DNA from: Curvularia clavata
Taxonomy: Eukaryota
DNA: 64,000 bases
Assembly: GCA_023920165.1 (NCBI GenBank)
Contig: CP089281.1
Coordinates: forward strand, 1,116,001 to 1,180,000
Direction: 5' to 3'
Positions 1 to 64,000 of the stretch are shown here, piece after piece (within the stretch, counting starts at the first letter, position 1; every line of letters starts with the position of its first letter). The notes under the pieces are model-generated. The model was not told the DNA's origin and made no database searches. It worked only from the letters and a program-made list of their open reading frames with translations. Both the position numbers and the translations under genes were made by a program.

Positions 1-289
1 TGGGATATTTTTTGGGGTTCGGAGGCTGAATGCGGTGATGGTTCGGTGATAGTGCGGAGATAATAACTTCACCTATGGAGGAAGATTGTTAGTGTATTTG
101 TAAAGTCGGCTTGATTGCTCAGAGATGTTCATGATGGGTGGGAACATGGTGTGTGTTTATGGTATCTACAGCATAGTAATCGTCAGTCGTTTCTGTCCAT
201 CGTTAACAACTGTATCCCGAACGCCTCCAGCCGAACCCCAATCTAGTAAGAGCAACAGTTCCCAAACGCCTCACGCACACTGCATCGTC

Positions 290-1899
290 TCAATAAACAG
301 TCAAAGAGCTAACAGCCCCATTCTTGAGCACTTCAAACACCATGCCTGGAAAGCCAAATAGCTCCACGTTACCCACGTCTGTGGCACCACCCTCCATGAC
401 ACTACCGGCATTAGCAAACTTGCTCTTTTTCCCCGAGCTGTCTTCCCATCCCCCAAGTAGTTCGCAGCTGCTGCCTGGACTGTCTCCCCAGCCTCGATTT
501 AGCGCCATACCACGCTGCTGTAATCGCTCTTGCTCCTCGTTCTCGTAGTATGGTTTGAAGACCTCTTTCAGACGCCCGGAGATATCGCCGAAGCCCATTT
601 CGGAATTAAGCGGCTCGCGGTACATGGCTGAGGGGACGTGTTCAAGCGTCCATCTACTTCTCCGGTGTCTGTTGAACTGATATGAGCCCGGGACGTTACC
701 GTGGAATATTATCTTGGTTGCAGTAAGGTGGTTCAGGGGCTGTGCACTGAGCTCCCCTGCTTCCTGCAACTCAGCCTCTCGCCTTTCGGCAGTCGGCGAA
801 GGAGGAGAAATCTGTGTAGCCTGGGAGATGAGAATGTCGAATCCATGGTGGTAGTAGTTGTAGAAATGCTCTGCGGCAGCAATCTCCCGCTCCTGAGCCT
901 CCAAAGCTGCTTCGTCATCGTCTTCCCATGCATCCTCATCGTCGCTCCTGATGGCTGAGCCAGGATCTGAGTCTTCATCAGGTGTGAGACCGCCAGGGGA
1001 AAGATCTGATGCATCACTTGTTCTCCGGTCCTTATGGATAGACAGGCGGTGATCGTTCTTGCGATATATCGAGTCGGGGGCTCCCAACTCCATGATGAGA
1101 TCTTGGGGCGTTGTCTCACTGAGGATAATCCAGAATGGAGGGCTAGAACGCCTGACGAGCTCGATCCTGCCTTCACCATGTACTCTGACCGTTTCAATCT
1201 CATCTGGCCCACTTTCTTTCGCTTTGGCTAACATCAACGACCTTGGGTTCGCAGGGGGAGCGGTGAATAGAGTGGCCCGAGCCTTTTGCCATGATTCTCC
1301 GCTGAAGACGGCCATGGAAGTTGCGGGGCCAGTAGCAGACGATGACAGGAGCGAGATAAAGTCCTTCTTAGGGGAATATGCAGAGTTTTGAACAGGAAAG
1401 TTGAATGCTATGCCTGGGTAGGATAGGTTGTATGTGCCCATTGCATTTGGATCCTCCGACTTTGGCGGCACGTACTCTCCGCCATAAGTCGGCCCCAGCA
1501 GCTTGTCGTAAACATGCCTGAACCTCGGACCCGCTGGGCCTGCTGAGAAGCCCCCATCTGCAGGCTTGTACACTTCGATGTCCTTGTACACCAGCCGGGC
1601 TTTGGCAAAATCCAGCACTTCGATAAGGCGTAGCCGCTGGTCAGGGCCGTCAAACTGTAAGCGGAGGCCGTTGTCGGGAAGGACTACTTGTATTGGGGTT
1701 GAGATGGGATGAAAGTCGTCGTGGTAGAGGTGGAAGCGCGGGAAAGTCTTGACTTCGGCTTTGATGGTCGTCAGTACTTCGTGTAGTGAGCACCCAAGGG
1801 CTGTGTTTCAGTCAGCATGGTAACGCGCAAGGGCTACGTCGACCAACTCATGAAGCCTATGCTGCGCCCTGGCTGCAGCTGCATGTTTCCATCTTCCAT
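290..1899 (-). CDS. UPF0183 family protein (C16orf70/PHAF1-like); exons 1899-1848, 1800-290
   Basis: The 442-aa ORF extends upstream in frame (LGCSLHEVL...LPDNGLRLQFDGPDQRLRLIEVLDF). A 47-nt GT..TGCTGAC..CAG intron (1847-1801) joins it to ATG 1899. Motifs FGPTY-like LGPTYGGEY, LSYPGIAFNF, HFYNYYHHGFDIL and KIIFHGNVPGSYQFNRHRRSRW match this family. Confidence 0.85.
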
Positions 1900-2510
1900 G
1901 GTGGGCCTTGTATATGGATCTCAGCGAAAAAGTGTATGGAGAGAGTGTAACACGCTTGTTAGTCGATATGCAGCTACCTAGCTCGCGGATAGTAGGGATA
2001 AGCTCGTGCTCAGTTCACGAGGACATGTGACACACGCATACAACACAAGATCAACCCGACACGCAACACGGGGCGATGAACGGCCTAGGCGCTATAATAG
2101 GAGAGTGTATCCAGAGCTGCGGTCGTTGATTCCAAGTCTACACGCTGTCGGAGATACTGATGGAGGTGAACGAGGGGTGGTGGGGCTTCAGGGCATGCCG
2201 CTAGCACGTCTAGTCCATGGATTCAGAAGGGCGTAGATGGCAGCAGAGCGGTGTTAGGCAAGGCGGCTTCTATGGAAATAATACCAGCATCTATCTAGTC
2301 ATGATAGACATAAAGATGTGCAAGTCGAGTTGTATTGACGTAGTGCAAGGGGTTCGTGAAGGTACCTGGCGCGTGGTCTGAGCTTCCGCGCTGCCGGGAT
2401 GCTGCAGCATCTGTTTACCGATTGTTTACTTTCAGCCGGCGCTCCACAACACCAGACGTTCAGCATACTAACTACCAGCACAACACGCCCGCCACACCCA
2501 CAGCGGCACC

Positions 2511-5500
2511 ATGTCTGGCCTCCCAAGGCCCGGAGCGCCGGTCAAGCGCACCACCACATCAATGCGCCCTCCAACAACGCGACCACCCCATCTGGCGCGT
2601 GGTCGTTCAGCAACACCAGCCATGGACGGACGTGCTTCGAGAGCAGAATCGGTAGCTTCGACTGTGCGGACGCTACGTCCGTCGCCCATGAAGCGCAAAG
2701 AGCGGGAGTTTGAGGCGGATGGGGAAGAGACCAACATCAACGTTGTCGTCCGATGCAGAGGGCGAAATGACCGAGAAGTGCGCGAAAACAGCGGCGTCGT
2801 GGTGTCGACCAACGGAATCAAGGGTTCGACTGTAGACCTGTCCATGGGCTCGAGTGCGCTCAGCAACAAGACATATCAGTTCGACAAGGTGTTCTCCCCA
2901 GCAGCCGACCAGACCATGATCTTTGATGAAGTTGTTGCGCCAATTTTGAACGAGGTAACTTAGCACGATCTCGTCCACGACCAAAAAAAAAATAACTGAC
3001 GAATACAATAGGTTGTTGACGGCTTCAACTGCACGATCTTTGCCTATGGCCAGACCGGCACCGGCAAGACCTACACAATGACGGGTGACATTGCCAATGT
3101 CCTTCCACTCCCAGATGCTGCTGGTATAATACCGCGTGTGCTACACGCCCTCTTTGCACGCCTCGAAACCGACGAACTCGACAACTCTGTCAAGTGCTCC
3201 TTTATCGAACTGTACAACGAAGAGCTGCGCGACCTCCTATCTCCGGACGATGCGACGAAGCTCAAAATCTACGATGACAACAGCAAAAAAGGCTCTACCA
3301 CAACCATGGTGCAGGGTATGGAGGAGTGCCACCTAAAGACTGCATCCGAGGGCATCAAGCTACTGGCCAATGGCAGCCACAAGCGACAAGTCGCAGCGAC
3401 AAAATGCAACGACCTGAGTTCGCGAAGTCACACTGTCTTTACCATCACCGTCTACATCAAGCGAACGTCAGAAGATGGCCAGGAATATCTAAGCGCCGGA
3501 AAGCTCAATTTGGTGGATCTTGCGGGCAGTGAAAACATTCAGCGCAGTGGAGCTGAGAACAAGCGAGCTGCAGAGGCCGGTCTGATCAACAAGAGTCTGC
3601 TAACATTAGGTCGCGTTATCAACGCGCTTGTCGAACGCAGTCCACATATTCCGTACCGAGAATCAAAGCTGACACGGTTGTTGCAAGACTCGCTAGGCGG
3701 TCGGACGAAGACATGCATTATTGCAACCCTGTCACCGGCAAAGAGCAACCTGGAGGAAACCATCTCTACCCTGGACTACGCTTTCCGCGCCAAGAACATT
3801 CGGAATAAGCCCCAGGTCAACCAACCGATTAATAAGAAAGTCCTGCTCAAAGAATACACCACCGAGATTGAGAAGCTCAAGAGCGAACTGATTGCAACAA
3901 GGCAACGAAACGGCGTCTACCTTACACAAGAGAACTATGATGAGATCACGACGATAAGCGAGTCGAGGCGGATTCTAAGTGAAGAGCAGCGTGAACGACT
4001 CGAAACGATGGAGGTCAATCTGCGTAACAAGGTTGAAGACCTGTTCAAACTGACCACAAAGTTCCAAACACTCAAGAAGGACAACGAACAGACACAGCTG
4101 GAGTTGGATGGCACAAAGGGCATCTTAGAAAAGACGGAAATCGTTCTGAACCACACTCGCCAAAATCTGGAAGAGGAGGCGGAACTACGCAAGGCACACC
4201 AGAAGACAGAGGAGGAGCTCGCAGAAGTAGGACGAAGCATGATGTCAACTTTGAGCAAGACAACAACAGCAATTGATGGCTTGAGGTCAAAAATCCGCAG
4301 GAAATCCGAGCTTCAATCACAAAACCGACGGAACTGGAATTCTTCGCAAACACAGGTGGTAGACACTACTCGTCTGGTTGAGGACCGGATAGAAGAGTTT
4401 CAACATCAGCAAGAGCAGCTGATGGATGCCATCTCCGAGCGAATGCAAGCGTTTGTCCGGGACGAACTCGAGAAGCTGGGCGCTTCACAGGCCTTTTTGC
4501 AAGAGAAGATGGAGGCGTATCAGACATCCGAGACCGAGGTCAACAGTCAAACTGCGCAGGCGCGTGATCACATGAACGAGGTTCTTGAGGAGATCAAGAC
4601 GTTGCGTGAAGAAGTGAAGACAAAGATTGGTGCAGGACTCGATGAACTTTCTGCTGCAGCCGAGACCATTTCAGCAAACATAATCACGGAACTGGATGCC
4701 TTCCACACCCAGGTCCACTCGTCATATGCCAGTCTAGGCCGCGACTTCAAGACGACGTTCGACGATTTGGTCAAGGATCTGAACGACCAGCAGGCAGAGA
4801 ACGAGAAACTCCACCAGCAGGTCGTAGAGGCTAACACAGCTTTGATCGAGGCCAACAAAGCGTCTGAGGGCCAACTTGCAAAACTTGTGGACGAGGAAAA
4901 GCAGAGGGTCGCCGAAGACCGACAAGCGTTGTTGACACAAATTACTGCGCTTATGAATGCAAATGCGGAGGCGCAGGAGAAGAGACTACAAGAAAGGCTT
5001 TCGGCTGTGCGTGAAGAGATGGCCGCTGCTAACACTGCTTTCGAGGCCAAACAGGGAGCTTACACCGAAGGCGTCAACACATGGTCAGACAAATCAAGAG
5101 ATATTCTTGCAGGTGTATCAAAGTCGAGAGAGGCTGTCAAGACTAAGATCAAGTCGGATTTTGCTACCGCAACCGAGCACTCCACTTCGATCAAGGATAC
5201 AACCACGTCTGTCCATGAAAGCACCGTTAAGACTGTCGAAGCCCAGATGGCACATCTGGATACCCAATTGCAGTCTTTGGACGATATCGTTTCGCGTATC
5301 CGTGAACAGAACAATGCCCACCACGCTGCGCATACCGCATCGCTCGCCGCCCTATCCTCAACAGTCGGGGCCTCGTACTCTAGCATAGGAGATCATTTGT
5401 CGTCTTCCTTTGATCGCGTCCAGTCCCTCGAGTCGGAGATGTCGGTGCACACTGCTGGTCTCAAGGAGACTTTGCCATCTTTGGCGGCTGAATCAGATAT

Positions 5501-6131
5501 CCGCGCGCCGCTGCACGACCTCCGCGAGACTGTCAGCAACCAGAGCCTGATCGAGTACAACCCCACTGGCGAGACACCTCAACGCGTATCTTACAGCATC
5601 CCTTCGACACTTCCCCGTACCGAAGCACACGACACTATCATCTCCCGCCTTCGCAACCGCCCTACGTCATCCGACAGCACAACTCGAAGTCCATCCAAGC
5701 AACCGATTTTCAACGACGCAACAAACTCTCTCGCCTCACCAACCAGCTTACTTTCCCCCACTGCCAACAAGTCTGAAACGATGTTCCCTTCGATCAGTGC
5801 GCATGCCCACACCATTTCAATCCCTACAGGAGGAGGTAACCCCTCTTTTCTGCGGGAGTTGGATGTTAACGTGGTAGCGCAGGAAGCGCATACGCAGCCT
5901 CTTCCCCATCTCGCATCCCCATCTTCTTGCGAGTCACTGGCCAACGGGCCTCCAAGCAAGAAGATGCGTACAAGTAACGAAGAGACGAGTAAGCTGCCGA
6001 TGAAGAAGAACAGGAAGACAGTTGGTATTGCTGGCGAGAAGACAGACAGAGAGAATATTGCGAATTTCGGGAGTAGCGTTGGGCCCGGATTGGCGGCAGG
6101 GAGGAAGCTGAGGAGTCATGGGGGTACCTAA
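2511..6131 (+). CDS. bimC: Kinesin-5 (BimC/Eg5 family) mitotic motor; exons 2511-2954, 3012-6131
   Basis: NINVVVRCRGRN start of the motor domain; P-loop YGQTGTGKT after intron 2955-3011; SSRSH, LVDLAGSE and HIPYRESKLTRLL motifs; long coiled coil; BimC-box PTGETPQR near 5562-5585. Confidence 0.96.
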
Positions 6132-6968
6132 ACATGAGTTCTTTTTGTTTTGTTCCCGTGTTTGTTTGTATCAAGTATGCTGCGGCATTTGAATGGAGAA
6201 AGGGTACAGGGCGAATCGGCCTCACGGCTACTACAGTCAGAATGGGTGTGGGGGTTTTCTCTTTTCTTGCATGGCGTTTTATGGCGTCTCTTAGGGGTTT
6301 CAAACGAACAGTCAACCTGGAGGTTGTGCCACTAGTATGTTATCCCTTTGTCACTTTCAAATACAGGAGTTTAGGACATTCAGGGATCTTGGGCCCGACC
6401 TCAGCATGGCAAATAGGCGCAATGAAATGCTTTTGATGTGCACTCTTGATTGAGTCCTGAACATGGCAGTGCTTTCGCCTTTTGATTCAATAGTCAAAGT
6501 TTGTGGTTGAAAAGCAACCATGGATGTCGGAGGCATTTATTCACGAGGCAAAGTCTCCAACTCGGTGACGAGAAAAAGCAACACACCATGCAATTTCCAT
6601 AAGTCATGTACATTTCCCATCAAACTTTGACAGCACGCTCAGTTTCCCATGTCACACGGGCACCTCTCCAACCTGCCTAACGCCCAATGCCCAATGCCCC
6701 CTAGCCCACTGGCGTCTTTCTCCTCCGCGGACACCTCCCCCCATCACCAAACGCCCCACCCCTCACACCTGCCTCGTTCCAAGCCACACGCATATGTAAG
6801 TCTGGTAGCACAAGCAACGCGCGGCGCCTCCAGGCCGTCGGGAAACCTATCACACTTCCACACACATACAGCACATACTTTTGGTACCGAGTATGTATAT
6901 AGCCTCCGCGGACCAACCTCCAAGACATATATGTATGGGTGTATGTGACTCATTACACGGAATGTCCT

Positions 6969-6974
<6 letters not shown>

Positions 6975-6998
<24 letters not shown>
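6975..6998. repeat. (AG)12 microsatellite
   Basis: Perfect dinucleotide run read directly, following an A-tract. Confidence 0.95.
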
Positions 6999-6999
<1 letters not shown>

Positions 7000-9900
7000 C
7001 GGAAAGGGAACAGGAAGCGAGAAAAGGAAATTGTGGGTATGTAATGAGGACGGTAAGTGCCGAGGATGCTAGTTTCACATACAGGTTGGTAAGTTGTGGA
7101 GATAGATTGTTTTTTGGTATAGGATGGGGTGAACTCTTGATGGAGTTTGGATGCATGGCCTGCAATGAGATACGATATTCCGCTCACCCGCTCTCAATAA
7201 GTTTACTAGTATGTACATATGTGTGATAAGCAAAAGGTGACCTAGGGTAGTGAGGTCTTTCATGTCCCCAACGTTGTACCTACGTATGGAATTTTCACGA
7301 TTCTGGTTATGTGAATGAGTAGTTTGTTCCGAGGGGCTCGGGATGTGCGCGGGCCGGGGAGACGCAATGCCCGGGATCCGACCCGTTTCGTTTCTTGTAT
7401 TCCTCAAAGGGGAGTTTTCTCTTGTTGCGGCGTCGGGTTTGTAACGTTCGTGAGACTGCGCGACGCATGCAAACGTAGGTGTTTTGCTGACCAAATGCGC
7501 CGGCTTGGTGGATCCAGTGGGTTGGGCTACCCGAATGCGCGGCCGGAAGATCGAATAGCATGAGTTGTGACTGTGGTTTGTGTAGCAGGTTACTCGTGTT
7601 GGGGACGGCATGACACAGGTGATTGGCGGAAGGACATTGCCGGTAGGATAGACTATAGGATTCATGGTCAGTTGAGGCCCCCAGTTTCCTTCTTCACACT
7701 TTTCCTGTTTCTCTCTCTAGGGTCCCCACTACAACTTTCCCACTTTGACCGAGGCCTTGTCGCGGTTATTACTAGAATGGGACTTTGAGCTGGTGGTAGC
7801 CCTGAATACTCACGGCTGGATTGGGAAAATGCTGGAAGTTAGTTATCCGTTGGGTTGCTGCCCAATTCAGAACCCAGAGTCAGATACGGTTAGACCTGGA
7901 TGCCAGACTAGGGCACAGTGCGATATAAGAGGGCGTTATAAGTGTGTGTGATGTGAACAGCGCGTGACTACAAGTCCGTACTAGAATCGAACTTGTCCTT
8001 GGTGTGTGTTTCGGGGATAAAAACCAAGAGATCTGAGCGGATCGCGGTTACTTTTCGGGCCGACGGTAATCCACGGAGAGAAAAGCAAAGGGGCGTGCTG
8101 GCGACCAGAGCGTCTTAGCTGTGGCTGAAGTCGGGCGCTAGAAAGGGAAGAGAATAGTAATGTGGGGGATTCGCAAAGCCAGTCTGCCGGTGTCCAGAAT
8201 AGTTCTTGTGCATGGCCAGGCAATGTGAAAAGCAAAATGGGCGTTGCAGGTGCATACGGTCTGGATTTCGCAAAACAAAAGGCAAGGTATACAAGCTTTT
8301 TCCTCGGAGCGCCAACTGAGAATTGTTGCCCGCAATATGTGAATACAAGTGGCTGAGTAGTTGGGTTAACAAGCCCATTGTTTGTTTGTTGAGGCCCAAG
8401 ATGCGCCACATGCAGAGGAGTTGGCATTGGTCAGCCTTCAGAAATGTCAACCATTAAGGGTGATTGGATTTCGGCGACGTGCACCGGCTCAATTTGAGAA
8501 GAGAATTGCGCGCCCCCTTTTACTGGCATAGCAAGGACTTCCTTGACGTAAATGAATGCGGCATGGCAGCCGTGACATGGTCCAACCTGTGTTATGCTGA
8601 AGAACAGCATTCGGATATGCAGGTGCCATGTGCTGGAGCCCTACAGAGAGGGCCTGGTATTTCGTAACGAGTTACACGCTCATAGCCACACCGCTTGCCG
8701 CGGAGGGTACTTTGATGGCAAGAAGCAGCGGAGGTCCGCTTCACGATGTTTCGGTGTGAACTGGCATGTTGGGCTGACCGGAATGGACTATCGCAATTTG
8801 AGGTAGTGCAGGATGGTCAATAGGGAGGGGCCTTCGACTACCTCTGAGAGATGTGCTGTCAGACGTTGTTTCATCGGCTGACTTGATGCCTCACTTTGGG
8901 TCGGATCGAAACTGTGGGTAGTCTTCGGGCCAAGTAACAGCCCGAGGAAACTCGGCCGCCTAAGTGAGTATCGTGAGCTTCATTCCAGGAAATCATGGGT
9001 GGGGAACTAGTGGAGACTGGACACAGTAGTGTGGGGCGATCCGATGATGCACTTCAATTATGCAACGATGAGAGAGTGTGCGTGAGGGCGGAGAGAGGGA
9101 AGGAAAGAAGGAAAGAGTGGCTGACGGCGCTCGCTTCATGCAGCACGTAGTTCGCTATCATCTTTTGACTCACCGACATATGGATGGAGGTATAGAGCGC
9201 ATAGCTGCAGGGCGTCGTCGTAGTTTGGAGAATGGCGAGCGGGTGACTGGAGCCGATCTACGTAGATGAGATCTGACGTACCCCCACGCTAGCCTAGGTT
9301 CGTGCTTGCCGGGTACTATGGCCGACACCATTCTACCCCAGAAACACAATACGACACCCCCGGACATGCTTGATAGTGTGACATGTGTCCGGGGCGACAT
9401 TCCGTTGCTGTGGTAGTGGCTGGTTCCAGATGCGTGGGCTCTAGTGGCACGAATGCCGGGCGTCGTGCGTTGCGTCATCCGCTCGGTGATATTCATGGCC
9501 CCATTGCTAGGCGCGGACTTGTGCAGCAACGCGCCAATCTTGTATACGGAGCCAATATCGCATGGGCCAACTGAATCTGGAGTTCCTGGGCCAAGCCCAG
9601 GCATTGGGGCTTTTGCAAAACATATACTCGGGGTGGGGGATGTTGGACATGACAGCACCATTGTGCTCGTAATCTTGTCAACAGCTCGGTGTCTTTGGTG
9701 AACATGCTCGCATGTTGATGTCAAGTACATTTCGGACGACTATCTAACTGGGTACAGTACCCTCGCATGCACAAAAGGAATGCCGCGAGCCTTGTCATGT
9801 CCACCTAAAGGCCCATGTGATATCGAATGCTGCTCTCTAGAGCAAAAAAAGGGTATTATACACGCACTGTTGCGTAGTGAGTGTGTATGGCCGTCAAGGG

Positions 9901-10260
9901 ATACACGGTAATGAAAACTGTGCAGTGCACTCTGCACTGTGCTTCGAACCGCGTTGCCGCCTAACCGAGCGCAGGGCGCTTGTAATTATGTGGTTATCTT
10001 CCAGGTGTCATAATGGAGTGTGATGCCGAGCTGATGATAGATGTTCGGGCCGGTCGCGTGTGGGTTGTCTGTGGCGAGGACCGTTGTGATTGGGCTAGAT
10101 GAAATGTGTGATGGTAGATGTCTGGCGTGTCATGTCCATTGCCGAGTTGGGAACCCAATAGCGCAGACAGCGGTCCATGTGGTATGTAGGTAGGAGGGTC
10201 AAGCGAGTGTATTGGCGACCTCTTCCGGAATGTATGGTAGTGAGGGGGCTCGTTTGCCAA

Positions 10261-10805
10261 CTAGACACTGCTGGTAGAGCGGTTGACGATATGCGGAAAG
10301 GGCATTTTTCGGTCCTCCTCTTCTTCATTCCCCAGCAGATCGTCGCCGGGGTAGTCGTTGACGTTGTCCTCGAGCATCTTGAAAGTCTCCATGTAGGCAC
10401 GTGAGGGGATTGATTCTGGGGAAACAAGAAGGGAGGCAACGTCCATCTTGATCGACCTGGGGTAGAGGTGGTCGTTGGGGTCTTTCACAAACCAGGCAAC
10501 GCTCGGTTCCTGAGGCGACAACTTGACCTGGGGAACATCGAAGGATGCGAATCTCTCGGCCAAGATCTTCCGTAGCACACGTTCAACCTGCTCGTCTGTT
10601 GGGCCCTGAGCCAGCTGCTTCTGCTCCAGCCGAAGGAGGCGCTCGTTCATCTTGCGGAAACACTGCTCTGTTCTCCGCATAAATTCATGACTGCAAGGGT
10701 TAGTTTGTGCTTGTTCTCCGAGAATACTGTGGACTGGACGTACTACCAGTTTGCGATTCTATCGAAGGACTGGTTGATCATTTGCAGTTGGTAGGAGAAT
10801 GACAT
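10261..10805 (-). CDS. Hypothetical protein, about 163 aa, with a short coiled-coil-like segment; exons 10805-10744, 10690-10261
   Basis: The 139-aa ORF is extended to ATG 10805 by a 53-nt GTACGT..ACTAAC..CAG intron, giving MSFSYQLQMINQSFDRIANWYHEFMRRTEQ. A pyrimidine-rich leader lies upstream. No family recognised. Confidence 0.7.
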
Positions 10806-13800
10806 GGTGAAGTCGGATGAGAGAGATGGTGGGAAAGCGATGGAATGAGGCAGCTGAGGGGACGGATTGACAGGCAGATGGACAGATTTGGAACAGACAA
10901 CAGTAAGCGGATGAAAAGGGAAGTCAAGGGTGGATGCAGACGCTAAGGGGGGAAGGGGGGTGAAGGGTCGGACAGATGGGATGTGTGATATATACGAGGC
11001 CTCGGAGAACGGGTGTACCTAGAGAGGCGGCTCGAGTGGCACAAATGAGCCTGCCTTTGGGCATGCAGCAGGGTGGGTAAGGCGCGGCAGGGTCCACAGC
11101 TGGCGGGATGGCTTGGAGGGTGGTTGGCCAGAAGAGGATGCATGGCAGTAGACCAATGGGGTGCTGGCAATGTAAGGTATGCGGCCTTGAGGGAGTGTCT
11201 GAACCAAGTCGGGACGCGAGACGGGGCCCGTGGACAAGCGTGACGGGCTGTCAGGCGGAGAAGGCGTATACGAGTTGCGAGAAGAGCGAGGCCGTGATGC
11301 AGGCGACCCGGTCGCGTGGAATGGGTGCAGTGGGTGAATGCAGGGGCGTGGCCAGGGCGAGGGCGGCCATCCATGGGATCGACGATGGCTGGCGACATGG
11401 GCAGCCGTGGGGAGTAACAGTAACAGCTCGTGGCTGTCTCACCGCCCGAGGCCGTGGCGGCTGGCCCTACGAGGCGCGTGCGAGGGTGAATGGAATGAGT
11501 GAGCAGCGCAGCGCAGCTGGGAGTGAATGGCCATGACTTGGCCAGCAGCGCTCCCGCTTCCGCGGCTTACCAGCGACGCTCCCTGCCCACTTGCAGAGCT
11601 AACCGCGCATTAAATCGCCGAATAGCCTCAAAGCGCCCCAGGCCGATGTGAGCAGGGTTGCAGTCAGTTGCGCGCGTAAAGTAGTCAAGGCCAAAGCCAA
11701 TGCCAACGGCGTTCCCCGAATGGGCCTGATTGCGCATCTGCTCTCTTGGAATCCTTCGTGCTCGGCAACGCTTCCTATTGCACCCTCAGCGACCCCCTCA
11801 TCATCGGTACCCGTCCTGCACACCCGCCGGCCAGACGGCTTCAAACACCTGTTCTTGACCTGGCTCGCACTGCCGATACCCTTCTCTTGCACATGCCGAG
11901 TCAGCTCTCCACAGACAGTGCTGCTGCTGCTGCTGGCGGCAAGGAAAGCTGAGGAGCCGAAAAGCTCGGCCCACTCACCTCAGCGTCTGCATCGAGATAC
12001 CTTCTTTGACGACTTGGACTTCCTTTCACCCCCCCCATCTCGGCCGACTCTCTACACCGAGTATCGTCAGCACCGGTCAGGGACATACTTGTACGTACGT
12101 ACGTATCTGCCTGCCTTGCCGTCTCGGGGCTGCGTCACAGGCCCGTCGACGTCTCCAACTGGCAATCATTGCCTCGCAGCTATTACCCAGCTACCCACAT
12201 CCCTAATCCGCGCAACCATACCCCACAACACAGCCTGCAACTCCTCTTATCACGGCCGGGGCCACCGGCGGTCCAAGCACCTTGCAGTTCAAAGGCATTC
12301 TGGAAACAAGTCTTGGTTAGAGTAGTCAGCAACCTTGGATCCCCAATAAACCACTGCTAGTGCTGCTTTAGTGCCCCTGGCACAGAGGGCTTGGCATCAC
12401 GCTATGCTTTGGACAATGGTCGCCTGTCACAGCTGCTGCATGACATTATTGCCAGCCCTCCAAGGCCTTCCATCTGACTAAAGCCATATCGGTCCTATCC
12501 TCTGTCTCTTCCTGGCATCCTCTTGGACCTGCTATCTGCTACCAGCATAAACGGAAGCACTCCTTACGCCTTTTGGAAAAGGTCCTGCTAGGCGTCCCAC
12601 AACGTGCCATATTCCCGCCTGCATCAAGCCCCCCTGCTGCCATGGTGCGTCTGCATGGCGCGCAGCTCAAAGCAATCCGGACTCCATGTACAAAGATGAC
12701 GCAACCCCTAAGCCTGCAGGTCGAACCACTGCTTATACTGACAGAGCGCCTGGCTCCATTGCACTACTAGCACTTTTGATACACACTGCAAATCATGCGC
12801 TCCGACTTTCGTTAATTGCCTGATCCCAGTCTGCGGATCCTATGGCGTACCATTTACCCTGCTGTAGGCTAATGCAGCCTCCCGAAGGTAGACTGTGCAA
12901 TTTGGTCTCGTATGCCATCCATATACATACTCCCCAGCTGCTTTCTTGTCGATCTCCAAACGGTGAATGAAATGAGCACATTGTCCGAGTCACTGCAAAG
13001 TTACACGTTATTTCCACGAATGGGAGGCTTTCAGCGAGCCCCAGCTTACCAGGTGACTGCGGGTTGATGATACCTGATATTACAGTGGCAACCGGATGAT
13101 CTTTATCCTTTCGCGAAAACAGTCCGACATCGTCAGTCCGAATCTTGGGCTTTTTCCATTAGATTTCAAACACGCCTCAAAGTCTCGTATCGTATCCCTG
13201 ATTACCCTCCAGAACCCCTGGCAGGAACTGCATATTTATAATTCGCCTCGGCTCATTCCACATGACCCAGAAAAGCGTCTGGCCACAAACGCGTGCATTT
13301 TGAATCCCTGACCCCGTTCATGTTCCTATCGATACCAGGTCACTCCATGTCCTTCACCGTGACAAAGGTAGTAGGCTAACGCCACACACGCTCCATTCGC
13401 TCGGCTGTTCCAAGTGGTCCCAAGCAAGCATCGGAGCAATTCTTCCGCCTGGGTTTCTTCCTGCACGGACATCCCAAAACTTCTTACACAGGTCCTGCAC
13501 CTTAACCGGCGGTCGATGCAGGGATTCTGGATCCTGCTCGCATACCGTTTCTACTCGACGTTTGATTATTGAAACTGATCCTCGGGCGATCATCACCAAG
13601 GATCTGATTCGACGGCTGACTCGCAGGAGCTGATGTGAAATTCAATCCTGGCCTATCATAATCTGGAATACCCGGTGCTTCTTTCGCAACCGCATGCTTG
13701 TGGGACAAAAAGACTCTTACGATTTCAGTATTTACAACTCTCAGTGAAACCAGGATTAGTCCCCGCATATCTGAGATAAAAATAGTCTTCGTCGCTCATC

Positions 13801-13931
13801 GGTGAGTCTACAGGCACGCTCATTGACACTGGCCATGACCAAGTTTAACGTTTTGAACCAGCAGGTATTATGCATCTCGACCAATGCTCGAAATTATAAT
13901 GCTTGCTCTTGGCATGAGAGATTAATGCCAC

Positions 13932-15587
13932 CTACTTGAACAACTCTATCGCGTCGAGAATCACATTCGGCGCCAAGAAGCCTTCTCCAGTCTGTCCGCT
14001 CGTACAACTGATCTTGATCGTGTTGTCTCCATCTGTCAATGTACCGGCAGGAATGGCGTAGTTGTAGACTTCACCATAACCGCGATATGCGCCCCTGGTG
14101 AAACCTCGCGAGTCAATCTTTGTCGGTGCAGCAGGGACTGGCGCGCTAAAGCTGTTGATTTCCACAGCCGGACGACAGCTGGCAAAGGCAAGGGTCGTGC
14201 CAACACGCAGTGTAGTTGCGCCGCTGTTGCCTTTGAACTTTATCGTGAATGGATTCATGCCCTTGACGATAGCCATGGGAACACTGTCCAGGGTGCTGGA
14301 ACCAACAGTGTACGTCAATGGACTCCAAGGAGCCATACGCGAGTCTGACGGATGCATACGAAGCTGCTTGTCTGCATTGCGGAAACCCTTTGGCTGGCCG
14401 TCCCACTCACCAATCCGCCACATGGAAGTCTTGGTCTCAGTGTCTGCGGCAATATTGGCTGCAGTCGCTTTGCCAGCCGAGACTGTCACGGTAGTAGCTT
14501 TGACCTTGAACTCGCCCTGGTACAGAACTTGTGTGTAGGTGCCTGGCTTCATGGCTGGCGAGTTGAACTTTCCTGAGCCATCGGCATACGCCCAGTATTG
14601 TGCGGCATCGTTGTACCAGTGTAGTACCGTCTGGAACTTGGACGCCACACCTGTCGCCGTACCTGTTACAGTGCCACGACCAGACGGGGCAACGTAATTT
14701 GGTATCGCAAGATCTTTGAAGAATGTCGTATCCATGCTGTCGCCGCCTTTGGGTATACCGGCGCGAGAGAATGAAAGAGCATACGGACCTTTCATGCCCA
14801 TACGGTATTTTTCCAATTGAACGTGATTACTGTTCATGTAGAAGGTTAGCGAGGTCGATGGTCCACCATTGTTGGTGTTAATGTCGCGATGGAACGGCCC
14901 GCCAGCAGACGTCTCGTATGAGTACGAATTCATCAGCAGACAGGCATGGACTGAATTGTTGTCACGATACACACAGTGCTAGTTCTCGTCAGCTGAGTGT
15001 ATCAAAGGGTTTGCATATCCATTTTACTGCTCACTTACCACAGCATCATCGATGAAGCGATCACTAGAATAGAATTTACTGCGTGTTTGGCCATCGACCA
15101 CAAAGACGTCGGATCCCTCAACGGTCGAGCTTGAATTTGCAGTTGTCGAAACGATGCCAAACGGATAACTCAGGGGCAACTTGATGCTGTCGAGCCGGGC
15201 AATAAAGCGCAATTCGCCAATGGACGGCTCAGCTGTAATATCCGTCGCCATGTAAATGGTTGAATCTCCCGATTTGACCACCATGTACTGGATCAACGTG
15301 CTTGTCGTGCATGTAATCTTAATATACTGGCTGCCAATCATCTCGTGCTTGACATCCGCTGACCCGAGTCCCATTTCGATTTGCGTTCCCTTGTCCGGCG
15401 ACTGTAGTTCTTCGCCGCCATACTTGATCGAGTTGATGTCACAGTTCTTGGTGTTGACGCTAAAGACGAGGGAGTTGGCGGAACCCGCATCCACCACTAT
15501 GTTGCTGCCGCTTTGGGTTACACCAAAGGCTGCCAGGCCGGTTGATGAAAGCGTCGCCGCGGCTAATATCGCGCTCTTCAATAGCAT
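13932..15587 (-). CDS. rglA: Secreted rhamnogalacturonan lyase (PL4, RGL-A type); exons 15587-15039, 14978-13932
   Basis: Signal peptide [24 protein letters not shown]; motifs [62 protein letters not shown]; 60-nt GTAAGT..GCTGAC..TAG intron. Confidence 0.92.
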
Positions 15588-17004
15588 GGTGGACAAATTG
15601 GGCACGCCCAAGAGAAGAAGATACAAGAAAAAAAAAAAGAGCGTGGGAAACGAATGTGTCACAAATATGTATAAAGAAGGTAGATGCAGCTCTCGGGACG
15701 GCTTTGAACGAAAGAATGAGGGAACGACAGGTCGACAGCGCGGGCATGCGCGTTGCCATATACTTGTACTAATATTTCTCAAGCCACGTGAAACAAACGG
15801 CCAGGGTAACTGGCCGCGAAATGTCCCTGACATATAGTATCGCGAGTCTAGCCCCAACTAGGGCTCTTACACGGGGTGATGGGACATTCCGAAATGACAG
15901 ACTCGCAGGTTAGTCGTGTCGAAACAACGCTTTGCGCCGTACTCGCAGTGTGTTTGTATGCATATGGCCTGATGCGTTTGCAAAAGACATTCGTGTTTGA
16001 AATGTCAACTCAGCATGACGAAAAAAAAAAGAACACAGAAGTCCTGCTCCTACACCACACATATGCATACAAAGTACGCGTACGGATCATTCCCTACCTA
16101 CAATCTACACGCAACCCACGTTTCCCTTATATAGTGAAAAACGGCCGTTTCTCCATTCCTAGCGCTGACACCGCGCTGACCGCGCCCCTCCCCAGCCTAC
16201 TTACCCTCTCGAACCGCGAACTCCCAAGCAACGTCAAAATCCATCTGCGACCAGGGTACCGGGAACAGGCAATAAGCAAAGCGAAGCTTTTTCTCCCACC
16301 GCCTTAGATCTGCGCCGAGAAATGCAAACACAACGGCAGTCCCCGGTGGTGCGGGAACGCGTAATTCACCCCCCTTGCCCCGGTCAACGCTAGAACGAGG
16401 GTGTGGTGTTCGTATGGCATGGGATACAATGCTTTGTTAGTGGCGGAAGAAATTATTTCCAGTACTACGTATGTAAATACATGGTAGATGAGGAAGACGG
16501 GTGGAGGAGATGATGGAAGGGGGGGAGCAGGGTAATATAAAAAGGTACCGGATACCGTTTTAGTACATGTCATGCTTGATTCGCACCGACGCAGCGCGTT
16601 CGTACGTGCGCGCGCGTGTGCGAACGATAGTTTGTTTTATTTCACCGGATTTTTATTTTTTGATTTTAGCATGATAGGTGTGGTGCTAGTAGGGGTCGAG
16701 GCTCCGCGGAAAGATGTGGGGGGTTCTGGGGGTGAGGACTAGTTAGGCGCGTTTCATGTGGAGATTGCTTGGGCGGGATGGAAAGGAACTTTCGGAGGTT
16801 TGAAAGCAGGGAGACACAGAGAGAGTGTGCGAGGAAAAGTAAAGAGATGTAAGAAAAAAAAAGTAACAGATTCAGTCTAGGCATTCAGTTTGTGAAACGA
16901 CTCGAGTACGTTGTCCAGAGCATCGGTAAACGCCCAGCAAGGGTAATGAGAAAAAGAAAACACAGATTCAAATCATCATGCTCTCATTAACAACAACACC
17001 CAGT

Positions 17005-18060
17005 TCAATCCTCCCCTTTAGGACACTCATTCCTATACATCCCATCAACCTCCACGCGTCTACACCACAACACCCAAGCCCTCTCCACCATCCCCGTCGC
17101 GCCATCCCAACTATCATGGCACTCTCGATCACTCAAGAACTTGACACTGTTCCCACCCTGGGGCTTTGCAACCCCTGACTTGATTTTGCCTCCGCCCTCC
17201 ACATCCACCTTGCCCTCTAGCGCATACCCGGTGTGCGCATTCAACAGCATCGTCGCCTGGGACTGCACTTTCGCTGCTTCCTGGGTGAGAATGGCTTGGT
17301 AAACTGCTTCCTCGATGCCGTGTGCGACGGTGACAAAGCCGTGGTTTTGCATGAGGACAACAGCGTGATCAGGTTCCAAGGGGGGTTCTTGGGTTGCACC
17401 GCCGAGTTGTGTGGGAAGTGCGGAGCGCACTTTGGAGTAGATGAAACCTGTGGATGTTGCGGGTTTGAAGGTAGCTGCCAGGGAAGCGGCCAGCGTGGTG
17501 TTGTTGATGAGGAGTGAGTGTTTGGAGCCAGAAGGATAGTGGCTTGAGGCATCCCAGACAGGGACTTTGGAACCTGGCGAGTGTTATCAAATCAACGTTT
17601 GTTCACTCTTCTCACAAGCACAAAGGAAAAGGGAAAAGGGGAAAGACAAGTTCGTACCCAAAAATCCAGCCTCAGAAACACAGCACCTCAATCCCACTCC
17701 ACTGACACAAAATGGCATCACCTCGGCCGCCCGACTCACCACCACACTATTCACGCCAGGAAACTTTTTGTAAATCTCACTGTGAATGTACCGCTCTGCG
17801 TCCCCTTTTTTCACTCCTTTCTCGACTGGCTCCGCGCTGTCGACATGGTACTCGATCAGGTCGTCAGGCGTGCTGATCAGTGCAGCGGGCATGTTACATG
17901 GCATCCAGAAAGTCTGAGGGTTATCAGGAGAGCGCACGGAGATATGGCCGGAGGAGGTAAGGACGGAGTGCTGGGAGAGGATGTGCGAGGCCGTTACGAG
18001 ACCATGGAAGAGGTCTTCGAGCCCGAGTTTGGTGCGCTTGGGGAAGTAGCCTGTTGACAT
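17005..18060 (-). CDS. Class II aldolase/adducin-fold protein with degenerate metal site; exons 18060-17658, 17573-17005
   Basis: Motifs GHISVRSPDNP, ERYIHSEIYKKFPGVNSVV, VPVWD, VVLMQNHGFVT and IEEAVYQAI; intron 17657-17574 (GTACGA..CAG) joins the two ORFs in frame. Confidence 0.85.
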
Positions 18061-19544
18061 TTTCGTCCGTCTATTGTGATGTTACTGTTGTTTGCTGTGT
18101 AGGGGGGAGAAGGATAGGGGGGAGTGGAGGCTACATGGCGAAAGATTGGACGAAAAGGGCAAAACCAAGGCATGTAGTTGGTTTTGGGTGCTAATTGGAC
18201 TTGCTTGTGACAGATGCTCGATGACGTCGTGGTTCCCCGCGGGCTTGGGACGGAGGGGCGGGCGCGGGGAAACGACTGGACGGGAGGGTATCGGGAAGCC
18301 GTGCTGGACCCTGAGTGCACTAGGTACGGTACTTCAACTACACACTTCAACTACCGAGCGCAAGTCAGAGCGAACGACGTAGCGGCATTGTCCACGTAGC
18401 ATGGCTTGTGAACTTTTTGACCACTGCGTCTCTGAAGCATATGTAGTGTCTCTTTTTTTTTTCTCTCTTGATGTTTGCAAGAATGCCACATCTGTCTCAT
18501 TCACTCGATACGTCTGCAGCAAAAACATACACATCATTGCAAATTCACGGAGCTACAGGCAGAGTCGCTTACCTCTGTCTGAGAAATGTAATTTTCATAC
18601 TATACTTACCCACGTCATGTGGCTTTGCTTTTACTCAAAGTACAGTTATTCTACTGAACCTTTGCTACTCGCTATGGGGGAAATCAACCCACCAGCCACA
18701 TCCAGAGCACCAAGGTGGATACACAACAGTTGAAAACTGTTCTCAGACCTATTGGGGATGTAACCTAAGCGCACATTTGTTAGAACGTCGTAACAATGAT
18801 GCTGTAGTTGAACAGGAGGAAGCGGAGACTTCAGATTCGTTGTTGGCGTACAAACCCATAAAGGTCGTGTTTTTTTCCGTGACATGAGAGCAGAGAAGTT
18901 TCCTGCTAGTACCTTGAGGAGTAGCAATACTACTATACATCAACATCACGATAATCCATCACCCATACATGTTGTTACTAGCAACGCCTAAGCGTCCTTC
19001 CCTCTTCTCACCAACGTTCCCCCCTGTCTTACCAGCAATGTCTTTCCAACCGTCGAGTAGAGCTCATTGAGGATCCAGTCTCGGACGGGAGCTGCAGGAA
19101 GCTATCAAACAAACGAATGGCCTGAAGCGGGTACTTGAGAGCTTGCGTTGAATGGGTGATTGTGTAGTGTGGTTTCCTTCGTCAGCAGCAGACCATGATG
19201 CCTGGCGGCCCTGCAGTGCGCAGTACGGTTGTAGCTCAGCCACTGCTTGTACATTTGTTGACTGCAGGCCGTGACTGCTAGCAACGATTTTTGGGAAGGT
19301 CCATCCGCCGTGGGGTCCAGCGGCAGCCAAGGCCTTGGGTAGGCAGTTTGTTTTTTCCCGTTAGGCGCCTGGTAGCTGATGTGTGGTTTGATCTCGGCGC
19401 TGACGGTACCCTCGACTCCAATCTCTAGCCTTTAGCACTCGCACCATGTTTCCAGCATGCGCTGTCTTCTACCCTCTTGACAGCTCCAGGTGCCCGGCAA
19501 GATTGCTCTTTGATACTCCAATCTTTGTTTCGTCGTCATCATCA

Positions 19545-20138
19545 TCAGCCCATGTCTACATCGCCATCAGGCTCGCCGTCACCCGTGGCATCGATCAGAT
19601 CGCTGTCGCCGCTCTCTCCACTCGTCTCCTCGCTGTCGCTGTCCTCGTCGACAATCTTGCCTTCAACTTCGCATTTTCTGGCAAAGCAGCAGCCCTCTTT
19701 TTCGTCCTTGGCTCCAATACCGATGCCGACGTACAAGCCTTGTTTGACTTCTTCAATGATCTTGTCAATGTCGACGGTGCAGCCACTGTCGTTGTCGTAG
19801 ATGATCTTCTTTGCGCGGCTGTTGGCTGCCGTCTTGGTCGAGTGGACAGAGATGATGTTAGTGTTGCCAATGTTGGACTCGAGGCTCTGGGCCGTTGGGT
19901 AGCAAGTGTCTGTGACAATGTAGACAATGTGCGGGCCGGATGGGGTGCTCGTCATACTAGCGGGAACTCTACTCGAGGGCGGCGGGGGAGTCTCAATGCT
20001 TTGCTGGATGTACGAGTCGCCGGCGCTGTGGTTGTGCTGAGTGGGAGTTGGGCCGTCCTTGTTTTCGAAGCAGTGAGGACAATAGTGACTGCTGGCGTCG
20101 GAGGCCGAGCTAGAAGCCTGGCGTGTGGTGGGCGCCAT
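19545..20138 (-). CDS. Hypothetical protein, about 197 aa, with acidic C-terminus
   Basis: Likely start GCCATGGCG at 20138 (MAPTTRQ) inside the 282-aa ORF; strongly biased codons; globular-looking core (HIVYIVTD...SVHSTKTAANSRAKKIIY...FARKCEVEGK). Confidence 0.7.
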   Translation of the reverse strand: MAPTTRQASSSASDASSHYCPHCFENKDGPTPTQHNHSAGDSYIQQSIETPPPPSSRVPASMTSTPSGPHIVYIVTDTCYPTAQSLESNIGNTNIISVHSTKTAANSRAKKIIYDNDSGCTVDIDKIIEEVKQGLYVGIGIGAKDEKEGCCFARKCEVEGKIVDEDSDSEETSGESGDSDLIDATGDGEPDGDVDMG

Positions 20139-21803
20139 GGCGGCTGCTGACTGATGGTGGGATACCGGTAGAGTGGGGGTGGTTGATACAGGAACAAGAA
20201 GGAGCGTGAGGAGCGCAACGTGGTTGCAGCAGGGCAACCAGCGTGCCCAGGGCCAAAAGAGGGCTGTCGAGCAAGATGCAACCGTGGCAGCGAAAGAAGG
20301 CCTGGTGCTTGGGGCCAGCCGCTGCAGGGCGGCGATAGCGAGGGGGGTTGGTGCGGCAGTTGGGGTAAAGTCAAAATTCACGATGTTGCGCACATGGGAT
20401 TCTGCACAAACCGGGGAGGGGTTTTGAAAATCTTCGATGCGCGGCTAGACCGCATTGTTTAATTTATAGGCTGGCGCAACGTCCTGCCTATGGCTTCGAG
20501 CCTAGGTCTCCGCGGAGGGTCTGGTGTGAAGAAAGCAATGGCAGGACTTGGTGAGGGAGAGAAGCAGGAAGAAGACAAGAAGTGTGTACGGGTGGTGCAC
20601 AGTATTTCTAAGCTCACCCGGTTTCCCCATTTGCGGTGGTGGTGCGACTCTCCGCGTGGCCATTCTCGCGAGGATCCTCTGCACTCGCGACAACTTCCTC
20701 ATGTTTTCGCCACCGGATGCCCAAGTCAGTTGTGCGCGTATGGAGCGAGTGGAGGCGGAAACTTCCAGGGGCTGCTTTTTTTTTTCTATAGTCATTGAAA
20801 ATCTCCTCTTTCGCGCCGATTGCACGGCCACCTGGCACGGGCGGGAGCGTGTGCGATGGTCTTGAGCAGAAGAGTTGCGTGTTCTAGGCGGTGCGACTTG
20901 CCCAACCCAGCAGAGAGCAGGCCAACCAGGCCGACTGTACCGTCGCCACCGAGCGAGTCGAAAGAGAAGCGCGGAATGCATGCGAGGGAATGGACGTGGC
21001 ATGGCTTGGAGCGGGACGCAAGAAGAAAAGACTCTTAAGCACCTTGTTTCCTTGTTTTGCACCGAGTGCGAGCAGCGATCGGCTAGGATCTTAGATTAAA
21101 GATCGCAGCCTGCCAATCCGATCCCCCACGGCCGTTGACCTTTTGCCCTGAACTGTCGGCCCAGCCCAGCGTCCGGTGACGGCATCGAGCGAGCCTCATC
21201 CCCATGGCCGTCTGATTGGTGCTTACACTCCCCATGTGCCAGACGCGCAATCGGTCCCTGCATCGTTGCCCAACGCCACACAGCATTGCGGCCCGGCGGT
21301 GGTGGATACGTCTGTGGCGCTCTCTCCAAGAGTAAGGATGGACAAAAAAACTCTCCGGAAACCATGTCGCCGTGCATGCGACTGACTGTTGCATGTGACT
21401 GTGACTTGGGTCTTCCGCTGTGCCGTTAGGTTAGCCTTGCTTGCTTTGCCTTGGTATTGTCTAAGCCACAAAGCCACAGGCGCCGTCTGCATGTCAGCCA
21501 TCGTGTCATGTCACGTGCAACCCCTCCCACATCTTGCCACAGCTTGTCTCGACTTACCTCGACTACACGTAGTTCCGGACACTCCGACAACATGACAACA
21601 CGGCTGCTTCCAATTGGCTCGGCTTTTCAAAACACATTATATAGTCATACAGACGCAGCAATCCCACAACTGCCGTTATATGTCTCCACCCAACCTTGCA
21701 TACTGCTAATACATGTCTCTCCCAATGATAAAGAAAGAAAAAAAAGAGAGAGAGAGATAGCATGGCTGCCACAGAGCTGCCATAGAAACACGAATCAAAC
21801 ATT

Positions 21804-24800
21804 TTAGGCCGCCTCCTGAGTCGCCGTCTTGGCTTCACTGGCTGGCTGTGCCTCCTCTTGACGCTTCTCAGCGCTCTTCTCCTTTTGCTGGTCCTCGACA
21901 GCCTCGACCGTGGGCGGGGAATCGCTAGCTTCAGCCGCATCCCCCTTTTCCTTGGTCTCGGGGTTTCGGCCTTCGACATCTGGGTGAGGAGGTGCAACAC
22001 CGTGCTCCTCGGCGTCGTCGTGCGACTCGACCAATGCATCGTAAACCTCGTTGCCCTCGTCATCTACCAGGCGCGTTCGCGTCTCGTACCGTGTCTTGAA
22101 GCTGACTTTTCCCTTGAGTGCCTCAACCTCGGCGTCATCAAGCACCCGGCCCTTCTCGTCGCGGTACTCGATACGCTCTTCCTTGCGAACAACTGGCAGA
22201 TCCTTGGGCGGGTCCTGGGGTGGCGCAGAAACAATCTCCTCGGGCACGTTATCCTGCTTGACCGCCTCAGGCTGTTCCTGTGGCTGCTCCTTTGGCTGTT
22301 CCTTGGGTTGTTCAACCGGAACATTGGGCACAACAGCTGCAGGTGGCGCTGATGATGGTACAGCGGCTGACGCTAAAGGTTCGCTCTGGCTATTGTATGC
22401 TTCATACTACAACGTGTTAGACAAAGCCCACTACGCCATATCAAAACCACTTACCGAGTTGAGAAAGTTGTTGCACTCCCAGTCCCATGTATTGAAGAGC
22501 TTGACGCTGTTGCAGGCATCCTTGGTCCATGCGTTGCCATATGCAAGCGGAGCGAAAAGCGTAAAGACCATAATGGTAACAGCCAAGAAACCGACGGCAA
22601 TGGCCTGTCCGATGGCTGGGTATTGTCGGAGTCCAAATACACTGAACCGGTAGCTCACAAAGTCAAACATCTGGCAAAGCGCAAGAATGGCAAAGTACAG
22701 AGCGGGAAGGTAGTGGTGTAGGAACAGCTGGCGGGCCATCAGGTAGAAGGGGAAGTAGTGGAACGCCCATCCCAGAATGCTCATACCAACTTCGTAGTCG
22801 AAACGCTTGAACACGACGTTGTTGTAGTCGCGGTAGCCGCGCTGCCATCGGAGGATAGCAATACCCTTGACCGCTACGTAGAGAGCAATGAGCGCTGTAG
22901 AACTCCACCAGATGACAGGGTTTCCCAGAAGGTAGATTTGACGATGATGTTTGCCCCAGAAGTTGATACCCCGGCGGAGAATAGGCCACGATGGAGGACG
23001 AGAGTCCCAGGCGTGTGATTCAGTCAGACCGGCGTTGGTCTTCCACATGACTTTTTGCAGCTCCCAGAACTTGCCGAAGAAGCCAGGGTTGCGGTAGTTG
23101 ACCTTTTCTACCTCACCGTCCACCATGAGTGGGTGGACGTTGCCCTCAATGTACCAGATGCTATTGGGCAGGGTACCTTGCTTAGCACATGTAACTTCCT
23201 GCTGCTCAAAGCCCCAATCAGGGAGCTTGACCTTGTGAGAGAAGAGCGCACAACCAGTCATGACGTGGATCAGTCGGAACTTGGACTGAATGGTACGAAG
23301 GCGCTTCTTAGCCTCAGCTCCATCCGACTTGCTCGGGACAATCTCAACACGGAAAAGGTCATTCGCGTCGCCGTCAAAGCCTTGGTAACCATACGCTGAT
23401 ACCTCATTCTGCCAGTCGGCTTCGGTGACCGGCGGCCGAACATCGTGAGAGTGGAGGCGGCGGTCGGTAGTGATGTGGTAGAGGCGGATGACAGCACCGT
23501 TCTCAATGTGAAAGGGACCAATGCCATCCCAGGCCTTGGGGCTAGTCAAGTTGGGACCAGTGTAATCTTCCGGCATGATTGGCAGCGTTTGGTTCTCCAT
23601 GATCCAAATGTTATTCTCATCCTTATGGGGGTAGAGGGTAATCTGCTGTTGCTTGCTTCCGGTTGGGTACATGTGGCTGTGGGAATGAAGGTATCCGCCT
23701 TGGGTGTTCCAGTGACGAATGGAAACGCGGCTCCCATACGCGACATCTGCTGGTACATCTTGCATACCCTTGGAGTTCAACGTTGCCTGAAATTCAGACG
23801 ACATGAAACCATCGCCCTCACCAGGATTGACAAGGCAGAGGAAGTGAATTCCGAACATGGCCATGTAGAAAGAAACAGGGATGACGACCAAGCAGAACAG
23901 ACGGGCGAAGAAGTGCTTGAACCACAGCCTTGGCGTCACGTTCTTGGTATCTCCAAGCAGAACCCAAAGTTGAACAAGAGTCAGACTGCCAACCCAAGCG
24001 ATGGTGAACAGACCGACCCATTTGACACTGACGGTTGCACCAAGTCCAACACCAGTAGTAGCCAGCCAGAACCACCAGGACGGCTTGAAGGCCTTAGAGG
24101 GACCCTGTTCGTGTTGGTTCATGAAGCAAGTCCATGCGAGCGCGGTGAGGGCAGTGAAGATAATGAGGGGTGAGTCGAGCAGGATAAGGCGGGATTGAGT
24201 GACGAGAGCGTTGTCTTATCAAAGTCAGTATAAAGTGCAGCATCTCCTAGAACTGAGTTCTTACCAAAAATGACAAGACCCGCGCCCAACGCTGCCGTGG
24301 TAGTGCGACATCCAGCAGCCTTCAGGGTCAAGAACATGGTCGGAATGGTCAGGACACCGCAGATTGCGGGCAACAAGCGCATAGTGACATAGGGGACCTT
24401 GGGCTCCAGATAATCCTTGCCAATGTCCTTGAAGTCAAAGTTTCCGTCAAATCCACCTAACCATCCTGCCAGTGTGATAAGGAGCTTCGCGAGCGGCGGG
24501 TGAACGTCCATGAAAAACCTGCCCTTGATGTATTTCGAGGCAAATCCACCGAAGCTGCAATTGCTGGTCAGTGCCTGCCCGTGAGACCATACATGTAGAC
24601 GGAAATTACTTACTGGACTTCATCGAAGACAACACTGGTCGGCTGCTGAATCCTGAAGAGTCGTACAGCAGTTGCAAGAGCAGTCAACGCTGCCAGCAGG
24701 GACCAGTCGGAGCTTGGGAGGTTGAAGATGTCATGGTCTTGCACACCGTCCGAGGCGTAACTCTGAACTTTTTGTTGTGATTGCTGCTGTTTCCGACCGT

Positions 24801-24891
24801 TCCGCGAGCGTGATCGAGACTTTGATCTACTGGAGCGACGCGAGGAAGGCTTCTCGCCTAGGTAGGCATTGGATGCCGAGAGGCTCGCCAT
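21804..24891 (-). CDS. pmt1: Dolichyl-phosphate-mannose:protein O-mannosyltransferase (GT39), PMT1 subfamily; exons 24891-24614, 24554-24265, 24214-22455, 22406-21804
   Basis: SVVFDEVHFGGFASKY, FMDVHPPLAKL, MIR domains (GGYLHSH, RRLHSHD), RQLFLHHYLPALYF; long hydrophilic C-terminal tail typical of filamentous-fungal PMT1-type enzymes. Three introns; the second ends in AAG. Confidence 0.92.
22268..22315 (-). repeat. Imperfect 12-nt coding tandem repeat (EQPK EQPK EQPQ EQPE) in the Pmt1 tail
   Basis: Seen directly in the sequence and translation. Confidence 0.75.
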
Positions 24892-25690
24892 GGCGGCGGA
24901 CAAGAGAGACGTTGCGTGGTCCGATCAGCTAACGTGAGACGTGGAGCTGACGGTTTGGAGGAACCTGGGAGACCTTCAACTGTAGCGCAGGCTATGGGCA
25001 CCCGGGCCTCTTGATGGGTAAAAAAAGAAGAATTAAAGAAAGTGCGAAGGAGATCCCATCAAGGTGAAGGGAAGATGGTGGGGGCCGCAATTGTAGTTGC
25101 GATGATTCGAGCCAGGGGGAAGAGGGTCCCGCGAGGAGTAGCGCTGCGTACCAATCGACCCTTGTTGCAAGCTGTTCGTTACTACACAGCCTTGCCAAAC
25201 TGGGAAGCGGAGTGCTGAATATAGATCACGGTCCCTATCTGGCTTGCGTACACCATGCCAGACGCATCTGTCAGAACAGGCTGTTTTGGAACCAGATCTT
25301 CAGCTTCGCATTTGACAGACACTTTGACAGCCGCCTACGAGCCGAGTCGCGTCCAGTGTTTGGCCGAATGCTTGACCTTGCCACTTTCTGTGGCTAACCA
25401 AACGCGTCGTTACATAAGGCTCGGCCCGGAACAACTCGAAGATCCGGCTACGAGCCTCGTCGTGGAACTTTGCGACGCTGCCGCCTCAACTGCACCGCTG
25501 AATACTCAACCACCCCACAGTATCCACACGCGTCACACGCAAGCCAGTGGTGCGCAAGTGACTCGCGACCTGCCTTTTGTTGTTGGCGCCCGCCTATCAC
25601 GCGTCCTGTGATTGCCCTCATACCATCTTCGCGGACTTATCAAGGGACAAACATTCCTCGCAGCCGAGTCACATACCATTACATACCGCC

Positions 25691-27306
25691 ATGGCCAATT
25701 CCAACGGTGATGCCGCTCCGGCCGGCATCGTCGAGCTCGACGTGAAGCCGCCGCCCGATATGGTCGTTCCCCCACCCGGTGTGCGCGAGGCCGTAGCGAA
25801 GACGGCCGACTTCATTTCTCGCCGAGGCGAAAGTCAGCTTCTGGCAATGAAGCAGCGTCTACTTGCCGACCCCTCAGCCAAAACCAATTTTGCCTTCGTG
25901 CTGGAAGACGATCCATACAATCCCTATTTCTTGTGGTACCTGCAACAGCTGAGGGAGGGCCATGGGCGCTCCTCCGACAAGAACTCCAAACAAGCTGTCG
26001 ACAACAAGCCCAAAGGACCCCCCGAGCCACCCAAGTTTCGATTCTCGGCTCGCATGCCTAACATCAATGCCAAGGATTTGGAAGTACTAAAGCTGACTGC
26101 TCTATACACGGCGCGTGTGGGTGAGAACTGGCTGAAGGATTTGCGCAACCGTGAGTCGGGCAACTTCCAGTTTGACTTTCTCCGAGTCAATCATAGCTAC
26201 TTCGGGTTCTTCCGATCGCTTGTCGAACAATACAAGATCCTTCTCGAGGAGGAGGCGACAGTTGAGGCCCGTATTCAAGAGCTTCAGCATAACATCAAGA
26301 ACCGATTCCATGTGTTGGACCACGCAAAGGGCCGTGCCGAGTATGTCAAGTATGTCAACGCGCAAAAAGAGAAGGAAGAGAAGAAGATAGAAGCCGAGAG
26401 GCAGGAGTATGCTACTGTTGACTGGCATGACTTCAGCGTCATTGCAACGGTCGTCTTTGATGAGACTGATGATGCCGCGGAGCTACCTCCGCCTGCTCAG
26501 CTGAACGATCTACAGTCACAGTCTCTCGAGCAAAAAGCGGCCGTTTCGCTATCTACACGTCGTTTGGAGGAAGCCATGCCTGACGATATCACCTACTACA
26601 ACGTCACTCAGCAGCAGGTCCCACCACCCCCAGTGCAACCAAACTATGCCACAGTCGCACCGCCAGTGCATTCGCCATATGGCGCGTCGCCCTACGCACC
26701 TCCTCCGATGCCCGACTATCGAACGCCTGCGCAGATATCACGCGAAGAGGAGCAGGCACGGTTGGCAAAGGAACGCCAAACAGAGAGCGAGCAGCGCGCA
26801 CGCGCACAGGCTGCTGCCAGAGGAGCGCCTGGTCGCATTGTCACAGACTACGTCCCCCGCGCTGCCGCAAAGAAGGCAAACGTACCGATGGCTATGTGCC
26901 CTAACTGCAAGCAGCAAATCCCCTCCAATGAGATGGATGAGCACATTCGAAGTGAGCATTTACCCGAATCTCCAACGACGATACATGCTAACATTTTGTT
27001 CTAGTTGAATTGCTTGATCCCCGCTGGAAGGAACAACGTGACAAAGCCGAAGCCCGATACTCCACCTCCATCAATACCGCCGACGTTGCAAACAACCTCA
27101 AGCGTTTTGCCAGTCAACGTGAGGACATATACGATGGCGTTGCTGGCCAGTCCATATCCGCAGAAGAAGAAGCTCGAAGGAAGAAAGCTGCGCTATCGTA
27201 TGACGGACAGCCGGATCCTGCAAAGGACGCTGCCCGTCTATCACAGATGCAGAGCATGAACGTTCAGGAGCAGCTTCGCAGGATCCAAGAGAAGCATCGC
27301 CAGTAG
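25691..27306 (+). CDS. prp21: U2 snRNP splicing factor SF3a120/Prp21; exons 25691-26951, 27005-27306
   Basis: Two SURP-like domains (VAKTADFI...DPYNPYF; VLKLTALY...NFQFDFLRVNHSYF), EYATVDWHDF, CPNCKQQIP, and HIRIELLDPRWKEQR after splicing intron 26952-27004. Confidence 0.93.
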
Positions 27307-27729
27307 AATGAGTGTAAGTGTAGGCCATCTTTTTATTTTCTTGATACCACTGTCATTTTGAAAATTCGTTCATCTGCATGGGTGGCGTTTGGGAAGTAAG
27401 GGGCAAGTATGCCCAACGAGCAACTTGATTCGAAGGGGATCAAAATCGACTTTTGTGTAAAATATATGACGGAGATTGCACGTGCACCTACCTAATGAAA
27501 ACATTTGGCCTCGGTCCAAGTACTCAAAAAGTTATGATCTGGATTGTGTGTATAGTTGTGTGTTTGAAGCTTGCATTGCGTACGAGCGTGGGGGTGATTG
27601 CGGCGGAGATGTAGCTCGGACTTTCGCAGCATTCCTCCGACCTGTGCTCAAAACCTATGACCTAACCAGCGACTTTTATCGTAGGCGCAACATACCATAT
27701 CTTCGTACTGCCTCGCACACACAAAAACC

Positions 27730-28451
27730 ATGTCATTAGCACAAGCAACAAAAGGCGATATGCCCTACCAAGTGCGCTCCCTTGTACGTATCCGCACCAC
27801 GACAGTTCATGAAGCATCCCCACGTTACCGGAGCCACCATACAGCACTGCTGCCCTGCACCTGTATCGCTCACAATGAGCCTTGTAACAGCCATGCGATC
27901 CATCGTTCGCGTACTACGCATGGCTGTCTTGCAGTATGGAGAGCAACCGCTAACTCGTGCCATGCATAGTATCGGTCGTTGTTGCGCCAGGGCAATCAAT
28001 TTGCTGCCTACAATTTCCGCGAATACGCCAAAAGGAGAACGCGCGATGCGTTTCGCGACAACAAGAACATAACAGATGAGCGGACCATACAGGAGCTAGT
28101 ACAAAAGGGCCTGAGCGAGCTGCAGATGTTGAAGGTGAGTTCATAACCCAGAGGGTGATTGTGATGTGGGGCAGGCAGTATAGCAGCACCTACAATTGGA
28201 AGCCAATACAGAACAAAGCACAGATAATAGGACTGGTTGCATTGGGAGCGATGGGTATTGGCGCGCAGTACGGGACATAGTAACAGGAGGCGACGTACGA
28301 TAGGACTTACGCTGACGCAAATCTACAGAGGCAAACCGTCATAAGCCAATTCTACCAGATCGATCGCCTCGTGGTGGAAGGCGGCAAGGAAGGCAAGCAA
28401 AAAGGAGACAACAGCGATATCGTCAGGGTGAAGGACCAGGGATGGGATTAA
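27730..28451 (+). CDS. isd11: Isd11/LYRM4, mitochondrial cysteine desulfurase accessory protein, 113 aa; exons 27730-27783, 27970-28134, 28329-28451
   Basis: Spliced product [50 protein letters not shown]...[30 protein letters not shown]...GWD*. Canonical GTACGT/TAG and GTGAGT/CAG sites with GCTAAC and GCTGAC branch points. Confidence 0.93.
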
Positions 28452-29093
28452 GCATAGGAAGAAAAAGATAGGATGTTGACGATGAGACGAAACGATATTG
28501 TACCAACATTGCGGAAGTCGCGAGAGAGAAAGCGACTGTGAATAGTCATGTTGGATTGAAAAATAACCTCGCAAGAACGAATTAACTGTATTATATGGGG
28601 ATTGCAGCTCGACTCTCTAGGATGGAGTGATGGGAACATACAAAGCCTATTCATACGTTTTCCAGCTTCAGTATGCTCCTGCTGATGAACCTCGTCTTTG
28701 TTGTCATTTCTTGGTTTGTGCTAGGATAATGCTCGCCTTAGGGTGTATACATGCTGCCTCCAACTGTCGAATGCTTCAGAGCACTTCTGTATTTACGTAT
28801 CTTGGGGCAACTACCTTGAAGTGACATATCCGTGAGCCTGATATATCTTCGCCAGTCGTTGTGACAAATGCACTAGGGCTGTCGAGAAATATTGAAAGAT
28901 GTTTGATACATTGACTATTCGCCATCCAATTGTTGAGAATCGCGAGCACACCAGATTTGGTTAGTAGCGCACGGTTGCACCTCCAAGTCGCAAACCGACG
29001 CGCTTCCCCTTCACGCATCGCGACTTCCCGCCGCATTGCGCCAACATCAATATCATCTTCACCGCCTGCACGTTGACGCAGTCGCATATCACT

Positions 29094-31159
29094 ATGGCTC
29101 CGGTACGTAACCTCTTCATGTTATTGGTAGATCTGCATTGCACCTTTGCCTTCGCGAGCTCGCATATTCCCGCACTTGGACGCGCGCTCAAGGCGCTATG
29201 CTTGAAGTGCGCATCGCATTCGGCATCATTGTGTCTCCATCTCCAAAGCAACATCATATATCAAGGCGCGTGAGACATGGAGGAAACCCCGCACTTCGTT
29301 TTAAAGAATCATCAATGAGTGATGACGATTGGAAACCGAATGCAGGGTCCTCTGTTGTACTGGTACATGATTTACCCACAATCGCGCACCACTCCACCAC
29401 AGCAGACAAACTCCTTTCCACTATGCAGTGTACCAAGCGTCTCTGTTCCCTCTGCTCCATCATGCTAACATCACGTGACTAGTTTCGGAACAGGGACCGC
29501 TCCAACAGGTCAGGACGTGGGCAGATAGAGCACAATGTTCTAGAAGGGCTTCCCATTACCCAATATCGGGAAGCTGAAATTACTATTGAGCCGCACTCTG
29601 CGGAAAACAAACCCTTGGATAAAGATGCCTGGCCCGAACTACCCATGCCTCGGGATTCTCATATGCTACCAGAACACTCTCAACAACTGCTTCGTGCTGC
29701 TCGGTCTGGAAAGCTTTATAAACCACCAGCACCACCGGAAGAAGACAATGAAATGAAGGACGAGGAAGAAGAAACTAAAGAGATCCGCACTGGATTCACG
29801 ATTAAGAAGTATGTCAAGGTAGCACGCCACCTGGAAGGTCCAGAGCCAGAATATCTTGCCAAGAGAAGAAAAGGCCTCCCGTCGCCATACGTTAGCACTC
29901 AAGTCGCCCAGCCTGCATTACGCGAAACGAAGGTCAAGAAGCTGGATGCAGAGGGCAACGTAGCTGTTTACAAGGTGCTCGTACCTGAAGGACAGTCAGT
30001 GGAAGGTGAAGTTCAACCTACAGATGCTGCCATTGAAGTCGCGCCTGCTACTGCTGCGCCTGGAACCGTCGTCGAGGGTATTGGTGTGGTGAACGCCGAA
30101 GGTATCGTCGTAGCCAAAGACATTGTGCAACAGACGCCGCCCAGGAGACGACCACCTCCTCCAAAGAAGGTCAAGCGTGGCGGTCCAGGCAGAGGCAAGA
30201 AGAAGGTGGTGTTTGCTGAAGGTTCAGCAGAACAAGGAACGCCTGCATCGACTTCTGGCGGCGATATGCTCGAAGTTCCTGGCGTCAAACGAGAAGAGGG
30301 ATCAGTAGCACCTTCAGACGGGGGAGACACACCAATGGCCGATGCCGGCGGCAATGAAGAGGAGGGCTCCGGTGAGGAGGGTTCTGAAGACGAGGATCAT
30401 GATATGGAACGTACCTCGACTCCTGCAACTCCTGCGACTCCTCTGCGATCAACAGCACCGCCCAGCACATCCGCGATGGACATTTCAGATACTCCCGAGG
30501 CCACACCCAGTGCACCGGTTGTGGAATCTTCTATAATTGTTCCAACAGAAACATCAACAGAAGCTCCTACTGGATCTCTTGTCGAGACTCCTACAGAGAC
30601 CGCTATGGAAACAACACAGCCCGCAGAGACCACCAACGAGCCATCGCATAGTATTGACGAGACTGAGAAAGCGACCGTACAGACTGCAACACCCGAGACG
30701 GCCCAAGAAGCCCCAGGACGTGATAAGTCAAGCTCTCCAGACATGCCATTGTCTTCTATATCTCACAGTCGTCAAAACTCGCTCAACGATGTGCCAGCGG
30801 CTGTAACTGCCACTGAAATTGCCGTTCCCGAAGATATCCCGAGCGAAGTCCCGGCTCCCACGGTCGAAGCGGATGCTGCACCAGCACCGCCCGTCGCATC
30901 TGAACCTGGACCTGCGGCCGAGCCCGTCCCCGAATCTGCCCCCGAACCCGTGCCCGTACCTGCCTCTGAGCCTGTCCCGGAATCTGTTCCGGAGACTGCG
31001 CCAGAACCAGCTCCGGAGCCGGCACAAGAGCCGGCAGCGAAAACTGAGCCTGAGCAAACGCTACCTGACGCTCCTTCTCCGCAAGCTTCTGAACCAGATC
31101 TCATGGGAAGTCTGGAGGCACAGCTTGAAAAGGATAATGACGACATGAACAAGGCATAG
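29094..31159 (+). CDS. Fungal hypothetical protein, acidic and Pro/Glu/Thr-rich, with basic NLS-like patch; exons 29094-29102, 29483-31159
   Basis: The 514-aa ORF extends in frame to an acceptor at 29482 (GCTAAC..TAG), giving FRNRDRSNRSGRGQIEH. The phase-compatible start I found is ATG GCT CCG|GTACGT at 29094. Contains WPELPMPRDSHML and PPPKKVKRGGPGRGKKK. Confidence 0.8.
30895..31060 (+). repeat. Degenerate coding repeat of (E/P/A/V/S) PEP-type units
   Basis: Translation EPVPESAPEPVPVPASEPVPESVPETAPEPAPEPAQEP. Confidence 0.65.
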
Positions 31160-31863
31160 AATGGCAAAAACATGCAGTTGGTTCTTCTATCTTTGCCTTT
31201 TTCGACCTGAGTCGCAAACACTAGGTTTGATTGCAATTGAGAAAAGATACTTCGAGTCTTGACGGGGGTTATGAGTTGCTGCATTCGTTGCATAGTAAAC
31301 ACGATCTCAGCAATGAGTTGCGAACATTGGTAAATGGCTCCAAAGATGCTGGCTGATTGACTGAAGAAACCACTTATTCTTCGAGTCTTCTCATCTGTAT
31401 TGCTTGTTTTTCTTTTTGGATATTCATGTTCTCTCAGGCGTTTTTGATCTTGTTTAGCTGAAGTTTTGCTCGCTGTTGTATTAGTACGAACGAATGATAC
31501 AGAAACCTCATCATATCCATTGCTCTGGCATTGCTTCTTCACTTCAAACAGTGCGCATCTACCACTATCTTTATCGCATTTATCGAGTCTGCGTGATGGT
31601 ACCTTCCGAATGGAGATTCGCATGTGTTGTCAAGAAGGTGTACACTACCCCTCATCACCAGAGCAGTACGTCATATTCAGAGTTGCCCATCGGGAAACCC
31701 CTCGCAACCTTACTTCTTTCAACTAGCGCGACAGTGATACGCATGTCGAGCCGAAACCACCTGCCTTTTGGTCTGGGTATATAAAAGCCGTATGTACTCA
31801 ACAAATTAGCAGATTGCGCAGGGACGACTTTTTCTAGCAAGATTCTGCTTTGTTACAGCCATT

Positions 31864-33296
31864 ATGCCTTCCATAAGCGAAATTGTAAAAGCCAACCATC
31901 CAGACTTGAGTTCATACGAAGAGCTGTGTTAGCGTAGACACCCTTATCGCGTCTAAGTAATTGCTGACAATCTATCAGATAAATGGTTTCACACACATCC
32001 TGAATTATCTTTCCAAGAAAAGAATACCGCGGAAGCCATTGTCAAGCATCTCAAGACCTTTAATGTATTCGAAATTCACTCTTCCATTGGCGGCCACGGG
32101 ATCGCCGCTACTTTCTCCAACGGCCCAGGAAAGACCATCCTTTTACGCGCTGATATCGATGCTCTGCCCGTTGAAGAAAAGACAGGACTGCAATACGCCA
32201 GTAAGGCGCGCATGAAGGATGTTGATGGTGTCGAGAAGCCAGTCATGCATGCCTGTGGGCATGACATGCATATCACTGCACTGCTCGCGGCCGCAGACTG
32301 CCTGGTCAAATGCAAGGATCAATGGAGTGGCGAATTGATATTGGTATTCCAGCCCGCTGAAGAGAGAGCAGGTGGTGCTCAGAACATGGTGTAAGTGTAG
32401 AAAAGACCTACAACATTTCGTGAAGATACTGATGAAACGTAGAGACGATGGCCTTTATAAAAAGGTCAGAGAACCCGATGTCGTTGTTGGAGCGCATGTC
32501 ATGCCCGAAAGAGCCGGAGTGATTGGTACAAAGCGTGGTCTTATTGCTAGCTCAGCAGACAGGTTCCAGTGCGTGAGACGTCTTTCCACTTATTTTTCGA
32601 TGCGACTGGGAGCTGACCGCACGTAGACTCCGCATCCCGGGTCGCCAAGCCCATGCTTCCATGCCCCATCGAGGTCTCGACCCAATTGTTCAAGCAGCTT
32701 CTACAATCATGCGTCTCCAATCGATTGTATCGCGCGAGGTTGACCCCCTAGACTTCGCCGTCGTAACCGTCTCCGCCATCAACGCAGGCGATGCTGAGAA
32801 CATTATCCCCTCAGAAGCCAACCTGAAAATCGACGTGCGTGCAGGCCTACCAAAGACACGTCAACGTGTCCTGGCAAGCGTAAAGCGCATCATAGCTGCA
32901 GAAGCTGAGGCTTCCAACAATCCCGAGCAGCCCACTCTAACACCAACAACGCAATTCCCACTGCTATTCAACGACGATGGCGTCACAGAAGCGCTGGAGA
33001 AATCCTTCTCTGAGCACTTTGCGCCAGGGAAGACGGGGTACCAAAGTGACATCGCCAGACTCCAAGGAAGTGAAGACTTTGGTATCCTGGCCACGGCAAT
33101 TGGAAAGCCAAGTTGCTTCTTTTTGTACGGAGGCACAGATCCGAAGCTGTGGGATAAGGCAGAAGAAGACGATAGGTTGAGTGAAGACATCCCAGGCAAC
33201 CACAGCCCCTTCTTTGCACCCGTGATTCAGCCCACGCTTACTTGCGGTATGGAGGGGTATGTTGTTGCGGCGTTGACTTTCTTGGGGAAGAAATAG
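31864..33296 (+). CDS. M20D amidohydrolase (hippurate hydrolase/aminoacylase-like); exons 31864-31927, 31979-32390, 32443-32568, 32627-33296
   Basis: Spliced product contains HTHPELSFQE, LLRADIDALP, MHACGHDMH, FQPAEE, GRQAHASMPH, GSEDF and PGNHSPFF; three GT-AG introns keep the frame. Confidence 0.9.
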
Positions 33297-34084
33297 GACA
33301 TCGAGGGAGTCCGGGCCTAAATCAGGATGAGGGAGTTCTCCTCCCGCGAACAAGGAGGAGTCTAGGCCTTAATTACGAGACAGTTCTCCTGCTGCAAACT
33401 AAATCGAGGAAGTGTGATGTGAAGTATATGGATTAAGGCTGGGAGGGGTATTGAGAGTGGGTGGGGGAGTATATGCAGAGATAAGTTGGCACTCATCAGA
33501 TTAGGACGTATTCTGAGGTGTTAAAGTTTTTCAATTGAATTGTATAAAGTTGGAAGTGATTTTCATTTAAGTCTGTTATTAGAGATATTCTGTTTAGCCG
33601 AGCGAACACGTGCCTGTATTGAAAGAATGTTTGTACCTTTGCGATGTGTGCGGCACTGATTAAGTCTAGAATGAGTATAGTCTCTGGTTGGTTACTCTTT
33701 GATTAACGGTTAGAGTCGTTGCGACGCCAATGTACATGCATGACTGAGTTTGATTAACTAAGATCTACTGGTGTTTGCCTTGAGTGGCCAATAGCTGAAA
33801 AGTGCATTTGATCAGAGCTAGTTGGTGTAGATTCTGTAATTGATTGTGTTGATTGATCTAGAGATGTCCACTTATCTAGCTCGTAACTCTGAACGCTGAA
33901 AAAGTGCGTTTTATTAGAGTAAATGAATGCAGCTCTATGTCAACTTAGTTCAGTGCGCTAAGAAAAAATTGATTTCATCACAAGCAAAAGTAATTCAGCA
34001 TGTGCCAGATTAACAGTATGATTCCATTGCTCCCTTTCGCGCCGTGCTACTCAGTGATGCTGACGAAATAAAAAGACATGTACA

Positions 34085-36309
34085 TCATGCACCCCTTCTT
34101 ACGTTTGTGCTCATGAGTGTAATCTTCTTTCCCTTCTTCTTCTTGCCACCGCCCTTCTTGGGCATTTCCTCCCCCTCAGCGAGTGACATGGCCTGAGCCT
34201 GGGCAATCATGTCTTCCTCGCCGAGCAGATCCTTCTCCCAGCCTTGCAGCCAACCATCATCACCGTCATGATGATCATGCGGAGCCAAGACAGGAGATGC
34301 TCCAGGAACAACTGCAGTACCCCAGACAGTCCGGGGTGCTGATGGGCTTGTAGAAGGAGAGGCTAACGAAGCAAATCCATCGCCACTCCGTGGAGGCCAG
34401 GGAGGTGATGTTGAAGTGTGATCGCCATCCATAGCAGGTTGTGCATCAGTTGCACTTCCCGATGCTAATGGTTGGAAGTCATCTGCTGAGAAGCGCTCCG
34501 TGATACTTGGCCGTCTCCTGCGTGCCGATGCAAACTCAGCGTACTCAGCCTTCTCCGCACGTTGCCGCGCTTTCTCCTCCTTTGTCTCCTTCTCTGTATG
34601 CTTCTTGCGTCGCCTTTCGATTTCTGGTCTGAATCGTTCCAGAATCTCGGGAGCAACCGTATCGGTCCAATCGCACTCAAGGAAACCCACCTCGCAACCG
34701 TAGGGTAGATGAGCCAAATATTTTGTGCGTTTCCGCAATTCGTCATCTACTACATGGCCAGTGGAGACATGCTCTACTCGAGGTAGGATAGTGGATGGGA
34801 AAGAAGCGAAATTCCCAAAGGCAGCTTTGAGAATGCGGATGTCCAATGGCGAAAGATAATAGTGTAGTAATGCTTGATAAAAGTAGTATTCAGAAGGCGT
34901 TTTGTGATGTTCGTGGTGTTGTCGGTTGCGTAGCTCAGCGAGAGTCAATGATATACCATGGCTAGTCGCGGACGAATGCGACGAGATGGACATGGTCCGA
35001 TCTTTGGCTGTTGGAGCTTCGGATTCCGGGACGGGTTGGGGTGTGAAATCTTGGCCCGACTTGGACGCGTTTTGGACGTGGTACATTTCAGGTGCCGCCC
35101 CTTCATCATCAAACACGATCGGGGCTCTCTTCATCTTGGGTTCTGTAGGCTTAGCAGGCTCCTCGGGAGGGTTCCCAATGCCTTTGAATTTCTCTTTGAG
35201 TTCTCGGATGTTCCGTATCGCTCTCCTTGTCCATTCCATGCTGTCCTCGGCAAACATGACCTCATCCTCCTTGCCCTGCTGCTCGAGCTTGACGATCTCT
35301 TGATCGAGCTGCTCAAGCATATAGTCCTCACCACCTCGCATTACGCGAGCATAGTCGGTGACCTCGGCCGCGTGGTACCAAGGTATGTCTTGGTCCTTGG
35401 GTAGAGCATCGGCACCGTCACGGGGCATAGCCAAGGTGCTTCCAGCTGACCTGACCACCAAACGCAGAACAACATCGGCGCCCTCTCTCGGAGCCTCGCC
35501 CTCTTGGCCGGTGTACCACCGGACGGGCCTGGTCTCCGAGGCATATATGGTGTCGAAGCACAGTGGGCACTTCTTAGATCGGGCCTTCTTCTCGGGCGCC
35601 TTGCTGTCGTCTTCAGAGTGCATGTAGCGAATGAGACAGGGAAGACAAAAGATGTGGCCACACTTGGCCATCCTCGGGGCTACCGGAGTCCCGAGGCAGA
35701 TGGGACAAGAGGCTTCCTGGGAAATCTCTGACACCAATATCTGCATGACATTATTCCAGTCCAAGTGGATATCGGCGTCGACACTCTGGGCGCGATAATC
35801 GCCGCGAGGGTCGACAATGAAGCGGTAGTTGGCGTGGACGTATCTTGGGGCAAGTTAGTTGAGCCACACTGAAGAGACGAGGGGAAGAGCACTTGCCTGG
35901 CCTTATCGACGGCATGGTAGCCTGATCCCAGACCCCATGTGGGGTTGCGCCGGTAGTTTCTCCCATGGCCGTGCGACTGGTGGTGGTTGGTTGGGCGTGG
36001 TGGGAGGCTGAAGTTCATCAAGTGGGTGATGGACGTCTGGCCCTTCCTGTTACTGAATGGGCGCATGGCGAGGGATTCGGCAATGGCATCCTCGTCTGTG
36101 TGTCGAAAGCGCTTGGAGCCCTTGTGCTGCTTCTTTTGCTGCTGGCTGTTGCGAGGCGTAGGGGCGGATCGCGCCGAGGGCCCGCTGCCCCGCGGCTGGG
36201 CAAAGAAGCTGCTGGTGCTGATGGATGGAGCCTGGTTCTGGGCGGGAGAAGCAGGGCCCGAGGGAACAGAAGCCTTGGACGAGGACGGGGCGGGCGGGTT
36301 GCTAGACAT
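34085..36309 (-). CDS. mag2: C3HC4 RING E3 ubiquitin ligase, Mag2/RNF10 family; exons 36309-35897, 35843-34085
   Basis: SITHLMNF, VDKARYVHANYRFIV, RING CPIC..CGHIFCLPC..CPLC, YYFYQ, LSPLDIRIL, LRKRTKYLAHLP and C-terminal KKKKGKKITLMST; the frame is restored by a 53-nt GCAAGT..ACTAAC..AAG intron. Confidence 0.88.
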
Positions 36310-37231
36310 GACTCCCAGCTAAGGGCTCACGGCAGCGCGATAGCGGCAACGACACGCCGACGGCGACGATGACGTTGACAAGCGACGAGGAAAATAAATG
36401 AAGGTCGGCAGGCGTCGATGCAGCGAGACGCGACGGGACGGGACGAAACGGAGTATATGGGGCGCTGTAAAGGGGTGGTTTGGGGCGAGTTGGGGGTCCC
36501 CAGAAGGGTACTTGGTCGGGGACAAGAGACAGAAGGTGGAGTGGCGGATCGAGACGGCGGCCTTGATGACGAACTGGACGGTCACGTTACTTGCCCCCAT
36601 ACATACCATCACTGCATACAAGTACTACATTTCTCAGCGACTGCAATTGCGTTTCTTCTGGCACTGCATCGGGTCGCTGAACAAGACCGGGTCTTTTTGA
36701 ATTGCATCGCCTGCCATTGGCTTTGCACGATATCTGCTGCTTTGTCGCACATTTCTTTCAACTCGTCTGGCCGGCGTCTGGCTGAGGGCGCTCTAACGTC
36801 TCCGCACAGACTCGACGGCCCTTCCGCTGTTCGTTTCGAGCTTCTTCCATTGCCCGCCAAGACCAACCCCAACACCACCGACTGCTCTCCTCGACCACCA
36901 CCGCCATCCCCGCTCACCATCCGCCCTCACCCTCCGCACGTGTCTCCCTCTTGTCGCGGGCAGCCTCTGCTGCGCTCATGTCGTCGTGATACCATGACCC
37001 CGCGATTGTCGACTCGCCCATCCGCACCGCATCCCTCGCCCACGCCCGTCGCGCGACCCTGCTCCGCATCCGAATAAATATAATCCAACCCACCATCCGC
37101 GCGCCTCACCCGCACCCGCACCCGCGACCGCCAACCATCGCCCCATCGCCTCTCCGCCCCGTTGCCTCACAAGTTGGCTGCTTGCTTCCTGGCCAGCGCC
37201 GACTGTCGAGGCAACACCGCGCCCAGCCCTC
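36310..37231. promoter_or_regulatory. Divergent (candidate bidirectional) promoter region between mag2 and ubp3
   Basis: 922 bp between the two outward-facing ATGs; strand composition flips from G-rich to C-rich on + around 36600-36800, as expected for two pyrimidine-rich leaders. Confidence 0.6.
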
Positions 37232-39937
37232 ATGATGCCCGGCCCTTATATGCCTGGGAGGAGGCAGGCCGAGCAGCAGTACTACCATCACCACATTCCG
37301 CCCCAGACACACTCGCCAGTTCACCACAACCCTTACGCCGCGCCCTATCACCATCTGCAGCAGTATGGGCCCCCTCACGGATACCCCCAGCACATGCAGC
37401 CCATGCAGCAATGGTATCCCTACCAGCAACCGCCGCCCCCGCCCCAGTATGCCATGCCTCCGCGTCAGTTCCAGCCTCAGCCTCATGCCTCGCCTGTCGT
37501 AGTCTCCTCGCATCTGCACATGGCCCCTCCAGTCAACCGCCAGATGGGCCAAACACCGCCTATTGTTCATTCACGCACGCCACCAGCCCCTCGCATGCCT
37601 ACCCCTCAACAGGCGCCTTCGACTCCTTCAGTCCAGCCCCAGCCGTATATGCCTACTTCGACACCACAGCCAACCGCCACTGTCGACAGCCCCGTATCGG
37701 TAGCTGAGTCAAAGCCTACGCCACCAGCCCCGACCACCCCGCAGTCCATCACTTTCAAGCCCTTCTATCCGCCTCTGCCCTGGCTATCTGTGCCCGAGTC
37801 GGACTTCCCAGCTCGTGCTTCGCGTGGAAGAAGACGGAGAAGGGTCCCCGTGTCTACCGAAGAGCAGGCTTTGGCCCTGCCTTCGCGCGAACAGGCTCTC
37901 GAGCAGGATACTCTGAATGAGACTGCTGAAGACACAGAGGGCGACAGGACTCCGACCGAAGGACCAGAAGAGTCTCAGGCATCTACCGTTGCTGGCCCGT
38001 CCGATGCTGAGGTCGATACCCCCTCTACCTCGCACCCACCTTCAGAAGTCGATTTGGCCCAGTCTTCGACTCCATCTACTGCGACGCCATCAGGTTCACA
38101 ACAAGCTACCCAGGCCACGGCTATAGCCAAGAAGCATGGTCGCAACCCCACCATACCCGCCGTGCCCCGCGTCCCAATCAAACCTGCAAAGGCGTCAAGC
38201 GCAGCTTCTACTACACAGCAATCTCTCAAGTCACCAGCTGCAGCCCAGCCAGAGTTGTCGCAGATTGACGATGCCACCACCAAGACGGATGAAGCCGCTC
38301 CAGATGCTGAAGAAAAGCCTAAGCCTGCCGCACCAAAATCATGGGCAGAGTTGTTGAGGGCAAAGAATGCTACCAAAGCAGCCCAACAGGTTGCACCACC
38401 AACCAATACGGCGCCGGCTACCAATGGCCCCGTTGTACAAAAGAGTAATACCCTTGCAGACGTCCTGGCATCCTTCTCCGTCGACTCGGAGAAGAAGGTC
38501 TCCTTTATTGAACCACGTGGTCTTGTCAATTCGGGTAATCTGTGTTATATGAATTCTGTATGTCCTGCCCCTTTCGTCATCACGCGTACCTCACTAAACC
38601 GCCACTAGATTCTTCAAGTACTTCTTTTCTGCGTCCCATTTTACGATTTCCTTGACCAGGTCGCCAAACGTGCTGTTCACAGTTTCAAGTCCGAGACGCC
38701 TCTTATAGACGCCATGATCATGTTCTTGCGCGATTTCAAGCTCATTGATTCTGCCGCTACTGTTGAACAGCTTCGTCTACGACTGAAGAGTAACGATATC
38801 GAGCAGTACGGCGACCCTCTGGCCCCAGAGTACGTGTACGACGTCATCAAACGGCTCCCTCGCTTCGATAATATGAAGAGAGGCCAGCAAGAAGACGCCG
38901 AGGAATTCTTGGGTTTCCTGCTCGCTGGCCTACACGATGAGTGTGTTCAAATAATCAAGAGCGGAAGGCAAAATCAGCCTGCGGGTACTGCCACTTCCGA
39001 TAACAGCGAGCAATCAGGCGCTGTTGACAGTGGCTGGGAGGAGGTTGGTCACAAACAGAAGACAGCCGTCACTCAAAACTCTGGAGCTATTGATGTCGAA
39101 AGCCCCATCACCAAAATCTTTGGTGGCAAGCTGCGCTCTGAGTACAAGAGGCCGGGCGAGAAGGCTTCGGTCACACTTGAGCCGTACCAACCGCTCCAGC
39201 TTGACATCGGCGAGCCAAACATCAACAACATTTCGGATGCCCTCAAGAATCTGACACGCCTAGAAACGCTTGATGGCGCCGCTCGTGGTGCCAAGGCATC
39301 GACGAAACAAGTGCATATCGAGTCACTCCCACCCGTCTTGATACTCCACCTAAAGCGTTTTCACTATGATGAGAAGGGACCCCAGAAGATTTGGAAGAAG
39401 ATTGGGTACCCACTCGAGCTGGAACTACCTAAAGAGGTGTTCCCACCACACAAGCGGGGAAGCTACCAGGTCCAAGGCGGCTTCCCTCGGTACAGGCTCA
39501 CTGGTGTTGTTTACCACCACGGCAAGAATGCCAGTGGTGGTCACTACACTGTCGACCTGCGACGCCAGGAAGGAAAAGAATGGATCCGTATGGATGACAC
39601 CATCATCCGCCGCATCCGCGCTGAAGAAGTCGCCGAGGGTGGTGCTGAAGAAGACCCCAAGGTCTTGGCCGCCGCCCTTGAGCAACACAAATCCGATGCT
39701 GGGAAGAACAAGAACTTCTTTGCCCAGATCGATATTGACGAGGAGGAGCCTGACAAGGGTGGCTGGAATCAGGTTAATGGCTCAGACAAACAGAAGGACG
39801 GTAGCAAGAAGTGGAGTGGTATCGTCAACGGCGCAGCAACCCCTAATTCCACCGGCAAGCGGACACCACTTCCAAAGGAAAATGTGCGCGACAACAAGGT
39901 GGCATACATCCTGTTCTACCAGCGCATTGAACCCTGA
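37232..39937 (+). CDS. ubp3: Ubiquitin-specific protease Ubp3/USP10 family (peptidase C19); exons 37232-38557, 38609-39937
   Basis: Long P/Q-rich N-terminus, PKSWAELL motif, Cys box EPRGLVNSGNLCYMNSILQ (across intron 38558-38608), GQQEDAEEFL, SPITKIFGG, LPPVLILHLKRF, His box YHHGKNASGGHY, AYILFYQR. Confidence 0.9.
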
Positions 39938-40284
39938 GATGAATGAGGAATGCATTGCGGTGGACGAGTTCAACACAATATGATTTCAAGAGCCATCTTG
40001 TAATGACATGGGAGAAAACTAAAATAATAGAACAAGGAAGAAGAGGGGGGGAGCCAGACGTGAATGATTATGACGCAGTCATGAACAGTCGCGACTACCA
40101 AGCATCGCTTCGGTGCGGTGCACAAAAGAGTTGGCCAAAAGTATTTCGTGTCGGTTGATACCCTTGTGGGTGTTGGGATAGCACGAATGATGATGATAAA
40201 ACTTCACCTTGTTTGGCATATTATTTTGCATGTGATGCTCTTGTCTTGTCGCACTGTACTCAAATGGCCAAATCTCCTGGCGTG

Positions 40285-42082
40285 TTACACCTCAACCTGC
40301 GCATACAAGATCCTATCGCCCTCGATATCCGCCCTCATCTCCGGGAAATTCTCATAAAACCTCTCGTCCATCATCCAATTCTTCAGATTGCTCCCATACA
40401 TTTCAAACAAGGGACTGGGCAGATAGCTGCCACTGACGTCGTCGTGGAAAAAAGTGTCTTCGAATCGAAAGGGCCAGTCGAAGCGGATACAGTTGCGGTA
40501 GTAGAAAGACAGTACATTGGATCGGGATAGCAGCGAGTGTTGCGATAGGAACCGGGAGCGCAGACTGGGCCAGGTGAATAGGTCGATGATAATGGGGTGC
40601 TTGGTGGAGGCTTGGGATGAGCTGGAGAGGGAGAGGGATGATGTTAGTCGTTACTAAGAGTTGATATGAAGGAACGAGAATACCTTGGTCGTTGCCATAC
40701 TGGTATGTTGTCTAAATCCTGTTTTGTCGCATTGAGATAGTACTGTAATTTTTTTGGAACAGAAAACATTAGCGCATGGACGGGGGAGCCTGCGGACACT
40801 GAGGTATGCACATACCTTGAGCAGCTTCAGACTTTTATATCCGATGGCTAGGCGCTCCGTCTTTGGCAGCTGGTGAAATGCCAGTTCGTCGATCTGTTTG
40901 ACTAACTCGAGGGTGGGGTAGTATTGCCATTCGAAGGCTGGTATGGTATCCCAACCGTTTTTTATACCTAGGTACAATACCCCAGCTTCTGGGGCTCTGG
41001 ATTGTGATTGCCGACCGGCAAGGATCCTGTTGTTGCCATGCGAACGATAGGTAAAGATTCGGTTTAATATTTGGTTGACTTTCGCCCAGACAGGGCATAG
41101 AGGAGCGCTTGGAGTGGGCTGAGGAACCTTGGCAGGGTTTCCAATGTATTGGATGGTAGGAGACGGAGTATATAAGCCTGGACCAAAGATCTGCGGAGTA
41201 AAATTAGTACGTACAATATAAATGTATAGGTGGTTGGAAAAGTGGAAAAGCACATCTTGTAGCATTGCCTTGAACGTTGTTTCTCTTTGAATCTTCACAG
41301 AGGGATCTTCCTCCTCTTGCTCTTGTACACTTTCTGTATGTAGTTGTAGTTCCAGACTGGGATCTGCATGTTGGTTTGTATCTTGGGAACCTAGCACGTG
41401 TGTGTCTGTCATGAGGCTCATGCCGTCAAGGTCGATGGACCCCGTTAGTGTAGGTTGGTCGAAGAATATCGGCTGCGCGATGGATGTTGGTGGTTCTGTA
41501 AAAGCCGCTTGTTTGGCAAAAGTTGCCTGTTCTGTAGAAATTGGCTGGTTGGCATCAGCGACTGCAAATACTTTTGCATTATGGTTAACAAAAGGTGTAA
41601 GCAGCTCAGGTAAACTTGGGCCTGTTGTGTTATATGAGCGACCCAGCGAATGAATCCAGATATGAGGATTGCGAGGCATGCATACCAGTATTTGTCGCTG
41701 TTGATGAACTGTCCTCGTCTTTTTCACCTTCTTCGCCTCTTGCCGCCATGATATTCTGCGAAGCAATACCGCCTCCAACAAGACTTCTCACATTATCGAT
41801 AATCTGCCTTAACCGCTTATTCTCTGCTCGCAGGGCGTCAATCTCAGAGATTAAATTGGCTGTCGCGCTGTTGCCATCTTTTTCCCGTAGTATTTCTATT
41901 GTGCGCTCAAGTTCAGCAAGACGCGTCTTTGTCTTCTCTCGAAGGGACCGCTGAGCCTCACGGTCCATTGCACGTTTTCTTTCGCGGCGCTCCTGTTCAT
42001 CTAGGCATGAAACCGGGCGTTTCCGCTTCGGTGCGATGGGTGTGCGGGACGAAGCAGCATCACTGAGTTCGTGCTTTCCCAT
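40285..42082 (-). CDS. bZIP transcription factor with C-terminal DUF3425-like domain; introns 41685-41622, 41253-41191 (probable), 40815-40743, 40683-40622
   Basis: Basic region RERKRAMDREAQRSLREKTK plus leucine zipper; spliced C-terminus IPVWQRPS..HPIIIDLFTWPSLRSR..IRFDWPF..SPLFE..LKNW..FYENFPEM ends at TAA 40285. Confidence 0.85.
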
Positions 42083-42614
42083 GACGATACTGTTATGGCT
42101 CCAAAAGTATATTTGTGAGGTGTAATCACGTTTTCAAGCAAATCGGCGTTCAGATAATAGGAAATGGGTTGAATTAGAGTACGTTGTTGACATGATAGTC
42201 GGCCCTATTTATCGGCCGAGGAGCTTTGTCGCCCCTTGATAGCTTCTCGGCGAGCTCGTCTCGCGCCATTCGTCGATAGCCATGACGGGAGAGGAGATCC
42301 TGGGGTAAACTTATGCCCTTTTGGGACGGCTGGTGTGATAGGTCAAGGCTAGATTGCTGTGAATTGATTATTGCTCAGGGGTCGACCTTGAATTGCAAGT
42401 GTGAAAAGTGGACATCACTCGAAAGGAAAGTACTACTGAAGCGATACAGGCAGCATGCCCATTAGTTGCGTGCATCGCTGTACGGATTGCTTCCAGCACT
42501 CTGCTCTACGGACATGTCACTGTCTGGTTAGTAGAACGATACTGAGATGATGAAAAGACAGAAGACTGCGTTTCCAAATCCTGGCCATTTAGAATAGGTT
42601 GTCTACCTGATAGA

Positions 42615-43522
42615 CTACAGTTTAGACGGCCGCCAGTTCGGTTTCCGCTTCTCAGCAAAAGCCTTTAGTCCCTCGAGTGCGTTCTCGCTACTGTTGAGAC
42701 CATGGTTGTACCTCTCGATTACTATTTGTGTAGCGCGCTCAACGCTTCCGGTCTCCCAAGCTTCTCTTAGAGCTGCCCTGGTGACAATGGCGGCGTCTGG
42801 TGATATGGCAGCGATGTCATTGGCTAGTTTGAGCGCCTCTTCTACAACGTTGTCCTTGGAGGATGATATGCGGTTCACGAGGTTGAGCTCCTTCGCCCTC
42901 TGAGCGGTGATTGGTTTTCCTGTCATGGCCATTTCGGATGCGATAGGCAAGCCGACATTGCGGACTAGGCGTGGAGGGCCACCTGCACCAGCGAAGATGC
43001 CACGAAGCGCTTCTGGAAGACCGAACGTGGCATGGGGCGCTGCCACAACCATGTCGCTGTGGAACGTCAATAATGGACCATGCGTGGAACGAACGCTTCA
43101 AAAGCAGCGGCAACTTACCAGCCCAATACGATCTCAAAGCCGCCCCCGAGGGCGAATCCATTGACAGCGGCAATCACAGGCTTCTTACCCATTCGTCTGC
43201 TCAGCCCGGCAAAGCCACTAAGAGGGTGTCTCATGAGGGCGGGGTTCATCTTCAGTTGTCCACTCCTGATGTTTCCCAGTTGGATGAGATCCTGGCCAGC
43301 GCAAAAGCTTTTGGTGCCAGCTCCTGTGACAATGGCGACTCGCAGATTGGGCTCATTGTCGAACCAATCGAAGACCTGGCCCATCTCGGTATGCCCCTCA
43401 TAGGGGATACTATTCATCTGCTTCTCTCGGTTGATGGTGACAAGGAGGACATAGTCGGCAGGGTAGGACAGGAGGACATGCGACGTCGAGGGTGGAGTGG
43501 TTTGTGGTTTGATGGAAGACAT
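42615..43522 (-). CDS. Enoyl-CoA hydratase/crotonase family protein with PTS1 (peroxisomal); exons 43522-43119, 43056-42615
   Basis: [53 protein letters not shown]; ends in SKL. Confidence 0.92.
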
Positions 43523-43889
43523 GATGCGGATACGCGCGAAGCAGGCGCGTCTGTATAGTCAATGAGCACGGATGCTGGGCGCACACGATGAAAGGCGAGG
43601 ATACAAGGCGGCTCAGGGCCTCTCGGCGGGTTATGGAATGTTACATGACTGCTGGTGTTGTGTCGGAGAGGTAAGTTGACACGCGTCGAGCCGAGGCATG
43701 TTTCCCCGCACAACTAGCAAGCTACCCGACAACTGCGTTAGTTCCATAGTCAATAGCAAGCAGATTAGTCAATATGCGCGTGTCGGTTAAGACGAGCATT
43801 GAATCGTCATCTTGATTGAAACTATCTGATTGCGGATGTATTCCGGGGGGCGATATTAACATGTATTTGCCAGCAAGTGTCTAATACCC

Positions 43890-44314
43890 TCAACCTCTTG
43901 TTGGGTGGGTATGTCTCAACAGTGGGTAAACGGAGAGCGCAGCACATACACCCCATCCAAAGACAGCGATGACGAGGAAAAGGCCGACGAGATATGGCAC
44001 TGTCCGCCGCGCGGGTATCAGGCGACCATGGCCTTTGATGAAGGGCGGGTAGATGTAGTAGCGTCTGCCGGGAGCGAAACTAGGGTGCAAGGCTTCAGTT
44101 GGACTGACGTCGATGCCAGAGTCATGAGAAAAACTTCCGACTCGGAGAGATCCATAAACCGCGTCTCGGGAAGACGAGCCGAGAGGAGGAGGAGAAGAAG
44201 GGGGGAGTCGAGGCGCAGGATCGCTTGTGAGTGGGCTAGCCTGGAGTGGTCCTCAGCATCGCGAGAAACAAGGGATGAAGCGGGACGTAGACGCATACAT
44301 ACCTCTTCGGCCAT
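43890..44314 (-). CDS. Putative small single-pass membrane protein, about 120 aa; exons 44314-44303, 44240-43890 (3' end uncertain)
   Basis: ACCATGGCCGAAGAG|GTATGT..GCTGAG..CAG intron splices in frame to an open frame ending in the hydrophobic segment VPYLVGLFLVIAVFGWGV. A second GTATGT inside this segment could change the C-terminus. Confidence 0.55.
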
Positions 44315-45294
44315 GGTGTAGCATACCCACGTAACTCGCAGAAGATGCGTGTCTGTCGACGCGAGATTGTTGAGTGCAGGCAGTGCGGCGACTAAACATG
44401 CGTGTCCAATTGCGGCCACAAGGCCAAGCAAAGCCGCTGATGTCCGGACCGTCTAACATAATGCACCATGGCTGGCGCCGCTCAGCATCAATTACAGTCA
44501 CAGTCAGCAGCCTGGCCAATACCGTATCATGACGGCGTTGGCTGGAAACCCGGGACACAGAAGACTGGCATCTTTATACTAATATGTTTGAGGCATGTCC
44601 TCGGATACGATGGTTCCCACAATACTTCCCCACCCCTTGGCTTACATATTTAGGTACTTGGATAAATTGGGAAAAGCGGCCGCTGTGGACAAAGGTGGGG
44701 AATGTCACTGTAGTCTCCCTTCCTACTTACTAGGTGTGTGTTTGTTGCCTACTGCAGCTCATCAAAATCTTGCCACGAGAGGCCTTCATCCATGATGACC
44801 GTCTAGGCCATGGGTACGCGTCTCGCAAAAGATGCCTTCTCATACGAGCTGGCTTCGCGCAAAAGCAGGCGTTCCTCTAGCGCCCTGCGGGGCACCCAGC
44901 GGCCGACGCAGCAGAGGACCACTCACCAAAGTGCAAAAAATAACATAATTGCATAATAAAGGTGCAACTAGGCCACACAATACTCATCGAAATGGCCGGC
45001 CTCTGTCCGCTACAATTTCGTCCAATTCTCGGTCGCGCCTCTGGTCGTCGTGTTACCCAAGTGCTTGACGCGGGCTACACAGCAGCGCCTCTAATAAATA
45101 CCTGTTCACATGCCATCTACCCGCTTCTCTTCTTTGACTCGCTTTCCATCCTTTACTGCTGGCCAACAAGCTTCTCTCGTCCTCCTCTGCATTCCTGGAT
45201 GAGGTAGAAGCAGCGCAGGCCTCCCGCAATATATAAGGCCACCGCCTGACACCCTGTTTGGCTACATATTCAGCCTTCGCATTCCTCTGTCGTC

Positions 45295-47774
45295 ATGGTT
45301 ACTACCACTCCTCTCTCAGATGCTATTTTCAGAAATGAGCAAGACATCGAGCCTGGAATATTCAACATCCAGCATGATCCATCTCTTTTGAAGCCTCTGG
45401 GGCCTGTCGCCAACCCAAAGGATCCAGAAAACTTCTTGAAGCGATGCTCGGGTCATTCGAAGAAGACTAGTCTGCGCTGCAGCGCCAACATTGGCAAGAA
45501 GGCCCTGAAGGGAATCCACCTCACTTACCTTCCTACATGCAGTGCTCATAGGGATCAGCAAAGCCTTGCGGGATGGTGTCAGTTCAAGGACTCAAATGGC
45601 GAGTGGTGCGGGAGGCTTTTTCGATGGACTCCACCGCACTTTGAGCTTTGTGACAACCACCAGGGCCACCCTAGCACGCCTTGTTACCTTCTGAAACAAC
45701 TGCCTTTGGAGCTTCGCCACGAGATATATCGTTACCTGCTGCCTACTGAACCGATCGATTCCTCGACGGCTGCGGTGCACGACCAATCTGCTCGCGAAGC
45801 CAATCCAAGCTCAATGCGAGGGACACGCACGATGAGATCCAAGTTTCCTATGAGACTCTTGGATTTGCTCATGGTCTCGCGCCAAGTCTATGCAGAAGTG
45901 AAGCGCCTCCTATTCAGCATCATCACTTTCAGGATCGACGTCCGCAAGGACGGTACGTTCATGTGTGGACGCCGACTCCTTGAACCAAAACGGGCAGACG
46001 GATCTTCCCACTACTTCTTCGATCAGGCCGACCATTCTAAGAAGAAATTTCTGAAATCTTTTGATTGGGCTTCAGCAAAAAACTATGCGGTCGACATACT
46101 GCTTGAGAATTGCCCTATTGCAAACCCGCACCTCGCGCCCAACAACGTCAACATGACAATGAAATCCCGTTGGGACGAAGAAGTAGAAATTTACGATATC
46201 CGAGGTAACCCAAACGTTCTCAAGCGGCAACCCCAATACTAACATTCCCAGATTATATTTCCGTCGTTGTCTCGGGTATCCTAGCCAAGGCAACCAAACT
46301 CAACAAGCTTCAGGTTCGACTTTGCATCGCGGACTTTGTCTGGGACCAAGATCAGATTCTGTCCAATGCTACACTTCTTTTCGGTCCTTTTGAGAGATTA
46401 CGAAATGTGCGACAACCAACCCTTGTTGGTGTCTTCAATGGGAGACCAGATAGCAACTCAATGTATCCCATTGAGCGTGGAACGGGACGATATCCCATAG
46501 CAACACTCAACGGATGCATGCAATTAGCAGTTCCGGCATATTATGAACTATGCTCTGTGCCTTCTCTACCTACCAACGAACCGGCGCTATCATCGGGAAT
46601 GCCCGAATTTGACACCTACGCTGCCAAATGGAGTAACCTGATCTCTGCGGAGAGCTCTGCCAATGTGACGCAGGAGCCGCTGATCCGTAAGATGTTCACC
46701 GAATTCCGAAACTTCTATACCGAGCTTTCCAACCAGGTACCAGACGTAGCTTTGAAAACCGGTAGGCACACATTTCTTCACCGTGCCAGAGTGGCGCGCG
46801 AACAAGAGGATGTCATGGCATTCCGGGCTATCAGAACAGAGCTCCTCGAGTACTGGAATAGATACTTGGAGGGTCAAGAACGAAGAAAACGTACTATGGA
46901 GGCTCGTATTGCCAAGTTCCTGCAAAGCGACACGTATCCGTCACACGTCTGGGAAGATACAAGTGCAACGCAACAGGAAAGCTCATTAACCACCCAAGAC
47001 CCACAGCCTCCTATTGTACTTGATTCTGAGGCCATTGCCAGAGATGGTATACCTATGACTGGAAATCAGGTACGACCGAGCTGTCACCAACCACCCCATC
47101 AGCAAATGAGCCAGCATCCACCACGACACAACCCATATCTGTTTCCGCCTGTGTCCATGCAAGCGGCAGGAAATTTCAGCGTTTCGAATCTGCGACAGCG
47201 CCAGGCACAGGCTATTCAGCAGGCACTGGCTCTTCAGAAACAAGCAATTCGGCAACGCCTCCAAATGAAGCAGTTGCAACAAGCACGCGAGTATTTACCC
47301 GTTTCCGCGACAATACAGCAGCAAATCTGTATGCTCAAGCGAAAGGCAACTAACGAGCCAAATGCGATGGAAGTTCAGATATGTTATCCAGCTCAACAAA
47401 CCGACATCGAAACAGCTCAATCAAGCGAAACAGCGAGCATTTCTCAATCGGGATGCGATAATACGCTACTCACCACGGTATCCTACGAAGAATCTAACAT
47501 CAACAAAGGCGATGGTAGTCTCCCCACATCATCAACTTCATCGACGAATGACATGACATCTTTACTAGAAGATGAACCCGGTCCATCCACCAAAAAACGC
47601 CGAGTCGATTTTACGCCAGGAGACTCAGAATCAGACTCAGATAGCGAATGTTATAAGGATGGCCACCTTCGAGGTCAATATCGAACGGCCATGGGTTGTG
47701 ATGTGCATTTTTTCGCCCGCGATTCAGATACAATGGACAATATTACTGCAGAAAAGGGGAAGGGGAAAACGTAA
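45295..47774 (+). CDS. Hypothetical protein with tandem Cys/His modules, F-box-like motif and Q-rich tail; exons 45295-46204, 46252-47774
   Basis: Two ORFs joined in frame by a 47-nt GTAACC..ACTAAC..CAG intron; LLKQLPLELRHEIYRYLLP is F-box-like; TATATAA about 65 nt upstream. Confidence 0.8.
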
Positions 47775-48056
47775 TGCAACAGAGTGAGAGGCGTGAGCAG
47801 GTGACGAGGTTGAAACTGTGTGAACGGATTATATGAAGGAGCAGTGTTGGAACAGTAGTGCTACGGTCATGTAAATTTATGTTTTTTGAGCAACACGCTT
47901 GCAGTTGCGCCCTTAGGTCACAATACCTGGTTGGGTAGACTGATAGTAACGGAATGAGAATTTTTGACAAGAGCTCTCAGTGTCACCAGGTCTCAATCTC
48001 AACACGACTGGGGGTGGAGACAGATCGAAAACGTCGTCCTTGTTCACTTGCTTCTC

Positions 48057-48443
48057 CTACCCAAGAAAGCAACACTTGAAGTTGTCTCCCCCAGGACATT
48101 TATCTGAGTATCAGGATTAGCTATAGCCATCAATATCACCAAATAAAAACATACCGTTAACCCGACGCCCAGGACAGCTATTAGAAGTCCAATCACAGAT
48201 AGAGGGTTTTCCGCATGGGTTTACATCCGGCTGTCCTACACCAATAACACAGCACTTGATATCATCGGCATCATTCGGGCATGCGCCGCTAGTGTACTGC
48301 CCGCCGTAACTTTTGCAAGTAGAGGTGCGGATGCAGATGCCGTTCGCTTTCTGGATCGCAGATGCTTTGTCACCGGTACAGTGGCCGTTCAGAGTCGCGA
48401 GAGCAGCAAGAGGGAAAATAGTAAGGAAGAGGACGGAGCGCAT
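48057..48443 (-). CDS. Small secreted cysteine-rich protein, 111 aa, 12 Cys; exons 48443-48155, 48103-48057
   Basis: Signal peptide MRSVLFLTIFPLAALA; intron GTATGT..GCTAAT..CAG supplies the C-terminus DKCPGGDNFKCCFLG*, completing a second 6-Cys unit. Confidence 0.88.
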
Positions 48444-49899
48444 GATTGCTTATGAGGTCGTACTTTTGTACACGCCAGAAATTGTGAGAATGATTGAAGA
48501 ATATGCTGCTTGATGCGGTGACATGTATTCAATTCAAGCTACTTTATAGCTGTCTCTGTGCAGAGTCTGGTCTAGATCTTCTGGAATGCCATTTTCAAAC
48601 TAAGTCTAATTGTAGAAGGTAGTGAAATTGATATGAAAGCTAAAAATCCGTGCAGCTCAAGTAACCACTAGAGTTCAAAGGAGAGATTCTGATTGTAAGC
48701 CACAATGAGGGGAAGCTGAATGCGAACAGTCCAGTTTGGTTACAGCATATCTGGACCATGTATGTTTGTGACCTGGAAATAGCCTTCAAGAAGGTAACTG
48801 ATCGACTGTGCGTAATAGGCCGCCAGGGGCTAGCCAAAAGACGTTCGAACGCGACTATTGAACAGGGTGCAATTGCACCGACAGAAACTGTTGTTCAGAC
48901 ATAAAAAGCCACCCCTCGCATTCGTCGCATTGCATGCTGTCAGGGAGCGCTAGGTGGGTACTCAAGCGTCTATTCCTACGGGCTAGACTTCTTGTTTAAT
49001 ATACGAGGTATATTCCAATGTCACGATACCGTCGCCACACCCTCATCCTCCTACTCTCATGTGTTTCAGTCACCCATCACCACTATGCTGCTTCAAATGC
49101 GTACCAAGCCACTCGCCGCGGAGCTTCCAGTGTCTTGTGAGCTCATGATCCGATTGGCTGACTGCGTTCGGCCCGTGCCTGAAACAGGTGAACAGCCCTG
49201 GTTGCCCAGTGAGGCGGTCTTTACCCGAAGCCAGATAACTACCCCTGTCGAATTAATTGACCTGACCCCTACTGCCCAAACCCGACTTCCATTTCATTTT
49301 CTTCTTCGCGCTGTCTGGAGCCATCTATGTGGTCCCGCAAAGCATTTCTAGCCTAATATGCATCTAGCTATCGACACTCCTAGTAACCTAGCTTGCTTTT
49401 GATGTGTCGAAACAGTCGGATAACAATTACCTCTCTAACGCAATAGTGCAACCGTTCAGCAACCCTCACAAGACATATTTTCCGCCTTATAGAAATTTAA
49501 GAGGGGCAAGCGTATACCTACACACCAAAGCATGGTCCTCACATAATCTATCACATAATGTTAATAACGTTGTAGTAATTTTGAACCGTGACATGAGCGG
49601 TGTTGATTGGATGGTTTTACCCCAATGTTTTCGGATTCCGAGAGGCTAAAAAGTGAGCCGAACCGCACTGCTCGTGTGCTCGCCTGTATATCACTGCGAC
49701 ACTGCCCCCTTGCTGCTGTGCCGGCAAAGTCCTGGTCATCTCAATGTCCAGGTCAATAAAGTCTGACTATCAGCGCCATATTGCATATCTAGGAACTTAA
49801 CGTCTCTTTTCTCGGTTCAACGACAACATTCTGCTTAGTCCTGTTGTTCCATTTGTTCATTTCTCCAAGGAATAAAGGACTAATGGTCGACGTCACTAG

Positions 49900-50715
49900 C
49901 TAGTCTGTTCCTCTGTATTCGAAATATTTGGCCTAATCTGCAGTCTGAATTAGCTTGGGTACCAGCTCATTTTCCAGAGTTATCGTAGACATGCAGCCCT
50001 CGCCCGCATCTGCTTTGGATTGTACTAGAGCGAGTATCACCATAATCCCGGCTGTTTTCGTAGCAGCTTTGATTTTGGATTTGGAAAATCAATCACATAT
50101 GGCCATATATGGGGTGATAACATCAGCTGAGCGATGATCTGATGCGACCATACTCAGAGACGGATGCGCGCCGGGATTGTGAGCCACGCTCATTTGTCTC
50201 TAATGTGAGCGATGGCATCGATCAGGCCAAGGGACTGCTGTTCATCACACCTTTCAGTTAGCCGACGGATATAGGCTGCCAGCGTTGGGAGCGGTGCGTT
50301 CAACGCCTCTTCGACAGTAAGCGGTGGGAGTGGTGCCATATCCGAAAAGGCTTCAGCTATGACATTGCGTACTGTGCGCTGCGGTATCTGGTTACTGAGA
50401 CGAGGCCGTATGTTGATAGCTTCGCACATCCAAAGGATTGTGGAAGGATCAGTGTTATAGTAAAGAGCCCAAACACTAGAAGGCATGCGCCAGTCATACG
50501 CGCACGTAGCATCGTTTGTGGAAATACAAGGAACTGTAGAGTCCGTCGCTGTTGCCAGCTCTTTCTGCGCAGCTGCTTTGCTCTTGGACAAACGAAACAG
50601 CACAGCCTACTGCTCCACGTGACCCGGGTGTTTCTGCGCCGAGTAAGGTCCTTCTACAAGGCTGTCTCTTGGGAAACTCTTGGTAAAGCGTGAGACGTCC
50701 AGGCACCCCATGTCT
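49900..50715 (-). pseudogene. 3' half of a fungal CoA-dependent acyltransferase (transferase family, Tri101/BAHD-like)
   Basis: Reads CLDVSRF..HPGH..*AVLFRLSKSKAA..ISTNDA..CEAINIRPRL..LAAYIRRLT..IRDK*, then after a frameshift AHPSLSMVASDHR..EGC..D*AKYFEYRGTD*. In-frame stops, a frameshift and no 5' half. Confidence 0.75.
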
Positions 50716-50716
50716 G

Positions 50717-51140
50717 ACATTAACTATGGTTATTCTATATCTGCGCAAGATCCCATTCCGTTGATTTCTCTGATTGAGGAGACTATGGATGCATTTGTCC
50801 TAGCATCAGATCTTCTCACCTGGCCAGTCAATGCTTTTTCGATTCTCAAAAATCTTCCTGGAGGGCTTCCAGGAATTTCGTTCAAAAAGAAGACTGGAGA
50901 ATGGATTAAACTACTTGATACCATGCTCCAGACCTCTTATGGGTTGTTCGAGAGGAGATGTCCGGAAGAGCCCATAGAATTTCTGATGTCTCGTCACCCA
51001 TGGAGCAAAGCAAATTTATTAACGGCAACGAGACAGATATGGACGCAAGTAGAGAGAACCTCGTCAAGAAAGCCGCTGTTATCATGCATTGCGGTGGATC
51101 TGATACAACTGTTGCATCCACACAGACATTCATTCTTAAC
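50717..51140 (+). pseudogene. Internal fragment of a cytochrome P450 (OrdA/CYP64-like region, F-G to I helix)
   Basis: INYGY..DP..LIEETM..WPVNAFSILKNLPGGLPGISFKKK..EW, a frameshift near 50945, then I-helix-like AAVIMHCGGSDTTVASTQTFIL. No N-terminal anchor, ExxR or heme-binding motif. Confidence 0.72.
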
Positions 51141-52150
51141 ACTTTAGATATGCATCTAGTTAACTCGAAAATCAGATGGCTAGTAAATAGGGCCATTTAT
51201 GTAAAGAAATTCAAAGCCGTGTCAGGATCTGGGCCAGTTTGTGCCAATCCAGCCCGAACTAAGTCTATCCTAGCCGGCTTAGTTACCTAAGCTTGAACAA
51301 CGCCCATAAGCAGCTTTCAATCACTGGGGTAGCTCACCAGTGATTCGTCTCGTAATTAGACGACTATTTGTTTACATTTTCCCTGATCCATCTCCTACTG
51401 TACTACAGCCCAGGCAAAAGTCTAACAATTATTGAAGGCTTAGACCTAGCGTCCTCGCCAGGATGTAGCTCACGTGCTGATATGGTCACGTGTACCTTCG
51501 AGACATGTGGATATCCGTCTTAACAGAAAACATCGTTCAAGTGAATTCCGAGAAACATTAATCAATCAGTTGACTACTTTCAAACTAAACTTAACATTAA
51601 CTGGCTCACCAGAAACCCTTGCCATGATCGGTAGACCTCGAGCAGTTAGGCTCCCCACGTAATTCGGGGTCTTCGAACAGAATCTAGCAATTCTCCAGGA
51701 AGCAAGTTAAATCACAGGGCCCACTCACAGCGCGCAAGATGTGAGTATTACCGTAGGATCATGCGACGCGCGTATCCCCCACAACCCCCGCTTCCTCTTA
51801 CGCGCGAAATTTTGTCCGAAAAAGAAACGCGAAGGAATTAAAACCGAAGGAGTCTCACATCTATCAAGATTTCTAAGCGAATTTCTAAGCGGCATAGCAT
51901 AAGTCCGTTGCGGAATATCAACATGGCTTTCTTACTCGTGACATTTGGTCAGGATACACAGCTAAGGCGTGCTTCTGATCTTAATGCTTCAATTATTCAC
52001 AAATCTAGTTATGATCCTTCGGAATCAGAGCGCATATATAAAGCCCATGGAGTTTCTTCCACAATAATCACATTAGCATTTTTGATTGATTACCATCCAG
52101 ATAAAGAAAACTCATTTCAATAGATTCCTACGTCTTTCAGTTAGGCAATC

Positions 52151-53185
52151 ATGGCTATCAGTAAATCCATCACAAAAGAAACCGGTGGCTTGGAGATCGC
52201 CGAAGCCTACTCATCCCAAATTACTGGAAAAACAGTTCTTATCACTGGTGTCTCTCCTGGAGGTATTGGCGAGGCTACTGCTCGCGCATTTGCCCACGGA
52301 GGTGTGTCTATTATTATTGCAACTGGCCGCAGCAAAGCCCGAGTCGAAGGCCTAACTAAAGAGATCTCTGCGAAATACCCATCTACAAAGTTCTATAATG
52401 TTGTTCTTGATCTTGCCTCCCTCAAGGACGTCCACCGCGCTGCGAATGAAATTCTCAATAACAAATCCATTGAGAAAATCGACATTCTCGTCAATAACGC
52501 TGGAAATCAATTCGGAAACGCCGAGCGTGAACTCACAGTCGACGGCATTGAGACGCATTTCTCAACCAACTATCTAGGCCACTTCCTCTTCACCAAGCTG
52601 CTCCTCCCACGACTGCTTGCCGCCGCTAAGGTAAACCCTCCTGGCGCAACCCGCATCATTCCTGTAAGCAGTGAGGCCTCCCAATTCAGCCCCTTCCGCT
52701 TCAGCGATTGGAATTTCGACAACGACAAGGAACTGCCCGCCGACGAGAGGCCTAACTGGAGCCTTCTCACTAGTTTGGTCGGAGTCGCCGAAACCACGAA
52801 CTTCGATGCCTACGTTGCGTACGGGCAGAGCAAGACGGCCATTTCGCTTTTCGCGGTCCACCTCAATGCATTGTTTGCTAAGGAGGGGATCTTTTCGTTC
52901 TCACTTCATCCAGGAAGGGTGAGGAGTGCGGCAGTGCTGAGTGTAATAGAGCATTCGCCGGAGGACAAGAAGGCGTTATATAACACGTTGTTTACGAAGA
53001 CTATTGATCAGGGGAGTTCGACGATTTTGGTGGCGGCTTCCGACCCTGAACTGAACCCTGAGAAAGGGGTATGGTTGGATGATAATCAGCTTGCGGAGCC
53101 GGTTGAATGGGCGGTAGATAAGAAGAAGGCTGAGAGGCTGTGGGAGTTGTCTGAGCAGATTATCGCTGAGAAATTGGGGAATTAA
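52151..53185 (+). CDS. Short-chain dehydrogenase/reductase (retinol dehydrogenase/WWOX-like), intronless
   Basis: VLITGVSPGGIG, IDILVNNAG, FSTNYLGHFL, catalytic YGQSK, SLHPG, AERLWELSE; TATATAAA upstream. Confidence 0.92.
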   Translation: MAISKSITKETGGLEIAEAYSSQITGKTVLITGVSPGGIGEATARAFAHGGVSIIIATGRSKARVEGLTKEISAKYPSTKFYNVVLDLASLKDVHRAANEILNNKSIEKIDILVNNAGNQFGNAERELTVDGIETHFSTNYLGHFLFTKLLLPRLLAAAKVNPPGATRIIPVSSEASQFSPFRFSDWNFDNDKELPADERPNWSLLTSLVGVAETTNFDAYVAYGQSKTAISLFAVHLNALFAKEGIFSFSLHPGRVRSAAVLSVIEHSPEDKKALYNTLFTKTIDQGSSTILVAASDPELNPEKGVWLDDNQLAEPVEWAVDKKKAERLWELSEQIIAEKLGN

Positions 53186-53940
53186 GCTCACAGGACTGTA
53201 CTGTTCGAGCTGTAGCTATGGCTTAGGATGCAGCGAGAGTGTTAAATTGTAGTGCTTAGATATATTGGTAATTAAAGGATAGAATTACAAAATACCAATG
53301 TAATCCATTTAATCATCATTCTGCAATAATATCCTGTTCGAACGCGATGCTACGGTTTAGTGCGTTTGCACAAAGAACAATCCATCATATTTTATAACAT
53401 GTGCCGAAGCATTTGAAGTAACGCACAATAGCCAGGGGTATGATCAGGCGTGTATTCAACTGTCAAATTATAGTTTGTACACAGAAGATGTTAATAAAGA
53501 ATTTACGTTCATGTGGAGGCGCGTTAGCTGATTGAACAAGCGCCAGGCCATGTCTTATCACTGCTCCCAATCCTAAGTCAGATTTTAAGGATAATCCGGC
53601 CACTTAGTATATAAAATAAAGCATCCACCATTGCATAATTAGAACGTGCGGGGTCATCTTATATTAACTAGGATTGGCAGTTCGCTTCCGCTGGAGGCGC
53701 CAATCGAACAAGCGGCGCTGTATGAAATCGCGTCCTGTTGTAATAGGGACGCTTGGGTATGAGTACCAAGGACCCGTTAAACTCTCTCTCGTTCCTTAAT
53801 TACACCTCTGGTACTCTCATCCAGCGTCTCGCTCTTCCTAGCTATCGTTGCCTGCGGTCCTTCGATAATCGATGTACTCTAAGTAAGGGGCTTCAGTGAA
53901 AGGTGTCACGACAGTACCCGGTAACCACTCCGGGAACCGC

Positions 53941-55574
53941 TCATCCACATACATAGCTCTCCCAATTATCGAGATCCTCTCCTTCTTTCAACTTGGCAAC
54001 GAGCGGCCATGTACACAGTTTCCTAGTCCTATTTTGCCCGTTTGTTGGGCCCCAGCTCTTGATACCTTCCTTTAGACCATTCTTCTTTTCAACCCATTCC
54101 ACAATGGCAGTAGATACATCATAGTTAGCAGGTACATGCGGATACTTTGCAATATTGGAACCGCAATGTCCACCCCCAGGAATCATTACGAGCTTCATGA
54201 AATCGTTATCGGCGATCGACGTCTCTTTTCCTAGCGTTCCTCGTGTCACAGCCTCGGCGTGCTGTATAGACCACATTGGAGCAATGTTTGGATCTGCCCA
54301 CCCAGCATACAATATCATTTTACCCCCGTTGTTACGGAAGGATGACAGGTTTGTGTTGATGGAATTGATCAGCGGCCCTAGCTTTTCGTCCAAGAGATCT
54401 ACTTGAGAACTCCAATCGAAAGTTGCAGGATCGTAAGACAGATCGTTGAACAGCGTGTTTTGCAGCAAGGGTATACTGAATGCATTCGACAATGCACCTG
54501 ATACTGATGGTAGAAACCATCCGGCTTCAGAAGCCAGGGAGAGCCCAGGATACAGTGAAGCGTTGGTAAGATCAGAACGTACTGGCCCTTGATACACAGC
54601 TTTCACCGCAGAGATCTGCGCAGGCTCAAGGCATGTCCCATTCGCGGGAGTTCCATCCTCTGGACAGGCCCAAGACGAAATGTTGAAAGTGCAGGCGAGC
54701 GGATTCTCGACAAGGTTGTCATTTACTCCGTCGATTAGATCACACTCCTTTATGACACTATTCTGCATGAATTCTAGAGTTGATTCGGGAATGGAGGTTT
54801 CCGTGGTCTAGGTTTTGTGAGCAAGCTTGTGTAATACTGGGATGGCTGCCTTACATTGAATTGCTTTTGATTCCACAAGAAGCCTAGCATGAGACGTGTA
54901 AACCAGTTTGCAGGGCATCCAGCAATGATCCCATCAAACTGATCTGGATAGAATTCCGCGAGGGAAAAACCTTGTGCTCCGCCGGCAGAACATCCTCGGA
55001 AGTAAGAATATCGCGGTTCCTGCCCATAGAAATTATTAATGATTTCCTTCGCAGCAGGAGTGAAAAGGTTGATGGCGTCATGGAGCCAGGCTTTGATTTC
55101 ATCTTCGTTATGAAGATATGGCTGGTAAGCACCCGGTTTTCCTAGAGTCCCTCCCATCCCAACGTCGTTGTCTGCGAACGAGTGACCGGCATCCCCTCCG
55201 GCCACAGCAAAGCCTAAGCCGCTGTTCAGCTCTACCATCATATCCGCATAACCAATATCTCCAGCCTGTCCACCATTACCAATCGCCATGAACCGTGAAG
55301 AGTAGTCTTTGTCAGGGAGCCAAACTTCAAATGTCAGGGAGCTGTTTCTGCCATATTTAACTCGAGCAGAAACCCCGCAGAATGCGATCTGGTTCACCAG
55401 CCCAGACACGTTCTTTTGGCCGACATCATAGTACGTTGCGCTGACGACCGACGCGCCATTTGTCGTGGTAGAGGAGTTGTTGAGTGAGGAACACTCGAGT
55501 GGGATGTCTGAAGCCAGCACACCCAACAAGCATGCACCAAGTGCGAAGACCCAGAGATTGGGTAAAGCACGCAT
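53941..55574 (-). CDS. Secreted tannase/feruloyl esterase family protein; exons 55574-54855, 54807-53941
   Basis: Signal peptide; GNGG, YFRGCSAGG, FDGIIAGCPA, CDLIDGVND, GWADP and PGGGHCG give the CS-D-HC catalytic signature; 47-nt GTAAGG..TAG intron keeps the frame. Confidence 0.92.
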
Positions 55575-57009
55575 CGTAGAGTACTTGCGAAATGAATTTG
55601 CAGATTTGTCGAACAGAAGATCCGTTTCTATCTCTTAAATAGATACCTTTCTAACAATACTATTAATCGCCTCTATATTATGAGAGGATGGCTCACGCGT
55701 CGTGGGAACTAGGGGTGCGGTCGTGATTTAATATCGAAAATAATCAAAAACTAGCTCAATTCATAGATATGGATGCCTTGTTCAATTAAAACAATCGCCT
55801 TTTCCTACTGATCCTGGGATGTGTGGTAGTCTCTTTTGACATTTTGGGAGTAGATGTCTACAACAGTCGGTTTCCTAGGGGAACAGGAGCGCGAAGATCA
55901 ACGTCGTGTAACCAGCCTTCATACAGAGTAATTTCAATACTGAAAACAAGATTGCGTTGCAGGGAAAGCTTAAAGAAGAAAAGTGCGGGGCAGCCGCTAG
56001 TGTTTACGCCCGGGTTCGCGAGATTATGAGATAGATTCAATTAATATGTAGTTCTTACGCGCACCGATCGGTTAGGACATAATCGCTTCCTTTCTTATGC
56101 GAGAAATTAAACCGATCCATTTGAGGCGCGGCACTCCATAAGCCGGACTGATAGTGGGAAATGGCCTTTTGGATCCCGCAACGACCTTTGAGCCCTCCAC
56201 TTGGCGGGCAAGTCAGGTATCTGTGTAGCAGTTTAATTAGCAATCTCCTCCACGATTAGACGAAATAGTCACCTACGAGATGCTTGGGGGCGCAGCTTGT
56301 CATGCGCCGTGTTCCGCTTCAGTTGTCTAACAGGTCTAGCATCTTGCTCTACTAGGCTGTACATGACCAAAATCAGCAATTCAGTAAGTGATCAGCCAAT
56401 CAATGCGCTCCTCTATCAAAAACAGTATACCATAGCTCACAAAGACAGTGCTTTCGAGATAGCATTTTATAGGGCTACTCATTTTAGAAAACACGGCACG
56501 TTTCGTGTGGATGTGTATAACGTTTTTTTGACGATATCATCGCTGATCGTAGGCTTGTTTCGCCTTACGATCCGTACTCTTCCATGGAATCTCTAGGGGC
56601 ACCGAGATAGTGGACTAAAGAGCTCCACCAAAATTGCTCAACTCATGTAACGTTAGAATCACCTTAGAGGTCTGTGTGATAGATGATGCAAGCTCAGGCA
56701 TTTGTATCTCGTGCCCTTGATAGCTGAACAGTGCCTTTTATCAGAGTTGGTGGATGCAGTTTTGTTCCGACTATTTTCGTACATCGAGAGGCTGCCGCTG
56801 CCTACATAAGTAACAAACAGGCCGCTAGACCTGGACTGGGATAGCGTCAATTGTTGCCTTCCAAGTTCAGGCAGAAGCTTGGCAAGGCCCTACCATTTCC
56901 ATGCTTCCTGATGTTTGTGTTCAAGTACAAATTGCGCGCTTCGCCAGCCATGTGCTAGTATCTGAGACAATCTTTTCCTAGCAGCCATCAGCGGCAAGCA
57001 TCCAGCATC

Positions 57010-58389
57010 ATGTCGCCACCATCCTGTCCCGAGTTCCTCCACCTTGCATCAGAGCTAGTAGAAAACGTAATCAAGCAACTCAACAACAGAACGGACTTGT
57101 CGAATGTCCGACTAGTTTGCAAGTTGCTTGATAGACATGCAGTTAAGGAGCTCTTCAAAGACGTATATGTTTCTCCGCAAGAAAGCCACCTCGTGACATG
57201 GGATGCTATCAGCAACGACGACGCTATTCGGCAGATACCTCGACATGCAATTATTCATACGGATCCAGATATCGAATTTCATGGGTGGGGGTGGAGAGAT
57301 AACCGAGTGGTCGACGAAGACGATGAGGATGGGGATGCTCCGACCTTCAAGAAAGCCCTGGCCGCTTTGTCAAGGTTTCCTAACCTCGACTCATTGGAAA
57401 TCGCCTTCACTCCGGAATGCTTGGGTCGAGAACACGGATACTGGGAGGAAGTAGATGAATCTTGGGAGGATCGCCAAGAAAACTTGTCCCTCATCTTCCA
57501 AGCCATCAAGGACAGAGCTGCGGACAAGAATAATAGGACGATCCGCAAATTAACCATCATCAACCTACAAAACTGCCCGATCCCCGAATTCAGCAGTTCT
57601 GACCTATTCCGCGACGTTATGGGCCAGCTAGAAGAGTTGCACATATCCATGGTGCATGAATACAACGACCATGGTCCCGACCACGATTACACCAAAATCG
57701 AATTACAAACTTTCCCCTCTTATTTCTGTACACATTGGTTGAAGCCCATCTCCGGAAATCTGAAAGCTTTATCCATCTATAGTGGATCAGACAACTGGGG
57801 CCCGTTCCCTGGGTACTTCGATCCGAGTGGGATCGCTTTCCCGAAGCTCGAGACGCTGGCTCTGGGCTACTACACGCTTGCCCACGATAGCGACCTTGAC
57901 TGGGTTCTTGCCATAAAGTCGCTACGCAAGCTCATTCTTCATAATTGTATGATTGCTTCCTATGTCCGCATCTCATCCGACAATCTCGCCAAGTGGAAGC
58001 CCCCGATGCATGGCTGGACCAGGTTGTCTGACGACGAAACAAATTGGTGCAAGGATTTTGCCTATAATGGGAAGTGGAGTCAGCATCTGGACCGTATCGC
58101 AGAAGGCCTACCAGCCCTTTTCGACTTCCAGTTTGGTTACCAGGACTCATACGACGAGCCTAAGTACGAGATAACAAACCGCGGTAACTGCCCCACGGAG
58201 ATATTCCACCAGAGATACATTACTTTCGATAACGGGATTTTGCCAACGCACTGGCCAGAACCGAGATATGAGGAGGGGCGGTTGCATTCGTGGGGTGAGC
58301 ACAAATTCCCGAATTTACACGAGGAGAATTTAGACGCAGACCAGAAGAGTCTGGATGCACTACTTCGTAAGGTAAGGTCGAGAAATTAA
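57010..58389 (+). CDS. F-box-like/LRR-like hypothetical protein, 459 aa
   Basis: N-terminal FLHLASELVENVIKQL..DLSNVRLVCKLL is F-box-like; LRR-like repeats FPNLDSLEI, IRKLTIINL, FPKLETLAL, LRKLILHNC. Confidence 0.75.
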   Translation: MSPPSCPEFLHLASELVENVIKQLNNRTDLSNVRLVCKLLDRHAVKELFKDVYVSPQESHLVTWDAISNDDAIRQIPRHAIIHTDPDIEFHGWGWRDNRVVDEDDEDGDAPTFKKALAALSRFPNLDSLEIAFTPECLGREHGYWEEVDESWEDRQENLSLIFQAIKDRAADKNNRTIRKLTIINLQNCPIPEFSSSDLFRDVMGQLEELHISMVHEYNDHGPDHDYTKIELQTFPSYFCTHWLKPISGNLKALSIYSGSDNWGPFPGYFDPSGIAFPKLETLALGYYTLAHDSDLDWVLAIKSLRKLILHNCMIASYVRISSDNLAKWKPPMHGWTRLSDDETNWCKDFAYNGKWSQHLDRIAEGLPALFDFQFGYQDSYDEPKYEITNRGNCPTEIFHQRYITFDNGILPTHWPEPRYEEGRLHSWGEHKFPNLHEENLDADQKSLDALLRKVRSRN

Positions 58390-58663
58390 TCAGGAGGGAC
58401 CGGATTTCAGAGGGTTATGCAGGGGTCGATTGCCTATGGCCCGGAATAGAAACATCAAATACTCAGAAGCGATAAATCCAAAAGTGCATACGAAGAAGAT
58501 CTGAACTCGAGAGCGTCTTGTGAGGTGAATTATGTGACCATGTCGAATCTTTCACTTCCCAGGTCATGCCAAGGTCGAGCTCAGAGACACCAGAACTTGA
58601 TATTGTGTATGCGCTAAATGTGAAGTAGGACGATGATACAACCAGCTGCTGATTCTCCAATAC

Positions 58664-59617
58664 TTACGAGGTATTGCGGGTGTTGAGAACCCATCGCACT
58701 CCCTCAACAACTATGTCAGGCTGTGTCATCTGAACAAAATGGCCGCTGTCGCGCGCAAACACCAGCTTGTTCTTCGTAGATAGCTCAAGGTGACGCCGCA
58801 TGATGCTTTCACTCTTCTCGTCGGCCGTCTCGATCAAAGCGCGTACTCGGCTCCTTTGCTCTTCGCTTCCATTTCCTCTCAAAACACCCGCCTTGAGCAT
58901 GCCGCTCCAGTCCCGGCTTCGCATACCTCCAATTACACATACTGGCTTATCGCCAAGCAGCGGCTGCTTTTCCCCTAATCGCTTGCTTCGCAACGTCTCA
59001 AAACTTCTATCGTACTCGTCGTCCTCCTGACGCCCAATCGTTGCGTACTTCTCAGTTGCTTCCTCGGCCATGAGCGCATCCCATTCAGCCTGCGTCAGCT
59101 TGTGCTCTGCAGCAATACCCTTAGCAACATAGTGATTGACGCCCTCAGAAATGGCCCCAAGATCCGGATCGTTGACATTCAAAATCTGTGGCATTGATTC
59201 ATGGTTGGCATCTACAAAGACCACGCCAGCGATATGGTCACCGTTACCCGCAAGGGCAATGAACTCATTGATCAGTACACCGGCCCAAGAATGTCCAACA
59301 AGGATAATAGGATTGGTCAAAGGCGCGTTCTTCACCAGATACCAAATATCGTGCGCTATATTCTCGGCAGTTGGTGGGTGTGGAGAAACGTCAGATTGGC
59401 CGAAACCAGCGCGATCGTAGGTGTAGCAACGGATTGATGGAGAGAGCTGTCGCACAACGGCTGCCCAATTCAGACGACTGCTTGCGACGCCGGATATAAA
59501 GAGCACCACTGGATCTTGAGGGTGACTCGGCTCCGGCCCATGGGTATACAGAGCGAGAGAATGTGTACCATCGGTGTTAACCAGGGTTAGACGGTGAGTG
59601 GACTCTGCCGAAGTCAT
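58664..59617 (-). CDS. Alpha/beta hydrolase fold protein, 317 aa
   Basis: YDRAGFGQSD, nucleophile elbow LVGHSWAG, C-terminal DSGHFVQMTQPD. Confidence 0.9.
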   Translation of the reverse strand: MTSAESTHRLTLVNTDGTHSLALYTHGPEPSHPQDPVVLFISGVASSRLNWAAVVRQLSPSIRCYTYDRAGFGQSDVSPHPPTAENIAHDIWYLVKNAPLTNPIILVGHSWAGVLINEFIALAGNGDHIAGVVFVDANHESMPQILNVNDPDLGAISEGVNHYVAKGIAAEHKLTQAEWDALMAEEATEKYATIGRQEDDEYDRSFETLRSKRLGEKQPLLGDKPVCVIGGMRSRDWSGMLKAGVLRGNGSEEQRSRVRALIETADEKSESIMRRHLELSTKNKLVFARDSGHFVQMTQPDIVVEGVRWVLNTRNTS

Positions 59618-60635
59618 GGTGTTATAGGATCTGCGTGCGCTTCTGTGCTTGGTGTCCAGTCTCTGCAGGGTTCAAGAGGTGATACTAGGCCTTGACGCAG
59701 TGCTCCCCGGTTGTGCAGCGGCACTGAATATAACACAAACATTCAGGCACTCCATACGTCTCATTTCGCAGAGATCGCATGCATCCAACAACATGATTCG
59801 GCAACCGTGGCTTGTACAAACGTCGCAAGGCGTTTGGTGGGTCACATTTGTAAGTAAAGGGCGCTATGATTGCCCAAATGGTTGTGATGGGCTAGATCCG
59901 CGCTTAAAAGAATAAGCTTAATCACCCCACCGCGACATCCGCCACCTTCTCAACACCACCATCACGGAGATACAGAAACTGCATCCAGCACGTTTCACAT
60001 TGTCAGGGAAAATGGCGGGTTAATAAGTAACGGTCAGTTTCAAGAGGGGACAGGGTCCAGAACGCCACCCAGGGCACCGGCGATGTCGCAATGCGGAGAG
60101 GACTAATATGCTACTACGCTGAGGCGTGGGGCTATGGGTGCGTATAATTTATTTCCACATGATACGCCGCAGTCTACAATGTATAGTAACCTAACTAACA
60201 TACCCACACAGACTTGATGCATGTTGCAAGTTTTTCATGAGGCGTCGGGTGTGGGCGCGATGACCCGAGGCCCTTCCGACGAACCGGGGTATCGATTCGA
60301 CATCGCCAAGCAGATATGAAGAGAAGAAAGTCAGGATGAAGCAACAAAGTACCTCACCGCTCGTCATGATCTAGCAGCATCTTTGTTCGAACCGATCCGC
60401 CAGTTAAATTCAACCCTCATGATCTCGACGGATCTCAATCTACCGCGCTCGGCAGTCGTCGATGGCATGACGTTGATGACAAAAGCTCCCATCGGTCGAT
60501 TTCCAACCAAGGCACTGCCGCGGACTGCACGAGCATAGACCAGATCTCAGCGAGGCGTACTGCTACTGTCGCCAGGTCATTGGTGAGGCTGCCTTACATA
60601 AGTCTGGGAGGAAGAGTTTTGCTCCACCACTGCTA

Positions 60636-60653
60636 GCGCGAATTGCGTGATCG
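60636..60653. promoter_or_regulatory. Candidate sulfur-regulon bZIP (CYS3/MetR-type) site upstream of met16
   Basis: GCGCGAATTGCGTGATCG, near-identical to the motif upstream of met3. Confidence 0.5.
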
Positions 60654-60895
60654 CACGTCTTCACCCCCAGCTATGGCACCTTGCGGAGATGGTTACAAAG
60701 CAGTCTCCGATGGCAGCCCCGAATATAATACTCCAGAATTGCTCGTCCTTCATTCCCCAACATCCAGAACGCCGCGCTTGGTAACAGGTTCTTCTTTTTG
60801 GGACGCCTTTGTTAGACACCAAATTGTAAATATTCAACTGTTTCTGGCTTCTCTGCACGTGCCCCTATCATCGAACGCCACACCTTGTCGTAAAA

Positions 60896-61861
60896 ATGTC
60901 GTCGTCACCAGTCTTCGGCAACGTCGAAACCTACAAGCACGCCACAATCCGTGAAGAGTCTGGCTATGCCTCAGCCGAGTCGAGCCAGGAGAACCTGCAA
61001 GAAATCTTCTTCACCAGGCCTCACCTGAAGTACATCAACGCTCAGCTGGCTAAGCTTGAGCCTCAGGGTGAGTAATGGATGCTCATCCTTGTGAAAATCG
61101 ACCTGGCTAATATTGGACTAGAGATTCTCCGATGGTGTATCACATCTCTGCCTGGGCTCTTCCAGACTACCGCTTTTGGTCTTACTGGCTTAGTCACTGT
61201 GGACATGCTCTCGAAGCTTGATGGACCCCTGAAGCACAACATCGACCTGATCTTCTTGGATACTCTTTACCACTTTGATGAAACATACGCCCTAGTCGAC
61301 CGTGTCCGAAGGCGATATGGAACCCCAGTTCATGTCTACAAGCCTGCAGGCTGTGATAACGTCAATGACTTTACTGCCAAGCACGGCGACAAGCTGTGGG
61401 AGACAAACGACGAGCTCTACGATTACGTCGCCAAGGTCGAGCCTGCAGAGCGTGCCTACGCTGAGCTCCAAGTCAAGGCTGTCCTGACTGGTCGACGCCG
61501 CAGCCAGGGTGGCAAGCGCGGCGACTTGGACATTGTCGAGGTCGACGAAGCTGGCCTGATCAAGGTCAACCCCTTGGCCAACTGGACATTTGCCCAGGTC
61601 AAGGAGTACATCGACGCCAACGATGTCCCATACAATGAGCTCCTCAACAGAGGTTACAAGAGCGTTGGTGACTGGCATTCAACTCAGCCCGTGGCCGCTG
61701 GAGAGGACGAGCGTTCGGGACGATGGAAGGGAAAGAACAAGACCGAGTGCGGTATTCACAACCCCAAGTCGCGATATGCCCAGTTCCTTCAAGAACAAGC
61801 GATGAAGCAACAAAACGAGGATCTCGCCACCAAGCTGGAACAGGTCACTCTGGCTGCCTAA
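60896..61861 (+). CDS. met16: PAPS reductase (sA); exons 60896-61067, 61122-61861
   Basis: QTTAFGLTG, FLDTLYHFDET, KVEP, TGRRRSQG, KVNPLANW, GYKSVGDWHST, ERSGRW, catalytic TECGIH; intron GTGAGT..GCTAAT..TAG. Confidence 0.96.
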
Positions 61862-62351
61862 TATGCTCGTCTTGGGCATTTGCATTTCCTATCTGTTTTT
61901 CCATCTGCATTAGCATCGGCGTTTGGGTTTTGTTAGAGTTGGGCATAGCATGGAATCTGGTGTTGGACTAGTCTGAGACAGTCCAGTTTACGGCTTTCAG
62001 AGCCGATGTGTATGTACCATTGGGGCCGAGATACCACCGATGTACGAGCCAACAGAGCTCTATTATGAATCAAACGAGTTATAATCAATTGTTTGCCGTC
62101 CAACCATCCGATAACCGGCATAAGCCAGGAAGTAGCCCGGAAAAGGATGTGGGGGTAGACGCGGATACTGCATATCTGCGGGCCCTGCAGTGCTTTACCC
62201 CAATCGGGGGCGGCCTGTCACCGTCGTGGAGGATCCCGCGCGGCGCGCAAAGTCTCGACGGAAGTTTACGTGGGCCCTTTTGGGCTCCGCTCTCACGTCA
62301 CTGCCATTACTTTACATAGCCTGAGGAGCCCATACGATAGGCTCAAGCATC

Positions 62352-62370
62352 GCGCGAAATTGCGCAATCG
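62352..62370. promoter_or_regulatory. Candidate sulfur-regulon bZIP (CYS3/MetR-type) site upstream of met3
   Basis: GCGCGAAATTGCGCAATCG containing the perfect palindrome ATTGCGCAAT (62359-62368). Confidence 0.55.
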
Positions 62371-62662
62371 GTTCCAAGATCTGCCGACCCATACAATACA
62401 TCCGCTTTGTAGCCTAGCCTCTGCAGTCGAGAAAATCCAGAAAAGGCCCCATGGTCAACAAACAGGCCAAGAGTAGCCGTAGAAATAAAAAGGTCCCATT
62501 TGCGCCCTATGCTTTTGTGTCTCTGCTTCCTCAGTCGCGCATCTTTCTTTTGAGTGACCCGGACGTTCAGAAACCCTCTTGGTGTAGCCAGGAACAGGTG
62601 CCATCATTGTCCCATAAACTTCTGCCTCTAGGATTTTTTTGCCCCTCACATCTTCTGTGAAA

Positions 62663-64000
<1,338 letters not shown>

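Follow-up and report, generated by a model that had tools for sequence, protein, structure and literature searches.

What keeps a ubiquitin ligase gene and a deubiquitinase gene back to back on one short spacer when nearly everything around them has moved? In bacteria, function is routinely inferred from gene neighborhood; in eukaryotes the approach seldom succeeds. In the window (the whole stretch of 64,000 nucleotides that was analyzed), open reading frames combined with splice sites give a RING E3 gene on the minus strand (34085 to 36309, 723 amino acids) and a USP deubiquitinase gene on the plus strand (37232 to 39937, 884 amino acids), which diverge from an ATG-to-ATG spacer of 922 bp (36310 to 37231); 34085 and 39937 are the outermost bases of the two stop codons. 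The best protein matches of the window are to Bipolaris (94 to 96% identity), and the DNA is that of a Pleosporales fungus.

Contigs from four public runs (four studies) were aligned to the window, and spliced contigs confirmed the single intron in each gene. The RING joint (35843 to 35897, 53 nt, CT..GC on the plus strand and so GC..AG on the minus strand) was present in all four runs and the USP joint (38557 to 38609, 51 nt, GT..AG) in three of the four. Because these joints are present in the contigs, both genes are real, transcribed and spliced as modeled, and because two conserved protein-coding genes are concerned, chance is no issue for their models. Both are shown to be intact, with their catalytic motifs kept. 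A contig of run X9 carries 21 T just before 34003, a poly(A) tail seen from the other strand, some 82 nt beyond the RING stop codon. The GC donor of the RING intron had no counterpart at this junction in 80 related loci, most of the intron-bearing ones having GT.

Features of the divergent RING/USP gene pair and its spacer, in window positions
Feature	Position	Strand	Remarks
RING 3' UTR to poly(A) site	34003..34084	-	21-T loose end in run X9
RING exon 2, including stop	34085..35843	-	YVHANYRF motif, C3HC4 RING, conserved C-terminal domains
RING intron, 53 nt, GC-AG	35844..35896	-	Donor GCAAGT, branch CTAAC; phase 2 in an Arg codon
RING exon 1	35897..36309	-	N-terminal 138 codons, low complexity; tblastn matches in related loci
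RING 5' UTR, minimum extent	36310..36473	-	Record 4 of run X13 covers 36227-36473; contigs unstranded, presumed to be RING mRNA
Pleosporales-conserved block near RING transcript start	36490..36539	.	Inverted repeat GTCCCC/GGGGAC; seven-sequence alignment
GTCACGTT	36581..36588	.	Core between the two leaders; candidate site
USP 5' leader, minimum extent	36866..37231	+	Record 29 of run X9 (2584 nt), 36866 to 39500, carries the USP splice
USP-leader upstream ORF 1	36978..36989	+	ATG TCG TCG TGA; uAUG invariant in 7/7 Pleosporales spacers
USP-leader upstream ORF 2	36994..37077	+	27 codons plus stop; uAUG invariant in 7/7 Pleosporales spacers
USP-leader stable hairpin	37161..37215	+	Ends 16 nt before the start codon
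USP exon 1	37232..38557	+	442 codons, P/Q/S/T-rich, ends in Cys box GNLCYMNS
USP intron, 51 nt, GT-AG	38558..38608	+	Splits the Cys box region; joint in 3/4 runs
USP exon 2, including stop	38609..39937	+	Rest of PF00443 domain, His box (GGHYTVD), C-terminal tail

The C3HC4 RING occupies residues 46 to 95 of the part encoded by exon 2 (Pfam PF00097, E 1e-7; also PF13923), and its eight metal ligands, seven Cys and one His, are all unchanged across the 15 family members aligned, with the window protein among them. In the family alignment, a Y-V-x-A-N-Y-R-F motif precedes the RING, middle and C-terminal blocks are conserved, and columns invariant over the full length with S. pombe P8B7.23, Sugiyamaella Mag2p and Geranomyces RNF10 include R159, F160, F505, Y506, Y559 and H562. 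Read from this alignment rather than from a curated definition, the blocks outside the RING appear to define the Mag2/RNF10 family, in which a table in PMC2198940 pairs MAG2/YLR427W with human RNF10. Judged by its full-length similarity to S. pombe P8B7.23 (E 1e-76) and to proteins named "Mag2p" (6.5e-62) and "RING finger protein 10" (5.1e-47), the window protein belongs to this family. The RING-protein family numbers 1907 representatives at E up to 1e-3, and its FastTree gene tree recovers the classes and follows the class phylogeny.

The USP protein has a USP (C19) catalytic domain with both Cys box and His box present (Pfam PF00443, UCH, in exon 2, E 9.7e-37). Its first 442 residues matched no Pfam family and no solved chain matched exon 1; the PDB held no close relative of the window USP and no USP10/Ubp3 catalytic domain, the best matches being USP8, USP15 and USP7 at E around 1e-16. 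Relatives carry the source names "ubiquitin carboxyl-terminal hydrolase 10" and "putative ubiquitin carboxyl-terminal hydrolase 3", and the layout found here, with the USP domain in the C-terminal half behind a long disordered N-terminal one, is what we take to be the typical architecture of Ubp3/USP10. On the strength of the source annotations, the window USP is probably of Ubp3/USP10 type. The preliminary description of this DNA had set a Mag2/RNF10-family E3 head to head with a Ubp3/USP10-type deubiquitinase on a 922-bp spacer: spacer length and gene ends agree exactly with ours, and of the two identities, that of the RING protein holds by family similarity and that of the USP probably holds by source annotations.

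That description had also stated opposing roles of the two families on the 40S subunit, and the literature bears it out, Ubp3 reportedly being named, in a title by Jung et al. from 2017, as a deubiquitinase of Rps3 (mono-ubiquitination). According to a published abstract and to PMC10878831, RNF10/Mag2 mono-ubiquitylates uS3 (and uS5) and USP10, which antagonizes RNF10, removes these marks and protects 40S subunits; PMC10878831 adds eS7 to the substrates of Ubp3/USP10, and uS10 is described in other abstracts as a further one.

The depth of the arrangement was assessed in 80 metagenome loci fetched around RING relatives, of which 33 had 5 kb or more of upstream sequence and were assessable, classes being assigned from the RING tree and named USP matches. 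The USP gene stands upstream of RING on the opposite strand in 23 of these 33; among all 80, USP is present in 30 and has that position and orientation in every one. Loci with the pair span Dothideo-, Eurotio-, Leotio-, Lecanoro- and Pezizomycetes, the Pezizomycete evidence being one locus (L037; 62% identical to Kalaharituber, clade support 100). Consecutive locus tags join the two genes in Coniothyrium glycines (000567/000568), Pleosporales sp. CAS-2024a (007184/007185), Ascochyta clinopodiicola (005667/005666), Paraphaeosphaeria minitans (009958/009959) and the onygenalean Myotisia sp. (FQN57_001197/001198). In the loci checked, no gene intervenes between RING and USP: minus-strand ORFs of the gap proved to be N-termini of named USPs in L003, L005, L035 and L038, and nine gap ORFs matched no Pfam family. 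The USP gene is absent from the upstream position in 10 of the 33 assessable loci, including both assessable from Sordariomycetes; in the Sordariomycete loci L076 (82 to 83% identical to Chaetomiaceae proteins) and L080, the gene of an AMPK1_CBM protein takes its place upstream of RING. Other loci lacking the pair are Tuber-like (L031), Lecanoromycete (L042) or from Dothideomycetes outside Pleosporales (L028, L032/33, L053, L055 and L064). A single origin of the pair implies at least four losses, with a parsimony minimum of four changes. The head-to-head arrangement is shown to be ancestral to most of Pezizomycotina, persisting in five of the six sampled classes.

As background control we used the 169 flanking ORF families that recur in two or more loci, among which RING accounts for one, USP for two (one per exon) and the RING exon-1 piece for one. 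Of these families, 163 are confined to a single class; besides RING, only USP (19 to 20 lineage groups) and ERG4/ERG24 (15 groups) reach more than two classes, with five each. Conservation of the RING/USP arrangement exceeds background synteny, and the finding that would have counted against the preliminary description by its own account, adjacency no deeper than that of the neighbors, did not materialize: the linkage reaches far beyond the depth of local synteny, yet is dispensable. Since the unrelated ERG4/ERG24 is linked to the same depth, often about 300 to 370 bp behind the RING gene (coordinates of L015 and L053), deep linkage alone is no proof of a functional tie. ERG4/ERG24 and a dienelactone hydrolase (DLH) gene, the latter in two classes, keep no fixed side or orientation with respect to the pair, and two locus configurations are related by an inversion with breakpoints on either side of the pair, none of them splitting RING from USP. 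In the lineage of the window, the pair is shown to have been freed from every other usual neighbor, yet it is still together: ERG4/ERG24, DLH, a SPOUT methyltransferase and the small ORF that usually lies beside RING had no match in the 64-kb window. Eight other window ORFs, used as queries, had no orthologue in any of the loci, those with 89 to 91% RING identity included. Their sole match was a 38% identical PMT-family sequence in L037, probably a paralogue.

Within the spacer, contigs reach 36473 on the RING side and begin at 36866 on the USP side. The two genes lie on opposite strands with 5' ends facing and starts less than 1 kb apart, as divergent pairs are defined, and, with no more than about 390 bp separating the leaders, one promoter may plausibly regulate both genes. 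At the aligned position of GTCACGTT, five other Pleosporales spacers read CACGTGA, which is E-box-like; the position is a putative binding site, presumably resembling one of Cbf1 type. In the USP leader, positions 37150 to 37240 fold at -37.1 kcal/mol (z -4.13, none of 200 shuffles as stable), and the hairpin consensus from eight sequences has 22 pairs, three of them with compensatory change.

Gene names in S. pombe tell the strand by the suffix "c", which neither the ubp3 nor the RING name has. There, ubp3 is SPBP8B7.21 (table in PMC3032702) and the RING gene is SPBP8B7.23 (P8B7.23), so the same two families bear numbers.21 and.23 on one cosmid, neither adjacent nor head to head. Supplement 4 of PMC2871058 gives P8B7.23 a co-directional ER-retention receptor and a convergent Atg8 as neighbors; the order is ubp3, receptor gene, SPBP8B7.23, atg8, with one gene between the two. 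Being on the same strand by their names and separated by a gene, ubp3 and the RING gene therefore share no promoter there.

We propose, with about an even chance of being right, that the head-to-head Mag2/RNF10 writer and Ubp3/USP10 eraser are kept together by one compact divergent promoter region that couples their dosage. Such a region would drive both genes, the shared drive would couple the dosage of two antagonists setting uS3/uS5 ubiquitylation and hence the fate of 40S subunits, and breaks within the short spacer would be selected against. Because several lineages have lost the pair, dosage coupling would be advantageous, not essential. A structural constraint could achieve the same persistence with no functional coupling at all, the common ribosomal marks being coincidence: a spacer of 0.7 to 1.5 kb holds two promoters and two long leaders, so that almost any break would harm one gene. 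This is a possibility that we take seriously while leaning against it. The equal depth and proximity of unrelated ERG4/ERG24 (five of six classes) fit it well, as does the absence of the pair from 10 of 33 loci, and when many gene pairs are surveyed, some functionally related neighbors would be expected by chance; of the roughly 50 divergent pairs in Table 1 of PMC2871058, all deeply conserved in fungi, many have no obvious functional relation. Yet the same source finds such pairs to be enriched for functional relatedness, it is improbable that a chance neighbor of an RNF10 orthologue should be, among all DUB families, the one with a known ability to reverse RNF10 marks, and the S. pombe linkage survives without a shared spacer, which packing cannot explain.

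Neutral persistence in a slowly rearranging patch, with the pair, ERG4/ERG24 and the DLH gene as unselected remnants of ancestral order, would account for the recurrence of ERG4/ERG24 and DLH near the pair and for repeated loss of the adjacency. We consider it unlikely: the preponderance of single-class families shows the patch as a whole to be unstable, the two companions shift side and orientation whereas the pair is head to head in 30 of 30 loci with both genes, and every other usual neighbor is gone from the window. It would take a far greater surprise for the pair to be real and the writer/eraser reading wrong, through a USP that is not a Ubp3/USP10 orthologue or does not act on 40S proteins in these fungi. 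Orthology stands on source-given names, the PDB offers USP8, USP15 and USP7 in place of a close relative, and the N-terminal half matches neither a family nor a solved chain; against this, several independent annotations gave the names hydrolase 10 or hydrolase 3, the architecture fits that of Ubp3/USP10, and the S. pombe counterpart by linkage is ubp3. The dosage-coupling proposal also has a bolder form, which we hold to be quite doubtful, in which the pair is a selected 40S homeostat. The promoter would fix the writer:eraser ratio, while the two conserved upstream start codons and the -37 kcal/mol hairpin 16 nt before the AUG of the eraser mRNA would tie deubiquitinase synthesis to the efficiency of scanning and initiation by 43S complexes. 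Failed scanning or initiation being the very trigger of RNF10-type marking, a feedback loop on ribosome turnover would thereby be closed, and the deeply conserved linkage would support, on independent comparative grounds, a role for Ubp3 in fungi as the eraser dedicated to the Mag2 mark.

On the family assignments made here, the head-to-head arrangement of an E3 and its reversing deubiquitinase predates the divergence of the filamentous ascomycete classes, and nearly all its surroundings have been reshuffled since. If selection holds the pair, comparative genomics would argue for Ubp3/USP10 as the physiological partner of Mag2/RNF10 in fungi, the dosage of these antagonists would be predicted to be coupled, and lineages in which the genes are split (Sordariomycetes, some Dothideomycetes and budding yeast) would provide natural experiments when set against those that keep the pair. 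If promoter packing alone is responsible, the locus is one more conserved divergent pair, of modest interest.

RNF10-USP10 of mammals and Mag2-Ubp3 of budding yeast represent the same two protein families as the window pair; writer and eraser activity, as described for RNF10/Mag2 and USP10, is what would be predicted of the window proteins. By the gene-naming rule, under which letters denote chromosomes, S. cerevisiae YLR427W (MAG2) and YER151C (UBP3) lie on different chromosomes and are unlinked, whereas the window pair shares one spacer. In the literature searched, we found no shared promoter described for RNF10-USP10 or Mag2-Ubp3 and no earlier report of the RING/USP linkage; the pair is absent from Table 1 of PMC2871058, and a term search of its supplement 4, in which long cells are incomplete, gave no row joining P8B7.23 with a UCH protein. 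Parallels in arrangement are RAD16/RAD7, H2A/H2B, SNZ1/SNO1 and RPABC2/TFIIIA in that same table, which like the window pair are head to head on a short spacer, kept across fungal subphyla and functionally related. The members of those pairs, as presented there, belong to the same complex or the same pathway, whereas the window pair consists of antagonists, an E3 and a DUB.

The head-to-head arrangement of the Mag2/RNF10-family RING E3 gene (RING) and the putative Ubp3/USP10-type deubiquitinase gene (USP) goes back to the ancestor of most of Pezizomycotina and has far outlasted its surroundings. Four Pleosporales give the two proteins consecutive NCBI locus tags, as does the onygenalean Myotisia sp., which has both genes on a single 49,553-bp contig; for Saccharata and many more Pleosporales, equal-sized contigs suggest a common contig. 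Metagenome contigs were scanned with a diverse RING alignment, giving 80 loci flanked by as much as 10 kb to either side, in which tblastn with the window proteins found USP in 30, always (30/30) upstream of RING and on the opposite strand; partial USP matches stood at the contig edge in two more (L014 and L024). Where at least 5 kb was available upstream of RING (33 loci), USP was present in 23 and not in 10, and the remaining 47 loci were too short upstream to score as absence, though USP was still seen in seven of them. No gene intervened between RING and USP in the loci checked, whose spacers measure ~0.7 to 1.5 kb: minus-strand ORFs in these gaps were N-termini of named USP proteins, and nine gap ORFs had no Pfam family.

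Classes were assigned from a FastTree tree of RING proteins with named anchors, which recovered the classes with weaker branch supports, and named USP hits back the assignments (Lachnellula for Leotiomycetes, Lithohypha for Eurotiomycetes, and Dirinaria, Caloplaca and Lecanora for Lecanoromycetes). The pair was found in Pleosporales, Eurotiomycetes, Leotiomycetes, Lecanoromycetes, one other Dothideomycete (L060) and one Pezizomycete locus (L037), whose RING is 62% identical to that of Kalaharituber with a clade support of 100. USP was absent upstream of RING in the two Sordariomycete loci that could be assessed (L076, whose identity to Chaetomiaceae proteins is 82-83%, and L080), in the Tuber-like L031, in one Lecanoromycete (L042) and in several non-Pleosporales Dothideomycetes (L028, L032/33, L053, L055 and L064); these loci had no N runs and carried other genes upstream. 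Both Sordariomycete loci have a large gene for an AMPK1_CBM (glycogen-binding module) protein upstream of RING on the same strand (6272-8647 in L076, 2868-5078 in L080), which suggests one old rearrangement that removed USP. Parsimony gives at least four state changes and, provided that the adjacency arose only once, this is read as one origin before the Pezizomycete split followed by at least four losses.

Conservation deeper than background synteny, on which the preliminary description had made its reading of the pair depend, is what we found. An all-against-all comparison of ORFs (90 aa or longer) taken from the 80 loci and from 22 kb of the window gave, after removal of shadow frames, 169 families recurring in at least two loci, a count that takes in RING, two USP exon families and a piece of RING exon 1. 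While 163 of these were confined to one class, RING spanned six and USP five (19-20 non-redundant lineage groups), as did the ERG4/ERG24 sterol reductase (PF01222; 15 lineage groups); RING itself aside, only USP and ERG4/ERG24 exceeded two classes, and a dienelactone hydrolase reached two. Eight other window ORFs used as queries (M20 peptidase, the ORFs at 29483, 40654, 42947 and 46209, PRP21, PMT and DUF7730) had no orthologue in any of the 80 loci, even at 89-91% RING identity; their sole match, at 38% to a PMT-family protein in L037, is probably a paralogue. ERG4/ERG24, the dienelactone hydrolase, the SPOUT methyltransferase (PF02598) and the small ORF that other Pleosporales carry behind RING had no match within the whole 64-kb window. 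In the window's lineage, the pair is a synteny island. On its flanks in the window are a gene for an M20 peptidase and ORFs of unknown nature, and on those of six other Pleosporales loci (L006, L009, L012, L022, L044 and L051) the small ORF, the SPOUT methyltransferase and the dienelactone hydrolase.

The ERG4/ERG24 gene lies near RING/USP in 24 of the 80 loci (L003, L005, L015, L027, L037, L043, L053, L056, L059 and others), on either side and in five of the six classes, for no apparent functional reason. The order ERG(-) USP(-) RING(+) occurs in Leotiomycetes and the Pezizomycete locus, with ERG on the USP side in L035 too, ~5 kb from USP, and the order USP(-) RING(+) ERG(+) in Eurotiomycetes, Lecanoromycetes and some Dothideomycetes; a single inversion with breakpoints flanking an intact pair would be the simplest event to connect the two positions. 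In L053 and L056, ERG is kept beside RING and USP is gone. P0522, a RING homologue of 650 aa from Purpureocillium takamizusanense, bears the source name 'Delta(24(24(1)))-sterol reductase', which may have been carried over from a neighboring or fused ERG4 model and would fit the ERG linkage. The ORF-family control is therefore two-sided: the pair outlasts local synteny, yet an unrelated ERG gene is linked equally deep.

In the window, the pair consists of two intact, expressed genes with closely spaced leaders. The coordinates first proposed for it (34085..39937) match the gene models exactly, and the 922-bp spacer is the DNA between the facing start codons. RING exon 2 encodes a C3HC4 RING finger (Pfam PF00097, E 1e-7); the N-terminal half of USP is P/Q/S/T-rich without a Pfam family and closes with the Cys box GNLCYMNS, exon 2 holding the remainder of PF00443 (E 9.7e-37) and the His box. 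Four public runs, each from a different study and labeled only with the guess 'RNA? (a guess)', supplied contigs that were aligned to window positions 33500-40500. The RING intron joint was seen in 4/4 runs and the USP joint (51 nt, GT..AG) in 3/4, and these spliced forms indicate that the contigs are cDNA-derived. The GC donor of the RING intron (AG/GCAAGT) was seen at the same phase-2 position in none of 80 related loci, GT being the donor in most of those that have the intron; the intron is missing there in many Eurotiomycete, Sordariomycete and Leotiomycete and some Pleosporales loci.

Features of the RING/USP region and related intervals (window coordinates)
Feature	Position	Strand	Remarks
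RING exon 1	36309..35897	-	
RING exon 2	35843..34085	-	Protein of 723 aa
RING intron	35844-35896	-	53 nt, GC..AG on coding strand
RING poly(A) site	34003	-	Poly-T loose end in one run
Spacer	36310..37231		922 bp, ATG to ATG
USP exon 1	37232..38557	+	
USP exon 2	38609..39937	+	Protein of 884 aa
Conserved block 1	Adjoining RING ATG		Pleosporales alignment
Conserved block 2	36490-36539		Pleosporales alignment
Conserved block 3	36581-36588		E-box-like CACGTGA in alignment; window reads GTCACGTT
Conserved block 4	36978-36989, 36994-37077	+	uORFs; two upstream AUGs in USP leader, invariant in 7/7
Conserved block 5	37161-37215	+	USP-leader hairpin, ending 16 nt 5' of USP AUG
RING-leader skip	36364->36492		Run X9, single contig, 127 nt
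RING-leader skip	36387->36492		Run X16, single contig, 104 nt
Window flanks of the pair	31600-34084, 39938-42100		
Divergent pair	290-6131		PHAF1/UPF0183 and kinesin-5, real by Pfam
Divergent pair	22431-27004		Protein O-mannosyltransferase and PRP21, real by Pfam

Contig cover on the RING side extends to 36473 and a spliced USP mRNA contig of 2584 nt begins at 36866, so that the leaders measure at least 164 and at least 366 nt, with at most ~390 bp between them; the bin 36542-36775, with zero cover in all four runs, is not taken as evidence on a promoter there in either direction. The skips in the RING leader come from contigs with short sides and non-canonical ends, and may reflect a difference of length between relatives, not splicing. 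When seven Pleosporales spacers were aligned, five conserved blocks emerged (table), the last of which folds into a hairpin of -37.1 kcal/mol (z -4.13, matched by 0/200 shuffles) with a consensus structure over eight sequences of 22 pairs, three of them with compensatory changes; the pattern was found nowhere beyond Pleosporales and L060. The upstream AUGs and the hairpin suggest translational control of the deubiquitinase, and by eye the RING leader has no upstream AUG up to 36473. A 7-mer count over 22 spacers gave no cross-class promoter motif, only words that belong to the hairpin and the uORF block of the Pleosporales leader; CACGTG occurred in 12/22 gap regions at inconsistent distances from either gene.

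The best protein matches are from Bipolaris (RING 94% and USP 96% identity), which assigns the window to a Pleosporales fungus of this kinship. With RING exon 2 as query, an exhaustive HMMER search gave 1907 cluster representatives (E up to 1e-3), and look-ups of representatives, together with a word-based search started from a related locus, named among the relatives Sugiyamaella 'Mag2p' (E 6.5e-62), a chytrid 'RING finger protein 10' (E 5.1e-47) and Coniochaeta 'RING-finger protein MAG2', with family members also from Glomeromycota, Mortierellomycota, Zoopagomycota and Basidiomycota. All eight RING ligands and blocks over the full length are kept in a 15-sequence alignment, and a table in PMC2198940 pairs MAG2/YLR427W with human RNF10; on these grounds, the gene's proposed place in the Mag2/RNF10 family stands. 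The functional background supplied with it is likewise in print: a section heading of one paper makes USP10 the antagonist of RNF10-dependent uS3 and uS5 ubiquitylation, passages of another, PMC10878831, have Mag2 marking uS3 during 18S non-functional rRNA decay, and the title of Jung et al. 2017, as given in a reference list, calls Ubp3 a deubiquitinase of Rps3.

In Schizosaccharomyces pombe, ubp3 is SPBP8B7.21 according to a table in PMC3032702, and the neighbors of P8B7.23 given in supplement 4 of PMC2871058 are a co-directional ER-retention receptor and a convergent Atg8. Since P8B7.23 is the S. pombe RING family member in our look-up of HMMER representatives, the gene numbers and the listed neighbor place ubp3 and the RING gene two numbers apart with one gene between. 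From their names (the 'c' suffix rule), we take the two to be on the same strand. We estimate the chance of two given genes lying within two positions among ~5000 genes at roughly 1 in 1000. The Saccharomyces cerevisiae counterparts, YLR427W and YER151C, sit on different chromosomes.

The preliminary description read the pair as antagonists co-regulated from a bidirectional promoter, and we give about even chances to a related proposal, in which a compact divergent promoter region would couple the dosage of E3 and deubiquitinase, and coupled dosage of two enzymes acting on the same ribosomal marks would in turn favor retention of the pair. Its chief rival, promoter packing without functional coupling, is a possible account that we hold rather doubtful: the unrelated ERG gene is equally sticky and Table 1 of PMC2871058 lists many unrelated conserved divergent pairs, but the S. 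pombe linkage exists without a shared spacer, and it is improbable that the sticky neighbor should be the known eraser by chance. Neutral persistence of the pair seems to us unlikely. That the USP assignment is wrong we consider very improbable; close relatives are named 'ubiquitin carboxyl-terminal hydrolase 10' or 'hydrolase 3' by several sources, and these names point to the Ubp3/USP10 type. The protein atlas clusters, named only 'RING-type domain-containing protein' or 'UCH', were uninformative, and a PDB sequence search gave no help with orthology, returning generic USP and RING domains with no USP10, Ubp3 catalytic or RNF10 chain.

Our literature search found no paper tying the RING/USP genes to gene order, synteny or a bidirectional promoter, and the pair is not in Table 1 of PMC2871058, a survey from 2010 of conserved gene pairs. 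A term search of supplement 4 of that survey returned no row joining P8B7.23 with a UCH protein and none for UPF0183, PRP21 or sterol reductase. Divergent pairs whose genes are related in function and which are conserved to great depth are known as a kind; RING/USP would add a new example to it, and an especially telling one, since its products act in opposition. A table in PMC1964767 places S. cerevisiae MAG2/YLR427W among the genes with conserved upstream ORFs; in the window they lie on the side of the deubiquitinase.
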